Shown here: positions 1-64,000 of the stretch, piece by piece | Position numbering within the stretch: the stretch's first letter is position 1 | Layout of the letters: the number at the start of each line of letters is the position of its first letter | Assembly: GCA_001004905.1 (NCBI GenBank) | Contig: LCRY01000002.1 | Location: forward strand, 115,577-179,576 | Source of the DNA: Parcubacteria group bacterium GW2011_GWA1_56_13 | GTDB taxonomy: Bacteria; Patescibacteriota; Minisyncoccia; Phycocordibacterales; Phycocordibacteraceae | Direction of reading: 5' to 3' | DNA length: 64,000 bases | Made by a program: the position numbers and the translations under genes | Notes under the pieces: generated by a model | What the model was told of the DNA's origin: nothing | Database searches by the model: none | Seen by the model: the letters and a program-made list of their open reading frames with translations, nothing else

Positions 1-154
1 GAGCCGGGAAAGGGCGGGCTCGATGATACGAAGTGGTTCCGGTTGCAGGACATCATTGACCTCAATTTCTACGATGATATGCTCCCCATCGTCACCGCGG
101 CCGTTCAAAAGCTGTTGGATAAAGCGAGCGATGAGAAAACTCCCTATGCCTGAT
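1..154 (+). CDS. 3' end of upstream ORF (C-terminal ~50 aa, ...DTKWFRLQDIIDL...), function not recognisable
   Basis: Open frame from window edge to TGA at 152-154, overlapping rnc start; no recognisable motif. Confidence 0.25.
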
Positions 155-835
155 TTCAATTCATTTGCGCAGAAACTCGGCCTCTCGTTCAAAAAACCCA
201 ACTTGTTCATCGAGGCGCTCACGCACCGTTCGTATCTGAATGAGCATCGCGAGTACGCCGGCAACCACAACGAACGGCTGGAATTCCTCGGCGACGCCGT
301 GCTCGAGCTTGCTGCGACAAATTTCCTTTTCAAGAAATTTCCGGCAAGTCCGGAAGGCGAGCTCACGAGCTACCGCGCCGCGCTCGTCAACACCGTTTCA
401 CTCGCCGCGCTCGGGCAGGCGCTTGGCATGAGCGACTATCTCCTGCTCTCCCGCGGCGAGGCGAAGGATGTCGGGCGTGCGCGCGAGGCGATACTCGCAG
501 ATGCGTTTGAGGCGGTCATTGGCGCGATCTATCTGGATGCCGGCTACGAAAGTGCCGAGGCGTTCATCGCGAAGAATTTGTACGGCAAAATAGACGAGGT
601 CATCGCGAAACGTTCCTACCAGGACGCAAAAAGCCGTTTTCAGGAGATCGCCCAGGAAAAACGCGGCATCACGCCGCGGTATGAGACGCTTTCGGAAGAA
701 GGACCCGACCATGCGAAACTCTTTACGGTCGCGGTGTGCATCGGTTCGGAGGAGATCGCGCGCGGCAGCGGTCAATCAAAGCAGGAAGCCGAACAATCAG
801 CGGCGGAACGTGCGTTGATGAAAACGAATTGGTGA
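131..835 (+). CDS. rnc: Ribonuclease III
   Basis: ALTHRSY...ERLEFLGDAV RNase III signature plus C-terminal dsRBD (GSGQSKQEAEQSAAERAL). Start at ATG 131 (MRKLPMPDF), not 23. Confidence 0.9.
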   Translation: MRKLPMPDFNSFAQKLGLSFKKPNLFIEALTHRSYLNEHREYAGNHNERLEFLGDAVLELAATNFLFKKFPASPEGELTSYRAALVNTVSLAALGQALGMSDYLLLSRGEAKDVGRAREAILADAFEAVIGAIYLDAGYESAEAFIAKNLYGKIDEVIAKRSYQDAKSRFQEIAQEKRGITPRYETLSEEGPDHAKLFTVAVCIGSEEIARGSGQSKQEAEQSAAERALMKTNW

Positions 836-1017
836 GCAAGCAGATTCGAACACTATGCGCGCCGTTGCGCCGGGACCGTTCGGTATCTCCGCATCAATCT
901 TTTATATTTTCACCACGCTCGTAATTGCATACGGTCGAATAAAGCGCAAAAACACCGATGGCATATGTAGTGTGCGGACAGGGAGGCGAAGCGGCACCGT
1001 GCGAGACGGCTGACGCG

Positions 1018-1923
1018 TCAGCTTTGTACGCTGATATTCTCTACCCGATAATCATCGAATTTGATGTCCATGAAATCGGTGCGGATGCCGGCAAGGTTGG
1101 GGCCGATGATGGGCGGCGTGCCGCCGTAATTCTTTCCGGTATCGGTCGCAGAAAGAACTTCGGACCATGGAACCCGACCGCTGCGCTGCACATAGAGAGA
1201 CAACGTGACGCCACCGCCTACGTTCGTTATCGTCGTCAATTTGAGCCCGAACCATTCGTCATGCGGCAAAAGATTTCTGCTCGATCCACCGCCGCTTACC
1301 GAATAAACGCCCGGAAACAGCTTCGCTTGCGCCATGGTATAATATCTTCCTCGGTATTTTTTCTTGATCACCGCGGTTCCATCGACGCGGATGCCGCCAT
1401 AATAGAGCGTCTCGCCATTTCCGTTGTAACGGCTCATAAATAAAATCCCGTTCGAAGCGCCCCGATTCTGGCTCGCGGAGAAATTGTCCCTGGCAATATA
1501 GAATTGCGCCTGCTGACTGAAATTCTCCCACCGGCTTTTTGTCAGGAGGCGGAACAGATTTTGCGGACGAAAACCGTTATCGGTATCAATGGAGCTGGAG
1601 CGTCCATATGCAATGCGCCACCGGTCCTGCGAAGGAAGCATATATTGCAGCGTTTCTCCGATGCCGTTTTCGATGATCATCTCGCCGCCGGACTCAAGGA
1701 ACCAGTACGGGCTCGGACTTTTCTCCGCACTCGTCGTTTCGTGCAGAATGCCGGGTGCGTTGAAAGAATAAATGAATGTGTCCGTATCCGCATGAGGGAC
1801 ATTCCGCTCGTTCCGTCCTCCGGCTGCGAACAGGAGAAGTGCCGTTATCAAGAAGCTCGAGAGGGTGATGCCGGACACGGTGAGGAGGACAATACGAAGG
1901 CGGAAGAACCACTCATGCGTCAT
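1018..1923 (-). CDS. Secreted/membrane-anchored hypothetical protein, last gene of EPS operon
   Basis: Start MTHEWFFRLRIVLLTVSGITL (TM/signal). ATGA overlap with upstream deacetylase stop. No known motif. Confidence 0.5.
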   Translation of the reverse strand: MTHEWFFRLRIVLLTVSGITLSSFLITALLLFAAGGRNERNVPHADTDTFIYSFNAPGILHETTSAEKSPSPYWFLESGGEMIIENGIGETLQYMLPSQDRWRIAYGRSSSIDTDNGFRPQNLFRLLTKSRWENFSQQAQFYIARDNFSASQNRGASNGILFMSRYNGNGETLYYGGIRVDGTAVIKKKYRGRYYTMAQAKLFPGVYSVSGGGSSRNLLPHDEWFGLKLTTITNVGGGVTLSLYVQRSGRVPWSEVLSATDTGKNYGGTPPIIGPNLAGIRTDFMDIKFDDYRVENISVQS

Positions 1924-3524
1924 AGGGACTCGACCGCGAGACGGGTGAGTATTGCCTGCGCCTCCCCGGCAGAGGGCGTCCATACCGTCGCGCCGACGCC
2001 GCCACTTCTCGAGATCCCGGCCACAGAGCCGGCGACCCTGACCCCATAGGCACTACAGCTCGCAGTATCGCCCTGCACCGACATGGAAAAATCCGCCTTT
2101 GCCGGCAGTGCGGGCGGGGCATATGGCTTGTAGGCGATAGTTTCCAGTTTTTCACCATCATGCCGCTCGAGATATATGCGGTTGTTGGAAAATGCGCATA
2201 CCACGTACGGCGCATATTGTGCCGTATACCGGGCTAGGAGGGAGAACGTGCCATACTTCCACTCAGCGGATGCGTTCATCTTATAATCCGTCCACGTACC
2301 GCTGCCATCAAGGAACGCGGACGCTCCGGTCGAATCTTTCGAGGCCGATAATTCGAGTCCCGTATCGTCCGGTCGTACCGTCCCCCAATTCGATTTCCAT
2401 GCGGGACCGAAGGTAAACGCAGTGTGGGGCAGCGATTTGACAACGCCGCCGTTGAGGACTTCGAGAAGATGCGAGCTGCTCCACGACGCGGTGGGTTCGA
2501 TGCGTTTTATGAGATGGACATCCGGGTCCGGATGATTGAAGAAATCTCCGTTACCCGGCCATGTTTGGTAGAAATCGAATGGGTAGATCGTGGGGACGAC
2601 GCGGCTCAGCAGGGTGTCCGCCTGCGGCGCATTTATGCTGTCCTGGCCCAGATCGTTCAGGGGATAGGCGAATCCATCGACTACGATGTCAAAATTATTC
2701 TCAAGCAGCGTTTTTGCGGCCGTCAAGTCATTGGTGACGCGCGTCACGAATTCCGCGGGGGTTTCAATTCGTCCCGCATCCGGCAGCCAGAAAAAATTCG
2801 AGAGAAAATGCTGTCCGGGGACGAGTGTGAGGTCTTGTGCGGTAGACGTAGCGATGGGGACGCTGTAGGTCAAGTGATCTTGGTCGCCATGGCTTTCCAG
2901 GTCCCACCGGCCGCTCTTCACCATGTAGTCGAGTTGCGACTTTGAGAGGTAGAAATCGTTGAGCGGAACGTCGCCGTTCCCCGGCATCGAGAAACCGGTG
3001 ATCACGAACATGACGGCTGTGTAGCCGAAGTCCTTTAGCAGTGGATCGGCTGAATATAACGCATCCGAGCGTCCGTCATCAAAGGTAAGAAGGAATGATT
3101 TATCGGGGACCGTCCCCGTCCCCTCCATAAACGCCTTGAATTGTTCCATCGTGATGGTATGCCAGCCGGCATCCCTGAGCGCCCGCATGTGTTCTACGAA
3201 TACACGCATCGGCGGCATGGAAGTGGAATCTCCCTCGCCGTGATAGAGGAGCACGGGAACGCTTCGTGCCGACACCACGGACGAAGTAGCCGACTGGGCT
3301 TCCGTTCTGGAGGAGCCGGTAACTGCCGCGAGTGCCGCTTCGGGAAGCTTGAACCGTACCAGATAGTACAGCTCAGCCCGCGCGCGCTGCGCACTGTCGG
3401 TGAATGCATGCATCGCCGGCCGAGCGGACGCCGCAATGAGGAACGTTGACACGGTCACGACGAGGAGCGCGAGAACAACGATACCAAGGAAGCCGATTTT
3501 TTTGTTTGAAAGATCAACGAACAT
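1920..3524 (-). CDS. Polysaccharide deacetylase (CE4/NodB-homology domain) with N-terminal TM anchor
   Basis: LLTFDDGRSD and ESHGDQDH motifs typical of NodB/PgaB-type deacetylases. N-terminal hydrophobic helix. Confidence 0.8.
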   Translation of the reverse strand: MFVDLSNKKIGFLGIVVLALLVVTVSTFLIAASARPAMHAFTDSAQRARAELYYLVRFKLPEAALAAVTGSSRTEAQSATSSVVSARSVPVLLYHGEGDSTSMPPMRVFVEHMRALRDAGWHTITMEQFKAFMEGTGTVPDKSFLLTFDDGRSDALYSADPLLKDFGYTAVMFVITGFSMPGNGDVPLNDFYLSKSQLDYMVKSGRWDLESHGDQDHLTYSVPIATSTAQDLTLVPGQHFLSNFFWLPDAGRIETPAEFVTRVTNDLTAAKTLLENNFDIVVDGFAYPLNDLGQDSINAPQADTLLSRVVPTIYPFDFYQTWPGNGDFFNHPDPDVHLIKRIEPTASWSSSHLLEVLNGGVVKSLPHTAFTFGPAWKSNWGTVRPDDTGLELSASKDSTGASAFLDGSGTWTDYKMNASAEWKYGTFSLLARYTAQYAPYVVCAFSNNRIYLERHDGEKLETIAYKPYAPPALPAKADFSMSVQGDTASCSAYGVRVAGSVAGISRSGGVGATVWTPSAGEAQAILTRLAVESL

Positions 3525-3526
3525 AC

Positions 3527-4798
3527 TTAGCGAGTCCCCCAGTGATTATCGGCGATGGTTACGACGGCCCACGGCAACTGCCACATGAGGATCACGGTGT
3601 AGAACCAATAGCTGACGACGGCGGGAAACCAGTTGCGGTCCTGAGTGTAAATGCGGTAGTAGACCCCGTGCAGGAGGAGCATGAGGAAAAGTCCGGAGAG
3701 ATAGATTATCGGCAGTATGCCGTAAAAAATGGGTTCCCACATCACGGCATGGACGAAGACGATCGGGGCCGCGAACGCGAGAAATATGTAGCTGTAGAAA
3801 AAGAGAGCGGCTACAGTGTCTTTCTTCCATATGAACGACGCGGCGATAAAAGTTTCGCGCACCCAGCTTTTCTTCCATCGCTGCTGTTGTTTCCGGTACG
3901 TTTTGAAATTGTTCGGAACCACGGTATACGCTTTTGCTTCGCTCGAATATGCCGCCCGATAATTGCGCAGTACGTAATTGGTGAGCGAACGGTCGTCTCC
4001 GAACGTACATTCTTTCCCGAGGAAGGTCTGGTGCAGCCATTCGTCAATGAACTCATCAAGATAACTCTTACGATACGCGCTGCAGCATCCGGGACAGCAG
4101 GTAACGATTCCGAAAATGGATTCGGCGGCTTTGTAGACCTTGAAAGCGATATAGTAGCGCAGCGCCTGCATTCTGGTGAGGACGTTTTCGTCGTGGTTAT
4201 AGACATCCGTGTGTCCGGAGACGGCCCCGATCTCGGGAATCGTAAAATACTTGACCAGGTGCCGCACGCACGATGGCTCGATAAAGCTGTCGCTGTCTAT
4301 GAAGATGACTATCTCGCTTCGGGAGCGTCTCACGCCTTCATGCATGCCGTGGCGCTTACCGCGATTTTGTTTCCAATCCACTACCTCCACCCGCGCGACA
4401 CGCGGCGCTATGTCGCGCGCCGCGCGCCGCATCTCGGCAAGCGTCGTATCGGTTGAACCGTCATTGATGGCGATTACCTCTATCTTCTCGCCGGGATAAT
4501 CCACTTCGCTGAAACGTCGAAGTGTTTCGTAGATATTCTCGCCTTCGTTCTTTGCCGGTACAACGAACGCGACGGTCGGCTCATAGTCGTTGGCCAGCGG
4601 GACGCTTCGATGCAGATAGGAGAGCAGAAACCGCGAAAAGATATACAGAACGATAAGGATGCTGTAAGTGCCGAAGAAGACATTGCGGTTTATGTAGTTC
4701 CCCGTCGCTATCTTGATGAGTATGACGACATAGATCAAGCCGAAGAAGACGAGCCAAAATCCCATATCCAGGAGTTTGCGATTGGAAGATTCATTCAT
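3527..4798 (-). CDS. Processive family-2 glycosyltransferase (HasA/NodC/PgaC/chitin-synthase-like)
   Basis: 2 N-terminal and several C-terminal TM helices. DGSTD, DSD, GDDRSLTN and QQQRW (QxxRW) motifs. ~420 aa like class I hyaluronan/chitooligosaccharide synthases. Confidence 0.85.
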   Translation of the reverse strand: MNESSNRKLLDMGFWLVFFGLIYVVILIKIATGNYINRNVFFGTYSILIVLYIFSRFLLSYLHRSVPLANDYEPTVAFVVPAKNEGENIYETLRRFSEVDYPGEKIEVIAINDGSTDTTLAEMRRAARDIAPRVARVEVVDWKQNRGKRHGMHEGVRRSRSEIVIFIDSDSFIEPSCVRHLVKYFTIPEIGAVSGHTDVYNHDENVLTRMQALRYYIAFKVYKAAESIFGIVTCCPGCCSAYRKSYLDEFIDEWLHQTFLGKECTFGDDRSLTNYVLRNYRAAYSSEAKAYTVVPNNFKTYRKQQQRWKKSWVRETFIAASFIWKKDTVAALFFYSYIFLAFAAPIVFVHAVMWEPIFYGILPIIYLSGLFLMLLLHGVYYRIYTQDRNWFPAVVSYWFYTVILMWQLPWAVVTIADNHWGTR

Positions 4799-4862
4799 AT
4801 AGCATATAGGTCAGGAGCGGATGCCGCGCTGTGCGTCGTCGGAGGAACTGTTCGCATGACAA

Positions 4863-6140
4863 TTATCTTCCGATACCGTGGTACGCTATCCCGCTTGCGA
4901 CGAATTCTTCCTTCGGAAGGCAGTTGCGTCCGTCGATAAGGACGCGGACGCCATGAGAAAGGAAGTCCTTTGGGGAAAGCGAACGGAAAACGCTATGGTC
5001 GGTGGCGATTACGGCGGCGTTGGCTCCGGAGAGGGCCTCTTCGAGCGAGTGTGCGGTAGATTGTTCCGGAACGAACGGGTCGAATTTCCGTACCTGCGCG
5101 CCGCCCCTGTTCAGTTCGGTTTCGATGGCAAGTGCGGGGCTCTCGCGCAGGTCAGGCACATCCCGCTTGTACGCGAGTCCCAAAAGCGCGACGGCCGCAC
5201 CCTTGAGCGGCATATTCTTGCGGCGCAACAACTGCTCCAAACGATTCACGGTATAGCGCGGCATCTCGTTGTTGATCTGTCGCGCGGCGATGAGGAAGCG
5301 GTGCTCGAAACCGTTCTCTTTTCCATAGCGGATCAGATAGTAGGGGTCGACGGGTATGCAGTGCCCTCCCACCCCGCAGCCGGGGAAGTGTGGCATGAAG
5401 GCAAAGGGTTTTGTCGAGGCCCCCCTGATGACGTGCATGATGTCAATGTCGGCCTTATCGAACGACATCGCCAGTTCATTCACGAACGCGATGTTAATGT
5501 CGCGGAACGCATTCTCGACCATTTTCACCGCCTCTGCCTCTTTCATCGAGTTCATCGGCGTCACGGAAGCATCGATCAAAGATTCATATAAGAGGATCGC
5601 GCGTGCGTTACTGGTCGGGCCTGCGCCGCCGATGACGCGCGGCAAGGTCCGCGTCGTCCATGTCGCGTCTCCCGGATTGACACGTTCGGGACAATGCGCG
5701 AATGAAAAATCCTTTTCACAGACGAGGCCCGATTCGCGCTCGAGGATGGGCAGAGCGACGCTCTCGCATACGCCGGGATTCACTGTCGATTCGATGACGA
5801 CAAGTGCGCCTTTCTTCAGATGTCGGCCGACCGCCGTGCACGCCCCTACGAGCGGAGCAAGATCGGGGACATGTTCCTCGTTCACCGGCGTCGGCACGCA
5901 GATAATATGGGTCAGCGCCTCATCCAGTATGCGCTCGTCAGAACTCAAGCGCATGCGGCTTTTCCGAAAAGCCCTCGACTCCTCGTTTGAGAGGAACGGT
6001 GCGTTCCTTCCCTGCAAAAGCGCGATTTTTATCTTGTCTATATCGAAACCGACGACGCGGTGGCCCCTCGATTCGGCAAGAATGGCGAGCGGCAATCCTA
6101 CATATCCGAGTCCGATAACCGCAATCGTTCCGGTACTCAC
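4863..6140 (-). CDS. UDP-glucose/GDP-mannose dehydrogenase family (Ugd/WecC-like nucleotide-sugar dehydrogenase)
   Basis: GTIAVIGLGYVGLP Rossmann motif and catalytic GGHC. Likely GTG start giving MSTGTIAVIGLG at 6140; alternative ATGs at 6236/6269. Confidence 0.8.
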   Translation of the reverse strand: MSTGTIAVIGLGYVGLPLAILAESRGHRVVGFDIDKIKIALLQGRNAPFLSNEESRAFRKSRMRLSSDERILDEALTHIICVPTPVNEEHVPDLAPLVGACTAVGRHLKKGALVVIESTVNPGVCESVALPILERESGLVCEKDFSFAHCPERVNPGDATWTTRTLPRVIGGAGPTSNARAILLYESLIDASVTPMNSMKEAEAVKMVENAFRDINIAFVNELAMSFDKADIDIMHVIRGASTKPFAFMPHFPGCGVGGHCIPVDPYYLIRYGKENGFEHRFLIAARQINNEMPRYTVNRLEQLLRRKNMPLKGAAVALLGLAYKRDVPDLRESPALAIETELNRGGAQVRKFDPFVPEQSTAHSLEEALSGANAAVIATDHSVFRSLSPKDFLSHGVRVLIDGRNCLPKEEFVASGIAYHGIGR

Positions 6141-6294
6141 GCTTTCCGCGGCAAAGTCGACGTGTGCTTCAGTCGGCGTGGGGTGTGCATCAGACAACGC
6201 TGTCACACGGGATTCGCGGGCGCTCCGTATATCCATAGGCCCCAACGCTAACAGGTACACGATGAACAACCAGTGAATGCGCTATACTCAAAGC

Positions 6295-8532
6295 ATGTTG
6301 AAGCGGTTGGAGATCGTCGGATTCAAATCATTCGCCAAGAAAACGGTCTTGGAGTTCGCGAGCGCGACCACGGCGATCGTCGGACCGAACGGTTCGGGCA
6401 AGTCGAATGTGGCCGAAGCGTTCCGTTTCGCGCTTGGTGAACAATCAATGAAAAGTATGCGTGGGAAGCGAGCGGAGGATCTTATTTGGGGCGGCTCGCA
6501 TTCGGTTCCTCGCGCAAACCGCGGCTCGGTCGCCATCACGTTCGATAATTCCCGCCTGCCTGCGCAGGCAGGCCGCTCGTTCAGGATTGATTTTGACGAG
6601 GTCGTGATCGAACGGGCGGTTTTTCGCGACGGCACGAGCGAGTACTCCATCAACGGCTCGCGTGTCCGCCTGCGCGATATTCATGAGCTCTTAGCGAGCG
6701 CTAACATCGGCGAAACGGGCCACCACATCATTTCCCAGGGCGAATCGGACAGGATTCTGCTCGCCAATGCGCAAGAGCGGCGCGCGATGCTTGAAGATGC
6801 GCTCGGGCTCAAACTGTACGAATTCAAAAAACAGGAAGCGGCTCGGAAGCTCCTCAAGACCGAAGAGAACATCGCACAGGTCAACTCGCTCCGGAGGGAA
6901 CTCGCGCCGCACCTGCGGTTCTTGGAAAGCCAGGTGAAAAAGCTTGAACGAGCCGAAGAGCTCAAAAACGGACTTGTCGGACTCGCGCAGACCTATTTTG
7001 CCATCGAGGACGCGTATATCGCGCAGGAAAAGTCGAGGGTTAGTGCGGAGAAGAAGCGTGCGGCGGAGCGGCTCGCCGTCGCGGATGCCGAATTGAACCG
7101 AATCGCGGACCCGAAGACGGCGGATCACGAGACCGTCAAGCGGACCGAGATGTTGCGGAAGGCGGAGCGGGAAGTCGCCGAACTCTCCGCAGAGCGGGCG
7201 GCCCTTTCGCGCAACATCGGTCGCGTCGAGGGAGCACTCGAAGAAGTGAAACGCCGCGCGACCGTCGTTGCGCGCGAGCCGTACGCGAAAGTGCCGCGCG
7301 AGGAGCTTGAAGCGTTGCATCACGAAGTCGAGCGGCAGGCCGAAAGTGCCATGGGTGCCGACGGTACTCCCGAGGCGTTGCGCGCCGCGCTCACGGCTAT
7401 CCGCTCCGCGGTCAAGGTCTTCTTTTCGCGGCACGGAGCACCGCGCGACGAACGGTTTTCGGATGAAGAGGAATCCGCGTTCAAGCTGGAGACGGAACAC
7501 GCGGAACTCCTGAAAAAATATACGGCGGTGTCCGCCGCTCTTGAGAAAGCGGAATCCATACGCGCGCGCACGCGCGAGGCGATGGTCGCCTACGAAGAGA
7601 CCGGCCGCGAAGACCGCCGCCGCATTCTCGATTTCGCTCAAGCGAAGGCGCACGAAGAAGGCATCGTCGTCACATGCGAAGCGCGCGAACACGAACTTGC
7701 GCTTCTCCACGAAGCGCTTGAACGCGACAAACGCGAGGCGGTCGCCCTTGCGGGCCCGGCGGCGACTTCGTACATACCGCTTGCGGCGATGTCGCCGGAG
7801 GAACGCAAGGTTCAGGAGGACCGCAAACGCGCCTTGGAACGTATGAAGATCCGGTTGGAAGAAGCGGGAGGCACCGGCGAGGAAATACGGAGGGAACACG
7901 CGGAAGTGGCGGAGCGCGAAGCGTTCCTCGCCAAGGAACTCGACGACCTGGCGAAGTCGGCGGCCGGACTCGCCGCTCTCATCGGTGATCTAGACGCCGA
8001 ACTCGCGAAACATTTCTCCGAAGGGCTTGCGAAGGTCAACGCATCGTTCGGCGAATACTTCGCGCTCATGTTCGGCGGCGGCGGCGCCCGGCTTACACTT
8101 GAGGAACCGGAAGAACCAGAAGAACTGGACGGGGAGGAACAGGAAGAAGCCGTTGATGAACCGCAACCCGAACGGCGGCCGGGCATAGAGATAGCGGTCA
8201 ATCTGCCGAAGAAGAAGGTACGGTCCCTGATGCAGCTTTCAGGCGGCGAGCGCGCTCTCACATCCATTGCGCTCATATTCGCGATGAGCCAGGTGAATCC
8301 GCCGCCATTTTTGATACTGGACGAGACCGACGCCGCGCTTGATGAAGCGAACAGTCGGCGCTACGGCGACATGATAGAGAATCTCGCGAAAAAATCCCAA
8401 CTCATCGTCATCACCCACAACCGCGAAACGATGAGCCGCACGAACGTTCTCTATGGCGTTACCATGGGCGGCGATGGCGTGAGCAAATTGCTCTCGGTCA
8501 AATTCGAGGAAGCGGTAGCGGTCGCGAAATAA
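6295..8532 (+). CDS. smc: SMC-family chromosome segregation ATPase, unusually short (~745 aa)
   Basis: N-terminus MLKRLEIVGFKSFA...IVGPNGSGKSN (Walker A). C-terminus LSGGERALTSIALIFA...LDETDAALD (signature/Walker B). Coiled-coil middle; no obvious glycine-rich hinge. Confidence 0.75.
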   Translation: MLKRLEIVGFKSFAKKTVLEFASATTAIVGPNGSGKSNVAEAFRFALGEQSMKSMRGKRAEDLIWGGSHSVPRANRGSVAITFDNSRLPAQAGRSFRIDFDEVVIERAVFRDGTSEYSINGSRVRLRDIHELLASANIGETGHHIISQGESDRILLANAQERRAMLEDALGLKLYEFKKQEAARKLLKTEENIAQVNSLRRELAPHLRFLESQVKKLERAEELKNGLVGLAQTYFAIEDAYIAQEKSRVSAEKKRAAERLAVADAELNRIADPKTADHETVKRTEMLRKAEREVAELSAERAALSRNIGRVEGALEEVKRRATVVAREPYAKVPREELEALHHEVERQAESAMGADGTPEALRAALTAIRSAVKVFFSRHGAPRDERFSDEEESAFKLETEHAELLKKYTAVSAALEKAESIRARTREAMVAYEETGREDRRRILDFAQAKAHEEGIVVTCEAREHELALLHEALERDKREAVALAGPAATSYIPLAAMSPEERKVQEDRKRALERMKIRLEEAGGTGEEIRREHAEVAEREAFLAKELDDLAKSAAGLAALIGDLDAELAKHFSEGLAKVNASFGEYFALMFGGGGARLTLEEPEEPEELDGEEQEEAVDEPQPERRPGIEIAVNLPKKKVRSLMQLSGGERALTSIALIFAMSQVNPPPFLILDETDAALDEANSRRYGDMIENLAKKSQLIVITHNRETMSRTNVLYGVTMGGDGVSKLLSVKFEEAVAVAK

Positions 8533-8534
8533 TC

Positions 8535-9848
8535 ATGGCGGCATTTGAATACTTCAAGACCAACGTAGAAAAAGCGGCAAGCTTGCTCGGACTATCGGAA
8601 GCAGAGCGAAAAGCGCTGGAGAAACCGGACCGCATCCTCCGGGCGGAGCTTGAAATAGAGATGGATGATGGAAAAAAGGAAAGGTTTCCTGCATACCGCG
8701 TCCAGTTCAATAACGCACGCGGCCCGTACAAGGGCGGCATCCGATTTCATCCGAACGCCGACGAGGACGAGGTGTCGGCGCTCGCCGCGATGATGGCGGT
8801 AAAGTGCGCCGTCGTTGGCATTCCCATGGGCGGCGGCAAGGGCGGCGTCGCCGTTGACCCGAAGAAGCTGTCGAGAGGTGAGATACATCGCCTCTCGCGC
8901 GCATACGTACGGGCATTCGCCGACAACTTAGGGCCCGATACCGATGTGCCAGCGCCGGACGTCTACACCAATCCGGAGATCATGGGTGTGATGCTCGATG
9001 AATATGAAAAGATCGTCGGGAAGAAGTCTCCTGCAATGATCACCGGCAAGCCGGTCGAGCTCGGCGGAAGCTTTGGCCGAGATACGGCGACCGCGGATGG
9101 CGCAATGGCGGTCCTCGAAGCGTTTTTCAAAGACCGCAGGTTCGATCCGAAATTCCTCACCGTTGCCATACAAGGAGTGGGGAACGCGGGTGCGCAGGCG
9201 GCGCGGCTCGCATGCGCGATGGGCATGAAAGTCGTTGCGCTCGCCGACTCGCATGGCACGCTCAAAAGCCGGCGTGGCATTGACGTCGAGAAAACGCTTT
9301 CAATAAAGGAGGAAAAAGGTTCGGTACGCGACCTATACTGCCAGGGCTCCGTCTGCGACGCAACGCGGCTTGCAGAGGACGATGCAGAGATCCTCGCGGC
9401 CGATGCGGTCATCGTCGCGCAAGCAGACGTGCTCATTCCGGCGGCGCTTGAGGAGCAGGTTCGCAAAGAAAACGCCCCGGACGTCACAGCAGACATCATT
9501 TTGGAGATCGCGAACGGCCCTGTCACTCCTGAGGCTGACGAAGTACTCGCGTCAAAAAATACGACCGTGATACCGGATGTGCTTGCGAATGCGGGCGGCG
9601 TGACGGTTTCCTATTTTGAATGGCTGCAAAATCGTTCCGGCGAGCACTGGACGAAAGAAGTTGTGCGTGCGCGGCTTTTGGAAACGATGACCAAGGCCTA
9701 TCGCGAGATCGCCGATTTCGCGAAGGAACGGGACATCACGCTGCGCGAAGCGGCCTACGCGCTCGCGCTTACGCGCATCATCGGGGCGATGAAAGCTCGG
9801 GAGAAGCTTCGGCCGAACGATTTCGCACGCGCTGATACGCCAATATAA
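8535..9848 (+). CDS. gdh: Glutamate dehydrogenase (Glu/Leu/Phe/Val dehydrogenase family)
   Basis: KGGIRFHPNADEDEV...GIPMGGGKGG active-site region and NAD(P)-binding GVGNAG. Confidence 0.9.
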   Translation: MAAFEYFKTNVEKAASLLGLSEAERKALEKPDRILRAELEIEMDDGKKERFPAYRVQFNNARGPYKGGIRFHPNADEDEVSALAAMMAVKCAVVGIPMGGGKGGVAVDPKKLSRGEIHRLSRAYVRAFADNLGPDTDVPAPDVYTNPEIMGVMLDEYEKIVGKKSPAMITGKPVELGGSFGRDTATADGAMAVLEAFFKDRRFDPKFLTVAIQGVGNAGAQAARLACAMGMKVVALADSHGTLKSRRGIDVEKTLSIKEEKGSVRDLYCQGSVCDATRLAEDDAEILAADAVIVAQADVLIPAALEEQVRKENAPDVTADIILEIANGPVTPEADEVLASKNTTVIPDVLANAGGVTVSYFEWLQNRSGEHWTKEVVRARLLETMTKAYREIADFAKERDITLREAAYALALTRIIGAMKAREKLRPNDFARADTPI

Positions 9849-10051
9849 ACCACTGGATGCCGGTAATGGTCTGCGATATCGCTGCGAGCCATAAATGGAG
9901 GGTTGCCATCGTTGCCGCCGCGATGAGTAAGATCAGGCCGGTTGAAATGCTGGAAGCGAGCGGCGGCTTCTCTTGTGCGCGCAGCATCGGGATGAGGGTT
10001 ATGCAGAAGAATATCTGAACTGCCGTAAGCGCGTAATCTTGCCACATATCT

Positions 10052-12004
10052 CTATGTTGCGGGGACGAAGTCCAATTCTTTTTCGGGAATTCGTGCGGCG
10101 ATGAGCTTCACGCGGATAGGATCGCCGAGCTGGAAGGCCTTTTTCGTGCGGCGCCCGACGAGGCGGTAGTGCTTTTCATCGTATTCAAAATAATCGTCAC
10201 CGACGTCCTTGATGCGTATCATGCCGTCGGCGTGCGTGGTCTGCTCTTCGACGTACAGTCCGCGTTCCGTAACGCCCGAAATAACGGCGTCGAATTCCTG
10301 GCCGACTTTGTCGGCCAAGAATTCGACCTGCTTCATTTTAATGGAATCGCGCTCGGCGTCGGAAGCCGCAACTTCGCGCTCGGACGCGTGAAGCGCGAGA
10401 GTGTCGAATTCCTGCATCTCCTGCGGAGTGATCGGAACGCCGCCTGCGTGCGCTTTGATGAGCCGGTGGATAACGAGGTCGGGATATCTGCGGATCGGAG
10501 AGGTGAAGTGCGTGTAGAAGTCGAAGCCCAGACCGAAGTGGCCGATGTTCTTCGTCGCGTACACCGCCTTCGCCATAGACCGCAACGTTGCGGTCTTTAT
10601 GAGATATTCTTCCGGCTTTCCCTTTACTCCCTCCAGGAGGCGGTTCAATTCGGCGCCCGTAACGCGGCCCGCCTGCGTTTTGAGGTTGTAGCCGAGGACG
10701 CGGAGGAAATGAGCGAGATTCTCGATACGATCGGTGTCCGGAGTTTCGTGGACGCGATAGAGGGAGGCGAAATGCGGCCCGCCGTTCGCCGTGAGTTCGG
10801 AGAGATATTTTGCGACCGCTTCGTTGGCGAGAAGCATGAAATCCTCGATAAGGAGGTTCGTCTCTTTCCGTTCCTTGAGAGTGATGGCGATGGGCTTGCC
10901 CTCGGCATTGAGCTTCACCTTGACCTCGGCGGTATCGAATTCTATGGCGCCCTTCGCCTGGCGGGACGTACGTATCTTTTTTGAAAGGTCGAGCAGTGTA
11001 GAAAGCTCCGCATGCATGACGCCCGTTCCCGCGTCGAGCACTTCTTGCGCCTCTTCGTACGTGAAGCGCTTCTTTGAATGGATGACCGTCTCACCGAACC
11101 AGGTATCGAGGATGCGCGCATCGCCGTCGAGCGTGAAGACCGCCGAGACCGCGAGCCGGTCCTCGTTCGGTCGGAGCGAGCAGAGGTCGTTGGAAAGTAT
11201 CTCGGGGAGCATCGGGATGGTGCGGTCAACGAGGTAGACGCTCGTGGCGCGGTGGACAGCTTCCTTATCGAGCGCGCTTCCGGGCTTTACGAAAAAAGAG
11301 ACGTCGGCGATATGAACACCGACTTCCGTCGTGTTGTCCGGAAGGGCGCGTACCGAAAGGGCGTCGTCGAAATCCTTCGCGTCAAAGGGGTCAATGGTGC
11401 ACGTCGCGATTCCCCTGAAATCGCGACGTTTTGGGTTCTTCGCTTCATCGGCGAGCGTGAGGCGTCCGTGTTTTTCAAGATATTCCGCATCGGCGACGGC
11501 GCCGGGAGGGAAGTCGCTCGCGAACCCTTGCCCGAGCGCCAGCGCGCGCATTTCGGTTTCGTGCACGCCGGCCTTGCCGATAACCTCTTCAATAGTACCG
11601 AGCGGATACTCCTTATCAGCGGGCCACTCCCCGAGGCGCACAAGAAGTTTGTCGCCGAGATGCGCATTGCCCCTATCCATAATAACGATAGGGACATGCA
11701 TCTTCTTATAGTCGGGCGCAAGCAGGGTGAGCCCATTTTCTTCAATGAGCGTACCGACGAACGTCTCGCGCGCGCGGGAAATTATTTCGACTACCTTGCC
11801 TGCCGCTCTGGGGGGCATCCGCCCCGAGGGATCGCGATATGCGCCTGCCGGAGCGACCTTCACGATGTCTCCCGAAAGGGCGTGATTCGTCCACTCGCTT
11901 GGGATAAGCAGGTCCTCCGTGTCTTCGCCCACGGGAAAAAACCCGATGCCTTTCCGGGTCATCGTTATCGGACCCTCGTATATGATGTTCGCATCTGCCG
12001 ACAT
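10052..12004 (-). CDS. rnr: Ribonuclease R / RNase II family 3'-5' exoribonuclease
   Basis: 650 aa with cold-shock/OB N-terminus, RNB catalytic core and C-terminal S1-like region (GMIRIKDVGDDYFEYDE). Confidence 0.88.
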   Translation of the reverse strand: MSADANIIYEGPITMTRKGIGFFPVGEDTEDLLIPSEWTNHALSGDIVKVAPAGAYRDPSGRMPPRAAGKVVEIISRARETFVGTLIEENGLTLLAPDYKKMHVPIVIMDRGNAHLGDKLLVRLGEWPADKEYPLGTIEEVIGKAGVHETEMRALALGQGFASDFPPGAVADAEYLEKHGRLTLADEAKNPKRRDFRGIATCTIDPFDAKDFDDALSVRALPDNTTEVGVHIADVSFFVKPGSALDKEAVHRATSVYLVDRTIPMLPEILSNDLCSLRPNEDRLAVSAVFTLDGDARILDTWFGETVIHSKKRFTYEEAQEVLDAGTGVMHAELSTLLDLSKKIRTSRQAKGAIEFDTAEVKVKLNAEGKPIAITLKERKETNLLIEDFMLLANEAVAKYLSELTANGGPHFASLYRVHETPDTDRIENLAHFLRVLGYNLKTQAGRVTGAELNRLLEGVKGKPEEYLIKTATLRSMAKAVYATKNIGHFGLGFDFYTHFTSPIRRYPDLVIHRLIKAHAGGVPITPQEMQEFDTLALHASEREVAASDAERDSIKMKQVEFLADKVGQEFDAVISGVTERGLYVEEQTTHADGMIRIKDVGDDYFEYDEKHYRLVGRRTKKAFQLGDPIRVKLIAARIPEKELDFVPAT

Positions 12005-12036
12005 TTCCCGTACTCTAGCAATATAACCCCGCTTCT

Positions 12037-12084
12037 GCTATACCACCACACCAACTTTGCGCTGAAGTTGGTGTGGTGGTATAG
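12037..12084. repeat. Perfect 20-bp-stem inverted repeat (ctataccaccacaccaactt ... aagttggtgtggtggtatag) in rnr/rpsP divergent region
   Basis: Exact reverse-complement arms with a 7-nt loop. Right arm carries TGgTATAGT, an extended -10 located 7 nt before the rpsP ATG. Confidence 0.45.
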
Positions 12085-12092
12085 TCGCCCTC

Positions 12093-12581
12093 ATGTTGAT
12101 GATACGATTTCAGCGCATCGGCCGGACCAATGATCCGGCATTTCGCATTGTCGTGCTCGAAAAGGAGCGCGCGGCAAAGACGGGCAATATCGTCGAACTT
12201 CTCGGCACCTACAATCCGCGGAGCAAGGCGCTGACATTGGATGAGGCGAAAGTAAAGGGATGGCTCGCCAAAGGCGCCCAGCCGACCGGCTCCATTCATA
12301 ATCTTCTCATCACGAAGGGTGTTATACAGGGAAAGAAGGTGAACGTGCTCTCCAAGAAGACGCCGCAGAAAGGGGAGAGTGCGGAGCCCGCACCTGCTGT
12401 GCCGACGACCGAGAAGGAAGCCGTCCCGACGGAAGCGCCGACCGAAGCGGAAATAATCGCCGAAGTCGCAGGTACTGACGAGGGAAGCGCGGTTCCCGCC
12501 GAGAAAGCTCCGGAAGAGACGCCTGTAACGGAAGACGTGTCCGCCGAAGCTTCGGCGAAGGAGGAGAAACCGGCCGCGTAA
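12093..12581 (+). CDS. rpsP: 30S ribosomal protein S16 with ~75-aa Ala/Glu/Pro/Thr-rich C-terminal extension
   Basis: MLMIRFQRIGRTNDPAFRIVV...LGTYNP matches the S16 N-terminal domain. Low-complexity acidic tail. Confidence 0.85.
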   Translation: MLMIRFQRIGRTNDPAFRIVVLEKERAAKTGNIVELLGTYNPRSKALTLDEAKVKGWLAKGAQPTGSIHNLLITKGVIQGKKVNVLSKKTPQKGESAEPAPAVPTTEKEAVPTEAPTEAEIIAEVAGTDEGSAVPAEKAPEETPVTEDVSAEASAKEEKPAA

Positions 12582-12616
12582 CTATCATCCGCCAGTTGGC
12601 GGACTAACATACCCCC

Positions 12617-12946
12617 ATGGAACCAGACCAAGCATTTCTCGAATACGCCGTCAAAGCCCTCGCCGACCACCCCGAATCGGTCGAGACCACCCGCACCATC
12701 GACCAGATGGGCGTCCTCCTCACGCTTACCGTTCATCCCGAGGACATGGGCAAGATCATCGGCAAAGGCGGAAAGACGGCCGAGGCCCTCCGTATCCTCC
12801 TCCGGGTCGTCGGTATGAAGGGGAATGCGCGCGTTAATTTGAAAATAAACGAACCCGTCGGCGGCAAACGGGACCTCTCCGACGCCTCGACAAAGGAAAG
12901 CGATCGTGGGAACAAGACCGTCGATGATGTGGTTGATGAGATGTAG
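12617..12946 (+). CDS. KH-domain RNA-binding protein (YlqC/UPF0109-like)
   Basis: GKIIGKGGKTAEALR KH GXXG loop. Conserved position between rpsP and trmD. Confidence 0.75.
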   Translation: MEPDQAFLEYAVKALADHPESVETTRTIDQMGVLLTLTVHPEDMGKIIGKGGKTAEALRILLRVVGMKGNARVNLKINEPVGGKRDLSDASTKESDRGNKTVDDVVDEM

Positions 12947-12966
12947 CAATCGCATCTCAATGCCTA

Positions 12967-13001
12967 CCATTTCCTTATTGCGAATCTTTTGCGTTTAGAT
13001 A
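12967..13001 (+). promoter_or_regulatory. Conserved 35/36-nt promoter-region motif, copy 1 (upstream of trmD)
   Basis: ccatttccttattgcgaatcttttgcgtttagata; near-identical copy at 43626-43661 upstream of zur. Confidence 0.4.
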
Positions 13002-13005
13002 CATC

Positions 13006-13680
13006 ATGATGCGATTCCATCTCATCACGCTTTTCGAGGACGAGTGCGACGCGTACCTTTCGGCGTCCATTGTCGGCCGCGCTCGGAAAGAGAAAAAGAT
13101 ATCGGTCGCCTATCAAAACCCGCGCGATTTTGTAGATAACAAATGGGGAAAAGTCGATGAGCGCCCGTACGGCGGCGGCCCCGGGATGGTAATGTCCGCA
13201 ATGCCCGTTGCCCGTGCTGTTCAACGGGCATTGCGGATCCCGACGAGTCCGCGAGGAGGGATGAAGAAAAGCAGGGCGGTGATTATCTGGTTCTCTCCAA
13301 GCGCGAAGCAATTCACGAACAAAGATGCCGATGCGCTCGCGAAATACGGCGATATCGCGCTCGTCTGCGGCCGCTATGAGGGCATTGACGAACGCGCGAA
13401 GAAAATCCTGAAGACGCTCGCGCCGGTCAAAGAGTTTGCGGTGGGCGAAGCCGTCTACACGGGCGGAGAGGTCCCGGCGCTCGCCGTGGTGGACGCGGTT
13501 ACGCGCCGCCTGCCGGGCGTGCTCGGCAAGGATGCATCAGTGGAAGAACGCCGCATCGCCTCCCGCGCCGTCTACACCCGCCCAGAAACTATTGAATATA
13601 AGAAGAAAAAATATCAAGTACCCAAAGTCCTCCAAACGGGACATCACGCCAACATCAACGCCTGGCGCCAAAAGAGGTAA
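13006..13680 (+). CDS. trmD: tRNA (guanine37-N1)-methyltransferase
   Basis: SPOUT/TrmD motifs: ERPYGGGPGMVM, LVCGRYEGIDER. Confidence 0.9.
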   Translation: MMRFHLITLFEDECDAYLSASIVGRARKEKKISVAYQNPRDFVDNKWGKVDERPYGGGPGMVMSAMPVARAVQRALRIPTSPRGGMKKSRAVIIWFSPSAKQFTNKDADALAKYGDIALVCGRYEGIDERAKKILKTLAPVKEFAVGEAVYTGGEVPALAVVDAVTRRLPGVLGKDASVEERRIASRAVYTRPETIEYKKKKYQVPKVLQTGHHANINAWRQKR

Positions 13681-13700
13681 TACAGAAGGCGCCATTCTGC

Positions 13701-13727
13701 ATTTAGGACACGCCGTGTCCTAAATGG
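13701..13727 (+). terminator. Hairpin (11-bp stem atttaggacac/gtgtcctaaat) downstream of trmD
   Basis: Perfect inverted repeat 21 nt after the trmD stop; weak T-tract. Confidence 0.35.
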
Positions 13728-13840
13728 GTCTTGACCGGCCATAACGCGAACATTGACGAATGGAGGAAAATCAAGCAGAATTCTCATCGAAGTTCGGAGT
13801 ACCTTCCCACACAACTTACAACCATTGAGGGAGAACTGGA

Positions 13841-14131
13841 ATGTTCGCAAAATCGATGTGTTTTATTAAAGTATCGATGTCTGAGGTACGGCATGTAAAT
13901 GTGATTGATTGGTATGGGCCTTATAAAAACGAAATAGAAGCCAAAAGACATCTCTTCAAGAATCACTGGGGACACGTCCCGCAGAAAGATTGCTGGTATG
14001 CGGATATCCCATACAGCGATAATGAGGCAGACGGAACCTACAGGCTAGAAGCAAGGATAGAAATCCTTCCCACATTCCCCAGAAAGAAACTGCATGTAAA
14101 CGGTCAGCCAGACCGGAGATATGAAGAATAA
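13841..14131 (+). CDS. Hypothetical small protein (96 aa) in an AT-rich islet
   Basis: SD GAGGGAG 7 nt before the ATG and a strong intrinsic terminator directly after. Local GC ~42%. Confidence 0.5.
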   Translation: MFAKSMCFIKVSMSEVRHVNVIDWYGPYKNEIEAKRHLFKNHWGHVPQKDCWYADIPYSDNEADGTYRLEARIEILPTFPRKKLHVNGQPDRRYEE

Positions 14132-14138
14132 GGCCTCG

Positions 14139-14167
14139 CCCCGTCCCAAGGACGGGGTCGCTTTTAT
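14139..14167 (+). terminator. Rho-independent terminator (ccccgtcc-loop-ggacgggg then CTTTTAT)
   Basis: GC-rich 8-bp stem plus T-tract immediately after the 13841-14131 stop. Confidence 0.6.
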
Positions 14168-14176
14168 CCCCAGGGG

Positions 14177-14210
14177 GTTGCCGCGAAAGGGCGATATGCT
14201 ATACTCGCAT
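14177..14210 (+). promoter_or_regulatory. Candidate sigma-70 promoter for rpoB (TTGCCG - 16 nt - TATACT); long 5' leader
   Basis: -35/-10-like hexamers ~160 nt upstream of the rpoB ATG. Confidence 0.3.
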
Positions 14211-14370
14211 TTATAAGATACGAGTGAGTCACGGAGGGCGGGGTAAACGATGCATCATCGGGCCGTCGGGCCTTCATACGGGAACCGAAGAAAACGCATA
14301 AGCGAAAGCGGATTTGTTTCCGTGCGTTCGTGTTTCTATATTTCCATTTTTATTAATTCACGCCACCCAC

Positions 14371-17300
14371 ATGTACAAAAACATCGTTCAGAAGACATTT
14401 GGTGCGTATCGAGCTCCCTCGGTTCCGTTCCCGGACCTCGTTGGGCACCAGCGGTCTTCGTTCGACTGGCTTTTAAAGGACGGCCTCGCGGAGCTTTTTA
14501 AGGAATTTTCCCCGATATCCGATTATTCGGGAAAGAAATTCGAATTACGGTTCGAAAGTTTTGAGATAGGAGAGCCGAAATACGACGAAGAGTTCGCGCG
14601 CGCCAATATGCGCACCTACGAGGCGCCGATAAAGGCGACGGTCAAGCTCGTCAACAAAACCTTCGGTTCGGAGAAGTCGCAGGAAATATTCCTCGCGGAC
14701 ATGCCGATGATGACGCCGCACGGCTCATTCATCGTTTCTGGCGTGGAGCGCGCCATCGTGCCCCAGCTCGCCCGCAGTTTCGGAGCGTTCTTCGTTTCGG
14801 AGCTTATCCGCGGCAAACCGTTCTTCGGCGCGAAGATCATCCCGCTCCGGGGCGTCTGGATAGAGTTCGATTCGGAAGCCGACGGCGCCATTTTCGTGAA
14901 GATAGACCGCAAGCGCAAATTCCCCATTACCCAGCTTCTGACCGTGTTCGGCGGCGGTCTCGGCGAGACGCTCACCAAGCATTTCGCCAAGGACTCGCTC
15001 GCTCTTTCGGCCATCAAGGCCACGCTCGAACACGACGAAGCGAAGTCAATCGAGGAAGCGTATATCGAGATACACCGCCGCATGCGCGACGGCGACCTCG
15101 CGACGCCCGAGAACGCGAAGAACTTCGTACAGTCGCTCTTCTCGGTGGAACGCTACGACCTCGGAAAGGTCGGCCGCCACCGCCTCAACGCCCGTTTCGG
15201 CCTCCCGACCACCGAGAAAGCGCTTGAGAAGCGCATATTGTCCCTTCCGGATTTCGTCCGCATCATTTCGGAGATAACGAAACTGAATGCCGATCCGTCG
15301 GCGCGTCCGGACGATATCGACCACCTGGGTTTCCGCCGCGTGCGCTTCGTCGGCGAGCTCCTCCAGTCCCGCATGCGGGTGGGCATGAGCCGCATGAAGC
15401 GAAATATCCAGGACCGCATGTCCACCATCGAGAGCGAAACGACGCTTCCCATGGCGCTCGTCAATCCGCGGCCCTTCCATGCGTCCGTTCACGAATTCTT
15501 CACCGCCAATCAGCTTTCGCAATTCATGGATCAGCAGAATATCCTCGCCGAACTAGAGAACATGCGCACGCTCTCCGCGCTCGGTCCCGGCGGCCTCACG
15601 CGCGAACGGGCGGGCTTCGAGGTGCGCGACGTGCATCCTTCCCACTACGGACGCCTCTGTCCCATCCACACGCCGGAAGGCCAGAACATCGGCCTCATTC
15701 TCCGTCTCGCGACCCACGCGCGCACGAACGACTTCGGCGTCATCGAGACCCCGTACGTCAAGGTAAAAAATGGCAAGACGACCGACGAGATCGTGTATCT
15801 CAATGCGCTCGACGAAGAGCTTGAATACATCGCGCATGGCGCGACCAAGCTCGACGAGCATGGCCGCATCCGCACCGACTTCGTGGAAGCCCGCCACAAG
15901 GGCGACCCCATTATCGTCGCGCGCGAGGCGGTGACGCTCATGGACGCTTCCACCTACCAGATGTTCTCCATCGCCACCGCGATGATCCCGTTCGTTGACC
16001 ATGATGATGCGAACCGCGCGCTCATGGGTTCAAACATGCAGAAACAGGCGACTCCGGTTTTGATCCCGGAGATACCGCTCGTTGCTACCGGCATCGAGGC
16101 GCATGCCGCCCGCTCGACCGGCCGCCTCGTTCTCGCCGAAGAAGCGGGCGAGGTCTCGCAGGTGGATGCGCGCCGCATCGTCGTAAAAAACAAGGACGGA
16201 AAAGCCAAGGAATACCGCCTTCAGGGCCTTACCCAGACCAACCAAAACTCCGCATTCATGCAGAGGCCGTCGGTCGTGCTCGGCGACAAAGTGAAGAGGG
16301 GCGCAGTGCTCGCCGACAACTCTTCCACCGACCAGGGACAGCTCGCCCTCGGGCAGAACGTGCGCGTTGCCTTCATGAGCTGGAACGGCGCGAACTACGA
16401 GGACGCGATCATCATTTCCGAACGCCTCGTTGAAGAGGCGAAGTTCACGACCGTCCATATCGAGGACTTCGACTGCGTGGTGCGCGACACAAAGCTCGGT
16501 CCCGAGACGACGACGCACGACATCCCGAACGTCGGCGAGCTCCGGCTGAAGAATCTCGACGAAGAGGGCGTCATCCGCATCGGCGCGGAAGTGCGCCCCG
16601 GCGATATTCTCGTCGGCAAAGTAACGCCGAAGGGCGAGACCCAGCTTACTCCGGAGGAGCGCCTTCTGCGCAGTATCTTCGGCGACAAGGCGAAGGATGT
16701 GAAAGACACCAGTTTGCGCATGGAGGGTGGGAAGCGCGGCCGCGTCATCGGAGTTCGCGTGTTCTCGCGCGAAAAAGGCGACCAGCTTGAGAGCGGCATT
16801 ATCAAGAAGATTGTCGTTACGGTGGCGCAGGTACGGAACGTTTCGGTCGGCGACAAGCTCGCGGGACGCCACGGCAACAAAGGCGTCATCAGCCGCGTGC
16901 TTCCCGTATGCGATATGCCGTACGATAAGGACGGCAATCCGGTAGACCTCATTCTCACGCCGCTCGGCGTTCCCTCCCGCATGAATCTCGGGCAGATACT
17001 CGAGATGCATCTCGGACTTGCGGCGCATACGCTCAACTATCAGGCCGTCGTGCCGCCGTTCGCGGGCGCGACCGCCGAGGAGATCCGCGACGAGCTCGTT
17101 TCCGCCGGCTTCGACCGCGGCGGGAAGATGCAGCTTTTCGACGGCCGCTCGGGTGACGCGTTCGCCCAGACCATCGCGGTCGGCTACATGTATATCCTCA
17201 AATTGCATCACATGGTGGAGGACAAGATCCACATGCGCTCCATCGGTCCTTACTCGCTCATCACCCAGCAGCCCTTGGGCGGCAAAGCGCAGAACGGCGG

Positions 17301-17547
17301 ACAGCGCTTCGGCGAGATGGAAGTATGGGCCCTCCTCGGCTACGGAGCCGCGTACACCCTGCGCGAGATGCTCACTATTAAATCGGACGACATCCAAGGC
17401 CGTTCCGCCGCCTTCGACGCCATCGTAAAAGGCGAGCCCATCAGCCACACCGGCACACCCGCGTCCTTCGCTGTGCTTACCAACCAGATCCGCGGCCTCG
17501 CGCTCGATGTGGAGCCGTTGAACCTGCCGCCGGAGCCGGCCGCGTAA
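14371..17547 (+). CDS. rpoB: DNA-directed RNA polymerase subunit beta
   Basis: Conserved rpoB blocks throughout (e.g. ...GRHGNKGV..., rifampicin region). Start MYKNIVQKTFG at 14371; the ORF-track start at 14314 is an upstream extension. Confidence 0.95.
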   Translation: MYKNIVQKTFGAYRAPSVPFPDLVGHQRSSFDWLLKDGLAELFKEFSPISDYSGKKFELRFESFEIGEPKYDEEFARANMRTYEAPIKATVKLVNKTFGSEKSQEIFLADMPMMTPHGSFIVSGVERAIVPQLARSFGAFFVSELIRGKPFFGAKIIPLRGVWIEFDSEADGAIFVKIDRKRKFPITQLLTVFGGGLGETLTKHFAKDSLALSAIKATLEHDEAKSIEEAYIEIHRRMRDGDLATPENAKNFVQSLFSVERYDLGKVGRHRLNARFGLPTTEKALEKRILSLPDFVRIISEITKLNADPSARPDDIDHLGFRRVRFVGELLQSRMRVGMSRMKRNIQDRMSTIESETTLPMALVNPRPFHASVHEFFTANQLSQFMDQQNILAELENMRTLSALGPGGLTRERAGFEVRDVHPSHYGRLCPIHTPEGQNIGLILRLATHARTNDFGVIETPYVKVKNGKTTDEIVYLNALDEELEYIAHGATKLDEHGRIRTDFVEARHKGDPIIVAREAVTLMDASTYQMFSIATAMIPFVDHDDANRALMGSNMQKQATPVLIPEIPLVATGIEAHAARSTGRLVLAEEAGEVSQVDARRIVVKNKDGKAKEYRLQGLTQTNQNSAFMQRPSVVLGDKVKRGAVLADNSSTDQGQLALGQNVRVAFMSWNGANYEDAIIISERLVEEAKFTTVHIEDFDCVVRDTKLGPETTTHDIPNVGELRLKNLDEEGVIRIGAEVRPGDILVGKVTPKGETQLTPEERLLRSIFGDKAKDVKDTSLRMEGGKRGRVIGVRVFSREKGDQLESGIIKKIVVTVAQVRNVSVGDKLAGRHGNKGVISRVLPVCDMPYDKDGNPVDLILTPLGVPSRMNLGQILEMHLGLAAHTLNYQAVVPPFAGATAEEIRDELVSAGFDRGGKMQLFDGRSGDAFAQTIAVGYMYILKLHHMVEDKIHMRSIGPYSLITQQPLGGKAQNGGQRFGEMEVWALLGYGAAYTLREMLTIKSDDIQGRSAAFDAIVKGEPISHTGTPASFAVLTNQIRGLALDVEPLNLPPEPAA

Positions 17548-17569
17548 TTTATTTATTTCTCTCACCCTT

Positions 17570-20500
17570 ATGGCATTCACTCCCCGCAAATTTCCGCCCC
17601 GCGACACCTGGAATGGGCTGCGTCTCGCGCTCGCCTCGCCGGAACGCATCCTCGCATGGTCGTCCGGCGAAGTGACCAAACCCGAGACCATCAACTACCG
17701 CACCCAGCGCTCCGAAAAGCACGGACTTTTCGACGAGAAAATATTCGGTCCCGAAAAGGACTATGAATGCTACTGCGGCAAATATAAGGGCATCCGCTAC
17801 AAAGGCATCGTCTGCGACAAGTGCGGCGTGGAGATAACCCGTTCCATAGTCCGGCGCGAGCGCATGGGCCACATCGAACTGTGCACGCCGGTCGCGCACA
17901 TCTGGTTCCTGCGGAGCGTTCCTTCACGGATGGCGCTCTTGCTCGGTGCCTCCGCAACGGATATAGAGAAGGTCGTTTATTTCGCCGGCTACATCGTTTC
18001 CAAGATCGCCGAGGACGAAAAAAAGCGCCTTTTGACCGAACTCGAAGGCGAATATAAATCGAAATACAAGTCGCTTACCAGCGATAAAGAGCGTGATGCA
18101 TTGAAAGAGAAAATGACGCTCACGAAGGCGGAGATCGAGAGCGTCGTCGTCGGCAAAGTTCTTGACGAGCTCGAATACCACCGTTTCTCGGTGAAATACG
18201 GCGGGCTTTTCGAGGCGCGCATCGGTGCGGAAGCCATTTACGACATTTTCTGCAAGCTTGACCTGAAAGAACTCGAGAAGACACTTTCCGCACGCTATCA
18301 GCATGCGGGCACTGCCGAGCGCGAGAAGCTCGCGAAACGCCTTTCGCTTATTGCCGGACTCATCGCCTCCGGTGTGCGCCCCGAATGGCTCTTCCTTACG
18401 CGCATCCCCGTCATCCCGCCTGCGCTTCGGCCGATGGTCGCGCTTGAAGGCGGCCGCCACGCGACCTCCGACGTGAACGACCTTTACCGCCGTGTCATCA
18501 ACCGCAACAACCGTTTGAAGAAACTCATAGACATCCACGCGCCGGAAGTCATTCTCCGCAACGAAAAGCGCATCCTCCAAGAGGCGGTTGACGCTCTTTT
18601 GGACAATTCCATCCGCAAGAGCGGCGCCTCCGCGGGCGCCATGACGCTCGCCCAGCGCCGACCGCTCAAATCGCTCGCCGACTACCTGAAAGGAAAGCAG
18701 GGGTATTTCCGCCAGAACCTTCTCGGAAAACGCGTGGATTACTCGGGCCGTTCGGTCATCGTCGTCGGCCCCGATCTGGAGCTCGACGAATGCGGTTTGC
18801 CCAAACACATGGCGCTCGAGCTCTTCCGCCCGTTCGTCATCGCCGGTCTTCTCGATCGCGAACTTGCCTTCAACATTCGCGGCGCAGGCCGTCTCATCGA
18901 GGACGGCGTCGCGGAGGTGTGGGAGATCCTTGAAGAGGCCATCGCCGGTAAATATGTGCTCCTCAACCGCGCACCGACCCTGCACCGGCAGGGCATCCAA
19001 GCGTTCCGCCCGCAGCTTATCGAAGGCGACGCCATTCAGCTCCACCCGCTCGTGTGCAACGCGTTCAATGCCGACTTTGACGGCGACCAGATGGCCGTGC
19101 ACGTTCCGCTCTCGGAGGAAGCGCAGTGGGAGGCGAAGAATGTCATGAGCGCCAACAAGAATATCCTGAAGCCGGGCTCGGGCGACATGATCGTGCTCAC
19201 CGGGAAGCCGTTGGACATCATCCTCGGCGTGTACTGGCTCACGAAAGCGGTAGAGAAAGCGAAGGGCGAGGGCGAACACTTCGCATCGCCGAACGCGGCC
19301 ATTCTCGCGTCCGAATACGGCGCCGTCGATCTGCGCGCCAAGATCAAGGTCCTGCCAGTTTCCGGCAAAGAAAAATACGCGACCTTCGAGAATCGTCCGT
19401 TCGAGACGACCGTCGGGCGCCTTCTCTTCAACACCGTCCTTCCCGCCGACTACCCGTTCATCAACGAGACCATCACGAAGAAAGTCCTCTCGCGCATCGT
19501 CACCGACTGCATTACGCGCTATGGGCTCGATGCCGTGCCGGGCATCGTCAATAAGGTGAAACGCTTCGGCTTCGATTACGCGACCCGCTCTGGCATCTCA
19601 TGGGCGATCAACGATGTTTCCGTGCCGAAAGAGAAGACCCGCATCATTGATGGCGCCGTCGCAAAGGTCGCCGCTCTGGAGAAGGATTACCAAAACGGTC
19701 TCTTGTCCGAGGAAGAAAAGCGCCGTATGGCCATCGAGATATGGCAGGGCGCCAAGCAGGCGGTTGAGGAGGAGGTCGCGCTTGAACTTGACCCCATGGG
19801 TTCCGTCGCCGATATGGTGAGAAGCGGCGCGCGCGGAACGCTCGGCAACCTGACCCAGATGGCCGGCATGAAAGGCCTCATCCAGAACACGGCCGGCGTG
19901 ACCATCGAAGTGCCCATCATATCTTCGATGATCGAGGGGTTGAATCCCATCGAATACTTCATGAGCACCCACGGCGCGCGCAAAGGACTTACCGACACCG
20001 CGCTCGGGACCGCGAAGGCGGGTTACCTCACGCGCCGCCTCTTTGACGTGGCGCAGGATTCCATCGTGACCGAGAAGGACTGCGGCACCGCACGCGGCGT
20101 GAAGATCAATCGGATGAGCGCTTCCGGCATTCAGATCAATTACGCGGAGGCGCTTCGCGGCCGCGTGCTTGCGGAAGACGCAAAAGACCAGGACGGAACC
20201 GTCCTGTTCAAGAAAGGGCACTACCTTTCCAAGGGAGACGCCGAAGCTCTTGACGCTTCTTCGATCGCCACGGTCGTCTCGCGCTCGCCGATGTCCTGCG
20301 AGACGCGCTATGGCGTGTGCCAGACCTGCTACGGCATGGACCTTACGACGCAGGAATTGGTAGACCTCGGCGAAGCGGTCGGCACGGTCGCCGCGCAGGC
20401 CATCGGCGAGCCGGGCACCCAGCTCACGATGCGCACCTTCCACGCCGGCGGCGTCGCATCCATCGGCGGCGACATCACGAGCGGCCTCCCGCGCGTCGAG

Positions 20501-21289
20501 GAAGTGTTCGAGAAGCGCTCGCCGAAGAATCCGGCGGTCATATCAAAATCCGACGGCCTGGTCGCGGAGATAAAGGAAGAAGGGCGTGAGAAAGTTATCG
20601 TCGTCGCTCCGACGGCGGGGCAGGGCAAAAAGGACGGTTCGGCATACGAATACCTCGCGCCGTATCCGCGCGTGCCGCTCGTTAAAGCGGGCGATACGGT
20701 AGTGAGAGGGCAGATTTTGACCGACGGTTCCGCCGACCTCGACGATCTGTTCGAGTACGCGGGCCGCGCGGTAGTGCAGGAATATATCATCACCGAAGCG
20801 TCGAAGATCTACGAGATGCAGGGCGCATCCGTATCGCGCAAGCACCTGGAAGTGGTGGTGAAGCAGATGTTCTCGCGCGTGAAGATCACCGATGCCGGCG
20901 ACACCGACCATTCGGTCGGCGACGTCGTCGAGGATTGGGAATTCGCGAAAGTGATGGCGGAGATGGAAGGAGCGGACAAAATGGCGCCGAAGGCGCGCGA
21001 GATCGTACTTGGCATCAAGGAGAGCGCGCTCTCGCGCCGTTCGTTCCTCTCGGCGGCGTCCTTCGAACAGACGACGAAAATACTCATTAATGCGGCACTG
21101 CGGGGTTCCGTTGACCGCTTGCGCGGCCTCAAAGAGAACGTCATCCTCGGGCGACTTATTCCTTCCGGCACCGGCTTTGCGGGGAGCCAGAAGCACGCGC
21201 ACATTACGAAACTCCAGTCGGAGCGTCCGCCGTCCTCGGCCCCGTCCCGCACCACCAGTTTCGCCCCGCGCCAAACCCGCGCGCTCTAG
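17570..21289 (+). CDS. rpoC: DNA-directed RNA polymerase subunit beta'
   Basis: Zn-finger CYCGKYK...CDKCGVE, the NADFDGD catalytic motif, and trigger loop/bridge helix regions. Confidence 0.95.
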   Translation: MAFTPRKFPPRDTWNGLRLALASPERILAWSSGEVTKPETINYRTQRSEKHGLFDEKIFGPEKDYECYCGKYKGIRYKGIVCDKCGVEITRSIVRRERMGHIELCTPVAHIWFLRSVPSRMALLLGASATDIEKVVYFAGYIVSKIAEDEKKRLLTELEGEYKSKYKSLTSDKERDALKEKMTLTKAEIESVVVGKVLDELEYHRFSVKYGGLFEARIGAEAIYDIFCKLDLKELEKTLSARYQHAGTAEREKLAKRLSLIAGLIASGVRPEWLFLTRIPVIPPALRPMVALEGGRHATSDVNDLYRRVINRNNRLKKLIDIHAPEVILRNEKRILQEAVDALLDNSIRKSGASAGAMTLAQRRPLKSLADYLKGKQGYFRQNLLGKRVDYSGRSVIVVGPDLELDECGLPKHMALELFRPFVIAGLLDRELAFNIRGAGRLIEDGVAEVWEILEEAIAGKYVLLNRAPTLHRQGIQAFRPQLIEGDAIQLHPLVCNAFNADFDGDQMAVHVPLSEEAQWEAKNVMSANKNILKPGSGDMIVLTGKPLDIILGVYWLTKAVEKAKGEGEHFASPNAAILASEYGAVDLRAKIKVLPVSGKEKYATFENRPFETTVGRLLFNTVLPADYPFINETITKKVLSRIVTDCITRYGLDAVPGIVNKVKRFGFDYATRSGISWAINDVSVPKEKTRIIDGAVAKVAALEKDYQNGLLSEEEKRRMAIEIWQGAKQAVEEEVALELDPMGSVADMVRSGARGTLGNLTQMAGMKGLIQNTAGVTIEVPIISSMIEGLNPIEYFMSTHGARKGLTDTALGTAKAGYLTRRLFDVAQDSIVTEKDCGTARGVKINRMSASGIQINYAEALRGRVLAEDAKDQDGTVLFKKGHYLSKGDAEALDASSIATVVSRSPMSCETRYGVCQTCYGMDLTTQELVDLGEAVGTVAAQAIGEPGTQLTMRTFHAGGVASIGGDITSGLPRVEEVFEKRSPKNPAVISKSDGLVAEIKEEGREKVIVVAPTAGQGKKDGSAYEYLAPYPRVPLVKAGDTVVRGQILTDGSADLDDLFEYAGRAVVQEYIITEASKIYEMQGASVSRKHLEVVVKQMFSRVKITDAGDTDHSVGDVVEDWEFAKVMAEMEGADKMAPKAREIVLGIKESALSRRSFLSAASFEQTTKILINAALRGSVDRLRGLKENVILGRLIPSGTGFAGSQKHAHITKLQSERPPSSAPSRTTSFAPRQTRAL

Positions 21290-21300
21290 AGCTTCGCGCC

Positions 21301-21392
21301 GCGTGCGATTTTTGAGCACAGCGTAATTTTCTGCTGAAAATTCGCTCCGCTCTCGCGCCATCGCGCTGCGAGAGTCCCAAAAATCGCACGCG
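21301..21392. repeat. ~90-bp palindromic (MITE/RPE-like) element, copy A, intergenic rpoC-dnaG
   Basis: Terminal inverted repeats cgcGTGCGATTTTTG / CAAAAATCGCACgcg and internal ATTTTCtgctGAAAAT palindrome. Second copy at 32251-32338. Confidence 0.6.
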
Positions 21393-21412
21393 GTGCTTCA
21401 CTTAAAATATAA

Positions 21413-21450
21413 AAACGGCGCGGAACCTTGGAAGGTTCTCGCGCCGCCTG
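21413..21450 (-). terminator. Intrinsic terminator for minus-strand small ORF (hairpin + TTTTTATATTTT on minus strand)
   Basis: cggcgcggaacc...ggttctcgcgccg hairpin followed on the minus strand by a T-run. Confidence 0.4.
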
Positions 21451-21463
21451 TCTCGACGATACG

Positions 21464-21622
21464 TCACCATCGCTTTAAGAAGATCCATATAAGAGCGATG
21501 ATGCCGCCCAGCAGAACCATGGTTCCGATGAGATTGGATGAATCGGGTATCCGAATGATGTACATCCCAAGACCGATGTCGCCAATCGCAAGCGTTCCGA
21601 GCACTAACGGTTCGATTTTCAT
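21464..21622 (-). CDS. Small membrane protein (52 aa, 2 predicted TM). Not in the ORF track
   Basis: MKIEPLVLGTLAIGDIGLGMYIIRIPDSSNLIGTMVLLGGIIALIWIFLKRW. SD GGAGGGG 2-4 nt before the ATG; followed by a terminator. Confidence 0.4.
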   Translation of the reverse strand: MKIEPLVLGTLAIGDIGLGMYIIRIPDSSNLIGTMVLLGGIIALIWIFLKRW

Positions 21623-21709
21623 CGCCCCTCCAAGAGTTGAGCTAAATTAATGATTGCATTTATTTCCAGGCCTGTCAAATGTTTGTAAAACGCGGTAAAC
21701 TCAACTGAA

Positions 21710-23389
21710 ATGGCCACCGACAGCGTCGCGCAGATCAAGGAGCGCTTGAACATACAGGACATCATTGCTCCATACGTGAAGCTCAAGAGAGCGGGCAGAT
21801 CGCTCGTGGGTCTGTGCCCGTTCCATAAAGAAAAGACGCCGAGTTTCCATGTCAGCCCCGAGCGCGGCACGTGGCATTGTTTCGGTTGCGGGCTCGGCGG
21901 CGACGGCTTCTCGTTCATCGAAAAAGTCGAAGGAGTGGATTTCAAAGGAGCTCTGAAAATACTGGCGGAGAAGGCGGGTGTCACTATCGAGTATCAGGGA
22001 AGCGGAAATCGCGAAGACGCGTCGAAAAAAGAGCGCCTACGCTCCCTTATGAGCCGTGCAAGCGAATGGTATGCGGGCAAGCTCCCGGGGAGCCCGGCCG
22101 AAGCGTATGCGAAAGCGCGCAGCATGACCGAAGAAACCATCCGCGCGTGGCGCCTCGGCCACGCCCCGGAGGCGTGGCGCGCGCTCCTTGAGGCGCTCAC
22201 GACTGAAGGGTTCACGATAGAAGAACTCCTTTCCACCGGACTTATCAAGGAGGCAGACGGCAAAAAAGGCACGTACTACGACCGCTTCCGCAACCGGCTC
22301 GTGTTCCCGATACGCGACACCGCCGGTCGCGTCGTCGCGTTTACCGGTCGCGCCCTTGCCGCGGACGACCAGGCGAAGTATCTCAATAGTCCGGAAACGG
22401 AGCTCTATCATAAATCCGAGATACTTTTCGGCATGGACTCCGCGAAGGACGCGATACGGACGCGCAAGTTCACGATGCTCGTCGAAGGGCAGATAGACGT
22501 CCTGCTTGCGCACCAGGCGGGCTTTCAGAACGCCGTGGCGCTCTCGGGCACGGCTCTCTCCGAGAAACATCTTGCCCTCATGAAGCGTTATAGCGAGAAT
22601 CTCATGCTTATTCTCGACGCCGACATGGCGGGCCTCAAGGCGACCGCGCGCTCGGCGGAACTGGCCCTGCGGCACGGCCTACGCGTGAAGGCGGTCCGGC
22701 TCCCGACAGGGAAGGACCCGGCGGACCTCGTCAAAGAAGACGCAAAAGAGTTTGCCAAGCGCGTCGCCGCGGCAAAACCAATCGTCGAGTTCTTTCTCGC
22801 GGAGCTTGCGGAGAAAGAGCATGACTCGCACCGCCTCTTGCGGTCCGCCGAAGAGATAGTACTTCCGCTCATACGCGCCATGCCGAGCCCCATGGAGCGC
22901 GAACACTTTACGCAATCAACGGCGCGCGTGCTCGGCTTAAGCACTGAGGCGGTCCGCGAATCCCTCGCGAAATTGCCGCAGGTGCATGCGGAAGAATCCA
23001 TGAAGCGCGCAGGTACCGCCGAAACCGCGAAGCGTTCCGCGCGCCAGTTGCGCGAGGAAATGCTTCTGGCCGTTGTCCACGTGTATCCCGGTACCCCGCT
23101 TGCAGAGCGCATCAAGTCAGAGTATTGTCGAATTACTGGAGCCCATCAGCTTCCCGCTGACGTCCCTCAAGAACCGGCCCTCTTCCAAGCGGAACAGGCA
23201 TTCGGCGAGGAACCTGCGGAAGAAGCGGGAGATGAGCTTCTTCGCGCCTTTGAAGAAGCGACTATTCGCGAGGCGTATCAAGAAGCAGTCACACGGTTGC
23301 GAAGGGCCGAAGCCGCGCTCGATGCGGCGGCGGTTCAAAGTGCACAGGAAGCGTGCGCCGTGCTCTCGGCGCGTCTCTCGGTATTTTGA
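21710..23389 (+). CDS. dnaG: DNA primase
   Basis: CHC2 zinc finger [13 protein letters not shown]...HCFGCG. TOPRIM region ([18 protein letters not shown]). Confidence 0.9.
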
Positions 23390-23424
23390 CAGCAGACCCC
23401 GAGTTTCCCGTCTCCATTTTTGGA

Positions 23425-24648
23425 ATGGCAAAATCTACCGTAAAAAAGAAGAGGAAAATGCATACAACCGCAAAGAAGCGGGGGGCTAAGCGCGCGCCCG
23501 CCGGCAAGCGTCGCGCGCAGCCGAAGCGCACCAAAAAGCACGTCCTGCGCGCGGCGGTGCGGGGAGCAAAGGCAAAAGCGGACTCGCAGAAAGCGCTTTC
23601 GGCGGATGCGCTCATCGAAAAAGGGAAAGAGCGGGGCTATGTCACTTACAGTGAGATCCTGAAATCGTTCCCGCATGTCGAGGACGACGTCGATTTTCTC
23701 GAATCGCTGTACGAGCGTTTTGCGGTCGCCGGCGTTGATGTGCTTGAAGGCGGCATGCTCGAAGATGCCGCGAACGAATATCTCGCGACGCGCAACATCA
23801 AGGACCGTCATTCCACCGGATACGACTCCATCCAGATCTACCTGCGCGAGATCGGCCAATACCCCCTTCTCACCGCCGCCGAAGAACGCGAGCTCGCGAA
23901 GCGCATCGAAAAGGGCGATGCCGAAGCGCGCAATATTCTCGCGCGCAGCAACCTGCGCCTTGTGGTTTCCATCGCAAAGAAATATGTGGGACGCAGCCCC
24001 GATCTCACGCTTCTCGACCTCATTCAGGAAGGAAATCTGGGACTCTTCCGCGCGGTGGACAAGTTCGACTGGAAAAAGGGGTACAAATTCTCGACCTATG
24101 CGACGTGGTGGATCCGCCAGGCCATCACGCGCGCGCTTGCCGACCAGTCCCGTACCATCCGCATTCCCGTCCACATGGTGGAGACCATCGCAAAGTACAA
24201 ACAGGTCTCACGTCGCCTCTCGCAGGCGCTCGGCCGCGAACCGCAGGCGGAGGAGATAGCGATAGAAATGGGGGTGGAGCCGGAAAAGATCTACCAGATA
24301 GAAAAGATAAACCAGGACACGCTTTCTCTCGAAAATCCGGTCGGCTCCGACGACGACGAGCGGTCAACGCTCGGCGATTTCATTCCCGACGATAAGATAC
24401 CGTCGCCCGTGCAGGAATCCTCCGAGCGCATTCTTGCGGAACAGGTGCGTACCATCCTCACCGACCTCTCGCCGAAAGAGCGCAAGATACTCGAAATGCG
24501 CCACGGCCTTATGGACGGCATTTACCATACGCTCGAAGAAGTGGGGAAGGAGTTCGGCGTCACCCGCGAGCGCATCCGCCAGATCGAAGCGAAAGCGCTG
24601 GAGAAAATCCGCACCCACGAACGCGCCCGCCACCTGAAGTCGTATTGA
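23425..24648 (+). CDS. rpoD: RNA polymerase sigma-70 factor (primary sigma)
   Basis: Region 2 [13 protein letters not shown], regions 3-4, and 4.2 [27 protein letters not shown]. Start MAKSTVKKK at 23425, overlapping the dnaG 3' end. Confidence 0.9.
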
Positions 24649-24658
24649 AAATAAATAA

Positions 24659-24686
24659 CGCGCAGGGGAAGAAATGTCCCTGCGCG
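24659..24686. terminator. Bidirectional hairpin terminator between rpoD (+) and ORF 24706-25182 (-)
   Basis: cgcgcaggg...ccctgcgcg stem with a T-rich tract on the minus side (rc of ttgaaaataaataa). Confidence 0.45.
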
Positions 24687-24705
24687 TCTTAGCGTGTGCC
24701 GTCTG

Positions 24706-25182
24706 CTACCAGGTCGGTATCAGCGGGCCGCCCATCGTATCGGCCTCTCCGAGCAATGACCCGTTGAAGCGGATGAGTTCGTGGCCCCGAAAGGGCTTAT
24801 TGAAGGCGCCTTTCGCACTGTTCCGGTAGGTCACGTTCACGAGAGCGAACGTCTGCTGTCCGCGCCCGCCGAGCCAATGCCTTTGCTGGTACGCTCCGCG
24901 AAGAGCCGCTTCCAGGCAGGGCATAGCCCTCTCGTCATATTGTCCTTTTGTGTACATGTCCCAGATCGGCTCCCCGTTGTAGAGGATTGCGACCGCCCGT
25001 GAGAAGCCGTTGCCGGACGGATTCACGAGCGTCTTGATCCTGACTGTCCATGGCGACCGTACGTAGTCCTCTTGTCCGCTCACCATCGCTTCGAAAAAGA
25101 TGCGCAGGGCATCAGCCCACAGGTTCGGCAGGTGGGCCTGCGATAATTCAGTACTGCCCGCCAGCTTCATATTCGTCTCCAT
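24706..25182 (-). CDS. Hypothetical protein (158 aa)
   Basis: Coding-like composition and a flanking terminator; no recognised motif. Confidence 0.4.
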   Translation of the reverse strand: METNMKLAGSTELSQAHLPNLWADALRIFFEAMVSGQEDYVRSPWTVRIKTLVNPSGNGFSRAVAILYNGEPIWDMYTKGQYDERAMPCLEAALRGAYQQRHWLGGRGQQTFALVNVTYRNSAKGAFNKPFRGHELIRFNGSLLGEADTMGGPLIPTW

Positions 25183-25362
25183 GTCCTCTCCTCTGTTTCT
25201 GGACCGGTTGTATGGGATAAGAGCAGAATCTCTGTTTCGTTTATAACCGAATGACGGCCTACTGTCAAGGTTTTTTCATCCAAAAGCCGTGTGGAGCGCG
25301 GGATATCTCGCAAAAAGAGTGGGGCTCCCGCGAAATGGTTCGCGAGAGCCCCTGCGGCTGAT

Positions 25363-25590
25363 TCAGTCCGCGGCTTGTTTGAACGATACTACCGCTCCGG
25401 CTACGAGTGCCGCCAAAAGCGCGAGAGCGAGAAAGGACACCCAGTCGATCGAAACGTCTCGTAAGGCGTCGGTTATCTCCGGCGGCGTAAACGGAGCGAG
25501 CATGGTCACCGGCATCGCTATCGCCACGAACGTGGTGATCATCGCCGACGCTATGCGTTCGAACGGCGAACGACAGTCTGTCTTTTTCAA
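25363..25590 (-). CDS. Small hypothetical membrane protein (75 aa)
   Basis: Two hydrophobic segments. Imperfect hairpin (ggggctcccgcgaa/ttcgcgagagcccc) with T-run on the minus strand downstream. Confidence 0.35.
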   Translation of the reverse strand: MKKTDCRSPFERIASAMITTFVAIAMPVTMLAPFTPPEITDALRDVSIDWVSFLALALLAALVAGAVVSFKQAAD

Positions 25591-25680
25591 AGTATTCCCC
25601 CTTTCGTTTCACTGCATATCCCGGAGAGTCGGGCGGCAGAGAGACCTGCCAGGAACTGAAGCATTCCCGCTTATTTACGC

Positions 25681-26670
25681 ATGATTAATAAAAAGCGTCA
25701 AGTGTCTGGTATACTTCACGATATGGAGCGGAGGAAGAAAGTGCATGCAAAAAAACCGGCGCTTCCCATCAAGCACTGGAGCCATTCGTCGCTCATGTCG
25801 TTTTTGCGCAATCCGTTGGCCTGGTACAAGCGGTACGTCGAGGAGGTATACGATACGCCTTCCACGCCGGCTTCCATCGTCGGCCGCGCCGGGCACCTGG
25901 CGCTCGAGCATTTCTACCGCCAAGTGAGCGAGCGTCAGGCGCAAGTTGAAAATTTTGCGCCTGGCCGAGCGAACGCTGGAGGAAACACTTTTTCGGAAAA
26001 TGTACTGAAAAAGTGTTATCGGGGCGCGGACAAGGAATCGGCGATGCAAAAAGGCCTCGCCTATATCCGAGGCATCGGGGATTTCGAGATCGATTTCAAG
26101 AAGGCCAAGACGCGCCGCGCGAAAAAAGAAAAGCGCAAAGCGATGGAACAGGAATATCTGCGCGCCGTTTCGTTCTATCTGGAGCGCCCGCCGAGGCACA
26201 AGGTGCTCGGCGTTGAAGTGAAGGGCCTGGTTGAAGTGGATGGCCTTCCGCTTCCCATCAAGGCGGTTTCTGACCTCGTCGTCGCTTCGCGCGTAGAGCG
26301 GGGCGCCGTGGACATCGTGGACCACAAATTCGTCGCCTCCTTCAGCAAAGGAGGCGCGGCGAAGGCGCTTTTTATCATCCAGGCCATTTTCAATTACTAC
26401 ACGGTGCAGGAGATGTTCGGGAAGCCGGTGCGCCGCTTCCTCGTCTACGAATGCAAAAAGACGAGGAACGCCGACGGAGGTCCGCAGATGCGGCGCTACG
26501 AAATAGATTTCCGCAAGCATGCGGAGGACTTTACGGTGTTCCATCGCCTGGTGAATGACGCGACGAAGGAAATATCCCGGCGGCGCCTGTATCTGCCGAA
26601 CCCCTCCGACATGTTTGAAGGTGATAATTCTTTTGATATCTATCGTCTTGAATTAATTGACGACGAGTAA
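25681..26670 (+). CDS. PD-(D/E)XK nuclease superfamily protein (RecB/Cas4-like nuclease domain, no Cys cluster)
   Basis: N-terminal HWSHSSLMSFLRNPLAWYKRYV and later VDIVDHK (D..(D/E)xK-like) resemble the PDDEXK_1 family. The antisense 289-aa ORF is Arg-rich and spurious. Confidence 0.5.
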   Translation: MINKKRQVSGILHDMERRKKVHAKKPALPIKHWSHSSLMSFLRNPLAWYKRYVEEVYDTPSTPASIVGRAGHLALEHFYRQVSERQAQVENFAPGRANAGGNTFSENVLKKCYRGADKESAMQKGLAYIRGIGDFEIDFKKAKTRRAKKEKRKAMEQEYLRAVSFYLERPPRHKVLGVEVKGLVEVDGLPLPIKAVSDLVVASRVERGAVDIVDHKFVASFSKGGAAKALFIIQAIFNYYTVQEMFGKPVRRFLVYECKKTRNADGGPQMRRYEIDFRKHAEDFTVFHRLVNDATKEISRRRLYLPNPSDMFEGDNSFDIYRLELIDDE

Positions 26671-26724
26671 AGTAAAAGGCGGCCCTTCTCTAAGAGGCCG
26701 CCAGTGTTTCCAAACGCGAACTGT

Positions 26725-27555
26725 CTAGCTCCAATACCCACGCACTTGTTCCAGTAATCTCTTCGCGACATTGACATTTTTCCGTGTCGAGAATCGGGAG
26801 AAAAACCGTGGATGTAGTTCTGGAGTTACGGAGCCTTTCCAGCCGCTCGCTTGCACGTGCTGGCAGAACTCGCGGATGTCCAGAACACCATCATCCAACC
26901 AAAGATTGCGGCCGCCACGATTGCCCCTGGCGGGACTGAAGTTGTTGAGGTGGATTTCCCGTACCAGATGACGGTATTTGTCGAAGAAGTCGACAAGGCG
27001 TTTCATCAGAACAGCGGGTGGAACACCCACCAGGTTTTCCACGCCGTGCTTCCCAATCTGGTATTCGAGCAAGTGCTGAGTGTCCAGAGTAAGGGATATT
27101 TCATGTTCACCCACGGCGTCTATGAATTCCTCGAACGGACAATTGTAGTTGCCGTTCGGAACCGTAGTTGCCGTCTGAAGGGTCCAGTTCGGATGAACTC
27201 GTCGGTTCTTTACGACCTCTCGCCAATGGTAACCATAGGCAACCACAAGCTCTGTCGCATCACCGAACTGATCTTCAAGCGAAGCGTCAACAGGCAAGAG
27301 TCCGCCCCACAGTGCCGGAATGCGTATCTCCGGGTGAGTAACATCGGAATTCCAGTCCAGAGCTTCGTGCAGATGTAGCTCAAGCTGGCGGACGGTGGCG
27401 TTCTCGCGGTACCGCTCCAAAGAAGGATAACTCCACAAGAAGCGGAACCGGAACATTTCAAGACCATCGAAACCGGCCTGTTCTGCGATATCCATAGCGG
27501 TCACCGCTGAAGCAGGGAACACAGACAGTGATTGCAGAAAGAACTTCTGGGACAC
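26725..27555 (-). CDS. Xylose-isomerase-like TIM-barrel protein (sugar phosphate isomerase/epimerase family)
   Basis: AMDIAEQAGFDGLEM and EIHLNN...LWLDDGVLD resemble AP_endonuc_2/TIM-barrel family motifs. Confidence 0.45.
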   Translation of the reverse strand: MSQKFFLQSLSVFPASAVTAMDIAEQAGFDGLEMFRFRFLWSYPSLERYRENATVRQLELHLHEALDWNSDVTHPEIRIPALWGGLLPVDASLEDQFGDATELVVAYGYHWREVVKNRRVHPNWTLQTATTVPNGNYNCPFEEFIDAVGEHEISLTLDTQHLLEYQIGKHGVENLVGVPPAVLMKRLVDFFDKYRHLVREIHLNNFSPARGNRGGRNLWLDDGVLDIREFCQHVQASGWKGSVTPELHPRFFSRFSTRKNVNVAKRLLEQVRGYWS

Positions 27556-27659
27556 GGGCCCTCCTTCTAATGTAGTAGGGTAAGAAAACTATGAGCCATC
27601 ATGGCCCAGCGCTACTACTTGTATATCATGTTGAGCGCATTTGTCAACCAGCAAACAGT

Positions 27660-28319
27660 CTATGGAGTGTTTCCGAGGGCCTGGTCGACGAGCTGCTTCA
27701 CAATGTCGTAGGGGTAAGCGACATCCATAACGACCGGGTCCTTGCCGTTGGCTAAAATAATGGAAAAAGGAGTTCCCACGGCACCCATGTCAAGCGCGTT
27801 CTGACGGTCGGCCGTGATGCGCGCGTCAAGCGCGGCAGAGACGCTCGCATAACAGGTCGCGAAGGCGTTACCCGAGAGGCCTATTGAAGAGGCGAGCTCC
27901 CCGTAGCGAGAAGAGTCAACCGGCTGGTTGGCAAAGAGTGCATTGGCGAATTTCCAGAAACCGTCCTCGCCAGCGACTTCCCCGGCGCATTCGGCGGCTT
28001 TCGCATGCGACAGGGCATTGGGGTGTATTTCAGAAAGCGGGAAGTGCCGAAAGACCCACGCGACACGGCCGCTCGTGCCCGCGTTCGCGATTATCTGGTG
28101 CAGCGCGTCATGGAAGCCTCTGCAGTACGTGCAGTCGAAGTCGGAATATTCGATTATCATTACCGGCGCCGCCGGATTGCCGAGAATGTGATCGGAGATG
28201 CCGACGGGCCGCACGAGCGCCGGGTTGCCGGCCGTCTTCGGCATCGAGGCGTACACCGCCATCGCGACGATGATCCCGCCGGCAACTATGGCGAGCGGGA
28301 TCATGAAGGAAGGTCTCAT
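27660..28319 (-). CDS. DsbA-like thiol:disulfide oxidoreductase, membrane-anchored
   Basis: N-terminal TM helix and a thioredoxin fold with the CTYC active site. Confidence 0.7.
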   Translation of the reverse strand: MRPSFMIPLAIVAGGIIVAMAVYASMPKTAGNPALVRPVGISDHILGNPAAPVMIIEYSDFDCTYCRGFHDALHQIIANAGTSGRVAWVFRHFPLSEIHPNALSHAKAAECAGEVAGEDGFWKFANALFANQPVDSSRYGELASSIGLSGNAFATCYASVSAALDARITADRQNALDMGAVGTPFSIILANGKDPVVMDVAYPYDIVKQLVDQALGNTP

Positions 28320-28382
28320 GCTTCGAAGTGTAGCACCAAAGAGAAAAGCGGAGGGAATGCCTCCGCTTTCGAACCGCCGCTG

Positions 28383-28760
28383 TCATTTTTTGTTCGCGGC
28401 CCCGAACAGTTCCTGTATGCTCGGCCTGATGATATTGCCGCCGCTGATCGGGCGGTTCCCCCACATCGCGCGGTACAGGAACCGGACCGCTTTAGCGCCA
28501 CGTATCTCGCCCCCGACGCCGACGTGGGGGCTGAGGTGCAGCGCAAGTATCCTGCACCCGAGCGAGCGCGCCGCCTGACAGACCTTCTCCTCCGTCGGCG
28601 CCGGAGCATCGAGCACGGCCTGGATGGCTGCGTGGAGCTTTCGCCCCACTTCTGCAACCGTCTCTTCTTCCTTCCGCTCCCTTTGGCTCGCAAATCCGAG
28701 TAATGTCCCCTGTCCCATTCCCGCCTCCTTTTGGCCTGGTTGTACGACAAAAAACTTCAC
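28383..28760 (-). CDS. Hypothetical protein (125 aa)
   Basis: Only non-degenerate ORF filling the 490-nt gap between the dsbA-like and exonuclease genes on the same strand. Confidence 0.3.
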   Translation of the reverse strand: MKFFVVQPGQKEAGMGQGTLLGFASQRERKEEETVAEVGRKLHAAIQAVLDAPAPTEEKVCQAARSLGCRILALHLSPHVGVGGEIRGAKAVRFLYRAMWGNRPISGGNIIRPSIQELFGAANKK

Positions 28761-28811
28761 GCCAGCTTCAGTATATAACGTTTCCGTCCCGCGCGAAACG
28801 TTGACCGCGCG

Positions 28812-29393
28812 TTACAGCGGCAGCGCATGAGTCATTGCCGGCCCGCGCGAGGCGCCCGGAACCCACAGCGAAGTATCCAGTTTGATGTCGCGGATGTCGC
28901 GCAGGTCTTTGTACTTGAGGATGCCATGCTGGAGCGCATAGTCGTAGAGTTCCCGCGTGAGCCGCACGTCCTCGATGCAGTAATCGCGCACCTGCTCCTT
29001 CTTTCCTTCCTTCCACCATTCGCTCGCTTTCATGCCGTCGCCCGATTTACTCTTGCCCAGCGTCGCTTCGGCGAGCGACTGGAGGCGGATGCGCCGCCCA
29101 AGCACTTTCTGTACCTCGCTCATAAGATCGAGGGAATACACGTGCGAGAGATCGCCCGGGTAATAGCGGTTGAGGAGCGGAATATCAAACGTGTCCGAAT
29201 TGAATCCGACGAGCATATCGGTGCGTTCGAGAATGGGCCACAGCTTGTGCAGATCCTCTTTGAAATACGATGAGTATTCGCCCGTATCGGAGTCGTGAAT
29301 GGCCACGACGGTGAGTTCCTGCTCGTTCACGTCAATGCGCCCGCGCACCATGGAGTCGGTCACGGATTCGATATCAAAAGTCACGACGCGCAT
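28812..29393 (-). CDS. DnaQ-like 3'-5' exonuclease (RNase H-like fold)
   Basis: Exo I motif VTFDIESV, later HDSDTG...FNSDTFD acidic motifs. 4-nt gap to hisS. Confidence 0.6.
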   Translation of the reverse strand: MRVVTFDIESVTDSMVRGRIDVNEQELTVVAIHDSDTGEYSSYFKEDLHKLWPILERTDMLVGFNSDTFDIPLLNRYYPGDLSHVYSLDLMSEVQKVLGRRIRLQSLAEATLGKSKSGDGMKASEWWKEGKKEQVRDYCIEDVRLTRELYDYALQHGILKYKDLRDIRDIKLDTSLWVPGASRGPAMTHALPL

Positions 29394-29397
29394 GATA

Positions 29398-30633
29398 TCA
29401 GTCGTTTGAGCGGAGGCGCGCGGTCAGTGCCGCCACGTTCATCTCGGATTCCTCGCCGGTCGCGAGGATTTTCATGCGCACCGTTTTCCGCGCCACCTCA
29501 TCCGCGCCATAGGCGACGAAGAGCGGGATGCCGCGCTTCACGGCATCCCTTATCTGGTCGCCCAGCGCGCGACCGGTCAGATTGACGAAAATGTGTCCGC
29601 CGTCCCTGCGCAGAGCGTCGGCAAAGCTCTGTGCGGCGGGAATATCGCCTGCGGTCGGTGTGCCCAGATACAGCTGGGGGCGGCCCGCGCGGGACTCCTG
29701 TACGAAGCCATGCGTTTTCAGGAAGTCGGCGAGCGTGACATCGCCGAGCGCGAAGCCGACCGCCGGAATGGGGTCCCCGCCCCAAAGCGCGACGAGGCCG
29801 TCGTAGCGGCCGCCGCCGAACAGGGAACGCGGGTTCGCCGGGTTCGTGTCGAAGACCTCGAACACCATGCCGGTGTAGTAATCGAAGCCGCGCGTGATAC
29901 CCGCATCAAAAACAGCATTGCCAACCCCGCGTTCCTTGAGCGTCGCGACAAGCGCCTGGACGGGTTTCGGGTCGATGAGAGAAAGGGGATCCGTGCTGGA
30001 TATCGCCTCCGACGCGGCCTTGAATTCCTCGGGACGCATTTTCGCTCTTTTGTCCAAAAGTCGGATGTACCGCCGGATATCGTCGCCCGCAAGACCGGCC
30101 GCCGCGCACGCGGCGTTCAGAAGCGAACGCGAACTGATGCGAATGATGAAATCTTTTTCAGACGCGCCGAACGCCTTCAGTATCTCCGAAGCAAGCCGCA
30201 CTATCTCGATGTCCGCCTCGCCTTCGGGGAGCCCGATCAGGTCTATGTCCGCCTGATAGAACTCGCGCAGGCGGCCTTTCTGGGGCCGTTCGTAGCGGAA
30301 CCGGTTGCCGACGGAGAACCACCGGAGCGGGAACGCGAGCTCGCGGCGCTTGGCCGCGACCATGCGCGCGAGAGTCGGCGTCATTTCCGGCCGCAAGGTT
30401 ACGGGCCGGTCGCCGCGGTCGGTAAAGGTATAGGTCTGCTCGTTCACTATCTCCTCGGAGGTCTTCGCTTCGTAGAGTTCGGCGCGCTCAAGCGGGGAGG
30501 CGTTGTATTCTTCGTAGCCCCAGAGGGAGAGCACTTCCCGGATACGCGCGAACATCGTATCCATCCGCGCCCAATCGCTCGGATAAAAATCGCGGACGCC
30601 CTTGTAGGGGTCGGTGGAAAGAGGCGCGGACAT
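29398..30633 (-). CDS. hisS: Histidine--tRNA ligase
   Basis: Class II aaRS motifs (RPEMTPTLARM, FRYERPQKGRLREFYQ, GGGRYD) and a C-terminal anticodon-binding domain. Confidence 0.9.
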   Translation of the reverse strand: MSAPLSTDPYKGVRDFYPSDWARMDTMFARIREVLSLWGYEEYNASPLERAELYEAKTSEEIVNEQTYTFTDRGDRPVTLRPEMTPTLARMVAAKRRELAFPLRWFSVGNRFRYERPQKGRLREFYQADIDLIGLPEGEADIEIVRLASEILKAFGASEKDFIIRISSRSLLNAACAAAGLAGDDIRRYIRLLDKRAKMRPEEFKAASEAISSTDPLSLIDPKPVQALVATLKERGVGNAVFDAGITRGFDYYTGMVFEVFDTNPANPRSLFGGGRYDGLVALWGGDPIPAVGFALGDVTLADFLKTHGFVQESRAGRPQLYLGTPTAGDIPAAQSFADALRRDGGHIFVNLTGRALGDQIRDAVKRGIPLFVAYGADEVARKTVRMKILATGEESEMNVAALTARLRSND

Positions 30634-30797
30634 ACGGCGATTTTATCACGAACCGCTATTCACTGCGCATTGATTGACAGTTCTTTCCCAAAGGACAATT
30701 ATGATTACAGCTTTGGAAGGGAGGTGATCTCGACCCCATCTCATCGCCGGGATATGGCGAGGTAGAGTTCTTGTCCGGATTGACCGTCGGACCGCTT

Positions 30798-30825
30798 GAG
30801 CCGCATTTGTGCGGCTCTTTTTTAT
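30798..30825 (+). terminator. Orphan plus-strand intrinsic terminator (gagccgca-tttg-tgcggctc + TTTTTTAT) between two minus-strand genes
   Basis: Perfect 8-bp GC stem and a 7-T tract on the plus strand only; no plus-strand CDS upstream. Confidence 0.5.
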
Positions 30826-31358
30826 ACTCCCGTCGTTTTGGGATCGATGGAAACGTATTTCAAAATAACGTCGCGCATGACTTCGGGGTGCGGTATGCCG
30901 TGCATGGTGAACTCGATGTCTTCGGCCGCGGTCTGCACCTTTATGTCTCCGATGCCCAGTAGGGAAGGAAGCACGCCCTCCACGTTGGTCGTTACGTCTT
31001 GCACGCGCGAGAGAAACAAACTCGAGACCTCGCGGGAGAAGTATCGCCGTTGCTTGATGTCCACGATGCGATGATTGGTAAGCACCCACACGTTCAAAAA
31101 ATATCGCGTGAACGCGCCCCAGGCGCTGGTCCATGTCACCAGGAGCCAGACGCCCAGTACGGCGCGGGGGAGCGGCATCGAGAAGTTGAAAAATGCGGCG
31201 TAGGGTGCAAACGGCGGGGCAAATGCGAGCAATTTCGGAAGCGCGAACGGGATGACTGCGATGATGGCATACGGTAGCATCCCCGCAAGGAAAAGGAACC
31301 AGTGTTTGCGGGCCTGAAGCACGACGTGCTCGCCCGGCTCAAGTTCGAATTCTTTCAT
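30822..31358 (-). CDS. Bacterial PH-domain (YdbS/YdbT, DUF304-like) membrane protein
   Basis: Start MKEFELEPGEHVVLQARKHWF, two TM helices, then a bPH-like C-terminal part. The ORF-track N-terminal extension is rejected. Confidence 0.5.
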   Translation of the reverse strand: MKEFELEPGEHVVLQARKHWFLFLAGMLPYAIIAVIPFALPKLLAFAPPFAPYAAFFNFSMPLPRAVLGVWLLVTWTSAWGAFTRYFLNVWVLTNHRIVDIKQRRYFSREVSSLFLSRVQDVTTNVEGVLPSLLGIGDIKVQTAAEDIEFTMHGIPHPEVMRDVILKYVSIDPKTTGV

Positions 31359-31365
31359 ACGGTGT

Positions 31366-31644
31366 TCATGGCAGGTACTGGGAGAGGAAGGAGGCGTTAC
31401 CGGAAAGCGCATAGCCGATGAGCGCCAGGGAGATGAGCAGATGCGCCGCAATAGCCGGAAAGGCGGCCCACGAGGCGTGCGAATACTGCAGCCAATGGTA
31501 AACGGCGACAATGGTATAGACCACCCAAAAGGCGAAAACGACGTAGAGGAACCATTCAATCGCGACGCCGGCAGAAACGCCGTCGGGCAGAAGCGCGGCC
31601 AGAGACGTGGGAAGAGAGAACGGCTGCAGCGGCTGATCGGGCAT
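31366..31644 (-). CDS. Small hypothetical membrane protein
   Basis: Start MPDQPLQPF; three hydrophobic segments; same strand and tight spacing in the prmC operon. Confidence 0.35.
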   Translation of the reverse strand: MPDQPLQPFSLPTSLAALLPDGVSAGVAIEWFLYVVFAFWVVYTIVAVYHWLQYSHASWAAFPAIAAHLLISLALIGYALSGNASFLSQYLP

Positions 31645-31740
31645 TGCGGGAATTATAACCCATGAGATAACACGTCTTTGATGGTGTGAACTGTCTCGCG
31701 GCACATCAGAAATCGCATGAAATTGTTGTCTTGCGAGAAA

Positions 31741-32547
31741 TTATCTCACGGGTCGAACTACGATAATGCGCGGCTTATCGTACTGGTCGGTGCGTATCGC
31801 GGCTGGAAGACCTTGTCGCGCGAACAGCGCGCACACGGCTTCCGCGTGGCTCGTGTCGCATTCTATCCACGCGACGCCTCCTGTTGCGAGATGTTTCGGG
31901 AGGTCTTTCGCGATGCGGCGGATGACTGCAAGGCCGTCGTCTCCGGCGTACAGCGCGCCGCTCGGCTCGTACTCGGCGACGCTCGACGGAAGCACTTGGT
32001 TGGCGGGCACATAGGGCGGGTTCGCGGCGATGATATCAAACTGCATGCCGGCGAAAGGTTCAAAGAGGTCGCCGATGCGCACATCCGCGCGCGAGCTGTC
32101 GAGGCCGTTCTCGCGTATGTTCTTTCGAATGATTGCCTCGTGCGCGGGGTCGAGCTCGCCGAAATACACCTGTGCGTTCGGCAGGCGCGCGAGCGGCGCA
32201 CAGCCGATAGCGCCGCTTCCGGCACAGAGGTCAAGGAAGTGCAGTTCATGAGTGCGATTTCCGGGCACAGAATCATTTTCTGCTGAAAATGTTCTTCCTG
32301 CTCGATCCGTCGATCTGTGCAGAGTCCCAGAAATCGCACTCATGAGCTGCTCCGTCCACCATTCCGTTTCGGGGCGGGGAATGAGCGGTTTCGAGTCCAG
32401 ATAGATTTTCAGGCCGAGAAAGGGCTGCCAGCCGATGACGTATGCGAGCGGCTCGCCGCGGACGAGCCGCTCGCGGTCCGCTTCGTATGCCGGTGTGCGG
32501 AGGCCGCCGTATTTCTCGTCCAATAGCAGCCGTTCATCTCGGGTCAT
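31741..32547 (-). CDS. prmC: Release-factor glutamine N5-methyltransferase (HemK) carrying an in-frame palindromic-element insertion
   Basis: LDLCAGSGAIG SAM motif, NPPY catalytic motif, PRPETE linker. Linker region expanded by ~25-30 aa that coincide with repeat copy B. Confidence 0.85.
   Translation of the reverse strand: MTRDERLLLDEKYGGLRTPAYEADRERLVRGEPLAYVIGWQPFLGLKIYLDSKPLIPRPETEWWTEQLMSAISGTLHRSTDRAGRTFSAENDSVPGNRTHELHFLDLCAGSGAIGCAPLARLPNAQVYFGELDPAHEAIIRKNIRENGLDSSRADVRIGDLFEPFAGMQFDIIAANPPYVPANQVLPSSVAEYEPSGALYAGDDGLAVIRRIAKDLPKHLATGGVAWIECDTSHAEAVCALFARQGLPAAIRTDQYDKPRIIVVRPVR
32251..32338. repeat. ~88-bp palindromic element, copy B, located inside the prmC reading frame
   Basis: tcatgaGTGCGATTTcc...ATTTTCTGCTGAAAAT...ccagAAATCGCACtcatga; ~75% identical to copy A (21301-21392) with the same architecture. 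Confidence 0.6.
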
Positions 32548-32561
32548 AATGGGAAAACTAG

Positions 32562-32605
32562 CACAAAAAAAAACAACACGCGGCCCCGAAAGGCCGCGTG
32601 TTGTT
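32562..32605 (-). terminator. Intrinsic terminator of the RRM-protein gene (14-bp stem aacaacacgcggcc/ggccgcgtgttgtt; T9 on minus strand)
   Basis: Perfect 14-bp stem; the A9 tract on plus equals a U9 tract after the hairpin on the minus-strand transcript. Confidence 0.65.
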
Positions 32606-32622
32606 TTCTCGGCGAGAGAAAA

Positions 32623-32991
32623 TTAGTATCCGCCGCGGCCATAGCCGCCGCCACCGCCGTATCCGCCGCGCTCACCGCCTCCGAAACCGCCTTCGCGGCG
32701 CGGAGGACGCTCGCCTTGCGGACGAGCAAAGGAAACGGAGAGCGTGCGCCCGTCCATCTCCTTGCCATCCCAACGATCTATCGCCGCCTGTGCCTCCGCT
32801 TCGGAGGACATTTCGACGAAGCCGAAGCCGCGCGAGCGGCCCGTCATGCGATCGCTGATAATGCTCGCGGACACGACCGAGCCGGCCTCACCAAAGGCCT
32901 TCTTAAGGTCATCTTCCGTCGAGCGGTAGGGAATACCGCCCACGTAGAGCTTGTTTCCCTGAACACCACCTGCTGACTGCTGATTATCCAT
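32623..32991 (-). CDS. RRM-domain RNA-binding protein with Gly/Arg-rich tail
   Basis: RNP-2 LYVGGIPY and RNP-1 RGFGFVEM motifs. C-terminal GGYGGGGGYGRGG repeats. Confidence 0.8.
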   Translation of the reverse strand: MDNQQSAGGVQGNKLYVGGIPYRSTEDDLKKAFGEAGSVVSASIISDRMTGRSRGFGFVEMSSEAEAQAAIDRWDGKEMDGRTLSVSFARPQGERPPRREGGFGGGERGGYGGGGGYGRGGY

Positions 32992-33143
32992 GTATTGGAT
33001 TTAACTGATTAACCTCGCCGAAACTGAACACGTGTGGTCTTGTGGACCCTGCGACGCTCGAATACTCTGCGAGTTGGGGGAGTATGACAGGAATATGCTC
33101 GGAACGCAAGCGGCGTAACGGCGCGCTGGGGATAATACCCGTC

Positions 33144-33917
33144 GGGCAATACAAGGTTCCACCTTGTATTGCCCGGCGGTGATAAGATTATCGGCATGAA
33201 TAGAAAAATTTCTTTTGCCGAAGGGGAGTACTATCACGTTTACAGCAGGGGAGTCGAAAAACGCAAAATTTTTTTGGATGGCAAAGATCGGGAGCGCTTC
33301 CAGGCGCTTTTATTTTTGTGCAATGGTTCAAAACCAGTTGTGTATAGATTGATACAAGGTTCCACCTTGTATCAAACTGATGTGGGGGAAAAGATTGTCG
33401 CCGTCGGTGCCTATGCGTTTATGCCGAATCATATTCACATCTTGGTCAAGGAAATTTCAGAAAATGGCATTACTGAATTCATGCGGAAAGTGAACACTGC
33501 CTATTCAATGTATTTCAATAAAAAATACGAGAGAGTCGGGCCTCTTTTCCAAGGTACTTTTGCCGCTGAACATGTAACCCGAGATGAGCACTTGAAATAT
33601 TTATTTGCCTACATCCACTTAAATATCGTAAAACTCATCGAGCCAAAATGGAAAGAAGAGGGAATTAAAGATCTGAAAAAAGCGAGAGGGTATCTTGAAG
33701 CGTACCCGTTTTCGAGTTATTCGAGCTACACCGGGAAAGTGCGCAAGGAAGATACCATATTGTCAAAAAATGAGTTCCCAAAATATTTCTCGCATCAACA
33801 TGATTTCAAAGATTTTGTTGACGAATGGCTCACATTCGGCCCGCAAAATTTTGACCCGTAGCACAGAATTCCAGTACAAGGTGGAACCTTGTAATACAAG
33901 GTTCCACCTTGTACTGT
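33144..33917 (+). mobile_element. REP-associated tyrosine transposase (RAYT) unit: tnpA_REP gene flanked by REP hairpins
   Basis: REP hairpins gggcaatacaagg-ttcca-ccttgtattgccc at 33144-33176, an internal copy at 33351-33373, and a double inverted copy (44-bp perfect palindrome) at 33873-33917. Local GC ~45%. Confidence 0.7.
33196..33861 (+). CDS. IS200/IS605-family Y1 (HUH) transposase, REP-associated (TnpA_REP/RAYT)
   Basis: YHVYSRGV N-terminal motif, HUH motif MPNHIHILV, catalytic Tyr region AYSMYFNKKY. Start MNRKISFAEGEYYH. Confidence 0.8.
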   Translation: MNRKISFAEGEYYHVYSRGVEKRKIFLDGKDRERFQALLFLCNGSKPVVYRLIQGSTLYQTDVGEKIVAVGAYAFMPNHIHILVKEISENGITEFMRKVNTAYSMYFNKKYERVGPLFQGTFAAEHVTRDEHLKYLFAYIHLNIVKLIEPKWKEEGIKDLKKARGYLEAYPFSSYSSYTGKVRKEDTILSKNEFPKYFSHQHDFKDFVDEWLTFGPQNFDP

Positions 33918-34232
33918 CTTGTGGTGGAAGGAACACGACAGAGTATTGGAAAAGCGCAAGTTCTTAAAAAAAGAAGTGGGGATAAGCGTTTAAACGTCGC
34001 ATCATGAAGGGCGTTACGCGCGGAAGTGTATAACTTTCGCCGTAGCGTGGCGTATTTACTAGCTTTTATTGGATGTCCACATATCCACAGGCCAAGCCGC
34101 TTGACCTACATGTTGATTTTATGAAGAGAAAGCGTATGGTTCGCATGTTAGGGGCAATAGACCTCCAAAAGGCCTTTCTTACGAGACCTCCAAGGGGCCG
34201 CCTTTATTAAAGTGCATAGCGCTTCATTAACC

Positions 34233-37037
34233 ATGAACTCTAAATATTTCGGTTTTGCACTCGGTGCGGTTCTCGCATTCGGCGCCGCCGCTCCTCTCGC
34301 GTTCGCGCAAGCGACATTGAACGTTATTCCGTTTGAACTGTCCTATACAGAAGGAGAAGCAACTGCTGAGTGGTCGAATGCTGAATTTAAAAACGGCAGT
34401 CACTCAATTTACCTGCAGACTACAGGGGAACAGGGTGCGGAGGGAAGAATTAGGATTGAGTTCCCTACAGTGACAACTCTAGAAGACATAACCTCAATCT
34501 CTTGGTGGACTAATACTGTCGGTGGTTATCCAGCGCATCTTGATATTACTCTCGAAACTAATGATGTGAATCAAAGTATGTTGACGGCAGAGATGGCCTA
34601 TAATAATGGTGATTGGGCAGGGAGCGCCACTACAGGTCAATGGCTTCAGACCTTTGAGTTAGCAGCAAACGATGGTGCTGGAGAAATAAATGATAATACA
34701 GTGTTTTGGGTAGCTAAATTAGGAGCTGGTGATCAGGATGCTCCATGGGGGACTCTTGCTAATTGGAAAGCTGGGCAAGTTGCGAACGATCCAGGTGGGG
34801 AACTTTCCAGTACGGAAATAAATTCAAGCACCCCCGTTTCTTTTGTTGAAATAGAAATTGACAACTGGATTAATCAATCTGAGGCATATGTTGATGGGAT
34901 TACCGTAAATGGTGTCACATACTATGGTCTCATTCAAGACGCAATTAACGCCGCAACTTCTGGCGACACGGTCAATGTCGCGGCGGGGACGTATACTGAA
35001 CCCATAGCGCGAGTTGCGGCTTGTGGAAATGAACCATCCTCTCTGTGTATAGATAAATCGCTTACGCTTCGCGGAGACCCTGGCGATGCCGCCGCTGGTC
35101 CCGGTTCAGATGCACCGGTTCTTGACGGTGCTGGTCTCGACGACGGTTCCGCAATCGCCTTGCTTCGCGACGGAAGCCCGATTTCCAATGTCATCATAGA
35201 AGGATTCATTATAAGAAACTACACGAATCCTAATGAGCAAGGCGGCACTGGGAGCGGTGTCATTGCTTGGAATACAGACGCTTCAAGCATTACTATTCAG
35301 GACAATTCATTTGAAGACCTTGGATGGAATGGAGTATTAGTGGGAAGCGATGACGACAGTGTCCAATCTGGCTGGACCGTTCAAAACAATGTGATTGATA
35401 ACGCTGCTTATGCTGGTGTTGAGTTGACAAACGTTACTAATTCTACCGTTTCGGGCAACACGATTACCGTTTCCAACGGCACCTGGGATGTCGGCGATTC
35501 TGGTGTCGGTATTGAAGTTGCGGTCCGTGACAATGGAACCGGTGTAACCGCTGGAGATACAATTGGTGTCACCGTATCCGGCAACACTATAACGGGCGGC
35601 GGTGCTGATGCACGGGCTGGTATCAATATCCTCTCGCGCGCATATCAAGCGACGTCAGATGCGTGGTTGATGAACGTAACGATAGAGGATAATACCGTTG
35701 ACGGAATTACGCCTCGCGGTATCCTTGTGGCCGCCGAACAGCGTAATGGGGGAGCCGCTTCTATTGCCGCACTTCACCTGTCAGGTAACACCGTCTCTAA
35801 TAATGAAGTAGGTATTGCGGTCGGCGTTCCCACAGGTTCAAGCGGAGTTAATGGCGGATATGAGCTACTCGTAAATGGCAATTCTGTATCTGGAAATACA
35901 GGTTCCGGAGTCCAAAACGCTTCTGGCGTCTTGTTTGATGCCACCAACAACTGGTGGGATGACGCGACGGGTCCTTCGGGAGAAGGAACGGGTAGCGGAG
36001 ATATGGTATCAACCGATGTTTCGTTCTTGCCGTGGTACGGCAATTCCTCGTTCCTGCCGCCAGGGACGGTTCCGGCTCCGGTCATCAGCCCGGAGAGCTC
36101 GTCGTTCCGCGTCTCCGTTGACGTGACGATTGGCGACTCCGTATCCGGCTCGACCGTTCATTACACGACGGACGGCACGACGCCCACGTGCAGTTCTGAC
36201 ACGTATACGGACGGGCAGGTACTGCACTTCAGTCAGCCGGTAACGGTCAATGCCATCCGTTGCGATTCCGGCGGCGCGGCAGTCCCGTCGGCCGTGTCGA
36301 GCGCGACCTACACCATAGCGAATAGCGGCGGCGGAGGCGGCGGAACTGCGACAGCAGCTACCGTAGCCCAGGCAGCAACGACTCCGGCGGCGACCCAGAC
36401 AGCCACGACGCCCGCAGTGACGACTCCGGCAGGCCAAGTGCTCGGTGCCGAGGCGTTCAACTTCACGGGTGACCTCCACATGAGCTCCTCGGGTTCGGAT
36501 GTAACCGAACTCCAAAAGGTCCTCATCGCCGCAGGGTTCGACATTCCGGCCATCACGAAGGGCGGCATAGCGTACGGCTATTTCGGTGGTCAGACGCTCG
36601 CGGCGGTCATCGCGTACCAAAAGGCGAACGGCGTCACCTCGACGGGCTACGTCGGCACGCTTACGCGTGCCGTGCTCAACAAGGGCGCGACGCCTTCAAC
36701 CGGTACGGCGGCCACGTCGGCGGCCGGCACGAAGCCCATGTTCACCAAGGCCCTCACGGTCGGCGTGCGCGATGCCGACGTGACGGCGCTCCAGCAATAT
36801 CTGACCGATAACGGCTTCTACAGCGGGCCCGTCACCGGCTACTTCGGCACGCTGACGAAAGCGGCGGTCCAGATATACCAGAAAGAGAAGGGAATCGCAC
36901 AGACCGGCGTCGTCGGCCCTCTGACCCGCGCCGAGCTCAACAAGGGCAAGGTCACGACGACGAATTCCGCGGCGGGCAGTACGGTCCTCACGGGCTCGGC
37001 GACGACCACTCCCGCTTCGGGAATGTCGGCCTACTGA
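34233..37037 (+). CDS. Secreted right-handed beta-helix (PbH1/pectate-lyase-fold) protein with two C-terminal peptidoglycan-binding (PG_binding_1) domains
   Basis: Signal peptide MNSKYFGFALGAVLAFGAAAPLAFAQA. Repeated GNTITG / SGNTVSNN beta-helix turns. Two LQKVL...GYFGGQT...YQKANG PG-binding repeats. Confidence 0.75.
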   Translation: MNSKYFGFALGAVLAFGAAAPLAFAQATLNVIPFELSYTEGEATAEWSNAEFKNGSHSIYLQTTGEQGAEGRIRIEFPTVTTLEDITSISWWTNTVGGYPAHLDITLETNDVNQSMLTAEMAYNNGDWAGSATTGQWLQTFELAANDGAGEINDNTVFWVAKLGAGDQDAPWGTLANWKAGQVANDPGGELSSTEINSSTPVSFVEIEIDNWINQSEAYVDGITVNGVTYYGLIQDAINAATSGDTVNVAAGTYTEPIARVAACGNEPSSLCIDKSLTLRGDPGDAAAGPGSDAPVLDGAGLDDGSAIALLRDGSPISNVIIEGFIIRNYTNPNEQGGTGSGVIAWNTDASSITIQDNSFEDLGWNGVLVGSDDDSVQSGWTVQNNVIDNAAYAGVELTNVTNSTVSGNTITVSNGTWDVGDSGVGIEVAVRDNGTGVTAGDTIGVTVSGNTITGGGADARAGINILSRAYQATSDAWLMNVTIEDNTVDGITPRGILVAAEQRNGGAASIAALHLSGNTVSNNEVGIAVGVPTGSSGVNGGYELLVNGNSVSGNTGSGVQNASGVLFDATNNWWDDATGPSGEGTGSGDMVSTDVSFLPWYGNSSFLPPGTVPAPVISPESSSFRVSVDVTIGDSVSGSTVHYTTDGTTPTCSSDTYTDGQVLHFSQPVTVNAIRCDSGGAAVPSAVSSATYTIANSGGGGGGTATAATVAQAATTPAATQTATTPAVTTPAGQVLGAEAFNFTGDLHMSSSGSDVTELQKVLIAAGFDIPAITKGGIAYGYFGGQTLAAVIAYQKANGVTSTGYVGTLTRAVLNKGATPSTGTAATSAAGTKPMFTKALTVGVRDADVTALQQYLTDNGFYSGPVTGYFGTLTKAAVQIYQKEKGIAQTGVVGPLTRAELNKGKVTTTNSAAGSTVLTGSATTTPASGMSAY

Positions 37038-37115
37038 TCGGTTTTCTCCACATAAACAACCCCCGCTTCGGCGGGGGTTGTTTATTTGTGAGATTCATTG
37101 TATCGTGATGACCAC

Positions 37116-38114
37116 ATGAAGGAACCTCGCAAGCCGCTCAAGCACCATCTCCACGACTATTTTTTTCCGCACGAGCGCAACCAGTACCGCCCGCATCTCT
37201 TCAGCAGCGCGTCCATCGCGGCGCTCGTCGTCGCGGTCGTCATGTTCGAGAGCGCGTATCTCGTGCAGACGAAATTCGTCTTTTTCAACACCGATTTCTT
37301 GGCGTCCGTATTGCCAGCGACGCTCGCCGCGCTCACGAACCAGGACCGCGCGATGAACAATCTCTCCGGCGTTACCGAGGACCCGCTTCTCGACCAGGCG
37401 GCGCAGGCGGCCGCGCTCGACATGGCGGCCAAGGGATATTTCGCTCACGTCTCTCCCGACGGGAAAACTCCGTGGTACTGGCTCGAGCAGGTCGGCTACA
37501 CATACAGCTACGCGGGACAGAACCTCGCCGTCAACTTCACCGATTCGGAGAATGTCGAATCGGCATGGATGGCTTCAGCGCCGCATCGCGCGAATATCAT
37601 GAAGCCGCAATACACGCACATCGGCTTCGGCACGGCAAACGGAATGTATGAAGGGCGGATGACCACCTTCGTCGTCGAATTTTTCGCGACCCCGGCGGCA
37701 GCGGCGGAGAAGACGGCGCTCGCAACACCGGCAGTGCCGGCAAAAACGGCGCTCGCAACACCGGCTCCAAAGGCGCCCACCTCCACCTCTCCCGTCAAGG
37801 TGCTCGGTTCGCAGGTCGACCAGCCGGGTGCGGCAGCGAGCGCCCCGGCAAGCGCTTCGCCGAATTGGCTCGCGCGTCTGCTCGCTTCGCCCCTCAATAC
37901 GCTCATCGCCATCTTTTCCATTCTGTTCTCGGTCATTGCGGCGGCGGGCATCATTGCGATTCTCATGCGGATGAAAGTCCCGCATCCAAGCGTACTCGTC
38001 GGCAGCGCGCTCGTGCTTGCGCTCATCGGCATTTCGACGCTGTTCAATTTCGAACTCGCAGGCCCGGTGCAGTTAAACGCTCAACCCGCGAGCGTAGAAG
38101 CGGCATTACCGTAG
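37116..38114 (+). CDS. CAP/SCP (PR-1-like, YkwD-type) domain protein with N- and C-terminal TM segments
   Basis: CAP motifs YAGQNLA and HYT-like PQYTHIGFG. Ala/Pro-rich linker and a C-terminal hydrophobic helix. Confidence 0.65.
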   Translation: MKEPRKPLKHHLHDYFFPHERNQYRPHLFSSASIAALVVAVVMFESAYLVQTKFVFFNTDFLASVLPATLAALTNQDRAMNNLSGVTEDPLLDQAAQAAALDMAAKGYFAHVSPDGKTPWYWLEQVGYTYSYAGQNLAVNFTDSENVESAWMASAPHRANIMKPQYTHIGFGTANGMYEGRMTTFVVEFFATPAAAAEKTALATPAVPAKTALATPAPKAPTSTSPVKVLGSQVDQPGAAASAPASASPNWLARLLASPLNTLIAIFSILFSVIAAAGIIAILMRMKVPHPSVLVGSALVLALIGISTLFNFELAGPVQLNAQPASVEAALP

Positions 38115-38175
38115 GTTCCCCCGCGAGGGTGGGGATAAGGACGAGCGCCGCATACCTCCGTACTACGATTATTGG

Positions 38176-39387
38176 ATGCAGGAGCGCAAGGTCGCCGAAA
38201 TACTGGCGCGGCCCGCCATCTCCATTATCGAGCTGGTGGACGCGCTCATCGAGCATGCGCACACGCGCAGCGCCTCGGACATCCACATTGACCCGAGCCG
38301 CGCCGATATGCGCGTGCGCTTTCGCATTGACGGCGTACTGCAGGAAGTCCGTCAGCTGCCGAAGCGCATCCACTCCGAAATAATCGCGCGCATCAAGGTC
38401 ATGGCGGGCATGCGTACCGACGAGCATCAGGCCACGCAGGACGGGCGTTTTCGGCATGAGTGCGTAAACGGCGACACGCTCGATATCCGCGTTTCCATTG
38501 CCCCGACGTATCACGGAGAGAATGCCGTCCTGCGCCTGCTCTCCAATCACGCCGCCGCCTTCACGCTCGAGATGCTCGGCTTTAGCGATGCCGACCGCCG
38601 GAAGATACACGCGGCCATCAAGCGCCCTCACGGCATGATACTTTCCACGGGCCCGACCGATTCGGGCAAGACCACGACCCTCTACACGCTCATTCGAATG
38701 CTCAATTCGCCCGACGTTTCCATCGTTACCGTCGAAGACCCCATCGAATACGCGATCGACCAGGTGGAGCAGATACAGGTCGCGCCGCGCACTGGGCTGA
38801 CCTTCGCAAACGGTCTCCGCTCCATCCTGCGCCAAGACCCGAACATCATCATGGTCGGGGAAATACGCGACGCGGAAACGGCCGCCATCGCCGTCAATAC
38901 CGCGCTCACCGGGCACCTGCTGCTTTCGACGCTCCACACAAGCGACGCCGCCACCACGCTTCCGCGCCTCCTCGACATGGGCGTCGACGCCTACCTCGTG
39001 GCGTCCACGGTCAATATCGCCATCGGCCAGCGGCTGGTCCGCAGGATCTGCCCGTCATGCAAAACAGAAATGGCCATCACCGACGCGGCAGAAAAGACGC
39101 TCGCGGCCATCCCGCTTACGGAACCAATTGAGAGAGGCGCCGTTTTTTATCGCGGCAAAGGATGTAGCGCGTGCGGCGGCTCCGGATACGCGGGGCGACT
39201 GTGTATCAGCGAGGTGCTCGCGGCCGACCAGGGCATCCGCGAAGCCATCATGCGGCAAGCGTCGAGCGCGGAGATACGCACACTCGCCATCCATGGCGGC
39301 ATGACGACGATGCTCGAAGACGGAGTGCGCAAAGCGCGCAGGGGACATACGACCATCGAAGAGGTGCTCCGCGTCGTGTATGAGTAG
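38176..39387 (+). CDS. pilB: Type IV pilus / type II secretion assembly ATPase (GspE/PilB family, N-terminally minimal)
   Basis: Walker A LSTGPTDSGKTTTLY, Asp/His boxes, and the tetracysteine CPSCK...CSACGGSG typical of PilB/GspE. Confidence 0.85.
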   Translation: MQERKVAEILARPAISIIELVDALIEHAHTRSASDIHIDPSRADMRVRFRIDGVLQEVRQLPKRIHSEIIARIKVMAGMRTDEHQATQDGRFRHECVNGDTLDIRVSIAPTYHGENAVLRLLSNHAAAFTLEMLGFSDADRRKIHAAIKRPHGMILSTGPTDSGKTTTLYTLIRMLNSPDVSIVTVEDPIEYAIDQVEQIQVAPRTGLTFANGLRSILRQDPNIIMVGEIRDAETAAIAVNTALTGHLLLSTLHTSDAATTLPRLLDMGVDAYLVASTVNIAIGQRLVRRICPSCKTEMAITDAAEKTLAAIPLTEPIERGAVFYRGKGCSACGGSGYAGRLCISEVLAADQGIREAIMRQASSAEIRTLAIHGGMTTMLEDGVRKARRGHTTIEEVLRVVYE

Positions 39388-40459
39388 CGCGTTCTCGCCG
39401 TCGGCGTTCGTCCGCTTCTCGACGAAGGAGCGGACGTTTTTCGCCAAGCGCATGTCGTTTCTGGTAAAGGCGGGCATACCGCTCGTCGAGAGCTTGCACC
39501 TTATCCGCATGCAGACGAAGTCGCGAACCAAGAAAGGCGTGTATGACGCGGTCATCGCCGACGTGTCGAACGGGCAGTACCTCTCGACGAGCATGGGAAA
39601 GTTCAAGCGGCTTTTTGGCGACTTTTCCATCGGCCTCATTCGCGTGGGGGAGGAAAGCGGCATCTTGAGCCAGAATCTCGAGTACCTCGCGGAGGAACTC
39701 CAGAAAAAGCAGGCGCTCGAGCGCAAGGTCATCGGCACGCTCATCTATCCCGTTTTCATCATCGTGGCGACGCTCGGTGTGAGCACGGTGCTCACGGCGT
39801 ACATCTTTCCCAAACTCATGCCGATATTCACCAGCTTGCATATGACCCTCCCGCTCACGACCCGCGTGCTCATCGCGGTCTCGGCGTACCTGCGCGATTG
39901 GGGCGTTGCTACGTTCTTCGCTCTTATCGCATGCGCTGGCGCACTTGTATTCATTCGATACAGATTCGAACGCGTGCGCCTGTGGGGCGACCGCATGCTG
40001 CTACGCGTTCCGCTTGCAGGTAGCGTCGCGCGCGCATACAACCTTACGAATTTTTGCCGCACGCTCGGCCTCTTGCTGCGGAGCGGCGTTCCGCTCTTCG
40101 ATGCGATGGAGATAACCGGAGAAACGACCAAGAATCGCGTGTACCGGAAAGCATGCGCAAGTATCGCGTCGAGGATCATGCGCGGCGAATCTGTCTCGCG
40201 CGGCATGAGCGAGCGCCCCGACCTCTTTCCCGACACGCTCACGCATCTCGTCGCGGTGGGAGAGAAGACCGGCAATCTTTCCTCGACACTCACCTATCTC
40301 GGAGAGCTGTATGAAGAAGAAGTGGGAGAACTGACAAAAGGTCTTTCGAACTCCATAGAGCCGGCACTCATGGTGGTGATGGGGCTTTTAGTCGGGCTTA
40401 TTGCCGTGTCGGTCATTACGCCGATATATGAAATAACCCAACATTTGGGTCCGCGATAG
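39380..40459 (+). CDS. pilC: Type IV pilus platform protein (GspF/PilC family)
   Basis: Two T2SSF repeats and three TM helices; 8-nt overlap with pilB. Confidence 0.85.
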   Translation: MSSAFSPSAFVRFSTKERTFFAKRMSFLVKAGIPLVESLHLIRMQTKSRTKKGVYDAVIADVSNGQYLSTSMGKFKRLFGDFSIGLIRVGEESGILSQNLEYLAEELQKKQALERKVIGTLIYPVFIIVATLGVSTVLTAYIFPKLMPIFTSLHMTLPLTTRVLIAVSAYLRDWGVATFFALIACAGALVFIRYRFERVRLWGDRMLLRVPLAGSVARAYNLTNFCRTLGLLLRSGVPLFDAMEITGETTKNRVYRKACASIASRIMRGESVSRGMSERPDLFPDTLTHLVAVGEKTGNLSSTLTYLGELYEEEVGELTKGLSNSIEPALMVVMGLLVGLIAVSVITPIYEITQHLGPR

Positions 40460-40461
40460 GT

Positions 40462-40887
40462 ATGCGCAGACGTGGTTTTACTCTGATAGAAATAATCATT
40501 GTCGTCGCGATATTCTCCGTTCTCATTTCACTCGGCCTTTTCATGAGCATGGAGACCCTTCGCGGCACGCTCAACCGTTCCGAGCGCGACATCGTGGTGA
40601 GCGCGCTGCAAAAGGCGCGCAGCCGGGCGCTTGCGAATATGCAGCAAGCGCCATGGGGCGTGTGCTACATCGCGCCCGACTACATCGTCTTCCGCGGTTT
40701 CGAGTGCGCTCCCGGACTGCCGACGAACGAAACCGTTCCGGCAAACACCGCGAATTCCATCGTGTTTCCTTCGCCCATAGTTTTCTCACAGCTTTCGGCA
40801 ACGACCACCGGCGGTTCCATAACGATCGCGCAGGACGGGCGCACCGCGACGATAACCGTCAATCAAGAGGGCATGATCGACTGGTAA
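40462..40887 (+). CDS. Type IV pilin/pseudopilin with class III signal (MRRRGFTLIEIIIVVAIFSVL)
   Basis: Prepilin peptidase cleavage motif G/FTLIE with Glu+5 and a hydrophobic N-terminal helix. Confidence 0.75.
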   Translation: MRRRGFTLIEIIIVVAIFSVLISLGLFMSMETLRGTLNRSERDIVVSALQKARSRALANMQQAPWGVCYIAPDYIVFRGFECAPGLPTNETVPANTANSIVFPSPIVFSQLSATTTGGSITIAQDGRTATITVNQEGMIDW

Positions 40888-41068
40888 AACAAGTCGCCCG
40901 TCCTGCGGCGGGTGACTACCAGGTGTTTTTCTGGATAAGGATGCGGCCTCCGCCGCGCAATTTCTAATTCGGTCACTCAGCCCCGAAGCAGCATTCCGGG
41001 GCATCGTGACCGAGGCCAGTGAATAAAAAGACCCCGCCGTAGCAGGGTCCTCTCGTTTCGCGCGGCCG

Positions 41069-41659
41069 TCAGAATGAAAAGTTGACGGCAAACAACACGG
41101 TTGATTTTTTCTCGGTACCTTCCTCCTCGTCAAGGCGAGGAACGCTCCCGCGAAGCGCAGCGGCCCATATGCTCACATTCTTTGTGAGCGCGTATTCGAC
41201 CCGCGGGCCGATACCAATATCGCGCTCGGTCATGCCGCCGATACTAAAGCGGTCGCCGATGTCGTACACGGCGTGGACGCGGTACCAGCGGCCGGAACCG
41301 CCCGACTCGAAGACGCCGAACGAATGGAACCGGTCGGTCTCGACCGAGAAGAAGGCGCTTCGCATGGACGAAGGCGGCTGATTCTCGCGTCCCACCCCGA
41401 CACCGAGCTGAAGCCAATCGGTCGGCTTCCAGTACGGGCCCGCATAGATGTTGCGGTAACGGTCGCTCAATGCGACGGCAGAAGCAAACCATCCGACTGA
41501 CGGTGACAGTTCGCGCTCGTACCAGCCGATGACCTCCGAAGGTCCGCGGCTCGCCTCTCGAGCCTCCACCCAGAGGCCGAGTTCCTTTTCTTCCTCGGCC
41601 CCAAAAGCGGGGAACGCGATGAACAACAACATCCCTAGTAAGAACCATTTGCTTTTCAT
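41069..41659 (-). CDS. Secreted hypothetical protein, possibly a small beta-barrel (C-terminal ...VNFSF)
   Basis: Signal peptide MKSKWFLLGMLLFIAFPAFGA, alternating hydrophobic pattern, terminal Phe. Terminator gaccctgctacggcggggtc + T-run on minus at ~41030-41050. Confidence 0.4.
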   Translation of the reverse strand: MKSKWFLLGMLLFIAFPAFGAEEEKELGLWVEAREASRGPSEVIGWYERELSPSVGWFASAVALSDRYRNIYAGPYWKPTDWLQLGVGVGRENQPPSSMRSAFFSVETDRFHSFGVFESGGSGRWYRVHAVYDIGDRFSIGGMTERDIGIGPRVEYALTKNVSIWAAALRGSVPRLDEEEGTEKKSTVLFAVNFSF

Positions 41660-41765
41660 TGCCCACCTCCCTATAGGATCGGCGCTCAACTTCAGCACTC
41701 TTGGAAGAATAGCATAGTTGAATATATTTGTCAAGAACCGCGAATAACGAGGTATACTCTCGCTA

Positions 41766-42257
41766 ATGGGAAACCCGCAATCAGTGCTCCACGAGGTCGC
41801 GATAACGGCCATCATCGCGAAGGACGGAAAATATCTCATCACGCGCCGCGCGAAGACAAAAAAGCGGTTCCCGGGCAAATGGACCGTGCCGGGCGGCAAG
41901 CTCGAAACGAGCGACTATATGCGGTTCTCGAAAGACACTCACGACTATTGGTACAACGTCCTCGAGTGCGTTCTCCACAGAGAAGTACAGGAGGAAGTAG
42001 GTCTCGCGATAAAAAATATCGAGTACGTAACCTCGCTCGCGACCGTGCATGCCGACGGCGCGCCATCGCTCGTCATTTCCTGCATGGCGGACTGGGACAG
42101 CGGGGACGTAACGCTCGACAAAAAAGAGGCGGACGCATACGCCTGGGTGACGCCCGAGGAAGCCGGATCGTACGACCTCATCGCGGGCATCCAGGAGGAG
42201 ATACAAATGGCGGACGCGCGGCGCAAGGGCGAACGATCGGAGTGGAAGCGGTCATAA
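41766..42257 (+). CDS. NUDIX hydrolase
   Basis: Nudix box GGKLETSDYMRFSKDTHDYWYNVLECVLHREVQEEVGL. Confidence 0.8.
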   Translation: MGNPQSVLHEVAITAIIAKDGKYLITRRAKTKKRFPGKWTVPGGKLETSDYMRFSKDTHDYWYNVLECVLHREVQEEVGLAIKNIEYVTSLATVHADGAPSLVISCMADWDSGDVTLDKKEADAYAWVTPEEAGSYDLIAGIQEEIQMADARRKGERSEWKRS

Positions 42258-42290
42258 CATACAACAGCGGCCGCGCAGAGCGCGGCCGGG

Positions 42291-42761
42291 TCAGACAAAG
42301 AAAGGAAAGAAGACGACTCGCGGTTTCTTGTTGCGCGGCCGGTGGTATACATGCGCTCGGAACTTCTCTCCTTGAACTGCGCGGAGAAACCATTCGCGGT
42401 CGAGCTCGGGCATGAGCTGAAGCGGGATATCTTTAACGGGATACCAGCATGGCGTCATGGTCTCCGTTTCGCGCGGGCTGTCCTTGAAGTAGCTCGTGTG
42501 GAAGACGTGCAGTTCGAGATCCGGCACATCCGCCACTATGTAGGAGACGATAACGGCCACTCGCTCCAGTTTTCTCGGGTTGAGCAGAATGCCGGCTTCG
42601 TTGTGGGCCGCGCGCACCAGACACTGGGCAAGTGTCTCGTTCTTCTGCTGTTTCGCGCCCGGTCCGCTTAGCGAGCTTCCTCCGACTTCCGCCTCAGCCC
42701 TCTTTACGCCGAGCAGGACCTGGTTCCACCGCGTGATGATGCCAAACGTTGCGATTTCCAC
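42291..42761 (-). CDS. NUDIX hydrolase (MutT-like)
   Basis: GAKQQKNETLAQCLVRAAHNEAGI approximates the Gx5Ex7REUxEExGU Nudix motif. SD GGAGGAG before the ATG. Confidence 0.65.
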   Translation of the reverse strand: MEIATFGIITRWNQVLLGVKRAEAEVGGSSLSGPGAKQQKNETLAQCLVRAAHNEAGILLNPRKLERVAVIVSYIVADVPDLELHVFHTSYFKDSPRETETMTPCWYPVKDIPLQLMPELDREWFLRAVQGEKFRAHVYHRPRNKKPRVVFFPFFV

Positions 42762-42813
42762 GGGCTCCTCCCTTCAGTGTATTGATCCGCCGGTATGGTA
42801 TCATCGCCCGCAT

Positions 42814-43542
42814 ATGGATACAAACACAACGGGCAACAAGTACTTTTTACCAACAGCGGTCATAGTCGCAGGCCTCGTTATCGCCGGCGCGGTCGTGTGG
42901 AATGGCTCGCGCTCTCCGTCCGGGACAGGCGGGACGGGGACGGCGCCGCGAGCCAGTATCAAAGATGTGAAAACGGAGGGAGAGCCGTTCATTGGAGCGG
43001 CCTCGGCGCCGGTCACCATCGCGTTCTGGAGCGATTTCCAGTGCCCATACTGCAAGGCGTTCGAGGTAGGTCATAAGGATATCCCGACGCCGGCGGCGCT
43101 TCCCGACATCATCAAGAATTACGTTGACACCGGCAAAGTAAGGATAGTTTTCAAGGACGTCGTATTTCTCAGTCCGCGAATGGGTACCGACTCAATGACG
43201 GGTGCCGTCTATAACCAGTCCGTTTGGAAGCTTTACCCGGATACGTATTTCGCCTGGCGTACGGCGATATTCAACGCCCAGGACGAAGAGGGAGGAGGCT
43301 TCGGCAACGCGGCGTCCATCGACAAACTCAATGCAACCATCCCCGGTCTTGATGCGGCGAAGATCGCGGCGGATGTGAGTGCCAATCGCGCCGCGTATGA
43401 GAAGCACGCGAATGACGTAACCGCCGAAGCACAGAAGCTTGGCGTGGACGCAACGCCGTCCATCATTGTCGGCGATTCTCTCATCAAGGGCGCATATCCA
43501 TACGCCACCTTCCAGGCGGCGCTTGATGCGGCTCTAAAGTAA
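42814..43542 (+). CDS. DsbA-like thiol:disulfide oxidoreductase, membrane-anchored (CPYC)
   Basis: N-terminal TM and a thioredoxin fold with a CPYC active site. Start MDTNTTGNKY at 42814, preceded by a TGgTATCAT extended -10. Confidence 0.7.
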   Translation: MDTNTTGNKYFLPTAVIVAGLVIAGAVVWNGSRSPSGTGGTGTAPRASIKDVKTEGEPFIGAASAPVTIAFWSDFQCPYCKAFEVGHKDIPTPAALPDIIKNYVDTGKVRIVFKDVVFLSPRMGTDSMTGAVYNQSVWKLYPDTYFAWRTAIFNAQDEEGGGFGNAASIDKLNATIPGLDAAKIAADVSANRAAYEKHANDVTAEAQKLGVDATPSIIVGDSLIKGAYPYATFQAALDAALK

Positions 43543-43561
43543 GCTGGTTCGACAGACGAAA

Positions 43562-43597
43562 AGCGCGGTACCGCCAGGCGGTACCGCGCTTTTTGTA
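43562..43597 (+). terminator. Strong intrinsic terminator (14-bp stem agcgcggtaccgcc/ggcggtaccgcgct + TTTTGTATAT)
   Basis: Perfect palindrome with a following T tract 20 nt after the dsbA-like stop. Confidence 0.65.
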
Positions 43598-43625
43598 TAT
43601 TCGGCTATTTTTCCCCGCCGTCGTG

Positions 43626-43661
43626 CCATTTTCTTATTGCGAATCTTTTGCATTTAGGATA
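43626..43661 (+). promoter_or_regulatory. Conserved 36-nt promoter-region motif, copy 2 (upstream of zur)
   Basis: ccattttcttattgcgaatcttttgcatttaggata; 33/35 identical (+1 indel) to 12967-13001. Confidence 0.4.
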
Positions 43662-43671
43662 GCATGCACGG

Positions 43672-44097
43672 ATGCAGATCTCGGTTACATCATCCGGCCG
43701 GCACGCGGATATGCTGCGCCATGCCGGTTTCAGGGCGACCTACGGCCGCGTGGCGCTCCTTGAGATGCTTGCGCACGCGCGCAAGCCGGTTCGAGTAGAA
43801 ACGGCCGCAAAGGCGGTGCGAGGAAAGCTCGACCTCACCAACACCTACCGGGCGCTCGAGGCGCTCCGCAGAGTGGGCCTCGTCCGCCGCGTGGACCTGG
43901 GGCACGCCCACACGCACTACGAGCTTGCGGAAGGAAAGCATCACCACCATCTGGTCTGCGACTCATGCGGGAAGGTCGCGGATGTCGAGATACAGGAAAA
44001 AGAAATGGAGCGCGCGGCGCTCCGGGCCGCGCGCGATTTCAAAAGCGTTCGGGCTCATTCGCTCGAGTTCTTCGGGCTTTGCAACGCCTGCGTATGA
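43672..44097 (+). CDS. zur: Fur-family metalloregulator (probably Zur, given the adjacent ZIP transporter)
   Basis: DNA-binding wHTH then the HHHLVCDSCGK...C..C metal-site motifs. ATGA overlap with the downstream ZIP gene. Confidence 0.75.
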   Translation: MQISVTSSGRHADMLRHAGFRATYGRVALLEMLAHARKPVRVETAAKAVRGKLDLTNTYRALEALRRVGLVRRVDLGHAHTHYELAEGKHHHHLVCDSCGKVADVEIQEKEMERAALRAARDFKSVRAHSLEFFGLCNACV

Positions 44098-44837
44098 CCG
44101 ACATTTGGCTCTACACGCTCGTCAGTGTCGCCGCCGTCAGCCTCGTTTCGCTTATCGGGATCCTTGCGTTGGGGATCAAGCAGGAGCTCCTCCAGCGTAT
44201 CCTGTTCTATCTCATTAGTTTTTCCGCCGGCGCGCTCCTGGGCGACGTATTCATCCACATCCTTCCGGAACTCATGGAGGGAGAATCGGCTTTGCAAAAC
44301 GGCGGTTACGTCCTTGCCGGCATCGTACTGTTCTTCGTGCTCGAACGCGTCCTTCTGTGGCATCACTCGCATACCTCCCACGAAGAAAAGGTGCACTCGA
44401 TGGTGTATCTCACGATCGTCGGGGATGCGCTCCATAACCTCCTCGACGGCGTCGCGATCGCCGCGGCCTTTCTCGCGAGCGTCCCTGTCGGCGTCGCCAC
44501 GGCCGGCGCGATCATTTTCCATGAGGTCCCGCAGGAGATAGGACAATTCGCCATTTTGGTGCATGGCGGTTGGAGCAGAAAGAAGGCGTTGCTCTACAAT
44601 TTCTTCTCCGCGCTCACGGCGATCGTAGGAGCGGTCGCGGCTCTCCTTTTCTCCAGGCGTTTTACCGAGGCCCCGACGGTACTTCTTGGGTTGGGAGCGG
44701 CGAGCTTCATCTATATCGCGATGTCGGATCTGATCCCGGAACTCCAGAAAGAGTCCCATATGCATAGATCGGTGCTGCAGCTCATCTGGATGATCGCCGG
44801 TATCGGTGTCATGGCGTCGTTATTGTTGCTTGAATAG
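44094..44837 (+). CDS. zupT: ZIP-family zinc transporter (ZupT-like)
   Basis: 8 TM helices. Metal-binding HNLLDG and HEVPQEIG motifs characteristic of ZupT. Start MTDIWLY at 44094, not the extended 43965. Confidence 0.85.
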   Translation: MTDIWLYTLVSVAAVSLVSLIGILALGIKQELLQRILFYLISFSAGALLGDVFIHILPELMEGESALQNGGYVLAGIVLFFVLERVLLWHHSHTSHEEKVHSMVYLTIVGDALHNLLDGVAIAAAFLASVPVGVATAGAIIFHEVPQEIGQFAILVHGGWSRKKALLYNFFSALTAIVGAVAALLFSRRFTEAPTVLLGLGAASFIYIAMSDLIPELQKESHMHRSVLQLIWMIAGIGVMASLLLLE

Positions 44838-44853
44838 GTTGGCGCAGACGTCT

Positions 44854-44861
44854 GGTATAAT
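44854..44861 (+). promoter_or_regulatory. Extended -10 (TGgTATAAT) 6 nt upstream of an ATG: leaderless promoter example
   Basis: Same arrangement at rpsP (TGgTATAGT), Nudix 41766 (TATACT+7), ATPase 46398 (TATACT+7), smc (TATACT+6), dsbA 42814 (TGgTATCAT+8), hisS minus strand (TGaTAAAAT+4), dnaG (TAAACT+8). Confidence 0.35.
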
Positions 44862-44867
44862 CATTTC

Positions 44868-45200
44868 ATGAAGTTATTTTTTCACTGGTTCATCGCGGCT
44901 CTCGCCATCGGCATCGCGGCGTACGTTGTGCCCGGTGTCACCGTCACGCCGGTGAGCGCGCTCATCGCGGCGGTCGTGCTCGGCGCATTGAACCTTTTCA
45001 TCCGCCCGATCCTCATGATCCTCACGCTTCCGATAACCATTCTCACGCTCGGTCTCTTTTCGCTCGTTATCCACGCGTTCCTTGTTCTGCTTGCAAGCTA
45101 TCTCGTACCGGAATTCACCGTTGCGAACTTCACGGCCGCCCTTCTGTTCGCGCTCGTTCTCGCGGTCATCAACTGGGTCTTTCACCTCTGGAGCCGCTAA
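44868..45200 (+). CDS. 4-TM membrane protein of the phage holin IV / DUF360 (YvlD-like) family
   Basis: Four hydrophobic helices in 110 aa with the pattern typical of PF04020. TGgTATAAT extended -10 6 nt before the ATG. Confidence 0.55.
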   Translation: MKLFFHWFIAALAIGIAAYVVPGVTVTPVSALIAAVVLGALNLFIRPILMILTLPITILTLGLFSLVIHAFLVLLASYLVPEFTVANFTAALLFALVLAVINWVFHLWSR

Positions 45201-45274
45201 TATATTGAGGACGCGAGGCGGTTTTGCTATAGTCGAATTTGGCTCTTTTGTTACGGAAAGGGAGGAGGCGTCAC

Positions 45275-45478
45275 ATGGCCAATGGTTATCCGCTCGAACC
45301 GCTTCCTTGCGGCATAGAGACGGAAAAAGGTTTACAGTGCCCGCATTGCGGGGAAATCGGCCCTCACGAACGTCGCGCTTCTGCGCGTAACGAGGAGGGG
45401 GAAAGAGTATCGCGCTGGCAATGCGTCAGATGTCTCAGGTTTTTCGCTGACCCGTCGGAAGAAGATTCAGTGGCATAA
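45275..45478 (+). CDS. Small Cys4 zinc-ribbon protein (paralog 1)
   Basis: CxxxxxxxxxCPHC ... CVRC. SD GGAGGAG 7 nt before ATG 45275. Confidence 0.45.
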   Translation: MANGYPLEPLPCGIETEKGLQCPHCGEIGPHERRASARNEEGERVSRWQCVRCLRFFADPSEEDSVA

Positions 45479-45504
45479 ATAACCAACTCTAGGGAGGGGC
45501 ATTC

Positions 45505-45714
45505 ATGGGAACTTTCACGCCAAGTGCGGTGGGATTGGAAAGGGGGAAATTCGTGTACGAGAAGCTCATGTGCCCGTACAACGGCTGCAGCAATCCGTTT
45601 ACTACGCACACTCATCTAGAGACCTGGGTGCCGGATGAGAAGGGTGAGAAGCATCGTCTCATACAGTGCGGAGGTTGCAGAAAAATCCTCTTGCATCCGT
45701 ATCCAGATGTATGA
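45505..45714 (+). CDS. Small Cys4 zinc-ribbon protein (paralog 2)
   Basis: CPYNGC ... CGGC. SD GGGAGGGG before the ATG. Shares a ...EKGE...(Q)C..C(R/L).. pattern with paralog 1. Confidence 0.45.
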   Translation: MGTFTPSAVGLERGKFVYEKLMCPYNGCSNPFTTHTHLETWVPDEKGEKHRLIQCGGCRKILLHPYPDV

Positions 45715-45729
45715 GAAACAAAAACCGTT

Positions 45730-45760
45730 CAAGACCGCCGTAGGCGGTCTTTTGTTTTAT
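45730..45760. terminator. Bidirectional intrinsic terminator (aagaccgcc-gta-ggcggtctt flanked by T-rich tracts on both strands)
   Basis: Perfect 9-bp stem with TTGTTTTAT after it on plus and a T-run on minus; between convergent Zn-ribbon and dedA genes. Confidence 0.6.
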
Positions 45761-46374
45761 ACCGCGCGCTTGCCGCGCGCGAAATTGAGGAAAAGAGGCA
45801 AGAAGGAGATAATGACGATGGCAAGCGAAAGGGGCAGGATGTATGTCTCGCTGTTGGGAATTATCGAACCAAGGAAGAATCCGAGCGATATCATACCTGC
45901 GCCCCAGAGGCACCCGCCGAGCGCGTTGTAGGCGAGAAAAGTGCGGTAGTTCATGCTTCCGATGCCGGCGAGGATGGGCGCGATGGTGCGCACGATGGGA
46001 ACGAAGCGCGCGAGTACGACCGCGCGCCCGCCATAGGCCTGGTAGAAGCGCTCCGTGCGCCGCAGGTATTCCTGCTTGAAGAAGCGCGAGTCCTTGCGCT
46101 TGAAAAAATTGGCACCCACGTTCGCACCGAACCAATACCCGACCGAATCACCGATTATCGCCGCAAGGACGACGGACACGATAAGGGGAGCCAATGCGAG
46201 CACCCCGCCGCCGGAGAGAAGTCCTGCAGCGAAGAGCAGGGAATCGCCCGGAAAGAAAATACCAAAGAGAAGGCCGCTCTCGGCGAAGACGATGAGAGCG
46301 ATGCCGATGTAGCTCCCCGTTTTTACGATGGCTACCGGGTCCAGATTTATACACGCGTAAATGAAATCGAGCAT
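45757..46374 (-). CDS. DedA/VTT-domain family membrane protein
   Basis: FFPGDSLLFAAGLL and ...ARFVPIVRTIAPILAG DedA signature regions. Start MLDFIY at 46374. Confidence 0.8.
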   Translation of the reverse strand: MLDFIYACINLDPVAIVKTGSYIGIALIVFAESGLLFGIFFPGDSLLFAAGLLSGGGVLALAPLIVSVVLAAIIGDSVGYWFGANVGANFFKRKDSRFFKQEYLRRTERFYQAYGGRAVVLARFVPIVRTIAPILAGIGSMNYRTFLAYNALGGCLWGAGMISLGFFLGSIIPNSETYILPLSLAIVIISFLPLFLNFARGKRAV

Positions 46375-46397
46375 TCTCGTGGAGTATACTGTAATAA

Positions 46398-49172
46398 ATG
46401 GAGTCAACGCCGAAGTTGTCCACGCCCGAAGAGGAACTCGCGTATTTGCGCGAGCAAGTAACGCGTAAAGAGGCCGAGCTCGCCCTCCGACAGAGCTCAG
46501 AACAAGCCGGTGCGGAGCAGGCAACGATCATTTCGGAGACGGTTCGTGAACACCACGCGGCTCCCGCCGAGATACTCGCGCCGCAATACCGCATAAGCGA
46601 AGCGACGAAGAAGAGCGAAGCGGACGCGATACGCGCCGAACTCAACCTCGGCCGAAGCGAACAGGCGATACAGGGCCTCCAGCGGACGATGGAGGAAAAA
46701 GGGATAAAGAACGCGCTCGCAGTGCTTGAAAAGCTTCATGACCCGCACGTAACGGATGATTTTCATCGGTATCTCGTGCGCCATATCGCGGCAGGACTTC
46801 CGGCTCCCGGCGTTGATGAAAAAACACCCCGATTTCAGGCGCTCCGCATGACGCTGTACGAGATCGCCCTTCCAGGGGCAAAAAGCGTCGAAGCGCACGA
46901 GCGCGCAAAAACCCTGAAAGAGCTCATCTCCGGCATGGAGCAGTTCTATGCGGGACTTCTTTCGGTGAAAGACGCTTCGATGGGCGAGCCGCACTACTAT
47001 GCGCTTGAGCTCGCCGTGCCCGCCAACAGTCCCGAGCTCCAATTCTATGCGGCGGTGCCGAACGGGAAAAAGAATCTTTTTGAAAAGCAACTCCTTGCGG
47101 TATTTCCCGACGCGCATCTGGTGCCACAGACCTCCGATTACAATATCTTCGCTCCGGGCGGCACATCGCTCGCTTCCACCGCCCGTTTCGCGGAACATCC
47201 GGCACTCCCTTTAAAGGATTACACTGAGTTTGATTACGATCCGCTGAACACGATCACGAACGCATTCGCAAAAATAGAACAGGCGGGGGAGGGGGCGGCA
47301 CTCCAGATCATCATCGAGCCCCGCGCCGAGCGGCACGTGACGCATTATCGGAAAATACTTCACGCGCTTCGGAAGGGAGAGAAGCATACGGCGGCATTTT
47401 CGACGCCGGAGACGGCATTCGGCGAGATCGCGCGCGATATCGGCCGGACGCTCTTCCGGAGCAAGCCCAAAGACGAACAAAAGGCAAAAGAGGCCGAGAC
47501 GCGCCAGATCGAGGCGAACAAGACGCATATCGAGCAGGTGGAGAAAAAAATCGCCGCGCCCATCGTCGGTGCCACCATCCGGCTCGTTGCCTCCTCGAGC
47601 GATGCGCGTAAGGCGGAACAGGTGCTCGGCGAGCTCGAGGCGGCGTTCAATCAATTCGCCAATACGCAGGGAAATCGGCTCGAATTCGCACGCGCTACCC
47701 CGCGGCAGGCGCAGAGTGTTTTCGAGGATTTTTCCTTCCGCCTCCCGAATCTCTCTGCGCTCCCGCTCTCGCTTCGCGAGCTCACGACGCTCTACCATTT
47801 CCCGCCGTCGGGCATCGAAAGTTCGCCGCATTTGAGGCAGGCGCGCTTTACGCACGCCCCCGCGCCGCTTTCCTTACCGCATGCGGGCACTCTGCTTGGC
47901 GTGAACGTGTACCGCGGGGAGCGGACGGAGATCCGCATTGAACCGGAGGACCGCCTGCGCCATCTCTATATCATCGGTCAGACCGGCACCGGCAAGACGG
48001 GGCTCATGAAGTCAATGATCATCCAAGATATCGCCGCGGGCGAAGGATGCTGTTTCATTGACCCGCACGGCACCGACATTCTGGATATTCTCGCCTCTGT
48101 GCCGCCCGAACGTTACAAGGACGTCATTTATTTCGACCCCGCAGACCTGTCCCGCCCGTTCGGCCTCAACTTTCTGGAATACGACTTCTCGCGCCCGGAG
48201 CAGAAGACCTTCATCGTGAACGAGCTTCTGATGATATTTAAGCGGCTGTATGGCGACGTGCCGGAGAGCATGGGTCCGGCTTTCGAACAATACTTCCGCA
48301 ACGCGACCCAGCTCGTGATGGAAGACCCTGCGAGCGGTTCAACCATGCTCGACATTGCTCGCGTGCTTTCCAACGCAGAATTCCGGCGCCAGAAGCTTGC
48401 GAAAAGCATGAACCCAATCGTGAATCAGTTCTGGAACGAGATAGCGACGAAGGCCGGAGGCGAAGCGTCGCTCGAAAATATCGTGCCGTATATCACGAAC
48501 AAGTTCGACGACTTCACCGCGAACGACTTTATACGGCCCATCATCGGCCAGCAGGACTCGTCCTTCAAGTTCCGCGAGGTCATGGACACGAAGAAGATAC
48601 TGCTCGTCAATCTCTCCAAGGGACGCCTGGGTGAACGGAACGCGAACCTGCTCGGCCTCGTCATCGTGGGGAAGCTCTTCATGGCCGCGCTCTCTCGCGC
48701 CGACAATCCGCGCGCAGCGCATGCTCCGTTCTATCTCTACATAGACGAATTCCAGAACGTCACCACCGATTCTATTCCCGGAATCCTTTCGGAGGCACGC
48801 AAGTACAAGCTCGCTCTCACTCTTGCGCACCAGTTCCTCGCCCAGATAGAAGAGAGGGCGCGGGATGCCGTCTTCGGCAACGTTGGCAACATGGCGGTCT
48901 TCCGCGTTGGCGAAGAGGACGCTGAATTCTTCGCCAAGCAATTCGCGCCGGTCTTTGAGGCGCTCGATTTCGTCAATATCGAGAACCGCAGCGCATATAT
49001 GAGGATACTCGCGAAGGGCATTCCGCAGAAACCATTCGACCTAAGGACCGCCGATTTGCCCGCAGGAAATCCCACGCAAGTGGACGACCTTATCCAGCTT
49101 TCGTCACTCACGTACGGCCGCGACCATGCTACAGTTGAAAGCATGATACGAGAGCGTTATCTCTCGCATTAA
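46398..49172 (+). CDS. FtsK/HerA-superfamily ATPase of the VirB4/VirD4 (TraG) clade with a ~480-aa N-terminal domain of unknown function
   Basis: Walker A IIGQTGTGKTGLM and Walker B YLYIDEFQNV. Arg finger EARKYKLALTLAHQFLAQ (TraG-D_C-like Q motif). No TM helices. TATACT -10 7 nt before the ATG. Confidence 0.7.
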   Translation: MESTPKLSTPEEELAYLREQVTRKEAELALRQSSEQAGAEQATIISETVREHHAAPAEILAPQYRISEATKKSEADAIRAELNLGRSEQAIQGLQRTMEEKGIKNALAVLEKLHDPHVTDDFHRYLVRHIAAGLPAPGVDEKTPRFQALRMTLYEIALPGAKSVEAHERAKTLKELISGMEQFYAGLLSVKDASMGEPHYYALELAVPANSPELQFYAAVPNGKKNLFEKQLLAVFPDAHLVPQTSDYNIFAPGGTSLASTARFAEHPALPLKDYTEFDYDPLNTITNAFAKIEQAGEGAALQIIIEPRAERHVTHYRKILHALRKGEKHTAAFSTPETAFGEIARDIGRTLFRSKPKDEQKAKEAETRQIEANKTHIEQVEKKIAAPIVGATIRLVASSSDARKAEQVLGELEAAFNQFANTQGNRLEFARATPRQAQSVFEDFSFRLPNLSALPLSLRELTTLYHFPPSGIESSPHLRQARFTHAPAPLSLPHAGTLLGVNVYRGERTEIRIEPEDRLRHLYIIGQTGTGKTGLMKSMIIQDIAAGEGCCFIDPHGTDILDILASVPPERYKDVIYFDPADLSRPFGLNFLEYDFSRPEQKTFIVNELLMIFKRLYGDVPESMGPAFEQYFRNATQLVMEDPASGSTMLDIARVLSNAEFRRQKLAKSMNPIVNQFWNEIATKAGGEASLENIVPYITNKFDDFTANDFIRPIIGQQDSSFKFREVMDTKKILLVNLSKGRLGERNANLLGLVIVGKLFMAALSRADNPRAAHAPFYLYIDEFQNVTTDSIPGILSEARKYKLALTLAHQFLAQIEERARDAVFGNVGNMAVFRVGEEDAEFFAKQFAPVFEALDFVNIENRSAYMRILAKGIPQKPFDLRTADLPAGNPTQVDDLIQLSSLTYGRDHATVESMIRERYLSH

Positions 49173-49176
49173 ACCT

Positions 49177-51687
49177 ATGGCCAAACAAGAACGGCCCCCC
49201 CGTAAAATCAAAAGAGGACCCGAGATGTCTCCTGCTGCGCCTAAGACCACGGTGGGCATTGCTTTGGAAGAAGCGATTAAGAAAAATGGCGGTTGGCACC
49301 CGAATGGGTCCGAGGATGAGGCGCAGGCGGAAGCGGTACGGCGGTGGGAAAACGAAGGAGGAAGGATAGTCGAGGAGCCGAAAACGGAGAAGCGGGCAGA
49401 ACAAGCGTCGGAGAACATAGAGGAATTTCGAGACCTTATACATAAGGCGATAGAAAATCCGCCGGAAACGCCTGCACCGAACCGATTTTCAGGACCCGCA
49501 GAGGCTGCCTATCGTGAACTTGCTGAAATTACGAGAAGAGCAGGGGTTAAACCGGAAGATTTGGATGAAAAAGTGTGGAAGGGTGCTAACGCGGCGCTGG
49601 ATAAGGTCAAAAGATTCGCTCAATTGCGCTCTGAAACGCAGGATAAGGAGAAAATAAAGCAGCTAGATGAGCGGATTCGACAGGCGACCGCCAGTTTGGT
49701 AAGTAGAAAAATGAGAGAGAAAATTGAAAAAGCAGCGCGAGAGACTCTAGAAAAAGAAAAATCGAAAGTAAAAACCGAGGTGGCGGGTGCTACAGATGCA
49801 ACTACAAAGGTCAACTCTAAGGCGGAGTCTGAGGCGCCACATCCGGAAGAAGACGGCGGCGACGCGGTGCCGCCTGAGCAGTCGAAGGCAGAACGGGAGA
49901 ATCTCTACGAACTTTACACGAGAAAGCAGAGGGAAAATGCCGCACCTGCTGACTCGATAGCGGCGGAACCGGCAACTCCCAAGTCAGCAGAACAACTGCA
50001 AGCCGAAAACGAGATGCTGCGGAGAATAGGAAAAAAGCTTTCCGCTACAGAGATGAGGGAGCCGACACAAGAGGAAGTCGGACACATGGCTGTCAGTCCG
50101 GAAGATGTTCCGGAACACATCCGGGAACGTCTCGCCGCCGAGGGCACGAGAAGCGAGATGGTCGAGCGTCTGAAAGGCGTAGTCCGAAGCGCGCAAGGGA
50201 AGCTGTACGAAGCGGGTGTTGCGGCGCAGGAAAAAATCGCGTGGTGGAAGAGCTCCGAAGAGCATCTTGTCCGGCGCTCGGCGGAATTGGATGCCGAGGC
50301 GGCGGAGATTGGCTGGGTGGAAAGCGAGTTCAGGAAATGGGGCGAGCGCTATAACAAAGTCGGCTGGAAGACGAAACTCGCTGTAGGCCTTGCTCTTGGT
50401 ATCGGAGCAGGACTTTCCGCACCTGTCTCGATGCCTATGGCCGCTGCTTGCCTGTTTGGCGTCGCAGCCCAGCGCATCCTCGGTCTCTCGACGATGTATC
50501 TGAAATACGAGAAGGTATTCCAAGATCAAAAATGGGGGAAGGAGCGTGCCATGCTGAATGCAATTGGATATTCCGCCCTCATGACCGCGGGCACGATGTA
50601 CGCGGTACAAAAAATCAGCGATGCCGACATAGTCAGCCGCGTCCGCGAATGGCTTGCCGATAAGCTGGGACACCAGACGCCGCCGAGGCCGGAAGTATCG
50701 CAGCCGATGGTTACAACGGGTACGGGTCCCGGTGCAGAGATACCGCCGCTCACCGTCCATGCGGCGCCCGGGCAAGGTTACGAGTACATGCTGCAGCGGA
50801 TGTGGGAACAGTTGCAGGACAAGGGCCTCGACCCGAACCGGTATCCCGAAGGCAGCGATATTCGGCAGCTGCTTGAAACGGCGCCGCAAGATATCGACAA
50901 GGTCGTGCATCAGCTTGCGAGCGACCCGAGCCATGGCTTCTTCAGGCCCGACGGCACAAGCGCGCCCATCGGAAAAGGCGATATTCTGGCGTTCAACACG
51001 GGCGGCCAGATACTGCACATAAACCCCGAAGGCGTGGCCGGCGTTCACGCGGCTATCGAAGCGCCTGTGCCGGTCTACCATCCGGAAGTTCCTACTCCCG
51101 CGTCCGCAGTGCCGCTTCCCGAACAGGTCGTCCCCGCGCAAGATCCGGTAGCGAACATAGACCTCACTCCCGGCCAACAGGCAGTACAAGAAGGAACGCA
51201 GGCCGCGGTCACCGCGGCCCCGCCCCCTGAAGCGATGCCGCGAGAGCCCGAACACATACTCTTGCGCGACAGCTCCGGCAACCCGGTCACCGACAGCTCC
51301 GGGAACCCGGTCCGCTCGCAATTCCCCGAACACGCCGCATCCATTGAGGCGCCTATTGCGAACGCCGAGGTCGTCTCAAATCAGTTCGGTCTCGCGATAC
51401 CGGTCACCGAACCGCATATCTACGGTGACGAGGGCGGACAGCAGATACTTGTGTACGGCGGGACGCCGCAAGAGCAGCTGAAGGCGATGCAGGACTTTCT
51501 CATAAAAAATCCGGGCAAAGTCGTTTTCGGCACCGATCCTTCCGGGAAATACCGCATTCCCTGGGGGCTCGTGGAAGGGGAATTATCGCCTATCGGCCAG
51601 CCAGTGCGCACGAGCGGCTTCTTCGGATTCTTTTCGTCCTTTATGGAAGCGCCCGGAGCGGATGAACTAAAGCAGCTTATTAAATAA
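49177..51687 (+). CDS. Large hypothetical membrane protein (836 aa): charged coiled-coil N-terminus, 3 central TM helices, Pro-rich C-terminus
   Basis: Coding-like composition with a purine-rich 5' part. TM segments LAVGLALGIGAGL, AAACLFGVAAQRIL, AIGYSALMTAGTMYAV. 4-nt gap after the ATPase gene. Confidence 0.55.
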   Translation: MAKQERPPRKIKRGPEMSPAAPKTTVGIALEEAIKKNGGWHPNGSEDEAQAEAVRRWENEGGRIVEEPKTEKRAEQASENIEEFRDLIHKAIENPPETPAPNRFSGPAEAAYRELAEITRRAGVKPEDLDEKVWKGANAALDKVKRFAQLRSETQDKEKIKQLDERIRQATASLVSRKMREKIEKAARETLEKEKSKVKTEVAGATDATTKVNSKAESEAPHPEEDGGDAVPPEQSKAERENLYELYTRKQRENAAPADSIAAEPATPKSAEQLQAENEMLRRIGKKLSATEMREPTQEEVGHMAVSPEDVPEHIRERLAAEGTRSEMVERLKGVVRSAQGKLYEAGVAAQEKIAWWKSSEEHLVRRSAELDAEAAEIGWVESEFRKWGERYNKVGWKTKLAVGLALGIGAGLSAPVSMPMAAACLFGVAAQRILGLSTMYLKYEKVFQDQKWGKERAMLNAIGYSALMTAGTMYAVQKISDADIVSRVREWLADKLGHQTPPRPEVSQPMVTTGTGPGAEIPPLTVHAAPGQGYEYMLQRMWEQLQDKGLDPNRYPEGSDIRQLLETAPQDIDKVVHQLASDPSHGFFRPDGTSAPIGKGDILAFNTGGQILHINPEGVAGVHAAIEAPVPVYHPEVPTPASAVPLPEQVVPAQDPVANIDLTPGQQAVQEGTQAAVTAAPPPEAMPREPEHILLRDSSGNPVTDSSGNPVRSQFPEHAASIEAPIANAEVVSNQFGLAIPVTEPHIYGDEGGQQILVYGGTPQEQLKAMQDFLIKNPGKVVFGTDPSGKYRIPWGLVEGELSPIGQPVRTSGFFGFFSSFMEAPGADELKQLIK

Positions 51688-51695
51688 CGCATGCT

Positions 51696-52028
51696 ATGAT
51701 GACACCCATGCAGGATGAACTGACCGCCGCTATCGCCGCCGAACTCGGGATAGCGGGGCTTCCGAAGGAGCAGCAACAGACCTTGATAGGGGAGTTCGGC
51801 GAGGTCGCGCTCAAAGCCGCGACCTTGTCGGTCGTCGGCAAGCTTGCTCCGGAAAAGCGTGATGAGTTCGGGAAACTCGCGCAGGCGGGCGACGCAGGAG
51901 CGGTCAAAGCGTTCCTCGATAGGGAAGTCCCGGGCCATGAGGAAACTGCAAAAGCGGCTGTCGCCGAGGAGGTGAAGCGCTTTAAGGCCTTCCAGGTCGC
52001 AGATACTGACGCAGGAAGTACGCCGTAG
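51696..52028 (+). CDS. Small hypothetical protein (110 aa, Ala/Glu-rich)
   Basis: 8-nt gap after the preceding gene and internally repetitive helical pattern; no known motif. Confidence 0.4.
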   Translation: MMTPMQDELTAAIAAELGIAGLPKEQQQTLIGEFGEVALKAATLSVVGKLAPEKRDEFGKLAQAGDAGAVKAFLDREVPGHEETAKAAVAEEVKRFKAFQVADTDAGSTP

Positions 52029-52058
52029 TATACTTGCGCCATTAACCATTACCATACT

Positions 52059-52568
52059 ATGCAACCAACCCAAACCGGCATCGCAGTCGCACTTGCACTT
52101 GTCGTCGTTTCATTATTCTTTATCGTTCCCGGTCTTTGGCCATTCGGAGCAGTGACCGCTTCGAACGAAGCGGTTCTCGGAGCCAGCACGGAAACGGAAA
52201 CCACAACTACCATGCCAACCGAACCCGTGACAGAACTTATGGTGAAGGATGAGACCGTCGGCAGCGGCGCCGTTGCCGCCGTCGGAGACACCGTGACGGT
52301 GAATTATGTCGGCTCGCTTACGAACGGCACCGTCTTTGACGCTTCCGCGAACCACGGTTCCGCCGGCTTCACGTTCACGCTCGGAGCGGGACAGGTCATC
52401 AAGGGTTGGGACCAGGGTATCGCCGGCATGAAAGAGGGAGGGAAGCGCGTGCTCATTATTCCCGCGTCGCTCGCGTACGGCTCACAAGCGGTCGGGGATG
52501 CCATTCCGGCAAATTCCACCCTCGTTTTTGAAGTGGAACTCTTGAAGGTGCAGAAAGCGGCTCGATAG
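52059..52568 (+). CDS. FKBP-type peptidyl-prolyl cis-trans isomerase with N-terminal TM anchor
   Basis: FKBP core GDTVTVNYVGSLTNGTVFDAS...FTLGAGQVIKGWDQGI...LVFEVELL. Confidence 0.8.
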   Translation: MQPTQTGIAVALALVVVSLFFIVPGLWPFGAVTASNEAVLGASTETETTTTMPTEPVTELMVKDETVGSGAVAAVGDTVTVNYVGSLTNGTVFDASANHGSAGFTFTLGAGQVIKGWDQGIAGMKEGGKRVLIIPASLAYGSQAVGDAIPANSTLVFEVELLKVQKAAR

Positions 52569-52572
52569 AGAG

Positions 52573-52605
52573 CAAAAAAATAAAAAAGCGGGCCTTGACG
52601 CCCGC
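52573..52605 (-). terminator. Intrinsic terminator of the lipoprotein gene (gcgggc/gcccgc stem, long T-run on minus strand)
   Basis: The A15-rich tract on plus (52574-52587) becomes a U-tract after the hairpin on the minus transcript. Confidence 0.5.
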
Positions 52606-52607
52606 GC

Positions 52608-53132
52608 CTACTGTCTGAGCACCCGCACCGAGGACATGAAGTTTGCCATCATGTTCTGGGAACAGTTCTCGAAACTGTACTTCTTGGAGCCGATGGAGCG
52701 GATGCCGGTGCCGACTCCCGAGGCAGCCGCCACCGTGCCGACGTACTCGGCGTACTCGTCCGGGATGGCGCGCGGGAATGCGTGCGCGCCGATTCCAGCG
52801 CCGATATACCCGAGGACGCCGTAGAGCGCCCCGTCAGAGACGACGGCGACCAGATTGCTCGGGTGGGTCGCGTCGGCGTAGATCCGGCATACGCGTTCCC
52901 CTTCGGCGATCGCGGCGAGCTGGTTTTGCGTCACCTCGCCCTTGACGAAGAAATTCATCGCCAACGCATCACCGTCGAGCATCCAGTTCGGGACCTGCTG
53001 GTCGTGGACCACCATCGTCCCGTTCTGGCCGTTTATATTAAACGGCACGCGTATGACCTTCCCGGGTCCGGCACACGCGCCGAGCAGCATACCGGTCGCC
53101 AAAATGGCGATCACCTTCAACTTTTTTCTCAT
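52608..53132 (-). CDS. Putative lipoprotein (hypothetical)
   Basis: MRKKLKVIAILATGMLLGAC: lipobox-like LGAC with Cys+1. Confidence 0.5.
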   Translation of the reverse strand: MRKKLKVIAILATGMLLGACAGPGKVIRVPFNINGQNGTMVVHDQQVPNWMLDGDALAMNFFVKGEVTQNQLAAIAEGERVCRIYADATHPSNLVAVVSDGALYGVLGYIGAGIGAHAFPRAIPDEYAEYVGTVAAASGVGTGIRSIGSKKYSFENCSQNMMANFMSSVRVLRQ

Positions 53133-53246
53133 CCCAAAGACCTCCATTTCGGGACCAGCTCACAATGAGCCAGCCAACCGCTGAAACCATCTTACTCCAT
53201 TATTATGATTTGTCAATATATAGCGAATGCGGTACCGTGGCAGACA

Positions 53247-54464
53247 ATGAGCTCAATTCATTTCGCTGTCGAACAACGCGCGCCAATGGGCGGCGCGCGC
53301 GTAGGGACCCTCACCACGCCGCACGGCGTCATCCGGACGCCCACGTTCGCGCCAGTCGGAACGAAAGCGACCGTGAAGGGCATTTTACCCGAACAACTAA
53401 AAGCGCTCGGCGCCGAAGTGGTGCTTGCGAACACCTATCATCTCTACCTTCAGCCGGGCGAAACAATCGTGCGGGACGCCGGCGGACTCGGGAAATTCAT
53501 GGGCTGGACAGGTCCGACCATGACCGATTCGGGCGGCTTTCAGGTGTTCTCGCTCGGTGCCGCGTTCGGGAAAACCGTCTCGAAGTTCGTGAAGGAGGAT
53601 ACTCCGGCGGAAGAGTCGCTCGCCGTATACGACGAAAGCGTCGCAAGCCAGCATGGTCAGCTCGCAATCATTGACGACGAGGGCGTCTCCTTCACCTCGC
53701 ATCTCGACGGCTCGTTGCACCGCTTCACGCCGGAGCGGTCGGTCGAGATACAGCACGCGCTCGGCGCGGACATATTCTTCGCGTTCGACGAGTGCACATC
53801 GCCCACCGAACCATATGCATATCAAAAAGAGGCGATGGAACGCACGCATCGGTGGGCCGAGCGTAGTTTGAAGGCGCACCGGCAGAACCTCGATGCCGCG
53901 AAGCGTCAGGCCATCTTCGGCATCGTGCAGGGCGGCCGCCACGAGGACCTGCGAAGCGTATCCGCCAGCGAGATCTCATCGCTCGGATTCGATGGTATCG
54001 GCATCGGCGGCTCATTCAGCAAAGAAGACATGCGCGGCGCCCTTTCTGCCGCGGTTGCCGAACTTCCCGAGGAACTGCCTCGGCACTTTCTGGGCATCGG
54101 CGAGCCGGGCGATATTCTGGAAGGCATTGCGAACGGGATGGACCTTTTCGACTGCGTCGCGCCGACGCGGCTCGGCCGCCACGGCTCCATCTATACGAAA
54201 CACGGGCTCATCCATCTCAAGGGCGAACAATATCGCAGCGATTTTTCGCCACTTGATCCTGAGACGCCCGTCATTGGCGTGGAAGGATTCACGCGCGCCT
54301 ATGTTGCGCACCTCATTCGTGCCAAGGAAATGCTCGGCGCCGTCATCGCGTCCATGCACAATGTCGGCTTCATCCTCAACCTCGTTGCTGGCGCGCGCGA
54401 GGCCATTTGCAACGGCAATTTCGACGCATACCGAACAGAGTTCATTGCTCAATACCGGAAATAG
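53247..54464 (+). CDS. tgt: Queuine tRNA-ribosyltransferase
   Basis: GVIRTPTFAPVGT, LANTYHL, FDCVAPTRLGRHG TGT motifs. The C-terminal CxCxxC zinc-site position reads PVIGVEG (see findings). Confidence 0.88.
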   Translation: MSSIHFAVEQRAPMGGARVGTLTTPHGVIRTPTFAPVGTKATVKGILPEQLKALGAEVVLANTYHLYLQPGETIVRDAGGLGKFMGWTGPTMTDSGGFQVFSLGAAFGKTVSKFVKEDTPAEESLAVYDESVASQHGQLAIIDDEGVSFTSHLDGSLHRFTPERSVEIQHALGADIFFAFDECTSPTEPYAYQKEAMERTHRWAERSLKAHRQNLDAAKRQAIFGIVQGGRHEDLRSVSASEISSLGFDGIGIGGSFSKEDMRGALSAAVAELPEELPRHFLGIGEPGDILEGIANGMDLFDCVAPTRLGRHGSIYTKHGLIHLKGEQYRSDFSPLDPETPVIGVEGFTRAYVAHLIRAKEMLGAVIASMHNVGFILNLVAGAREAICNGNFDAYRTEFIAQYRK

Positions 54465-54506
54465 GCAACGGCCTGCATTTTGCAGGCCGCCCGTTTCGCC
54501 CCGGCG

Positions 54507-54710
54507 TCATTTGACCGCTGCGAGAAGCATTTCCTCCGCTTTTTCGCGCGGCACATTGAGAGCGAGCATGACACCCGCTACAGCTAGCCCATACAATTCA
54601 TGCGTATGGGCCTTGCCAAGCGGCTCGAATGCCGCGCCGGAAGTCGTCATGTAGTGGACACGACGGGCGACCTTTTCCTTGCTTGAGATCGATGCGGCAG
54701 TTACGGACAT
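54507..54710 (-). CDS. Hypothetical small protein (67 aa)
   Basis: Only ORF in the tgt-uvrB gap; weak support. Confidence 0.2.
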   Translation of the reverse strand: MSVTAASISSKEKVARRVHYMTTSGAAFEPLGKAHTHELYGLAVAGVMLALNVPREKAEEMLLAAVK

Positions 54711-54781
54711 ACACCCTCCCTTTCAGTATGTGTGCGAGGTGACCGCTTATACAGTATAGTGTAGAGTCCTTATGTCAAGGT

Positions 54782-56860
<2,079 letters not shown>

Positions 56861-56957
56861 GCTCGCGGCACTTCGGCCTAATCCCTGTCCACACTGGGCC
56901 GATGGACCTCGATAGCGCCGCGACGCCCATGCGCTACAATTGACGCAGTATTAATAT

Positions 56958-57448
56958 ATGCAAATTTCCTCACAAGAGCTGGCCCGATCACTTAAGATAC
57001 TCATCCTCGCGCTCGTTCTCGCTATTGCTCTTTCCGTCGGAACGGCATACGTTCGCGCATGGACAGGACCCACCGGCACCGCACCCTCCAACAACACGGC
57101 CCCGCCGATAAACACGAGCGCCACGGCACAGACGAAGGCGGGAGGTATCAATTTTCAGAACTACGCCCACTTCACCGGCTACGGCACCGATTCCTGGTCT
57201 ATCTCGACCCAAATAACACCAATAGGATGAATTACGTGGTGGCGGACAATCTCTACGTATACGGCACCGTCCGCGGCGGCAGTTATGGATTTGGAGGGAT
57301 GTACGTAGACGTAGATGGTTACTGCACTGGCATAAACGGCAGGGTCCTCAACCCATTTACGGGATGGTGTAGCTGTCCAGCAGGTTTTACTAGCGCGCTT
57401 CTTAACGTCAATCAGGGAAATAATCTTATCTATTATTGCTATAAGTGA
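56958..57448 (+). pseudogene. Frameshifted paralog of the secreted Cys-rich protein 58098-58616
   Basis: Frame 1 (56958-57230) matches paralog residues 1-70 (AWTGPTGTAPSNNTAPPINTSATAQTK). Homology continues in the -1 frame from ~57194 (LVYLDPNNTNRMNYVVADNLYVYG vs YYLDPNGTSRVGQANADNTYTYG) to the stop at 57448. Confidence 0.5.
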
Positions 57449-57567
57449 TTGAAGTCGGGTGTTCGTGAAATTTCAGGACGCTTTCGCGCCTATTCTTATC
57501 CACACAGTGACGATATGGTCGACACTGTAAGGGTATACAATTGAGCGCAGTGCAACCACCGTCCACC

Positions 57568-58095
57568 ATGAGAAAGGCGTTGCCGTTCGTCTTTATAGTC
57601 ATCGCTGTCGCTGCGGGGTGGCAGCTGGGCCGCTGGCAGGCCCTTGAATCGGCAAAAGCGCGCCTTGCGGCGTATCAGTTGCTGCCCGTTCCATTAGATT
57701 CTAAGAACGTTTTCGGCACCATCGCCGACATTGACGGAAGCACGCTTTCCATTCGCACCTCATACACGAATCCGCTCGAGGATGCGGCGAACATAGTCAG
57801 TGTTGCCATTACCGATTCCACGACTATTGAGGGAGTTGAGATGAAAACCCAGAAAGTGTTCGATGCCGAGATTCAGAATTTTGCAAAAACCGCAAAAACA
57901 AGTTCTACAACGCCATTATCACCACCCGAGCCGTTCTTGCGACAGGCGCTCAAAGCGTCCGACCTACTTGTTGGTCAGTCCGTATCGGTGATTACGGCGG
58001 AAAACGCGGTAGGCGCGCGGCGCGTCACGGCGGTCTCGATACTCGTCAGTGCGCAGCCACCCACTGCGGCCACGTCCACGACTAAGTCGGATTAG
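57568..58095 (+). CDS. Membrane-anchored hypothetical protein
   Basis: Start MRKALPFVFIVIAVAAGW (TM). Sits between the two Cys-rich paralogs; 2-nt gap to the next gene. Confidence 0.4.
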   Translation: MRKALPFVFIVIAVAAGWQLGRWQALESAKARLAAYQLLPVPLDSKNVFGTIADIDGSTLSIRTSYTNPLEDAANIVSVAITDSTTIEGVEMKTQKVFDAEIQNFAKTAKTSSTTPLSPPEPFLRQALKASDLLVGQSVSVITAENAVGARRVTAVSILVSAQPPTAATSTTKSD

Positions 58096-58097
58096 CC

Positions 58098-58616
58098 ATG
58101 ACCATTCCTCCCAAAAAGCCGTTACGTTCCCTCGCGACGCCCATTCTCGCGCTTGTGCTCGGCGTCGGCCTCTCCATCGGCGCCACGTATGTCTACGCCT
58201 GGACCGGCCCCACCGGCACCGCTCCGAACAACAACACGCCCCCGCCGATAAACACGAGCGCCACGGCGCAAACGAAGTCGGGGGGATTGACGGCTGGCTG
58301 GATGCAAGCGCCGATTTTCTACGATTCTAACAACGCCGGCTACTACCTCGACCCGAACGGCACGAGCCGGGTGGGCCAGGCGAACGCCGACAACACCTAC
58401 ACGTACGGCAACGAGAACGCAAACGACTACTATGTCCGTGCCGTAGGCAGATGGGCGAGCGCCCCCGCCGTTTCCATGGATTGCTATGATACGGGATATT
58501 ATCAGGGTAACTATTGTGATGGTGGTGGATATAAATTTTGCAGAACCTGTGTGAATAACACCTGCTCAAATTATGTCATGATTAGCAACACTTGCGGAGG
58601 AATGGGTTCCATTTGA
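58098..58616 (+). CDS. Secreted cysteine-rich protein (signal peptide ...ATYVYA|WTGPTGTAP; 6+ Cys in the C-terminal 45 aa)
   Basis: Sec-type signal with an AxA site; paralog of 56958-57448. C-terminal CYDTGYYQGNYCDGGGYKFCRTCVNNTCSNYVMISNTCGG. Confidence 0.55.
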   Translation: MTIPPKKPLRSLATPILALVLGVGLSIGATYVYAWTGPTGTAPNNNTPPPINTSATAQTKSGGLTAGWMQAPIFYDSNNAGYYLDPNGTSRVGQANADNTYTYGNENANDYYVRAVGRWASAPAVSMDCYDTGYYQGNYCDGGGYKFCRTCVNNTCSNYVMISNTCGGMGSI

Positions 58617-58631
58617 ACAAACGAATAAAAA

Positions 58632-59945
58632 ATGAAACCGCAGCACGAACACTTTCTCTCGCATGCCATCCGGTCCGTTTTCCTGCTAGCGGTGGTTGTT
58701 TTTGCTTCCTATTATTTTTCCGTATCGTACCTGCCCCGTGCACAGGCGAGCGCGACCGATTCGCTCTCGGGTTATGCCTGGAGCGACAACGTCGGCTGGA
58801 TATCGTTCAACTGTACCAACACCGGCAGCTGCGGGACTTCGAATTATGGCGTCACGGTAAACCCCACGAACGGCGAAATGTCTGGTTACGCTTGGAGCGA
58901 CAATGTCGGATGGTTCTCCTTCCAGCCGGGGGACGTGGCCGGATGCCCGCAGGCGCCCTGTACGCCAAAAGTAAATCAGGGGAACGGAACGGTTACCGGG
59001 TGGTTCCGCGCCCTTGCGAACGGCGGCGGCTGGGACGGCTGGGTGTCGCTCTCCGGCGTAACAGTAAGCGGGGTAGCATTTGCCGGTTATGCTTGGGGCT
59101 CGGACGTTGTGGGGTGGGTGAGCATGAGCGGAGTGATGAATACGTTTACCGCGCCCACGGTTTCCTGTTCGGGCGCCCCTTCAACCGCGTACATCGGCCA
59201 GCAGGTTACCTGGAGCTCCTCAGTATCCGGCGGTTCCGGAAGCTATACCTATAGTTGGAGCGGGACAGACGGTCTTTCCGGCACGAGCGCCTCGACTCAA
59301 AAAACCTATTCGACGACCGGCACGAAACAGGGAACAATCGCCGTTACGGATACTGTCTCGGGACAGACCTCGTCCGCTTCCTGCAATGCAGGTGTAGGCG
59401 TGAGCGTCCAATCCTGCAGCGCCTCGCTTTCCGCGAACCCGACGACCGTTGAAGAAGGGCAGAACACGACGCTCTCTTGGAACGTTCCGGGCGGCTCGTC
59501 TTGTGCGGCTTCTTGCTCCGGCAGCGGATTCAACACGGGCGGCGCGCTCTCCGGCTCGACGAACGCCTCTGTCCCTCCAACTCCGCCGTCCACTTCCTAC
59601 GGCCTTACCTGTTCCGGCGGCACGTATGGTCCGCCGCCGCCGGTGAACGTCACCGTCAGCGTCGTCACTCCAACGGCAACCATTACCGCGAACGGCCAAT
59701 CCAATTCCGCGCGCGTGAATCCCAATACTCCTAACAACACTACCGTCGCATGGTCATCCACGAACGCCTCGTCGTGCGCCGTTACCAAAAACGGTAACGC
59801 CTGGAGAAACGGCCTCAGCGACCCCGGCAGGACCGATTCGGTCACGACCCAGAGCACCTACGCGCTCGACTGCGTGAATGACCACGGCACGCACGCGACC
59901 GACTCCGTCATCGTAAACGTGATACCTGGCTTCCAGGAGTTCTAG
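58632..59945 (+). CDS. Secreted repeat protein: 3x [10 protein letters not shown](I/F)SF repeats followed by Ser/Thr-rich Ig-like (…SWS…G/…C…) modules
   Basis: Signal/[31 protein letters not shown]. Three ~45-aa repeats. Downstream repeats [33 protein letters not shown]. Confidence 0.6.
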
Positions 59946-60037
59946 TATGGCAGCGTCTCTCCCCGCCGGATTGGCCCCGAAACGGGCCAAATGCTATAGT
60001 GCTACCGTACCTGCCCCGCCACGGGCAGGAAATTTCA

Positions 60038-62710
<2,673 letters not shown>

Positions 62711-62742
62711 GTATTCACGCACGTGATATTCTGAATTCAACT

Positions 62743-63930
62743 ATGCAAGTAGCACTGCAGTCCAATATTTGGAAGTACACAGTGCTTCTCGTTACCAATA
62801 AGCGGGTATTCGTTGCTATACTCGGCGTGTATTACCTCACGATTCCTGGGGTAACTCCTTTTTGGATAGGCATTTTCTTGCTTGCAGGGAATGGTGCATC
62901 GTTTATTTTTGATATCCCAAGTAGTTACATAGCAGATAGGATTGGTCATAAACAAGCAATCGTGTTGTCGCGGGGCATTATATTCTTTTCAACTTTTTTC
63001 TTCCTATTTGCCACGAACGTGTTGTGGCTCGTCATGGGCTCAATACTGCTAAGTATGGGTTTTGCCTTTTTGAGCGGCGTCGGCAGTGCATTCATGCATG
63101 AAACCATGCGCGGACTCAACCGCGACAATGAATACACTGCAGTCATGGGAAAAGTCAGTTCCGTCGGGTTTTTTATCCCTGCAATTATGGCGGCCATTGT
63201 GCCATTTTCCGTCAGCATCAGTTATAAAATTCCATTTATTATCATGCTCGGTCTTGATGTCGTAGGTCTTATCATGGCCCTGTCTCTCGTTCGTCCGGCA
63301 GTGAGTCCCGAGCATGTCGCAGAGGTAAGCGAGACCAAGTTTCTTGAAGTCATCCGTCAGGGTCTTGCTCTGCGCTTCTTCCGTATCGCGACTTTTTCCG
63401 GCGTAGTCAGTGCTCTTATTTACGCAGTAGATGGGTTCCGCGGCCCATATCAACTCTTGCTAGGCATACCGGTCATATGGTTCGGAATATTTTTTGGCAC
63501 AGGACGTGCTCTAGCCGCGCTACTCCTTGCTTACAGCGGCAAGATACGTCACCTGATCGGTAATGTGTACTCATTCCAGCGAGTACAAATCCTTGTGTAC
63601 GGGGCGTTACTTCTCATTCTCGGCCTCATTTCAAACCCTTGGATAGTGGTTATTGTGTTCGTCTTGGATAACGCTCTTCGATATGGATTAAGCCAGGTTG
63701 ACACGGGATATCAGCTCGATATTATTCGGAATCATAAATTTAAAGCGACACTCATTTCTGCGGGTAATCAAATACAAAACGTTATCTCAATGTGCGCCGT
63801 CGGTACAATCGGTATTTCCATAGAACGCTTCGGTTATCAACTCTCGTTTCTCATATTTGCTATTGTATTTCTTGCCATTCAGATTCCGCTCCATTTATTT
63901 ACGTACCGCAACCGTCTTCTAATCGGTTAG
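62743..63930 (+). CDS. MFS-type transporter in an AT-rich (~45% GC) island
   Basis: ~11-12 TM helices. MFS motif A-like ADRIGHKQ. GC far below the flanking DNA. Confidence 0.7.
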   Translation: MQVALQSNIWKYTVLLVTNKRVFVAILGVYYLTIPGVTPFWIGIFLLAGNGASFIFDIPSSYIADRIGHKQAIVLSRGIIFFSTFFFLFATNVLWLVMGSILLSMGFAFLSGVGSAFMHETMRGLNRDNEYTAVMGKVSSVGFFIPAIMAAIVPFSVSISYKIPFIIMLGLDVVGLIMALSLVRPAVSPEHVAEVSETKFLEVIRQGLALRFFRIATFSGVVSALIYAVDGFRGPYQLLLGIPVIWFGIFFGTGRALAALLLAYSGKIRHLIGNVYSFQRVQILVYGALLLILGLISNPWIVVIVFVLDNALRYGLSQVDTGYQLDIIRNHKFKATLISAGNQIQNVISMCAVGTIGISIERFGYQLSFLIFAIVFLAIQIPLHLFTYRNRLLIG

Positions 63931-63932
63931 AT

Positions 63933-64000
63933 ATGCAAAAAAGAGAACTGCATAAATATAATCTGCCAGATGTGCCGGGGGTGTACCTCTTTTTGCAAAA
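63933..64000 (+). CDS. uvrC: Excinuclease ABC subunit C, N-terminal fragment (window edge)
   Basis: MQKRELHKYNLPDVPGVYLF matches the UvrC GIY-YIG N-terminus (L.(D)LP..PGVYlf). Confidence 0.5.
   Translation, partial: MQKRELHKYNLPDVPGVYLFLQ

Follow-up and report, generated by a model that had tools for sequence, protein, structure and literature searches.

Class I hyaluronan synthase (HAS) systems, found as hasABC in streptococci, as hasACB on pXO1-type plasmids of B. anthracis and B. cereus, and as the HAS enzymes of Chlorella virus and vertebrates, are built around a single membrane GT2 of ~420 amino acids with DxD, GDDR and QxxRW motifs and a WGTR end; in the operons the gene directly upstream encodes a nucleotide-sugar dehydrogenase, of the Ugd/HasB type. 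The pgaABCD and icaADBC systems are likewise synthase-dependent and have an extracytoplasmic, metal-dependent CE4 enzyme that partly de-N-acetylates the nascent chain, and nodBC pairs a GT2 with a small cytosolic CE4 enzyme, NodB. Fungi and algal viruses harbour a cluster of UNGD, a chitin-synthase-like enzyme (CHS8/CV/ESV class) and a deacetylase (CDA1), the product of which is uncharacterised (PMC4059230; PMC5122149; PMC7053769). Dehydrogenases of the TviB/WbpA/WecC/Cap5O branch, which carry a GGHCI.VDP motif, are by comparison tied to Wzy/ABC-type capsule, O-antigen or ECA pathways.

The window, a 64 000-nucleotide stretch, contains a cluster that shares features with each of these systems. 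An ORF check recovered all four of the co-directional minus-strand genes that the first-pass annotation had placed there: a nucleotide-sugar dehydrogenase (4863..6236; 457 amino acids from ATG 6236, the start used in public records), a membrane-embedded GT2 synthase (3527..4798; 423 amino acids), a CE4 deacetylase (1920..3524; 534 amino acids) and a fourth gene, P4 (1018..1923; 301 amino acids). For the dehydrogenase, GTG 6140 (the start chosen previously) is as plausible as ATG 6236, since alignments with homologues begin only near residue 38; TTG 6269 would give the longest ORF. The tight junctions described earlier hold for GT2/CE4 (a 2 nt gap) and CE4/P4 (an ATGA overlap), but the dehydrogenase stop codon is separated from the GT2 start codon by 64 nt (4799..4862, minus strand) and not by 2 nt, the sole junction of the cluster that is not tight. 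A consensus scan of this spacer found no promoter-like or terminator-like site, and its length allows for separate transcription of the dehydrogenase. Our reading, with a probability of roughly 0.55, is that the locus lets a monoderm-type CPR bacterium (Kaiserbacteria/Paceibacteria) make a cell-surface polysaccharide by a synthase-dependent route; the product is probably a partly de-N-acetylated, acidic or zwitterionic, chitin/hyaluronan-like surface glycan. The proposal of a synthase-type operon was borne out.

By sequence, the synthase is assigned to the class I HAS/NodC/chitin-synthase group. It matched the Pfam families Glycos_transf_2 (101 bits, E 9e-29), Chitin_synth_2 (79 bits, E 4e-22) and also Chitin_synth_1. 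NodC was the best NCBIfam model (180 bits), with PgaC/IcaA at 124 bits and CelA at 27 bits, and every equivalog cut-off was missed (550 bits for NodC and 422 bits for PgaC/IcaA). Among solved structures HAS comes closest by a wide margin, the family profile scoring 153 bits against XlHAS1 and 134 bits against CvHAS, compared with 34–36 bits against chitin synthases and 36 bits against BcsA. The best matches are HAS and NodC, enzymes of the processive kind in keeping with the first-pass annotation, and not non-processive DPM1-like ones. Hydropathy predicts the HAS topology: two N-terminal transmembrane helices (approximately amino acids 12–30 and 40–62), a cytosolic GT-A domain, and C-terminal interface and transmembrane helices (~331–412).

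Two motifs lie where they had been reported: GDDRSLTN (amino acids 267–274; 3977..4000, minus strand, as for all GT2 motifs below), which contains the G(D/E)DR catalytic-base motif, and the QxxRW motif QQQRW (amino acids 304–308; 3875..3889), directly followed by KKSWVRE, which resembles SKSWCRE of CvHAS. The DxD motif D168-S-D170 (4289..4297) aligns with that of CvHAS and is also conserved across HasA, NodC and PgaC. WGTR (amino acids 420–423; 3530..3541) ends the protein, aligns with CvHAS 455–458, and is the exact C-terminus of B. anthracis HasA and an E. faecium HAS-like protein, whereas NodC has WLSR and then a tail. All four motifs (DSD, GDDR, QxxRW and WGTR) are invariant in the family alignment, as is CCPGCC (amino acids 234–239; 4082..4099), a family-specific version of the HAS switch-loop region. 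This aligns with the CvHAS switch loop (residues 267–271; PMC12987647), at which HAS enzymes have (S/G)GPL (CSGPLS in HasA) and NodC has CCGPCA. The CvHAS residues that contact the GlcA carboxylate, K177 and R341, correspond to K148 and R307 of the GT2, although these are uninformative on the donor because NodC and PgaC conserve both positions just as well. Alignment with HasA runs the full length, C-terminal membrane region included, at ~31% identity; that with NodC gives 32–35% identity over the catalytic domain and ends at about amino acid 320; and PgaC, at ~25% identity, has neither the GDDR nor the WGTR feature. The GT2 clade is separate from HasA, NodC and PgaC (95% bootstrap), with Ugd-linked HasA-type loci falling outside it; NodC belongs to the same GT2 subgroup and PgaC to another.

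The CE4 protein is predicted to be a type II membrane-anchored, PgaB/IcaB-like polysaccharide de-N-acetylase. It comprises a transmembrane helix (approximately amino acids 10–32), a helical stalk to about residue 69, a deacetylase domain and, at the C-terminus, a lectin-like module. Polysacc_deac_1 (PF01522) was matched at E 3e-8 and the PgaB/IcaB models at E 1e-17 (PgaB) to 4e-11, all under equivalog cut-offs; the alignment with BpsB (5bu6; E 5e-13) spans TFDDG and HxxxxH, and the AF2 model (pLDDT 90.8) retrieved BpsB, PgaB, IcaB and PplD with Foldseek at E 1e-16 to 1e-12. In the catalytic domain (approximately amino acids 88–345; 2490..3263, minus strand) the metal/base residues lie in TFDDG (147–151) and H212-x4-H217, with an invariant YH95 upstream; across 42 homologues no change occurs at D149, D150, H95 or H212, and H217 is at least 90% conserved. 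The C-terminal β-sandwich (approximately amino acids 365–534; 1923..2432, minus strand), with an invariant pair C443/C490, appears CBM66-like or L-type-lectin-like (4b1m, E 7e-9, target TM 0.78; also VIP36/ERGIC-53 lectins) and stands where PgaB has GH153. Of the earlier label of a NodB/PgaB-type deacetylase, the PgaB part stands, with the metal/base residues conserved; NodB gave no match to this CE4, the two being unrelated at the level of these comparisons.

This kinship of the CE4 enzyme, nearest in both sequence and fold to the poly-N-acetylglucosamine (PNAG) deacetylases PgaB, BpsB and IcaB, together with the PgaC/IcaA score of the synthase, would suit a β-1,6-GlcNAc system analogous to icaADBC/pgaABCD. 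We regard that as very improbable, given the low identity to PgaC and the lack in PgaC of GDDR and WGTR, the different clade, a score far under the 422-bit cut-off, and the absence between the window's genes of any PgaD/IcaD-like small membrane partner; nor does the cluster include a PgaA porin.

The fourth protein, P4, has no Pfam, NCBIfam or PDB sequence match. It has an N-terminal transmembrane anchor (helix 3–34) and, in the AF2 model (pLDDT 90.5), a concanavalin-like jelly-roll domain of ~250 amino acids (1024–1785, minus strand), for which Foldseek returned CBM66 (E 8e-9) and then DUF1080, GH16 and PL14 folds. All 382 homologues are labelled 'hypothetical'; a separate count gave 670 representative clusters. 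On this modelled fold P4 would be a membrane-anchored, lectin-like protein that founds a family for which Pfam has no model. Its alignment has 47 invariant columns, dense in polar residues, which would also fit an enzyme. Elsewhere the domain is found in tandem copies, with CAZyme and surface-protein modules, and fused to CE4, heparinase II/III-like, GH5, GH6, PKD and BACON domains.

That both extracytoplasmic proteins carry lectin-like surface modules suits a polymer better than short de-N-acetylated chito-oligosaccharides serving as signals or lipid-linked intermediates. Such a NodC-like role is suggested by the top NCBIfam model, by the identity over the catalytic domain and by a synthase–deacetylase pair that recalls nodBC; we consider it improbable, as the 180-bit score is far under the NodC cut-off, the alignment stops before the C-terminus, which itself differs (WLSR versus terminal WGTR), and the CE4 is PgaB/IcaB-like, extracytoplasmic and membrane-anchored where NodB is small and cytosolic.

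The dehydrogenase had been described as Ugd-type, as in hasAB, and here the first-pass annotation needs correction. A domain search found three UDPG_MGDP_dh domains (E 1e-21 to 1e-38), and the protein scored 400.8 bits against TIGR03026 (cut-off 189.8). Models for N-acetylhexosamine enzymes (archaeal UDP-ManNAc dehydrogenase, 307 bits; TviB, 254; WecC, 235) outscored those for UDP-glucose dehydrogenases (AglM, 173; TuaD, 147; Ugd, 43); the top PDB matches were 4r16 (249 bits) and Cap5O (210), against ≤ 144 for UGDH; and identity was 33–35% to E. coli WecC versus 23–27% to E. coli Ugd and just 24–28% to the Ugd-type enzyme of true hasA loci. The catalytic Cys lies within GVGGHCIPVDPYY (from amino acid 290), and the active site GGHCIPVDPYY has GGHCI.VDP as in E. 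coli WecC, compared with GGYCLPKD in Ugd. By these measures the enzyme is placed in the WecC/Cap5O/WbpA/TviB (UDP-N-acetylhexosamine) branch and is not Ugd/HasB-like. As it falls below every equivalog cut-off, its substrate may be UDP-GlcNAc, UDP-ManNAc or another compound; CalS8, also among the PDB matches, belongs to the same branch and presumably uses a glucose nucleotide rather than HexNAc. UDP-GlcNAc is the simplest candidate because no 2-epimerase lies nearby: a search of the window and of 640 kb of related loci turned up no WecB homologue and, unlike in TviB and WecC systems, the gene has neither a WecB nor a TviC partner near it.

These results bear on whether the locus could be a true counterpart of hasAB that makes hyaluronan (GlcA-GlcNAc), a reading to which the JGI label 'hyaluronan synthase' on many homologues, the closest solved structure, the HasA-like WGTR terminus and the upstream dehydrogenase gene all point. 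It is most unlikely: the dehydrogenase does not group with UDP-glucose enzymes, the HasA clade excludes the GT2, the cluster is without hasC/galU, and no dedicated operon partner is known to de-N-acetylate hyaluronan. The has operons also have no counterpart of the two extracytoplasmic proteins, CE4-lectin and P4.

Comparative analysis showed the order GT2-CE4-P4 to recur in ~25 independent Paceibacteria-type genomes (identities of 60–78%, 30–57% and 40–56% respectively), and the arrangement is therefore not due to chance. Far from being unexpected in a reduced CPR-like bacterium, as had been supposed, the cluster is present in many ultra-small Parcubacteria (CPR) and, within Paceibacteria, is both widely distributed and highly conserved; it is common there and not an oddity. 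The dehydrogenase gene is immediately upstream of the synthase in 17 of ~24 informative loci and is absent beside it in ~30% of related loci, two of which have a short Ugd-like gene in its place, so the acid sugar may be dispensable or variable. Members of the GT2 clade also have a WecC-type dehydrogenase as neighbour in Paenibacillus (41% identity), in locus L050 of another CPR lineage (53%), in an Actinomycetota MAG and in a high-GC contig, L051 (36%). The enzyme does group with UDP-ManNAc dehydrogenases, which the earlier annotation would have taken as a sign of an unrelated pathway; however, the pathway is not unrelated, since this synteny with the synthase clade extends across phyla. The most reasonable product is still a secreted hexosamine polymer that is partly de-N-acetylated and includes uronic acid, with the inferred acid sugar shifted from GlcA to an N-acetylhexosaminuronic acid.

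The nearest relative found in a cultured organism is a plasmid cluster of Paenibacillus cellulositrophicus (NZ_CP045296.1, 263–270 kb), in which genes for a WecC-type dehydrogenase (that at 41%), a GT2 (38.5%) and a CE4 homologue of two domains follow one another as in the window. It differs in that its GT2 carries a PilZ domain at the N-terminus, which implies regulation by c-di-GMP, its CE4 copy apparently lacks the catalytic residues, and P4 is replaced by a GH18 gene. This chitinase-like gene is one of several observations that would fit a β-1,4-GlcNAc homopolymer converted by CE4 to partial chitosan, with the dehydrogenase feeding another glycan or being accessory. Others are the Chitin_synth_1 and Chitin_synth_2 matches, a best NCBIfam model that is a chitin-oligomer synthase, the CCPGCC loop, which we take to resemble the chitin-synthase PGC loop, the loci without an adjoining dehydrogenase, and the 64 nt spacer. 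We hold a chitin/chitosan-type product to be possible but rather unlikely, for the tie between the WecC-type dehydrogenase and the synthase clade holds in four or more distant lineages, the GH18-bearing locus itself among them, and solved chitin synthases scored far lower than HAS. Further, directly after the dehydrogenase and GT2, locus L050 encodes a single protein of 1372 amino acids that fuses heparinase II/III-like domains to CE4 and P4 domains. The heparinase II/III-like fold acts on uronic-acid polymers, and this fusion hints at uronic acid.

For the surface glycan favoured here, which probably contains GlcNAcA, we propose the following pathway. The dehydrogenase would oxidise a UDP-N-acetylhexosamine at C6 (UDP-GlcNAc to UDP-GlcNAcA). 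The GT2, by its family, would polymerise UDP-sugars at the cytosolic face of the membrane, with UDP-GlcNAc and the uronic acid derivative probably used together or in alternation, and would pass the growing chain outwards through a channel that it forms itself. At the outer surface the membrane-anchored CE4, which has the fold and catalytic residues for this, may strip some of the N-acetyl groups while its CBM66-like domain grips the chain. P4, from its fold and linkage, may bind the same polymer and retain or organise it at the cell surface or, less likely, trim it. By enzyme type alone, the three clustered enzymes resemble the fungal/chlorovirus UNGD–CHS8–CDA1 set (a UDP-GlcNAc-6-dehydrogenase-type enzyme, a Chitin_synth_2/HAS-like GT2 and a CE4), to which the bacterial cluster adds P4 and the lectin domain on CE4. 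The giant-virus contigs that we recovered have a Ugd-type dehydrogenase or none.

In many relatives a dedicated two-component system adjoins the operon.

The cluster spans positions 1018-6269 of the window and comprises four co-directional open reading frames, all on the minus strand. These encode a dehydrogenase (DH; 4863-6236, 457 amino acids with an ATG start at 6236 in the public gene calls), a membrane synthase (GT2; 3527-4798, 423 amino acids), a deacetylase protein (CE4; 1920-3524, 534 amino acids) and a fourth protein (P4; 1018-1923, 301 amino acids). The first-pass annotation described this arrangement essentially correctly, with one junction in error: the 2 nt gap between GT2 and CE4 and the ATGA overlap between CE4 and P4 were confirmed, but DH and GT2 are separated by 64 nt rather than the 2 nt proposed. 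Its choice of a GTG at 6140 as the DH start is also plausible, because homologue alignments begin only at around residue 38. On either side of the cluster lie plus-strand genes, one SMC-like and divergent (from 6277), the other for RNase III and convergent (up to 835). The same DNA is present in NCBI MAG GCA_003531405.1 (contig DQGO01000017.1), where the P4 record is a hypothetical protein of 'Candidatus Kaiserbacteria'. A promoter and terminator scan of positions 700-6500 returned no more sites than shuffled sequence, and every site lay inside a coding region.

GT2 harbours the motifs DSD (residues 168-170), GDDRSLTN (267-274, with GDDR at 267-270), QQQRW (304-308) and a terminal WGTR (420-423), all of which are invariant among 30 homologues; its hydropathy profile shows two N-terminal and at least two to three C-terminal membrane segments. 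Pfam analysis identified Glycos_transf_2 (101 bits) and Chitin_synth_2 (79 bits; cut-off 27). With these GT-A motifs and flanking transmembrane segments GT2 is predicted to be a processive synthase of the HAS/NodC/chitin-synthase type, and the class originally proposed for it holds on both motifs and scores. Assignment to NodC, PgaC/IcaA or BcsA was rejected as GT2 scored below all three cut-offs: 180.4 bits against the NodC model TIGR04242 (cut-off 550; only model positions 39-304 of 395 covered), 123.7 bits against the PgaC/IcaA model TIGR03937 (cut-off 422) and 27 bits against the cellulose synthase BcsA model TIGR03030 (CelA; cut-off 699). A Pfam search found no PilZ domain in the window GT2.

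Searches of the PDB with the single GT2 sequence gave strong matches solely to class-I hyaluronan synthases, the Chlorella virus enzyme (CvHAS) aligning over residues 173-458 with an E value of 5e-32. A 30-sequence GT2 profile scored 153 bits against XlHAS1 and 134 against CvHAS, with chitin synthases at 34-36 and BcsA at 36. In a reference alignment the window GT2, Bacillus anthracis HasA and an Enterococcus faecium HAS-like protein all terminate exactly at WGTR; NodC ends in WLSR plus a tail, and PgaC has neither GDDR nor WGTR. By its C-terminal WGTR and its collinearity with HasA and CvHAS, GT2 thus has the sequence features expected of a class I HAS. The region of the CvHAS 'switch loop' reads CCPGCC throughout the GT2 family, SGPL in HasA and CGPC in NodC.

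When GT2 was compared with plasmid sequences by tblastn, the closest protein was from Paenibacillus (38.5% identity over 92% of the query, amino acids 35-423), followed by HasA (30.9%, amino acids 67-423), NodC (32-35%, catalytic domain only) and annotated PgaC (approximately 25%, partial, around amino acids 57-351). In a distance-based neighbour-joining tree built from tblastn segments (56 sequences, 353 columns, 200 bootstraps), the Paceibacteria proteins formed one clade with 99% bootstrap support. This was nested in a clade (95%) that also held proteins from Actinomycetota- and Gammaproteobacteria-labelled MAGs (labels being those given by the depositors), from the high-GC IMG/VR contig L051 and from Paenibacillus; HasA, the E. 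faecium protein, NodC and PgaC all fell outside it. Membership of the HasA clade was rejected on this separation and on the identity of only about 31%. Taking tree, scores and motifs together, GT2 is predicted to work like a class-I HAS or a chitin synthase, with membership in HasA, NodC or PgaC ruled out. Thaumarchaeal GT2s from three Nitrosopumilaceae/Nitrososphaeraceae MAG loci (L033, L034 and L035; 28-29% identical and aligned through the C-terminal WGTR) joined the clade holding the window GT2 with 70% bootstrap.

We also considered reading the donor sugar from CvHAS, whose contacts with the carboxylate of GlcA are K177 and R341 (PMC12987647). The equivalent residues of GT2, K148 and R307, are invariant in NodC and PgaC as well and are therefore non-discriminating.

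DH contains all three UDPG/MGDP dehydrogenase domains and passes the TIGR03026 subfamily model (400.8 bits; cut-off 189.8). The first-pass annotation had taken it for a Ugd-type enzyme by analogy with hasAB, and this fails on model scores, PDB ranking, identity and motif. DH scored 307 bits against the archaeal UDP-ManNAc dehydrogenase model, 254 against TviB and 235 against WecC, compared with 173 for AglM, 147 for TuaD and 43 for enterobacterial Ugd among the glucose-type models. In the PDB a putative UDP-ManNAcA dehydrogenase (249 bits) and Cap5O (210 bits) ranked ahead of the UDP-glucose dehydrogenases (at most 144 bits). Cluster-linked dehydrogenases of this type share 33-35% identity with Escherichia coli WecC and 23-27% with E. 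coli Ugd, and identity between the window DH and the Ugd-type (HasB) enzymes of real hasA loci in B. anthracis and E. faecium is only 24-28%. The catalytic-Cys motif, GVGGHCIPVDPYY, agrees with that of WecC, GVGGHCIAVDPWF, and not with that of Ugd, YGGYCLPKDTKQ. DH is consequently placed, on its sequence, in the WecC/Cap5O/WbpA/TviB (UDP-N-acetylhexosamine) branch of TIGR03026, with a GGHCI.VDP active-site motif. A HasB-type operon partner supplying UDP-GlcA was rejected on the same WecC/TviB-type assignment, which speaks against a HasA identity for the synthase.

Because DH falls short of the specific equivalog cut-offs (459 bits for WecC, 592 for TviB and 750 for the archaeal UDP-ManNAc dehydrogenase), either UDP-GlcNAc or UDP-ManNAc could be its substrate. 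No homologue of WecB, the UDP-GlcNAc 2-epimerase, was found in the 64-kb window or in approximately 640 kb of related loci, and UDP-GlcNAc would therefore be the simplest substrate.

Neighbouring dehydrogenases at related loci in other genomes were typed by bit-score comparison within 4.5 kb. Of about 24 informative Paceibacteria loci, 17 have DH directly upstream of GT2, and WecC-type dehydrogenases also adjoin GT2s of the 95% clade in distant lineages, namely Paenibacillus, L051 and an Actinomycetota MAG. On plasmid NZ_CP045296.1 of the Firmicute Paenibacillus cellulositrophicus (L045, 5103-11198) the order is WecC-type dehydrogenase, PilZ-GT2, two-domain CE4 homologue and GH18; this dehydrogenase, with 41% identity to the window DH, is absent from the PLSDB gene table. 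L051, which is probably bacterial or prophage DNA, retains the DH-GT2-CE4 triad at 36%, 43% and 31% identity respectively, and in the CPR locus L050 a DH of 53% identity precedes a Chitin_synth_2 GT2 that is more divergent. Since linkage to the synthase clade is conserved, these gene neighbourhoods argue against DH serving an unrelated pathway. DH is missing upstream in seven related loci, two of which have a short, oppositely oriented Ugd-like gene; some of these systems may therefore do without the acid sugar. The Ugd-like genes (L012, 6031-6837; L044, 3180-4031) lie opposite to GT2, one Paceibacteria GT2 subclade being without an upstream WecC-type DH; the L044 protein, of 283 amino acids, has the N-terminal and central domains only.

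In 16 related loci (L007, L008, L009, L012, L014, L015, L016, L017, L019, L020, L025, L026, L032, L042, L043 and L044) the DH-GT2-CE4-P4 genes have, no more than a few kb away and mostly directly upstream, a conserved OmpR-type response regulator (53-82% identical) together with a HisKA sensor kinase (for example L042, 1222-2965), which suggests dedicated regulation in those loci. No homologue of this pair was detected in the 64-kb window at E < 1e-8. Scanning IMG/VR with the GT2 family alignment (A3) gave no match; a broader alignment (A4) recovered L051 and giant-virus-sized contigs with HAS-like GT2s, the adjoining dehydrogenase on the latter being Ugd-type or absent.

The AF2 model of the CE4 protein (pLDDT 90.8) has an N-terminal transmembrane helix and a long helical stalk. 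Its CE4 domain is nearest to PNAG deacetylases in both sequence and fold, with Foldseek matches to BpsB, PgaB, IcaB and PplD (E 1e-16 to 1e-12) and a sequence match to BpsB (E 5e-13) in which the motifs align. An alignment of 42 homologues shows no variation at D149 and D150 (TFDDG), H212 or the upstream YH95, and at least 90% conservation of H217; by analogy with PgaB we take D149, D150, H212, H217 and H95 to be the catalytic base, metal ligands and catalytic acid. The protein is thus predicted to have the CE4 fold and the metal and base residues of PgaB/IcaB-type de-N-acetylases, while scoring below the cut-offs of both models (PgaB, 63 bits against 322; IcaB, 43 bits against 248). Of the earlier comparison with NodB and PgaB, the PgaB-type class stands and the NodB likeness was not borne out, an NCBIfam search giving no NodB match to this protein. 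The C-terminal 170 residues were modelled as a CBM66-like or L-type-lectin-like beta-sandwich (Foldseek E 7e-9; TM (target) 0.78), so that the C-terminal glycoside-hydrolase (GH153) domain of PgaB is replaced here by a beta-sandwich and not a TIM barrel. In the Paenibacillus L045 homologue SFEDG stands where TFDDG is expected and the His-x4-His is absent from the alignment; this copy may be catalytically inactive.

Neither Pfam nor NCBIfam has a family for P4, and a PDB sequence search gave no match even at E values up to 1. Its 382 close homologues are all unnamed, and the family comprises 670 representative clusters in a 1.8-billion-protein library, with 47 invariant columns in the family alignment. 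The AF2 model (pLDDT 90.5) consists of one transmembrane helix followed by a jelly roll of approximately 250 amino acids, for which CBM66 was the best Foldseek match (E 8e-9; TM target 0.71), ahead of DUF1080 hydratases and GH16 and PL14 folds. Against a viral structure library the model matched only generic jelly-roll receptor-binding and tail proteins. Other proteins carry the domain in tandem or fused to GH5, GH6 plus a peptidoglycan-binding domain, PL-like, CE4, PKD, BACON, fn3 and FG-GAP domains. Both P4 and the C-terminal domain of CE4 are accordingly modelled as CBM66-like jelly rolls that are modular beside CAZyme domains; a duplication linking the two was rejected, as they have no sequence similarity and only the fold in common.

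P4 is somewhat more probably than otherwise a polymer-binding module. That it instead processes the polymer enzymatically is a more tentative reading. GH16 folds are among its weak structural matches, but a GH16-type hydrolase is unlikely, as P4 has no ExDxxE-like motif and a single invariant Glu; it may be a lyase. At L050 (8001-12119), directly after DH and GT2, a single 1372-amino-acid protein combines heparinase II/III-like N- and C-domains, CE4 and the P4 domain, a fusion that ties P4 functionally to the deacetylase. As the heparinase II/III fold is that of uronate-polysaccharide lyases and epimerases, the fusion also provides independent, if circumstantial, support for uronic acid in the polymer. 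The genes downstream of it encode a Wzz/ParA-type tyrosine-kinase-like protein, a DUF4012 protein and a sortase.

From the order, families, motifs, folds, conservation and linkage of these genes we infer a pathway with the following substrates, product and role. DH would make a UDP-HexNAcA, most simply UDP-GlcNAcA; GT2 would polymerise UDP-GlcNAc and/or the acid sugar and export the chain through its own channel, following class-I HAS logic; the anchored CE4 enzyme, gripping the chain with its lectin domain as it emerges, would partly de-N-acetylate it; and anchored P4 would keep or organise the chain at the surface. The first-pass interpretation is right about the class of synthase, the class of deacetylase and the broad type of product, but its hasAB analogy falls with the dehydrogenase type. 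The cluster is a variant of synthase-dependent exopolysaccharide systems, one whose product may be new and which includes two surface modules without annotation.

A comparable combination is known from eukaryotes and viruses. Fungi, chloroviruses and a phaeovirus carry UNGD, a UDP-GlcNAc 6-dehydrogenase, together with a chitin-synthase-like or 'chitin/hyaluronan' synthase (CHS8, CV/ESV classes) and the polysaccharide deacetylase CDA1; this UNGD-CHS8-CDA1 cluster, defined in PMC4059230 and PMC7053769, has been tied to virulence and mycoparasitism (PMC4059230, PMC5122149, PMC7053769). The window likewise has an adjacent UNGD-type dehydrogenase, Chitin_synth_2/HAS-like GT2 and CE4, a likeness of gene content and adjacency. 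Literature searches for hyaluronan synthases, chitin synthases or deacetylases in CPR bacteria (Patescibacteria, Parcubacteria) found a single passing mention, the 'hyaluronan synthase' annotation carried by Amazon Parcubacteria MAGs (PMC6064768). Such labels on these genes in public metagenomes are probably wrong about the product.

A further-reaching reading, to which we give a probability of roughly one in three, is that Paceibacteria, related lineages, a Paenibacillus plasmid and some Actinomycetota make an undescribed chitin/hyaluronan-like chain of GlcNAc and GlcNAcA, partly de-N-acetylated and zwitterionic, which would form a conserved envelope or attachment layer of episymbionts. The three-enzyme module would then correspond, in prokaryotes, to UNGD-CHS8-CDA1 and possibly be its source, and P4 would be a new polymer-specific carbohydrate-binding or -active family.

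CPR bacteria represent a large share of bacterial diversity; most are apparently host-attached, and their surface glycans are almost uncharted. The cluster had been considered unexpected in such an organism, yet it is characteristic of Paceibacteria and not anomalous: the GT2 sequences of numerous Paceibacteria share 60-78% identity, as would suit an important part of the envelope better than a gene acquired sporadically. The cluster is no surprise in principle, but as a conserved and unstudied system it lends itself to experiment. A product with GlcNAcA in it would represent a new class of polymer made by a synthase, between chitin and hyaluronan, and a candidate for host attachment or for protection of reduced cells. 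The cluster also offers a prokaryotic handle on the unexplained UNGD-CHS8-CDA1 system, the Paenibacillus relative being cultivable, and adds two surface modules that no annotated family covers: the lectin domain linked to CE4, and P4, which forms about 670 sequence clusters and for which Pfam has no model.

The remainder of the window carries housekeeping and type IV pilus genes typical of CPR; tRNA and Rfam scans (the latter at the gathering threshold) of the full 64 kb were negative. The SMC_N/AAA_23 protein that is divergent from DH (6277-8532, plus strand) has just 751 amino acids, a length kept in identical contigs and well short of canonical bacterial SMC proteins. The type IV pilus locus, also of a kind typical of CPR (37098-40459, plus strand), consists of a CAP-domain gene (cysteine-rich secretory protein family) followed by T2SSE (PilB-like ATPase) and T2SSF (PilC-like). 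G+C content drops to 0.49-0.52 at 32001-36000 and 62001-64000, compared with 0.54-0.62 elsewhere, and a 941-amino-acid open reading frame (34212-37037) sits in the first of these dips; the low-G+C stretches may represent acquired DNA or a surface-protein gene.

What the first reader, a model, noticed from the sequence alone, without database searches (positions are those of the whole stretch)
21301..21392. New ~90-bp palindromic repeat family (two copies in this window)
Copies at 21301-21392 and 32251-32338 share the architecture [GTGCGATTT(t/c)..GGCACAG..]-ATTTTCTGCTGAAAAT-[..CTG(c/t)(g/a)GAGTCCCA(a/g)AAATCGCAC]. The 15-16-bp terminal inverted repeats and the internal 6-4-6 palindrome are ~75% identical overall. 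Copy A is intergenic (rpoC-dnaG). Size and structure resemble MITEs or Rickettsia RPE/Correia-like elements.
Basis: seen in the sequence. Interest (0 to 1): 0.65.

Follow-up and report, generated by a model that had tools for sequence, protein, structure and literature searches.

The report
Palindromic selfish DNA in CPR genes
The two ~90-bp palindromes are real copies of an undescribed family of small hairpin-forming DNA elements found in several lineages of ultra-small (CPR) bacteria; like the palindromic elements of Rickettsia, they sit after genes and also, in frame, inside essential genes.

Summary
Copies A (21296-21396, just after rpoC) and B (32241-32350) share one architecture, and their flanks are unrelated.

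Each copy folds as a three-way junction:
- a long terminal stem (P1);
- hairpin 1, the near-invariant ATTTTC-TGCT-GAAAAT;
- hairpin 2, with variable stems but a conserved CGTC loop and internal loop.

I found related copies at seven kinds of genomic site in Paceibacteria/Nomurabacteria-like and Saccharibacteria genomes. No Rfam family matches, and four of my five literature searches, aimed at such elements in CPR bacteria, found no description of them there.

The PrmC interdomain linker and a TsaD surface loop are insertion hot spots. They hold this element in both orientations and all reading frames, singly, in tandem or nested. Other palindromic families also occupy them, and occupancy is patchy among close relatives.

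In one genome, two copies have near-identical cores but unrelated outer stems. Across 15 copies, 28 of 36 stem pairs covary, with almost no G-U intermediates.

Best reading (about 0.6): a low-copy, non-autonomous, selfish palindromic DNA element that works like Rickettsia RPEs. It does not meet the criteria for MITE, Correia or REP. How it moves is unknown.

The parts
21296..21396 (.). Copy A of the element (called E1 here), whole unit from outer stem to outer stem. It starts 6 nt after the rpoC stop codon, between rpoC (+) and a small hydrophobic ORF on the minus strand.
   Evidence: I9; 103.8 bits, E 1.5e-21
21296..21314 (.). Copy A, 5' arm of terminal stem P1. It pairs with 21378-21396.
   Evidence: 19 nt, 95% complementary
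21320..21346 (.). Copy A, hairpin 1: AGCG-U-AAUUUUC UGCU GAAAAUU-CGCU
21349..21375 (.). Copy A, hairpin 2. The loop is CATC here; most other copies have CGTC.
21378..21396 (.). Copy A, 3' arm of P1
32241..32350 (.). Copy B of E1, whole unit, inside the PrmC gene
   Evidence: I13; 106.5 bits, E 3.6e-22
32241..32265 (.). Copy B, 5' arm of P1. It pairs with 32326-32350.
   Evidence: 25 nt, 92% complementary
32269..32295 (.). Copy B, hairpin 1: AGAA-U-CAUUUUC UGCU GAAAAUG-UUCU
32298..32322 (.). Copy B, hairpin 2: CUGC-UC-GAUC CGUC GAUC-UGU-GCAG
32326..32350 (.). Copy B, 3' arm of P1
31741..32547 (-). PrmC/HemK-family methyltransferase gene that hosts copy B. The element supplies residues about 70-101 (SAISGTLHRSTDRAGRTFSAENDSVPGNRTHE), between the PRPETE motif and the LDLCAGSG motif.
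   Evidence: insert has pLDDT 49-65; most flanking 10-residue blocks 78-94

Best explanation
E1 is a small (about 85-110 bp), non-coding, non-autonomous palindromic DNA element of CPR/Patescibacteria. It behaves as selfish DNA in the manner of Rickettsia palindromic elements.

Shown:
- It consists of a conserved core (two hairpins at a three-way junction) closed by a long, nearly perfect terminal stem. The inner 6-13 bp of that stem are shared within a lineage. The outer part is specific to each site.
- It occupies a few permissive places per genome: spacers directly after stop codons, and surface or linker loops of housekeeping proteins.
- Where it lies in a gene it is always a multiple of three in length and free of stop codons, so it is read through and adds about 30 residues.

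Inferred:
- It is copied between such places at the DNA level, by transposition, by gene conversion, or by replication template switching between copies. The fit is preferentially into existing palindromes or resident elements. This would explain nesting, tandem copies, shared hot spots and identical cores with unrelated outer stems.
- The strand that matters folds as single-stranded DNA. The conserved loops and junction would then be what an unidentified, structure-specific enzyme recognises.
- Frame and stop-codon status in genes are the result of selection on the host gene, not a property of the element.
For: 1. Dispersed family. True copies lie in the PrmC linker, a TsaD loop, and spacers after rpoC, an rpoD-like gene, a frr-like gene and rnhB. 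One lies between convergent dsbA-like and PDDEXK genes. Host genomes range from 37 to 59% GC and are titled Nomurabacteria and Saccharibacteria.

2. Patchy occupancy.
- The relative L004 has a short PrmC linker and a plain terminator after rpoC.
- Of 106 PrmC homologues, 35 are short, 29 carry E1, 25 carry a second palindromic family (E2), 10 carry a third and 7 are other.
- Nearest neighbours (83-94% identical outside the linker) share the same state in only 39 of 106 cases.

3. Conservation is at the nucleotide level, not the protein level. The same hairpin is read as FSAEN, IFSRKL or IFQQKN in different homologues. Both orientations occur in the TsaD site, including two tandem copies in opposite orientation.

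4. Copying between sites.
- L026's two copies share a 63-nt core with one mismatch, but their outer stems are unrelated.
- L032 has E2 at the same two sites where L026 has E1.
- L004 keeps what I read by eye as a truncated E1 remnant at one of those sites; I made no alignment.
- L025 has a 58-nt hairpin nested in the loop of hairpin 1.

5. DNA-type palindromy. 91% of cells are paired and 28 of 36 pairs show double changes. None of 500 shuffles reaches this, and slid controls give 37-51%. Only 10 G-U and 23 A-C cells occur among 526.

6. Strand asymmetry. In 18 of 18 copies the same strand folds 1-12 kcal/mol better, whatever the direction of the host gene.

7. The insert is a low-confidence excursion in the PrmC model.

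8. No Rfam family matches.
Against: - I did not observe mobility directly. I found no filled and empty pair among near-identical strains, so the exact insertion boundaries are unknown.
- I saw no target-site duplication and no transposase or longer parent element.
- Copy number is low: about 1 extra copy per 100 kb in 218 kb of PrmC-anchored sequence.
- Within one clade the PrmC copy is as conserved as, or more conserved than, the flanking coding DNA (75-91% against 68-83%). The unpaired loops are conserved across phylum-level distances. This could instead reflect a function useful to the host.
- Retrieval was biased. DNA scans required TTTTCTGCTGAAAA and GAGTCCC(A). Intragenic copies found through predicted proteins are necessarily open reading frames.
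Confidence: 0.6

Rival explanations
1. E1 is a host-useful, cis-acting structured RNA. It would be part of the mRNA and act as a terminator, a 3' stabiliser, a binding site for an RNA-binding protein, or a ribosome-pausing structure at protein domain boundaries.
For: - Stems covary strongly while loops and junction are conserved.
- Spacer copies start within a few nucleotides of stop codons.
- In the PrmC copies, the mismatches in hairpin 2 on one strand are G-U pairs on the mRNA-sense strand.
- The element is as conserved as, or more conserved than, the flanking coding DNA within one clade.
- Even short PrmC alleles appear to encode a hairpin. L004 shows one in its DNA. In the others I infer it by back-translating the linker peptides (HVG..SYM, YVG..SYI, NVG..SYI).
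Against: - Orientation relative to transcription is not constant. It is antisense-type in PrmC, sense-type after the rpoD-like gene, rnhB and the frr-like gene and in one TsaD, and both orientations occur in tandem in another TsaD.
- The better-folding strand is the same in 18 of 18 copies, whatever the gene direction.
- G-U pairs are very rare for an RNA family (10 of 526 cells).
- Unrelated palindromic families occupy the same sites, and many relatives lack any insert.
- No clear T-run follows P1 in copy A.
Confidence: 0.15
2. E1 is a DNA-level functional site rather than a parasite. It would be a folded single-strand or cruciform site used by a structure-specific enzyme. Examples are a recombination site comparable to an integron attC or a dif-like site, or a single-strand priming or nicking signal. 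Such a site would belong to the host or to another mobile element.
For: - Sequence is conserved in loops and junction, while the stems need only pair. This is the pattern seen in attC sites (established knowledge).
- There is a consistent strand asymmetry.
- Stems are near-perfect Watson-Crick.
- The same places are used repeatedly by different families.
Against: - No integrase, cassette array or recombinase is consistently next to the copies (gene lists).
- The Y1 transposase 0.8 kb from copy B has its own, different flanking hairpins.
- Sites inside essential genes are an odd place for a recombination site.
- attC-type terminal motifs are not evident in the sequences read (inspection only, no scan).
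Confidence: 0.12
3. E1 is a small RNA gene or a self-cleaving or self-splicing ribozyme that is removed from the host transcripts.
For: - The three-way junction with conserved unpaired nucleotides is of a size typical of small ribozymes.
- It is not in Rfam, so it would be new.
Against: - I found no hammerhead core motifs by inspection, and no ribozyme family was matched by the Rfam searches.
- All 13 intragenic copies read as DNA are in frame and free of stops. Three of them (L002's two and L008's) came from DNA scans blind to ORFs. This is expected only if the insert is translated.
- It occurs in both orientations.
- There are several copies per genome at unrelated places.
Confidence: 0.05

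Closest known systems
Rickettsia palindromic elements (RPE-1 to RPE-10; Ogata et al. 2000, as summarised in PMC10969869)
   Same: - Both are small palindromic repeats in a reduced-genome, host-dependent bacterium.
- Both are found in spacers and, in frame, inside unrelated housekeeping genes, where they are read through.
- Both add a peptide at a place the fold tolerates.
- In both cases no transposase is known.
   Different: - The lineage is different (CPR, not Rickettsia). I did not compare the sequences with RPEs.
- E1 is shorter (85-110 bp against about 100-150 bp).
- E1 has a three-way-junction core that is more conserved than its terminal stem.
- E1 occurs in all reading frames and both orientations at one site, so no conserved peptide results. 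RPE copies encode a conserved peptide.
- E1 reuses a few hot spots together with other palindromic families.
- Copy number per genome appears to be lower.
Bacterial MITEs, including Correia/NEMIS elements of Neisseria
   Same: Size, terminal inverted repeats, no coding capacity, a location near gene ends, and a hairpin when transcribed.
   Different: - I saw no target-site duplication. Correia elements have a TA duplication.
- The terminal repeats vary in sequence and length between copies while the interior is conserved, which is the reverse of a MITE.
- I found no related insertion sequence.
- There are a few copies per genome rather than tens to hundreds.
REP/BIME elements and GTAG- or CGTC-tagged REPs, with their RAYT transposases (Di Nocera et al. 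2013, PMC3733652)
   Same: - Both are palindromic repeats placed mostly after genes and between convergent genes.
- Some REPs are also intragenic.
- CGTC-tagged REPs likewise lack a known transposase, and two of those families equal RPE-4 and RPE-6.
- A Y1 (IS200/RAYT-like) transposase gene lies 0.8 kb from copy B.
   Different: - REPs are simple hairpins of 20-40 bp with the tetranucleotide tag unpaired at one end, and they are present in high copy number.
- E1 is a composite three-way junction.
- Its CGTC is the loop of an internal hairpin.
- The neighbouring Y1 gene is flanked by a different hairpin (TACAAGGT-TCC-ACCTTGTA).
Integron attC sites
   Same: Both are imperfect palindromes of 57-141 bp in which structure, not stem sequence, is conserved. 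In attC one particular strand is the active folded form.
   Different: E1 has no integrase and no cassette array, and I saw no R/L box motifs. E1 also has two internal hairpins and lies inside genes.

Membership tests
Rickettsia palindromic elements (as a kind of element) | Palindromic repeat of about 100-150 bp present at several unrelated loci | tested here: met
   The units are 85-110 bp and lie at seven kinds of site in many genomes. They are somewhat shorter than RPEs.
Rickettsia palindromic elements (as a kind of element) | In-frame insertion into protein-coding genes, read through as extra peptide at a tolerated position | tested here: met
   - PrmC linker.
- TsaD loop.
- The copies found by DNA scans blind to ORFs (L002's two and L008's) are also in frame and free of stops.
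- The insert has low pLDDT in the PrmC model.
Rickettsia palindromic elements (as a kind of element) | Sequence homology to one of the RPE families, and occurrence in Rickettsia | not tested
   No RPE sequences were available in the collections I searched. The hosts here are CPR bacteria according to record titles. Homology is therefore neither shown nor expected.
Rickettsia palindromic elements (as a kind of element) | Copies encode a conserved peptide (same frame and orientation) | tested here: not met
   At least three frames occur in PrmC, and both orientations occur in TsaD.
MITE | Terminal inverted repeats conserved in sequence across copies | tested here: not met
   P1 always pairs. However, only the inner 6-13 bp are shared within a lineage. 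P1 is unrelated between L001, L008, L026b, L027 and L028.
MITE | Target-site duplication flanking each copy | tested here: not met
   Inspection of the flanks of A, B and L026b showed no consistent direct repeat. A palindromic duplication hidden in P1 cannot be excluded.
MITE | A related autonomous insertion sequence with the same ends | tested here: inconclusive
   There are no extra half-sites in the window and no transposase next to the copies. Whole genomes could not be searched.
MITE | Moderate to high copy number | tested here: not met
   There are 2 copies in the 64-kb window. Outside PrmC I found 2 copies in about 218 kb of anchored loci.
Correia/NEMIS | 26-bp conserved terminal repeats, TA duplication, IHF site, Neisseria host | tested here: not met
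   The ends differ and there is no TA duplication. Reading hairpin 1 by eye I found no IHF consensus. The hosts are CPR bacteria.
REP / GTAG- or CGTC-tagged REP | Simple hairpin of 20-40 bp with an unpaired GTAG or CGTC at one end, in high copy number | tested here: not met
   E1 is an 85-110-bp three-way junction. Its CGTC is an internal loop. Criteria taken from PMC3733652.
Known structured RNA families (Rfam 15) | Score at or above a family's gathering threshold | tested here: not met
   There are no matches in the window, L001 or L002. At permissive thresholds only generic microRNA-hairpin matches appear, far below their cut-offs.
Integron attC | R''/R' core sites, extrahelical bases, and an adjacent integrase or cassette array | not tested
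   I ran no motif scan. No integrase is listed among the neighbouring genes.

The most novel reading that the evidence does not exclude
E1 and the other palindromic families that share its hot spots may represent a mode of DNA mobility not yet described. In this reading, a conserved three-way-junction core is copied into the apex of pre-existing hairpins ("hairpin homing"). The copying would be done either by a structure-specific enzyme acting on one folded DNA strand or by replication template switching between copies. The terminal stem would then be supplied by the target rather than carried by the element. This would explain four observations: identical cores with unrelated stems, nested and tandem copies, replacement of one family by another at fixed sites, and the absence of target duplications.
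Probability: 0.18. Interest if true: 0.85.

Novelty: new variant of a known kind. Interest (0 to 1): 0.62.

Why it matters
- In-frame colonisation of essential genes by palindromic DNA is the textbook oddity of Rickettsia. These data show it also occurs in the Candidate Phyla Radiation, another group of reduced-genome, host-dependent bacteria. This makes it a recurring outcome of that lifestyle rather than a one-off.
- The element has a core more conserved than its ends, and it shares a few insertion hot spots with unrelated palindromic families. That points to a structure-dependent copying mechanism still to be found.
- In practice, these inserts inflate and disturb alignments of marker proteins such as PrmC and TsaD. 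They can be mistaken for lineage-specific protein features. They may also serve as strain markers.

Tried and rejected
- **Rfam.** I searched the window and two loci at gathering thresholds, and both copies at permissive thresholds. Only generic hairpin matches came up.
- **Peptide search.** I searched 1.84 billion representative proteins with the peptide encoded by copy B. The single hit was an unrelated repeat protein, so the search was uninformative.
- **Viral contigs.** One pattern gave six homologous phage contigs with no P1 stem visible in their flanks (not scanned with the model). A stricter pattern gave none.
- **Chance hits.** Metagenome hits L007, L015 and L017 look like chance on inspection. 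L011 gave no model match up to E = 10. L010 and L013 scored weakly (23 and 30 bits) and were left out.
- **Other long inverted repeats in the window** (7190-7305, 20278-20416, 29809-29950, 42255-42354, 50135-50284). These reach only z = -2.3 to -3.2 and were not pursued as members.
- **Known motifs by inspection.** I found no hammerhead core. A partial resemblance of one copy to the XerC arm of dif is not shared by the other copies.
- **Neighbouring Y1 transposase as mobiliser.** Its flanking hairpin is a different sequence and occurs only around that gene.
- **Target-site duplications.** I found none that were consistent.
- **Insertion point of copy A.** I tried to define it by aligning the rpoC-dnaG spacers of relatives. 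The spacers are too diverged.
- **Small minus-strand ORF next to copy A.** It has positional but not detectable sequence counterparts in relatives.

Full report
**1. The observation**

ATTTTCTGCTGAAAAT occurs exactly twice in the window, against 0.00 expected from shuffles.

- Copy A has arms 21296-21314 and 21378-21396 (19 nt, 95% complementary).
- Copy B has arms 32241-32265 and 32326-32350 (25 nt, 92% complementary).

The copies align at 73% over a 66-nt ungapped stretch, and mean column identity is 80% in a gapped alignment. Similarity ends at the outer stems, so this is not a segmental duplication. Both strands of both copies fold far better than shuffled sequence (z = -8.3 to -9.4).

**2. 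Context in the window**

The window has 57% GC. It encodes rpoC (17570-21289), dnaG (21710-23389), rpoD, hisS, an RRM protein and a PrmC/HemK-type methyltransferase. The nearest homologues carry the source names Minisyncoccota, Paceibacterota and Kaiserbacteria, so the organism belongs to the CPR/Patescibacteria.

Copy A begins 6 nt after the rpoC stop codon. To its right lie a conserved terminator-like hairpin and a small hydrophobic ORF on the minus strand (21622-21464). That ORF has a promoter-like site upstream.

Copy B is not intergenic. It lies in frame in the PrmC ORF (31741-32547, minus strand) as residues 70-101, between the PRPETE motif and the LDLCAGSG motif. An AlphaFold model built on 56 homologues gives the insert pLDDT 49-65, against 78-94 for most flanking blocks.

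**3. Anatomy**

All copies fold as a three-way junction:
- **Terminal stem P1.** It is 10-30 bp long and nearly perfect.
- **Hairpin 1.** A 3-4-bp outer stem, a bulged U, the stem AUUUUC/GAAAAU and the loop UGCU.
- **Hairpin 2.** A 3-4-bp outer stem, a conserved internal loop (UC on one side, UGY on the other), a 4-bp inner stem of variable sequence and the loop CGUC.
- **Junction.** G(G/A)G..CAC on the 5' side and GAGUCCC on the 3' side.

**4. Relatives elsewhere**

One scan of GTDB species genomes and one of metagenomes, each with a two-block pattern, gave these hits:
- the orthologous PrmC site in a Nomurabacteria MAG (L002), which holds two tandem copies, and in L006;
- a copy after an rpoD-like gene in a Saccharibacteria MAG (L001/L014, 42% GC), with a completely different P1;
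- a copy in frame in TsaD of a 37%-GC organism (L008/L016);
- a copy between a frr-like and an rseP-like gene (L009);
- a copy directly after rnhB (L012).

I built a covariance model from six copies. It finds only A and B in the window. It does recover the PrmC copies of five further genomes that I had fetched through protein homology, that is, without any DNA pattern. All five keep hairpin 1 almost unchanged. It also finds a second copy in L026, between convergent dsbA-like and PDDEXK genes. That copy has a 30-bp perfect P1 that overlaps the dsbA-like stop codon on one side and ends just short of the called end of the PDDEXK gene on the other.

Rfam has nothing. Four of my five literature searches targeted such elements in CPR bacteria or in-frame palindromic insertions. 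They found nothing describing them in CPR.

**5. Hot spots**

*PrmC.* Across 120 PrmC homologues the linker varies from 14 to 70 residues. Of the 106 I could classify:
- 35 are short;
- 29 carry E1;
- 25 carry a second palindromic family (E2), with core GTAGGACTTGGCC..CCGGAGCGCG;
- 10 carry a third family;
- 7 are other.

E1 is read in at least three frames (FSAEN, IFSRKL, IFQQKN), so the nucleotide sequence is what is conserved, not the peptide. Occupancy is patchy. Nearest neighbours that are 83-94% identical outside the linker share the same state in only 39 of 106 cases.

Even the short alleles appear to be hairpins. L004 shows one in its DNA (GTTAGGACAT-CGG-ATGTCCTAAC). In the other short alleles, the amino-acid pairs HVG..SYM, YVG..SYI and NVG..SYI back-translate to covarying palindrome arms. 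That last point is my inference from the peptides.

*TsaD.* The loop of TsaD between YPGGP and FPRP behaves the same way in Nomurabacteria-like genomes. Of the 120 best homologues, 114 carry inserts of about 20-65 extra residues. This count is favoured by a query that itself has the insert. The inserts include E1 in both orientations, other families, and doubles. DNA confirms two tandem E1 copies in opposite orientation in L033, and a single copy in L034 in the orientation opposite to L008's.

**6. Copying between sites**

- L026's two copies share a 63-nt core with a single mismatch, yet their outer stems are unrelated.
- L032 carries E2 both in PrmC and in the same dsbA/PDDEXK spacer.
- L004 keeps what I read by eye as a truncated E1 remnant in that spacer; I made no alignment.
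- L025, together with P0007 and P0012, has a 58-nt hairpin nested in the loop of hairpin 1.

Among PrmC orthologues the element is 75-91% identical within one clade, where the flanks are 68-83% identical. Between subfamilies it is only 43-67% identical, where the flanks are 63-80%. This fits turnover or overwriting of the resident copy by different lineages of the element. The within-clade conservation, however, also leaves room for a host function.

**7. DNA or RNA?**

On a model-guided alignment of 15 copies:
- 91% of cells are paired.
- 28 of 36 pairs show changes on both sides.
- No shuffle out of 500 reaches the observed values.
- Slid controls give 37-51% pairing.

One-sided changes are almost absent. 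There are 10 G-U cells and 23 A-C cells among 526. That pattern is unusual for an RNA family. It is what a DNA palindrome looks like when it is kept symmetrical by selection or by arm-to-arm template switching. The template-switching idea is my inference from established work on quasipalindrome correction.

Orientation relative to the host gene is not constant. In 18 of 18 copies, though, the strand reading TTTTCAGCAGAAAA folds 1-12 kcal/mol better. Part of this comes from conserved loops that all copies share, so the 18 values are not independent. I take it as weak support for one folded DNA strand being the relevant form.

**8. What it is**

The best reading is a low-copy, non-autonomous, selfish palindromic DNA element that works like the Rickettsia palindromic elements. 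It settles in spacers just after genes and, read through, in tolerant loops of housekeeping proteins. The RPE criteria are taken from PMC10969869.

It is not a member of the known families:
- **MITE and Correia:** there is no target duplication, the ends are not conserved, no parent element was found, and copy number is low.
- **REP, including GTAG- and CGTC-tagged REPs:** the size and architecture do not fit (PMC3733652).

How it moves is not shown. The sharp boundary between identical cores and unrelated stems, together with the nesting and the shared sites, suggests insertion or conversion at pre-existing palindromes.

Three rivals remain open at lower probability: a host-useful RNA structure, a DNA site for a structure-specific enzyme, and a ribozyme or small RNA.

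**9. Limits**

- The DNA scans required exact blocks of hairpin 1 and GAGTCCC(A). Conservation of those blocks is independent only in the five loci fetched through PrmC proteins (L024-L028) and the two fetched through TsaD proteins (L033, L034).
- I could not scan whole genomes, so copy number is an extrapolation from about 218 kb.
- I had no pairs of near-identical strains, so mobility rests on comparative inference.

Noticed in passing
window 33139-33916: This is a low-GC island. It holds a 230-aa ORF (33169-33861, +) that matches Pfam Y1_Tnp (IS200/RAYT-like tyrosine transposase). Perfect hairpins TACAAGGT-TCC-ACCTTGTA flank it at 33150 on the left and at 33875/33895 on the right. One more copy lies inside the gene at 33353. 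This hairpin occurs nowhere else in the window. The arrangement resembles a REP-associated transposase with its own palindromes. It lies 0.8 kb from copy B but is a different sequence.
   Followed up: partly
L031 7850-7990; L032 10185-10325 and 14790-14915: A second, unrelated palindromic element family (E2) has the core GTAGGACTTGGCC..CCGGAGCGCG and A/T-rich stems. It occupies the same PrmC linker site, and the same dsbA/PDDEXK spacer, that E1 occupies in other genomes. It is absent from the window.
   Followed up: partly
L025 10260-10320 (also proteins P0007, P0012, P0013): A 58-nt insertion that contains its own hairpin (TTTATTTTCT..AGAAAATAAA) is nested in the loop of hairpin 1 of the PrmC copy of E1. 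It adds 19 more residues in frame.
   Followed up: partly
PrmC homologues P0043, P0044, P0047, P0055, P0078, P0081 and others; L004 10205-10235: PrmC alleles without an element still appear to encode a short hairpin at the same place. L004 shows one in its DNA. In the others, the amino-acid pairs HVG..SYM, YVG..SYI and NVG..SYI change together in a way that would keep a DNA palindrome (CATGTAGG/CCTACATG and variants). The arms contain GTAGGAC, also found in family E2.
   Followed up: partly
TsaD homologues P0122-P0241: Besides E1, the TsaD loop carries at least three more recurrent insert types: GVSQADGPRGSAPRARGDSDPEK, ENFSGPRFSGSLSQPDHEKS and FSGSLSPRARGALPLGPSACETPRK. I did not examine these at the DNA level.
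   Followed up: no
window 12967-12998 and 43626-43657: A 32-nt repeat, CCATTT(C/T)CTTATTGCGAATCTTTTGC(G/A)TTTAG, is 94% identical between the two copies. Both lie in spacers upstream of plus-strand ORFs. It reads like a shared promoter (TTGCGA, 17 nt, TAGCAT in the second copy).
   Followed up: partly
window 21417-21446 and 21464-21622 (-): A hairpin (GGCGCGGAACC..GGTTCTCGCGCC) is conserved in the rpoC-dnaG spacers of L027 and L032. Next to it is a 52-aa hydrophobic ORF on the opposite strand, with a promoter-like site at 21678-21650. Relatives have small hydrophobic ORFs at the same position, but without detectable sequence similarity.
   Followed up: partly
window 7190-7305, 12038-12084, 43556-43596: Other long inverted repeats are present: a nested 105-nt one inside ORF 6277-8532 (z = -2.7 only), and two perfect or near-perfect 20-bp hairpins in spacers. 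They are not related to E1 by sequence.
   Followed up: partly

Follow-up and report, generated by a model that had tools for sequence, protein, structure and literature searches.

The palindromic element that interrupts prmC in the 64-kb window (i.e., the whole stretch of DNA analysed here) should, with a probability of about 0.68, be regarded as a member of an undescribed family of palindromic repeats of the REP, MITE or RPE kind, which lies in frame within the gene, is translated through and has its hairpin maintained. We refer to this element as copy B and to a second, non-coding member in the same window as copy A. The family has not been described previously and is absent from Rfam. The whole window did not yield any Rfam match at the gathering thresholds, and searches with both copies at E values up to 10 returned only weak chance matches to microRNA precursors and a Rubella virus cis-acting element, which scored 11-17 bits compared to thresholds of 35-200.

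The host gene is an intact minus-strand ORF (31741..32547) coding for a protein of 268 aa, which is assigned as PrmC/HemK, the release-factor N5-glutamine methyltransferase, by family models, motifs and matches to HemK structures. Model TIGR00536 of the HemK family scores 126.1 bits (above the cut-off of 115.5 bits), and TIGR03534 matches at 2.7e-51 with 174.5 bits, which is below the NCBIfam equivalog cut-off of 199.1 bits. Pfam MTS also matches, the SAM motif LDLCAGSG and the catalytic motif NPPY are both present, and HemK chains from the PDB are matched at about 1e-17. As proposed in the preliminary description, copy B lies wholly within this continuous ORF, and the antisense ORF on the plus strand (31717-32286) does finish in ...FMSAISGHRIIFC. 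The element provides 32 codons on the minus strand (32245..32340; SAISGTLHRSTDRAGRTFSAENDSVPGNRTHE), which correspond to residues 70-101 of PrmC. The proposed insertion site in the linker before the SAM motif also stood up to inspection, and the net gain amounts to about 24-28 residues. In alignments with Thermotoga HemK structures, residues 69-105 of the query stand opposite chain residues 114-126 (35 vs 11 residues), and the spacing from ETEWW to LDLCAGSG is 40 residues here as compared to 12-17 in insert-free orthologs. A structure model obtained with AlphaFold2 shows pLDDT values below 50 at residues 75-97, between a helix (residues 59-72) and a strand (residues 102-107). The insert is therefore predicted to form a disordered loop that connects the N-terminal region to the SAM-binding strand. 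An example of a tryptic peptide of the element-bearing PrmC is STDRAGRTFSAENDSVPGNR.

Including its outer stem, copy B extends over 32239..32352 on the minus strand, as judged from the score of covariance model R1 (108.9 bits in a scan of the window with filters off, 109 bits in a multi-locus scan), the fold z-score of -9.4 and the extent of the stem. The unit of 32251-32338 assumed initially is too small, because pairing in the stem reaches from about 32239 to about 32352. The element of about 110 bases has the shape of a Y, with two small hairpins on top of a basal stem of 19-28 bp. An inverted-repeat search placed the two arms of the basal stem P1, which are not assigned to a strand, at 32241-32265 and 32326-32350, 25 nt long, 92% complementary and 60 nt apart. 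The first arm contains TCATGA at 32246-32251 plus the conserved GTGCGATTT, the second AAATCGCAC plus TCATGA at 32340-32345; read directly, the sequence of 32246-32345 is TCATGA-GTGCGATTTCCGGG...CCCAGAAATCGCAC-TCATGA. Hairpin P3 (32269..32295, minus strand) has the stem AUUUUC/GAAAAU and the loop AGCA and codes for F-S-A-E-N, while hairpin P2 (32298..32322, minus strand) reads CUGC-ACA-GAUC-GACG-GAUC-GA-GCAG on the coding strand, with a GACG-type loop and a purine-rich internal loop. The coding strand of prmC is the one bearing TTTTCAGCAGAAAA in copy B. The window contains exactly two occurrences of a 20-mer of the arm, in mutually inverted orientation, and none of 100 dinucleotide shuffles gave a match to it; the fold energy of the element is -61.6 to -62.8 kcal/mol, equivalent to z-scores of -9.0 to -9.4 relative to shuffled sequences. 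The TCATGA motifs reported on both sides are indeed present, and copy B is bordered by direct repeats of CTCATGA, but these hexamers are located within the stem rather than outside of the element. Their interpretation as a target-site duplication was rejected: the flanks of other copies are inverted and non-identical (CCGC/GCGG, GACAA/TTGTC, CTGTAG/CTACAG) and must therefore be regarded as stem, and those of copy B only look like direct repeats because TCATGA is itself palindromic.

Copy A is located on the minus strand in non-coding DNA (21290..21402), directly after the stop codon of rpoC at 21289, and scores 117.9 bits with model R1 (118 bits in the multi-locus scan). It shares its absolute orientation with copy B, and its segment 21303-21390 (21290-21402 by covariance model) is 73% identical to it. 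The family comprises 23 copies from Paceibacteria/Kaiserbacteria-like genomes and metagenomes, 22 of which were aligned. A three-part DNA pattern retrieved five copies from species-representative genomes and seven from metagenomes, all 12 of them true members with differing flanks, and the covariance model revealed nine further copies on the fetched loci, none of which fits the strict pattern. Since this strict pattern was retained for the single genome and metagenome scans, the census is limited and misses variants; the five copies from 185,579 species genomes, including one in a complete Kaiserbacteria chromosome of 993 kb, are to be read accordingly. Three viral contigs recovered with looser patterns (L006-L008) proved to be chance matches and do not belong to the family. 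Two copies each occur in the 64-kb window, in the 8-kb locus L011 and in tandem in locus L005, where they represent two different subtypes that are both inside prmC. For a dispersed repeat family, the copy number looks low. The elements are about 85-115 nt long, or longer where a second palindrome is nested within them.

Of 14 copies found via the DNA pattern alone, four are located in prmC, ten in non-coding DNA and none in any other gene. The non-coding copies abut stop codons in housekeeping operons, namely those of rpoC, smc, nusB-rnc, lepA, rpsB-tsf, khpA-trmD and a ribonucleotide reductase gene, and one is positioned upstream of the gene for a release factor. In co-directional operons, antisense placement relative to the genes prevails by 8 to 1, whereas all prmC copies are in sense orientation; the GC skew over the 64 kb is too noisy to orient the copies relative to replication. 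A profile of the antisense-frame peptide gave no matches among 5.8 billion proteins, and the only match of the sense peptide among 1.84 billion representatives was a spurious repeat protein, although PrmCs with the insert are probably hidden in that set by its clustering at 50% identity, so that this negative result carries little weight. Judging from the DNA-pattern copies examined and these two peptide searches, prmC appears to be the only coding host. Orthologous sites are occupied in different genomes at prmC, lepA-divIC (L003, L009) and fba-pfkB (L010, L015), with stems that are 93-100% paired, even where the proteins of the respective genomes are only about 65-76% identical. Such degrees of pairing would not be expected for a decaying selfish relic and fit a selected structure. 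The core of copy A is nearly identical to that of a copy at L022:1666-1778, which resides at an unrelated locus in a genome whose PrmC is 63% identical. At the site 3' of rpoC that carries copy A, L023 and L024 have other hairpins, and the site is empty in L025.

All copies share the architecture of a three-way junction, composed of a long basal stem, a variable hairpin P2 and a conserved hairpin P3 (AUUUUC-AGCA-GAAAAU). The inner half of the basal stem is conserved (GCGAUUU.../...AAAUCGC), whereas the outer half differs in every copy and yet is paired, such that pairing continues outward for 5-15 bp past the conserved core in copy-specific sequence. The inner GCGATTT/AAATCGC stem is kept in most copies, and even this part is replaced in types III and V. 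The stems start and finish with GC, and their borders are rich in GAA, often as GCGAAGC. Among the 22 aligned copies, 95.0% of the cells pair, compared to 70.2% after shuffling (none of 500 shuffles reached 95.0%), and pairing falls to 36-49% when the partners are slid along the alignment. Changes on both sides were recorded at 31 of 34 pairs in this alignment, and RNAalifold assigned compensatory changes to 21 of 34 pairs. Within the family, conservation is highest in P3, with UA or CG pairs in 20-22 of 22 copies and covariation of its helix base, while P2 varies in sequence with retention of pairing (helix 2 is 100% paired, with double changes at 3 of 3 pairs). The strand containing UUUUCAGCAGAAAA gives the more stable fold in each of the 22 copies and shows 43 versus 22 G-U pairs in per-copy folds, an asymmetry that stems partly from inherited purine-rich loops and comes from copies that are not independent tests; among the first 14 copies, G-U and A-C counts of 7 vs 6 indicated no bias. 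This asymmetry is a hint that the element takes a strand-specific form, as RNA or as single-stranded DNA, and is not purely a palindrome of double-stranded DNA. A hammerhead or another three-way-junction ribozyme was rejected, as the junction lacks conserved cores and no model matches.

An alignment of PrmC orthologs shows many with a homologous insert at the linker and others with short linkers. It had been conceded that close relatives might carry the same extended linker without homology to the repeat, but the orthologs at 68-76% identity carry inserts that are homologous to it and score 54-114 bits with the covariance model. A further homolog of PrmC is 98% identical. All 12 prmC copies for which DNA is available are in frame and free of stops; they belong to 11 genes, one of which contains two copies in tandem, and include three genes (four copies) that came from DNA-pattern hits rather than from protein searches. 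The insertion into prmC is old and common to many orthologs, and not a recent event in this genome. Across subtypes, the insert is read in all three frames, giving TFSAEN, IFSRKL or IFQQKN (motifs FSAEN, IFSRK and IFQQ[EK]N), and therefore the nucleotide sequence rather than the peptide is conserved. In type I orthologs, identity at third codon positions is 0.75-0.91 inside the element as compared to 0.46-0.55 in the flanking gene, and overall identities are 0.77-0.90 for the element vs 0.69-0.73 for the flanking gene (these ranges leave out the closely related pair L017/L021). The flanking prmC sequence is itself under selection at the protein level, with 69-77% amino-acid identity and third positions near saturation. 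Compensatory changes in the stem alter the encoded residues on both arms, as in MSA...RTHE, MHA...RMHE and TNA...RICE. As shown by the three reading frames together with the conserved third positions, what evolution keeps is the nucleic acid rather than the peptide.

The linker is a variable region in general, ranging from 12 to 68 residues within the clade with or without the element. Unrelated palindromes fill the same linker in other lineages, and every lineage examined contains some palindrome there, even those with "empty" linkers. In most orthologs, no other part of the gene has a lower fold energy than the linker; exceptions are L020, L023 and L024, whose linkers contain perfect short inverted repeats nonetheless. 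A neighbour-joining tree of 120 PrmC cores is star-like, with identical "empty" linkers far apart.

A plausible history would begin with an ancestor of the lineage acquiring a copy in the flexible linker that connects the N-terminal part of PrmC to the methyltransferase domain. The copy may have survived there by virtue of a frame-keeping length, a stop-free coding orientation and residues that are tolerated as a disordered surface loop. The hairpin would then have been kept either by selection on the DNA or RNA structure or by template switching from arm to arm. Through quasi-palindrome correction by intrastrand template switching, the arms of a hairpin can remain complementary without any selection, and a palindrome can also extend into its flanks. 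The variable outer stems resemble the outcome of such a process, as do those arms that span the E-Q-L and E-L-R codons in prmC, where template switching would be slower because each arm is also protein-coding. However, quasi-palindrome correction is a mutational process and not an element, and leaves the conserved branched core and the spread to unrelated loci unexplained. Mobility by a hairpin-dependent single-strand mechanism is only a guess, because the copies and loci compared show neither a target-site duplication nor an associated parent transposase; a sharp terminal boundary was not observed either.

The most serious alternative, which we consider possible but clearly less probable than a translated repeat, holds that the element is not selfish DNA but a selected structured nucleic acid, retained in prmC because the structure matters there. 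It may act as a three-way junction of RNA in cis, e.g., as a site for RNase III or decay control, a ribosome pause at the domain boundary of PrmC or a 3'-end stabiliser past stop codons, or else offer a site on single-stranded DNA to an enzyme that binds hairpins. The very strong covariation in every helix would be accounted for, and so would the conservation of the element beyond that of its host gene, third codon positions included, and the persistence of copies at the orthologous prmC, lepA-divIC and fba-pfkB sites. The near-identical cores of copy A and the L022 copy at unrelated loci, the location of non-coding copies next to stop codons of housekeeping operons and the higher stability of the UUUUCAGCAGAAAA strand in every copy point in the same direction. 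A single RNA function is nevertheless difficult to reconcile with the mixed orientation of operon and prmC copies, a near-perfect duplex of 25 bp in a coding region is expected to hinder translation or to invite cleavage, and template switching allows paired arms to co-evolve without selection; the energy asymmetry is weakened by the inherited loops and the non-independence of the copies mentioned above. The occurrence of some palindrome in the prmC linker of every lineage examined may be taken in favour of a selected structure, while the many orthologs that lack the element or contain unrelated palindromes argue against the requirement of any particular sequence. In an extended and equally tentative form of this explanation, the hairpin is a selected strand-specific junction of RNA or single-stranded DNA, and the PrmC linker of Paceibacteria serves as a landing pad for palindromes. 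Hairpin-specific machinery might then insert palindromes into or beside existing ones, or a structure at the domain boundary might control the production of the release-factor methyltransferase.

As to the mechanism of spreading, a cut-and-paste MITE generating TCATGA target-site duplications, or a REP moved by the neighbouring IS200-like Y1 transposase in the manner of RAYT systems, appears improbable. The conserved inner stem GTGCGATTT/AAATCGCAC resembles terminal inverted repeats, TCATGA is present on both sides of copy B, and the GC ends of the stems with their GAA-rich borders could serve as a cleavage tag. Every other copy, however, has inverted-complement flanks instead of direct repeats, with pairing that proceeds 5-15 bp past the core. 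The Y1_Tnp gene (33169-33861), the only transposase gene nearby, is found 0.8 kb from copy B, but the palindrome on either side of it is a different one (TACAAGGTTCCACCTTGTA), and none of the 22 other fetched loci, whether bearing the family or prmC, contains the gene. In addition, the element is 3-4 times as long as a REP. A link between the element and this transposase was rejected on account of the other flanking palindrome and the lack of co-occurrence at the fetched loci, and no related autonomous insertion sequence with matching ends was present among these loci.

It is still less probable that the element is never translated, being removed like an intron, excised by RNase III with re-ligation of the ends, or skipped by translational bypass between the TCATGA repeats. 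Although a long basal stem joins both borders as in excised intervening sequences, keeping the frame would be needless in the case of excision, yet an open reading in frame is retained by all 12 prmC copies, including tandem and nested ones of various lengths and internal frames, and Rfam returned no matches to ribozyme or intron families. Bypass could exploit the direct CTCATGA repeats flanking copy B, but such repeats are absent from other copies, and the second CTCATGA is in another frame than the first, so that a hop would lose the conserved FLDLCAGSG; bypass was rejected because of this landing frame. That there is no element at all, but a native, lineage-specific long linker whose palindrome is fortuitous, or else an artefact of assembly, is a next to negligible option despite the linker lengths of 12 to 68 residues in the clade, being refuted by copies outside prmC (copy A, outside any gene, and 11 copies from other genomes or metagenomes in non-coding DNA at unrelated loci), by the lack of arm matches in 100 shuffles and fold z-scores of -7 to -9, and by the recurrence of the same insert in many independent assemblies from NCBI, ENA, JGI and Logan, because of which the assembly error envisaged earlier was not borne out.

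Among known systems, the translated repeat family resembles the Rickettsia palindromic elements (RPEs; Ogata et al., 2000, 2002, as cited in PMC10969869), as had been suggested at the outset. RPEs are likewise hairpin repeats with a length of about 100-150 nt, which are found both between genes and in frame within housekeeping genes, are translated as tolerated extra surface segments, and are old and common to orthologs of related bacteria with small genomes. The likeness holds for the in-frame location of a hairpin repeat inside a gene, but not for the range of hosts, since RPEs reside in dozens of unrelated genes, with 44 insertions in R. conorii (PMC10969869), as opposed to prmC only. The two groups are probably unrelated in sequence and belong to different host phyla, ours being Patescibacteria/CPR. 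Each RPE family codes for a conserved peptide, whereas the same DNA is read in three frames here; moreover, the three-way junction, the sequence-variable outer stem and the strong compensatory evolution set the new family apart from RPEs. REP/BIME sequences and their RAYTs (PMC3733652) share the location of extragenic palindromes right after operon stop codons, compensatory changes in stems, a short conserved tag by the hairpin and, in this window, the proximity of a Y1 transposase gene. REPs are simple hairpins of 20-40 nt with GTAG or CGTC tags, which reach high copy numbers and are normally not found in genes (PMC3733652), whereas the elements described here are branched, about 110 nt long, low in copy number, bordered by GAA- or GCGAAGC-like sequences instead of GTAG or CGTC, and without linkage to Y1 genes at the loci of other genomes. 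Nematomorpha mitochondrial genes contain long near-perfect inverted repeats with both arms translated and evolving in concert, but these palindromes are gene-internal and do not form a dispersed family with non-coding copies (PMC6649704). Bacterial MITEs such as the Correia elements of Neisseria, ERIC and the QMITEs of Coxiella (PMC5896051, PMC10969869) are also small and non-autonomous, have inverted termini and are known to form in-frame fusions and RNA hairpins. They are distinguished by defined terminal inverted repeats, duplicated target sites and, in many cases, a recognisable parent insertion sequence; none of the three is shown here.

Inserts of this kind inflate and diversify CPR proteins, as seen from PrmC linkers of 12 to 68 residues, and can mislead alignments, domain models and structure predictions; because the family is missing from Rfam, annotation pipelines are blind to it. 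To our knowledge, translated palindromic repeats in essential genes are known almost only from Rickettsia, and as a probably unrelated family is present in the candidate phyla radiation, the phenomenon seems to recur in small, streamlined genomes. The family provides a second system for asking how proteins absorb palindromic insertions, in which the reading in three frames and the conservation of third codon positions directly separate constraint at the level of the nucleic acid from that at the level of the peptide. If the less probable reading as a selected junction were true, the family would represent a new class of structured elements in coding frame, in which the fold of the RNA or DNA and not the peptide is selected, and a structure with a function would add an in-frame element of a new kind, serving regulation or recognition, to a gene of translation termination.

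The ORF at 31741-32547 on the minus strand encodes a PrmC/HemK protein of 268 amino acids, as indicated by a TIGR00536 score above the cut-off, matches to Pfam MTS and to HemK chains in the PDB (about 1e-17), and the motifs LDLCAGSG and NPPY; its TIGR03534 match (2.7e-51, 174.5 bits) lies under the 199.1-bit equivalog cut-off. Like its relatives, it has a much shorter N-terminal region than solved HemK, residue 26 corresponding to residue 71 of Thermotoga HemK, and the PrmC proteins of two loci from other genomes (L013 and L014) apparently start even later. A 98% identical homolog (P0001) lacks the six residues LVRGEP. Wholly inside this gene lies a palindromic element, copy B. The window contains exactly two occurrences of its arm TCATGAGTGCGATTTCYGGG, 32246-32265 on the plus strand and 32326-32345 on the minus strand, where chance would yield none; according to a repeat search, the arms measure 25 nt (32241-32265 and 32326-32350, 92% complementary, spaced by 60 nt). 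The region folds with about -62 kcal/mol on either strand (z about -9). These values bear out the preliminary description, which had placed a strong palindrome inside the continuous prmC frame at 32251-32338 and had also correctly assigned the C-terminus ...MSAISGHRIIFC to the antisense ORF 31717-32286; its limits were too narrow, however, the paired unit reaching from about 32239 to 32352. The flanking TCATGA copies mentioned there are present as well, but do not represent a target-site duplication, because this palindromic hexamer is part of the stem and the flanks at the matching position of all other copies are mutually inverted complements of unrelated sequence. Codons 32245-32340 encode the peptide SAISGTLHRSTDRAGRTFSAENDSVPGNRTHE in a linker of 35 residues, compared to 11 in Thermotoga HemK. 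Structure prediction with AlphaFold2, which had been proposed as a check, places the insert in a low-confidence loop (residues 75-97, pLDDT <50) that follows helix 59-72 and leads into the strand with which the methyltransferase domain begins.

A second copy in the window (copy A, 21290-21402) starts directly behind rpoC, and its part at 21303-21390, a few bases past the stop codon at 21289, is 73% identical to copy B. Both copies adopt the same Y-shaped fold, consisting of a long basal stem (P1) and two hairpins, of which P2 differs in sequence between the copies with its pairing kept, while P3 contains an invariant ATTTTC-NNNN-GAAAAT. A search pattern of three conserved blocks matched five sites in a species-representative genome collection, labeled as Kaiserbacteria, Nomurabacteria, Patescibacteria, or "bacterium" MAGs and one as Saccharibacteria, plus seven further sites in metagenomes; all 12 are clear family members, each with individual flanks. 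With a covariance model trained on 14 copies, the window yielded no members other than copies A and B even with filters off, and the other fetched loci yielded nine additional copies, bringing the family to 23. Among 22 aligned copies, 95.0% of the cells contain standard pairs vs. 70.2% after shuffling (a value as high as observed was reached in 0 of 500 shuffles), sliding the partners by 1-3 columns lowers pairing to 36-49%, and 31 of the 34 pairs show changes on both sides. In P1, at least the outer 9 bp are specific to each copy, with all four pair types represented, and the inner part (GCGAUUU/AAAUCGC) is mostly conserved. Whole stems comprise 12-28 bp, usually starting and ending with GC between GAA-rich borders, which explains why GCGAAGC-like heptamers straddle both ends of non-coding copies as direct repeats (window 21290-21402, L001:6463-6575, L004:5706-5816, L009:599-711, and L010:159-267). 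GCGAAGC forms an extremely stable DNA mini-hairpin, and these borders may be a candidate recognition or cleavage tag. No family resembling the element was found in Rfam, nor did full-text literature searches bring up palindromic elements described from Patescibacteria/CPR. Five other perfect or near-perfect short-loop hairpins of 16-20 bp in the window (12038-12084, 13195-13237, 32570-32607, 37049-37088, and 43556-43596) score at most 25 bits with the model and do not belong to the family; the one at 32570-32607, between prmC and the upstream gene for an RRM protein, looks like a bidirectional terminator.

The 120 top-ranking PrmC homologs belong without exception to Paceibacteria-like organisms, and their segment from ETEWW to LDLCAGSG varies from 12 to 68 residues. 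The ortholog comparison proposed in the preliminary description reveals inserts with plain homology to copy B (AISGTLxRxTxRAGGTFSAENDSVPxN...) in orthologs of 68-76% identity and none in others. The model recognizes the insert in 10 of 13 orthologs with available DNA (54-114 bits). At least five subtypes are distinguished, and between them one DNA motif is read in all three frames: TTT TCA GCA GAA AAT yields FSAEN in types I, III, and IV, ATT TTC AGC AGA AAA yields IFSRK in type II (L013 and L014), and ATT TTT CAG CAG AAA AAT yields IFQQKN in type V (L023). Types I and IV occur in tandem in L005, and two genes (L017:10196-10366 and L021:2207-2377) contain a nested AT-rich palindrome of 57 nt with the centre GCGAAGCG in the P3 loop, encoding ATLFSYERSELENKKYSCG. 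All 12 prmC copies with DNA, including four copies from three genes reached via DNA-pattern matches, are open and in frame. The stems of types I and II start at GA|GCA(A/G)CTC, the conserved E-Q-L codons, and end at GAGTTGC|GA, which makes the right arm, with codons E-L-R/H, a mirror image of native coding sequence, as is also the case for an unrelated palindrome in L025 (GAGGAACTGTTG...CAGCAGTTCC). This arrangement suggests that such palindromes either grow into their flanks or insert into pre-existing hairpins; "empty" linkers do hold perfect short hairpins, with 14-bp arms in L020 (KKVRTSDVLTF) and 13-bp arms in L022 (NVGTSYVPT), and by fold energy not every linker is an outlier. Unrelated palindromes occupy the linker in other lineages (L024:10001-10810, L025:10001-10774, L020:6996-7727, and L022:10001-10807); one family encodes ..RKMGVGLG..SAPIFRP.. 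or ..ESFSVVRLGLAARSA.. in about 22 of the 120 homologs, another ..MSKWSGRPKGGDPRTFA.. or ..KVWPSEARRPEDF.. in about 10, and the linker peptide THVGRRTSYM could be hairpin-encoded, as judged from back-translation only. At a second PrmC site (FEPF|...|DM), some orthologs (P0012, P0013, and P0054) carry a similar insert of 19-20 residues, ATNFSCPYSDLEKWKYSCG. Together with small in-frame inserts such as PTFAKASSGK (L013), SACHPTNQVG (L014), and PYFAKASKD (N-termini of P0015 and P0017), mini-insertions seem to be common in the proteomes of these organisms.

Between type I orthologs, nucleotide identity amounts to 77-90% in the element vs. 69-73% in the rest of the gene; at third codon positions, the corresponding values are 75-91% and 46-55%. 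The closely related genes L017 and L021, which are as similar in the flank as in the element, do not enter these ranges. A substitution in one arm of the stem is matched by a compensating one in the other despite amino acid changes on both sides, as in GAGTGC/GCACTC (MSA...RTHE), GCATGC/GCATGC (MHA...RMHE), and CAAATGC/GCATTTG (TNA...RICE). Such substitutions and the use of three reading frames show, at the level of sequence comparison, that it is the nucleic acid that is constrained, the peptide being a by-product. Arm pairing might be kept by selection for a fold of the RNA or of single-stranded DNA, or alternatively by template switching from arm to arm (quasi-palindrome correction), which would be slowed in prmC because silent sites of each arm face coding sites of the other; sequence alone cannot separate the two. 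The UUUUCAGCAGAAAA-bearing strand contains 43 G-U pairs vs. 22 in its complement and has the more stable fold in every one of the 22 copies, which leans toward a strand-specific form of the element, with the reservation that the loops are inherited and the copies are not independent tests.

The non-coding copies occupy short gaps between the genes of housekeeping operons, in many cases directly adjoining a stop codon. They follow rpoC (copy A), a ribonucleotide reductase gene, and smc, lie between nusB-rnc, lepA-divIC, khpA-trmD, and rpsB-tsf, and fill the divergent fba-pfkB spacer. Another copy (L001:6463-6575), in antisense orientation, precedes by 78 nt a gene for a class-I release factor (L001:6653-7594, PCRF and RF-1 domains). 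The encoded factor is a PrmC substrate, which is probably a coincidence but connects two host sites functionally, as seen in no other case. Two non-coding sites are each occupied in two genomes (L003/L009 and L010/L015), with diverged, still paired stems. At the site of copy A, L023 and L024 have unrelated hairpins, whereas L025 lacks the site, dnaG starting within 5 nt of the rpoC stop codon; this demonstrates turnover at that position. The rpoC-dnaG spacer is highly plastic (window 21403-21710, L023:20245-20510, L024:19715-19945, and L025:18500-18615). In the window, it contains a small ORF in convergent orientation and a terminator-like hairpin besides the element, and in L023 and L024 at least three unrelated hairpins with perfect pairing.

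We regard the element as a new palindromic-repeat family of the REP/MITE/RPE-like kind, with an old copy that is tolerated in the PrmC linker and translated along with the gene (probability about 0.7); its insertion in the past and the harmlessness of the loop to the protein are inferred. As a possible but considerably less probable alternative, the structure itself may be selected, as would fit the persistence of copies at orthologous sites, a conservation above that of the host gene, the low copy number, and the strand asymmetry. However, in co-directional operons the TTTTCAGCAGAAAA-bearing strand is antisense to the genes eight times (L001, L002, L003, L004, L009, L011 with two copies, and L012) and sense once (L022), whereas it is sense in 12 of 12 prmC copies; moreover, many orthologs lack the element, and a 25-bp duplex in a coding region would carry a cost. 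Copies at the same locus always agree in absolute orientation (window, L011, and L005), and the bias may reflect replication direction.

A gene for an IS200-like Y1 (HUH) transposase (33169-33861, plus strand; Pfam Y1_Tnp, 1.9e-08) is flanked on both sides by another type of palindrome, with TACAAGGTTCCACCTTGTA at its core (33139-33179 and 33872-33916, the downstream one with perfect 22-bp arms), and a third of this type (33346-33378) lies in frame inside the transposase ORF (..IQGSTLYQTDV..). Its hairpin core recurs at L004:6762 and a loop variant, ACAAGGTTAAACCTTGT, at L022:13787. The gene and its palindromes look like a REP/RAYT-type pair inserted beside the RRM-prmC cluster and are absent from syntenic loci of relatives. 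That this transposase drives the element as a REP, or that the element is a classical TIR/TSD MITE, appears improbable: neither a target-site duplication nor a parent insertion sequence was found in the loci fetched, and size, tag, and cognate transposase do not correspond to REP/RAYT systems. Excision or bypass is still less plausible, since the frame kept in all 12 prmC copies argues against removal before translation, and a chance palindrome or artefact can practically be dismissed. A reverse transcriptase gene (RVT_1) adjoining a bAvd-like gene about 4 kb from prmC (L022:14639-16364) is probably a diversity-generating retroelement unrelated to the element.

The closest known counterparts are the Rickettsia palindromic elements (PMC10969869), as the preliminary description had proposed. 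The likeness holds for size, hairpin, in-frame and intergenic copies, age, and tolerated surface insertion, but does not extend to the many unrelated host genes of the RPEs, prmC being the only coding host found. While coding palindromic repeats as a general phenomenon have precedent, the reading in three frames and an element more conserved than its gene should surprise specialists on mobile elements and CPR bacteria. The element represents a protein-coding palindromic repeat in a new phylum, unusual in its branched, strongly covarying architecture and in its concentration in one linker.
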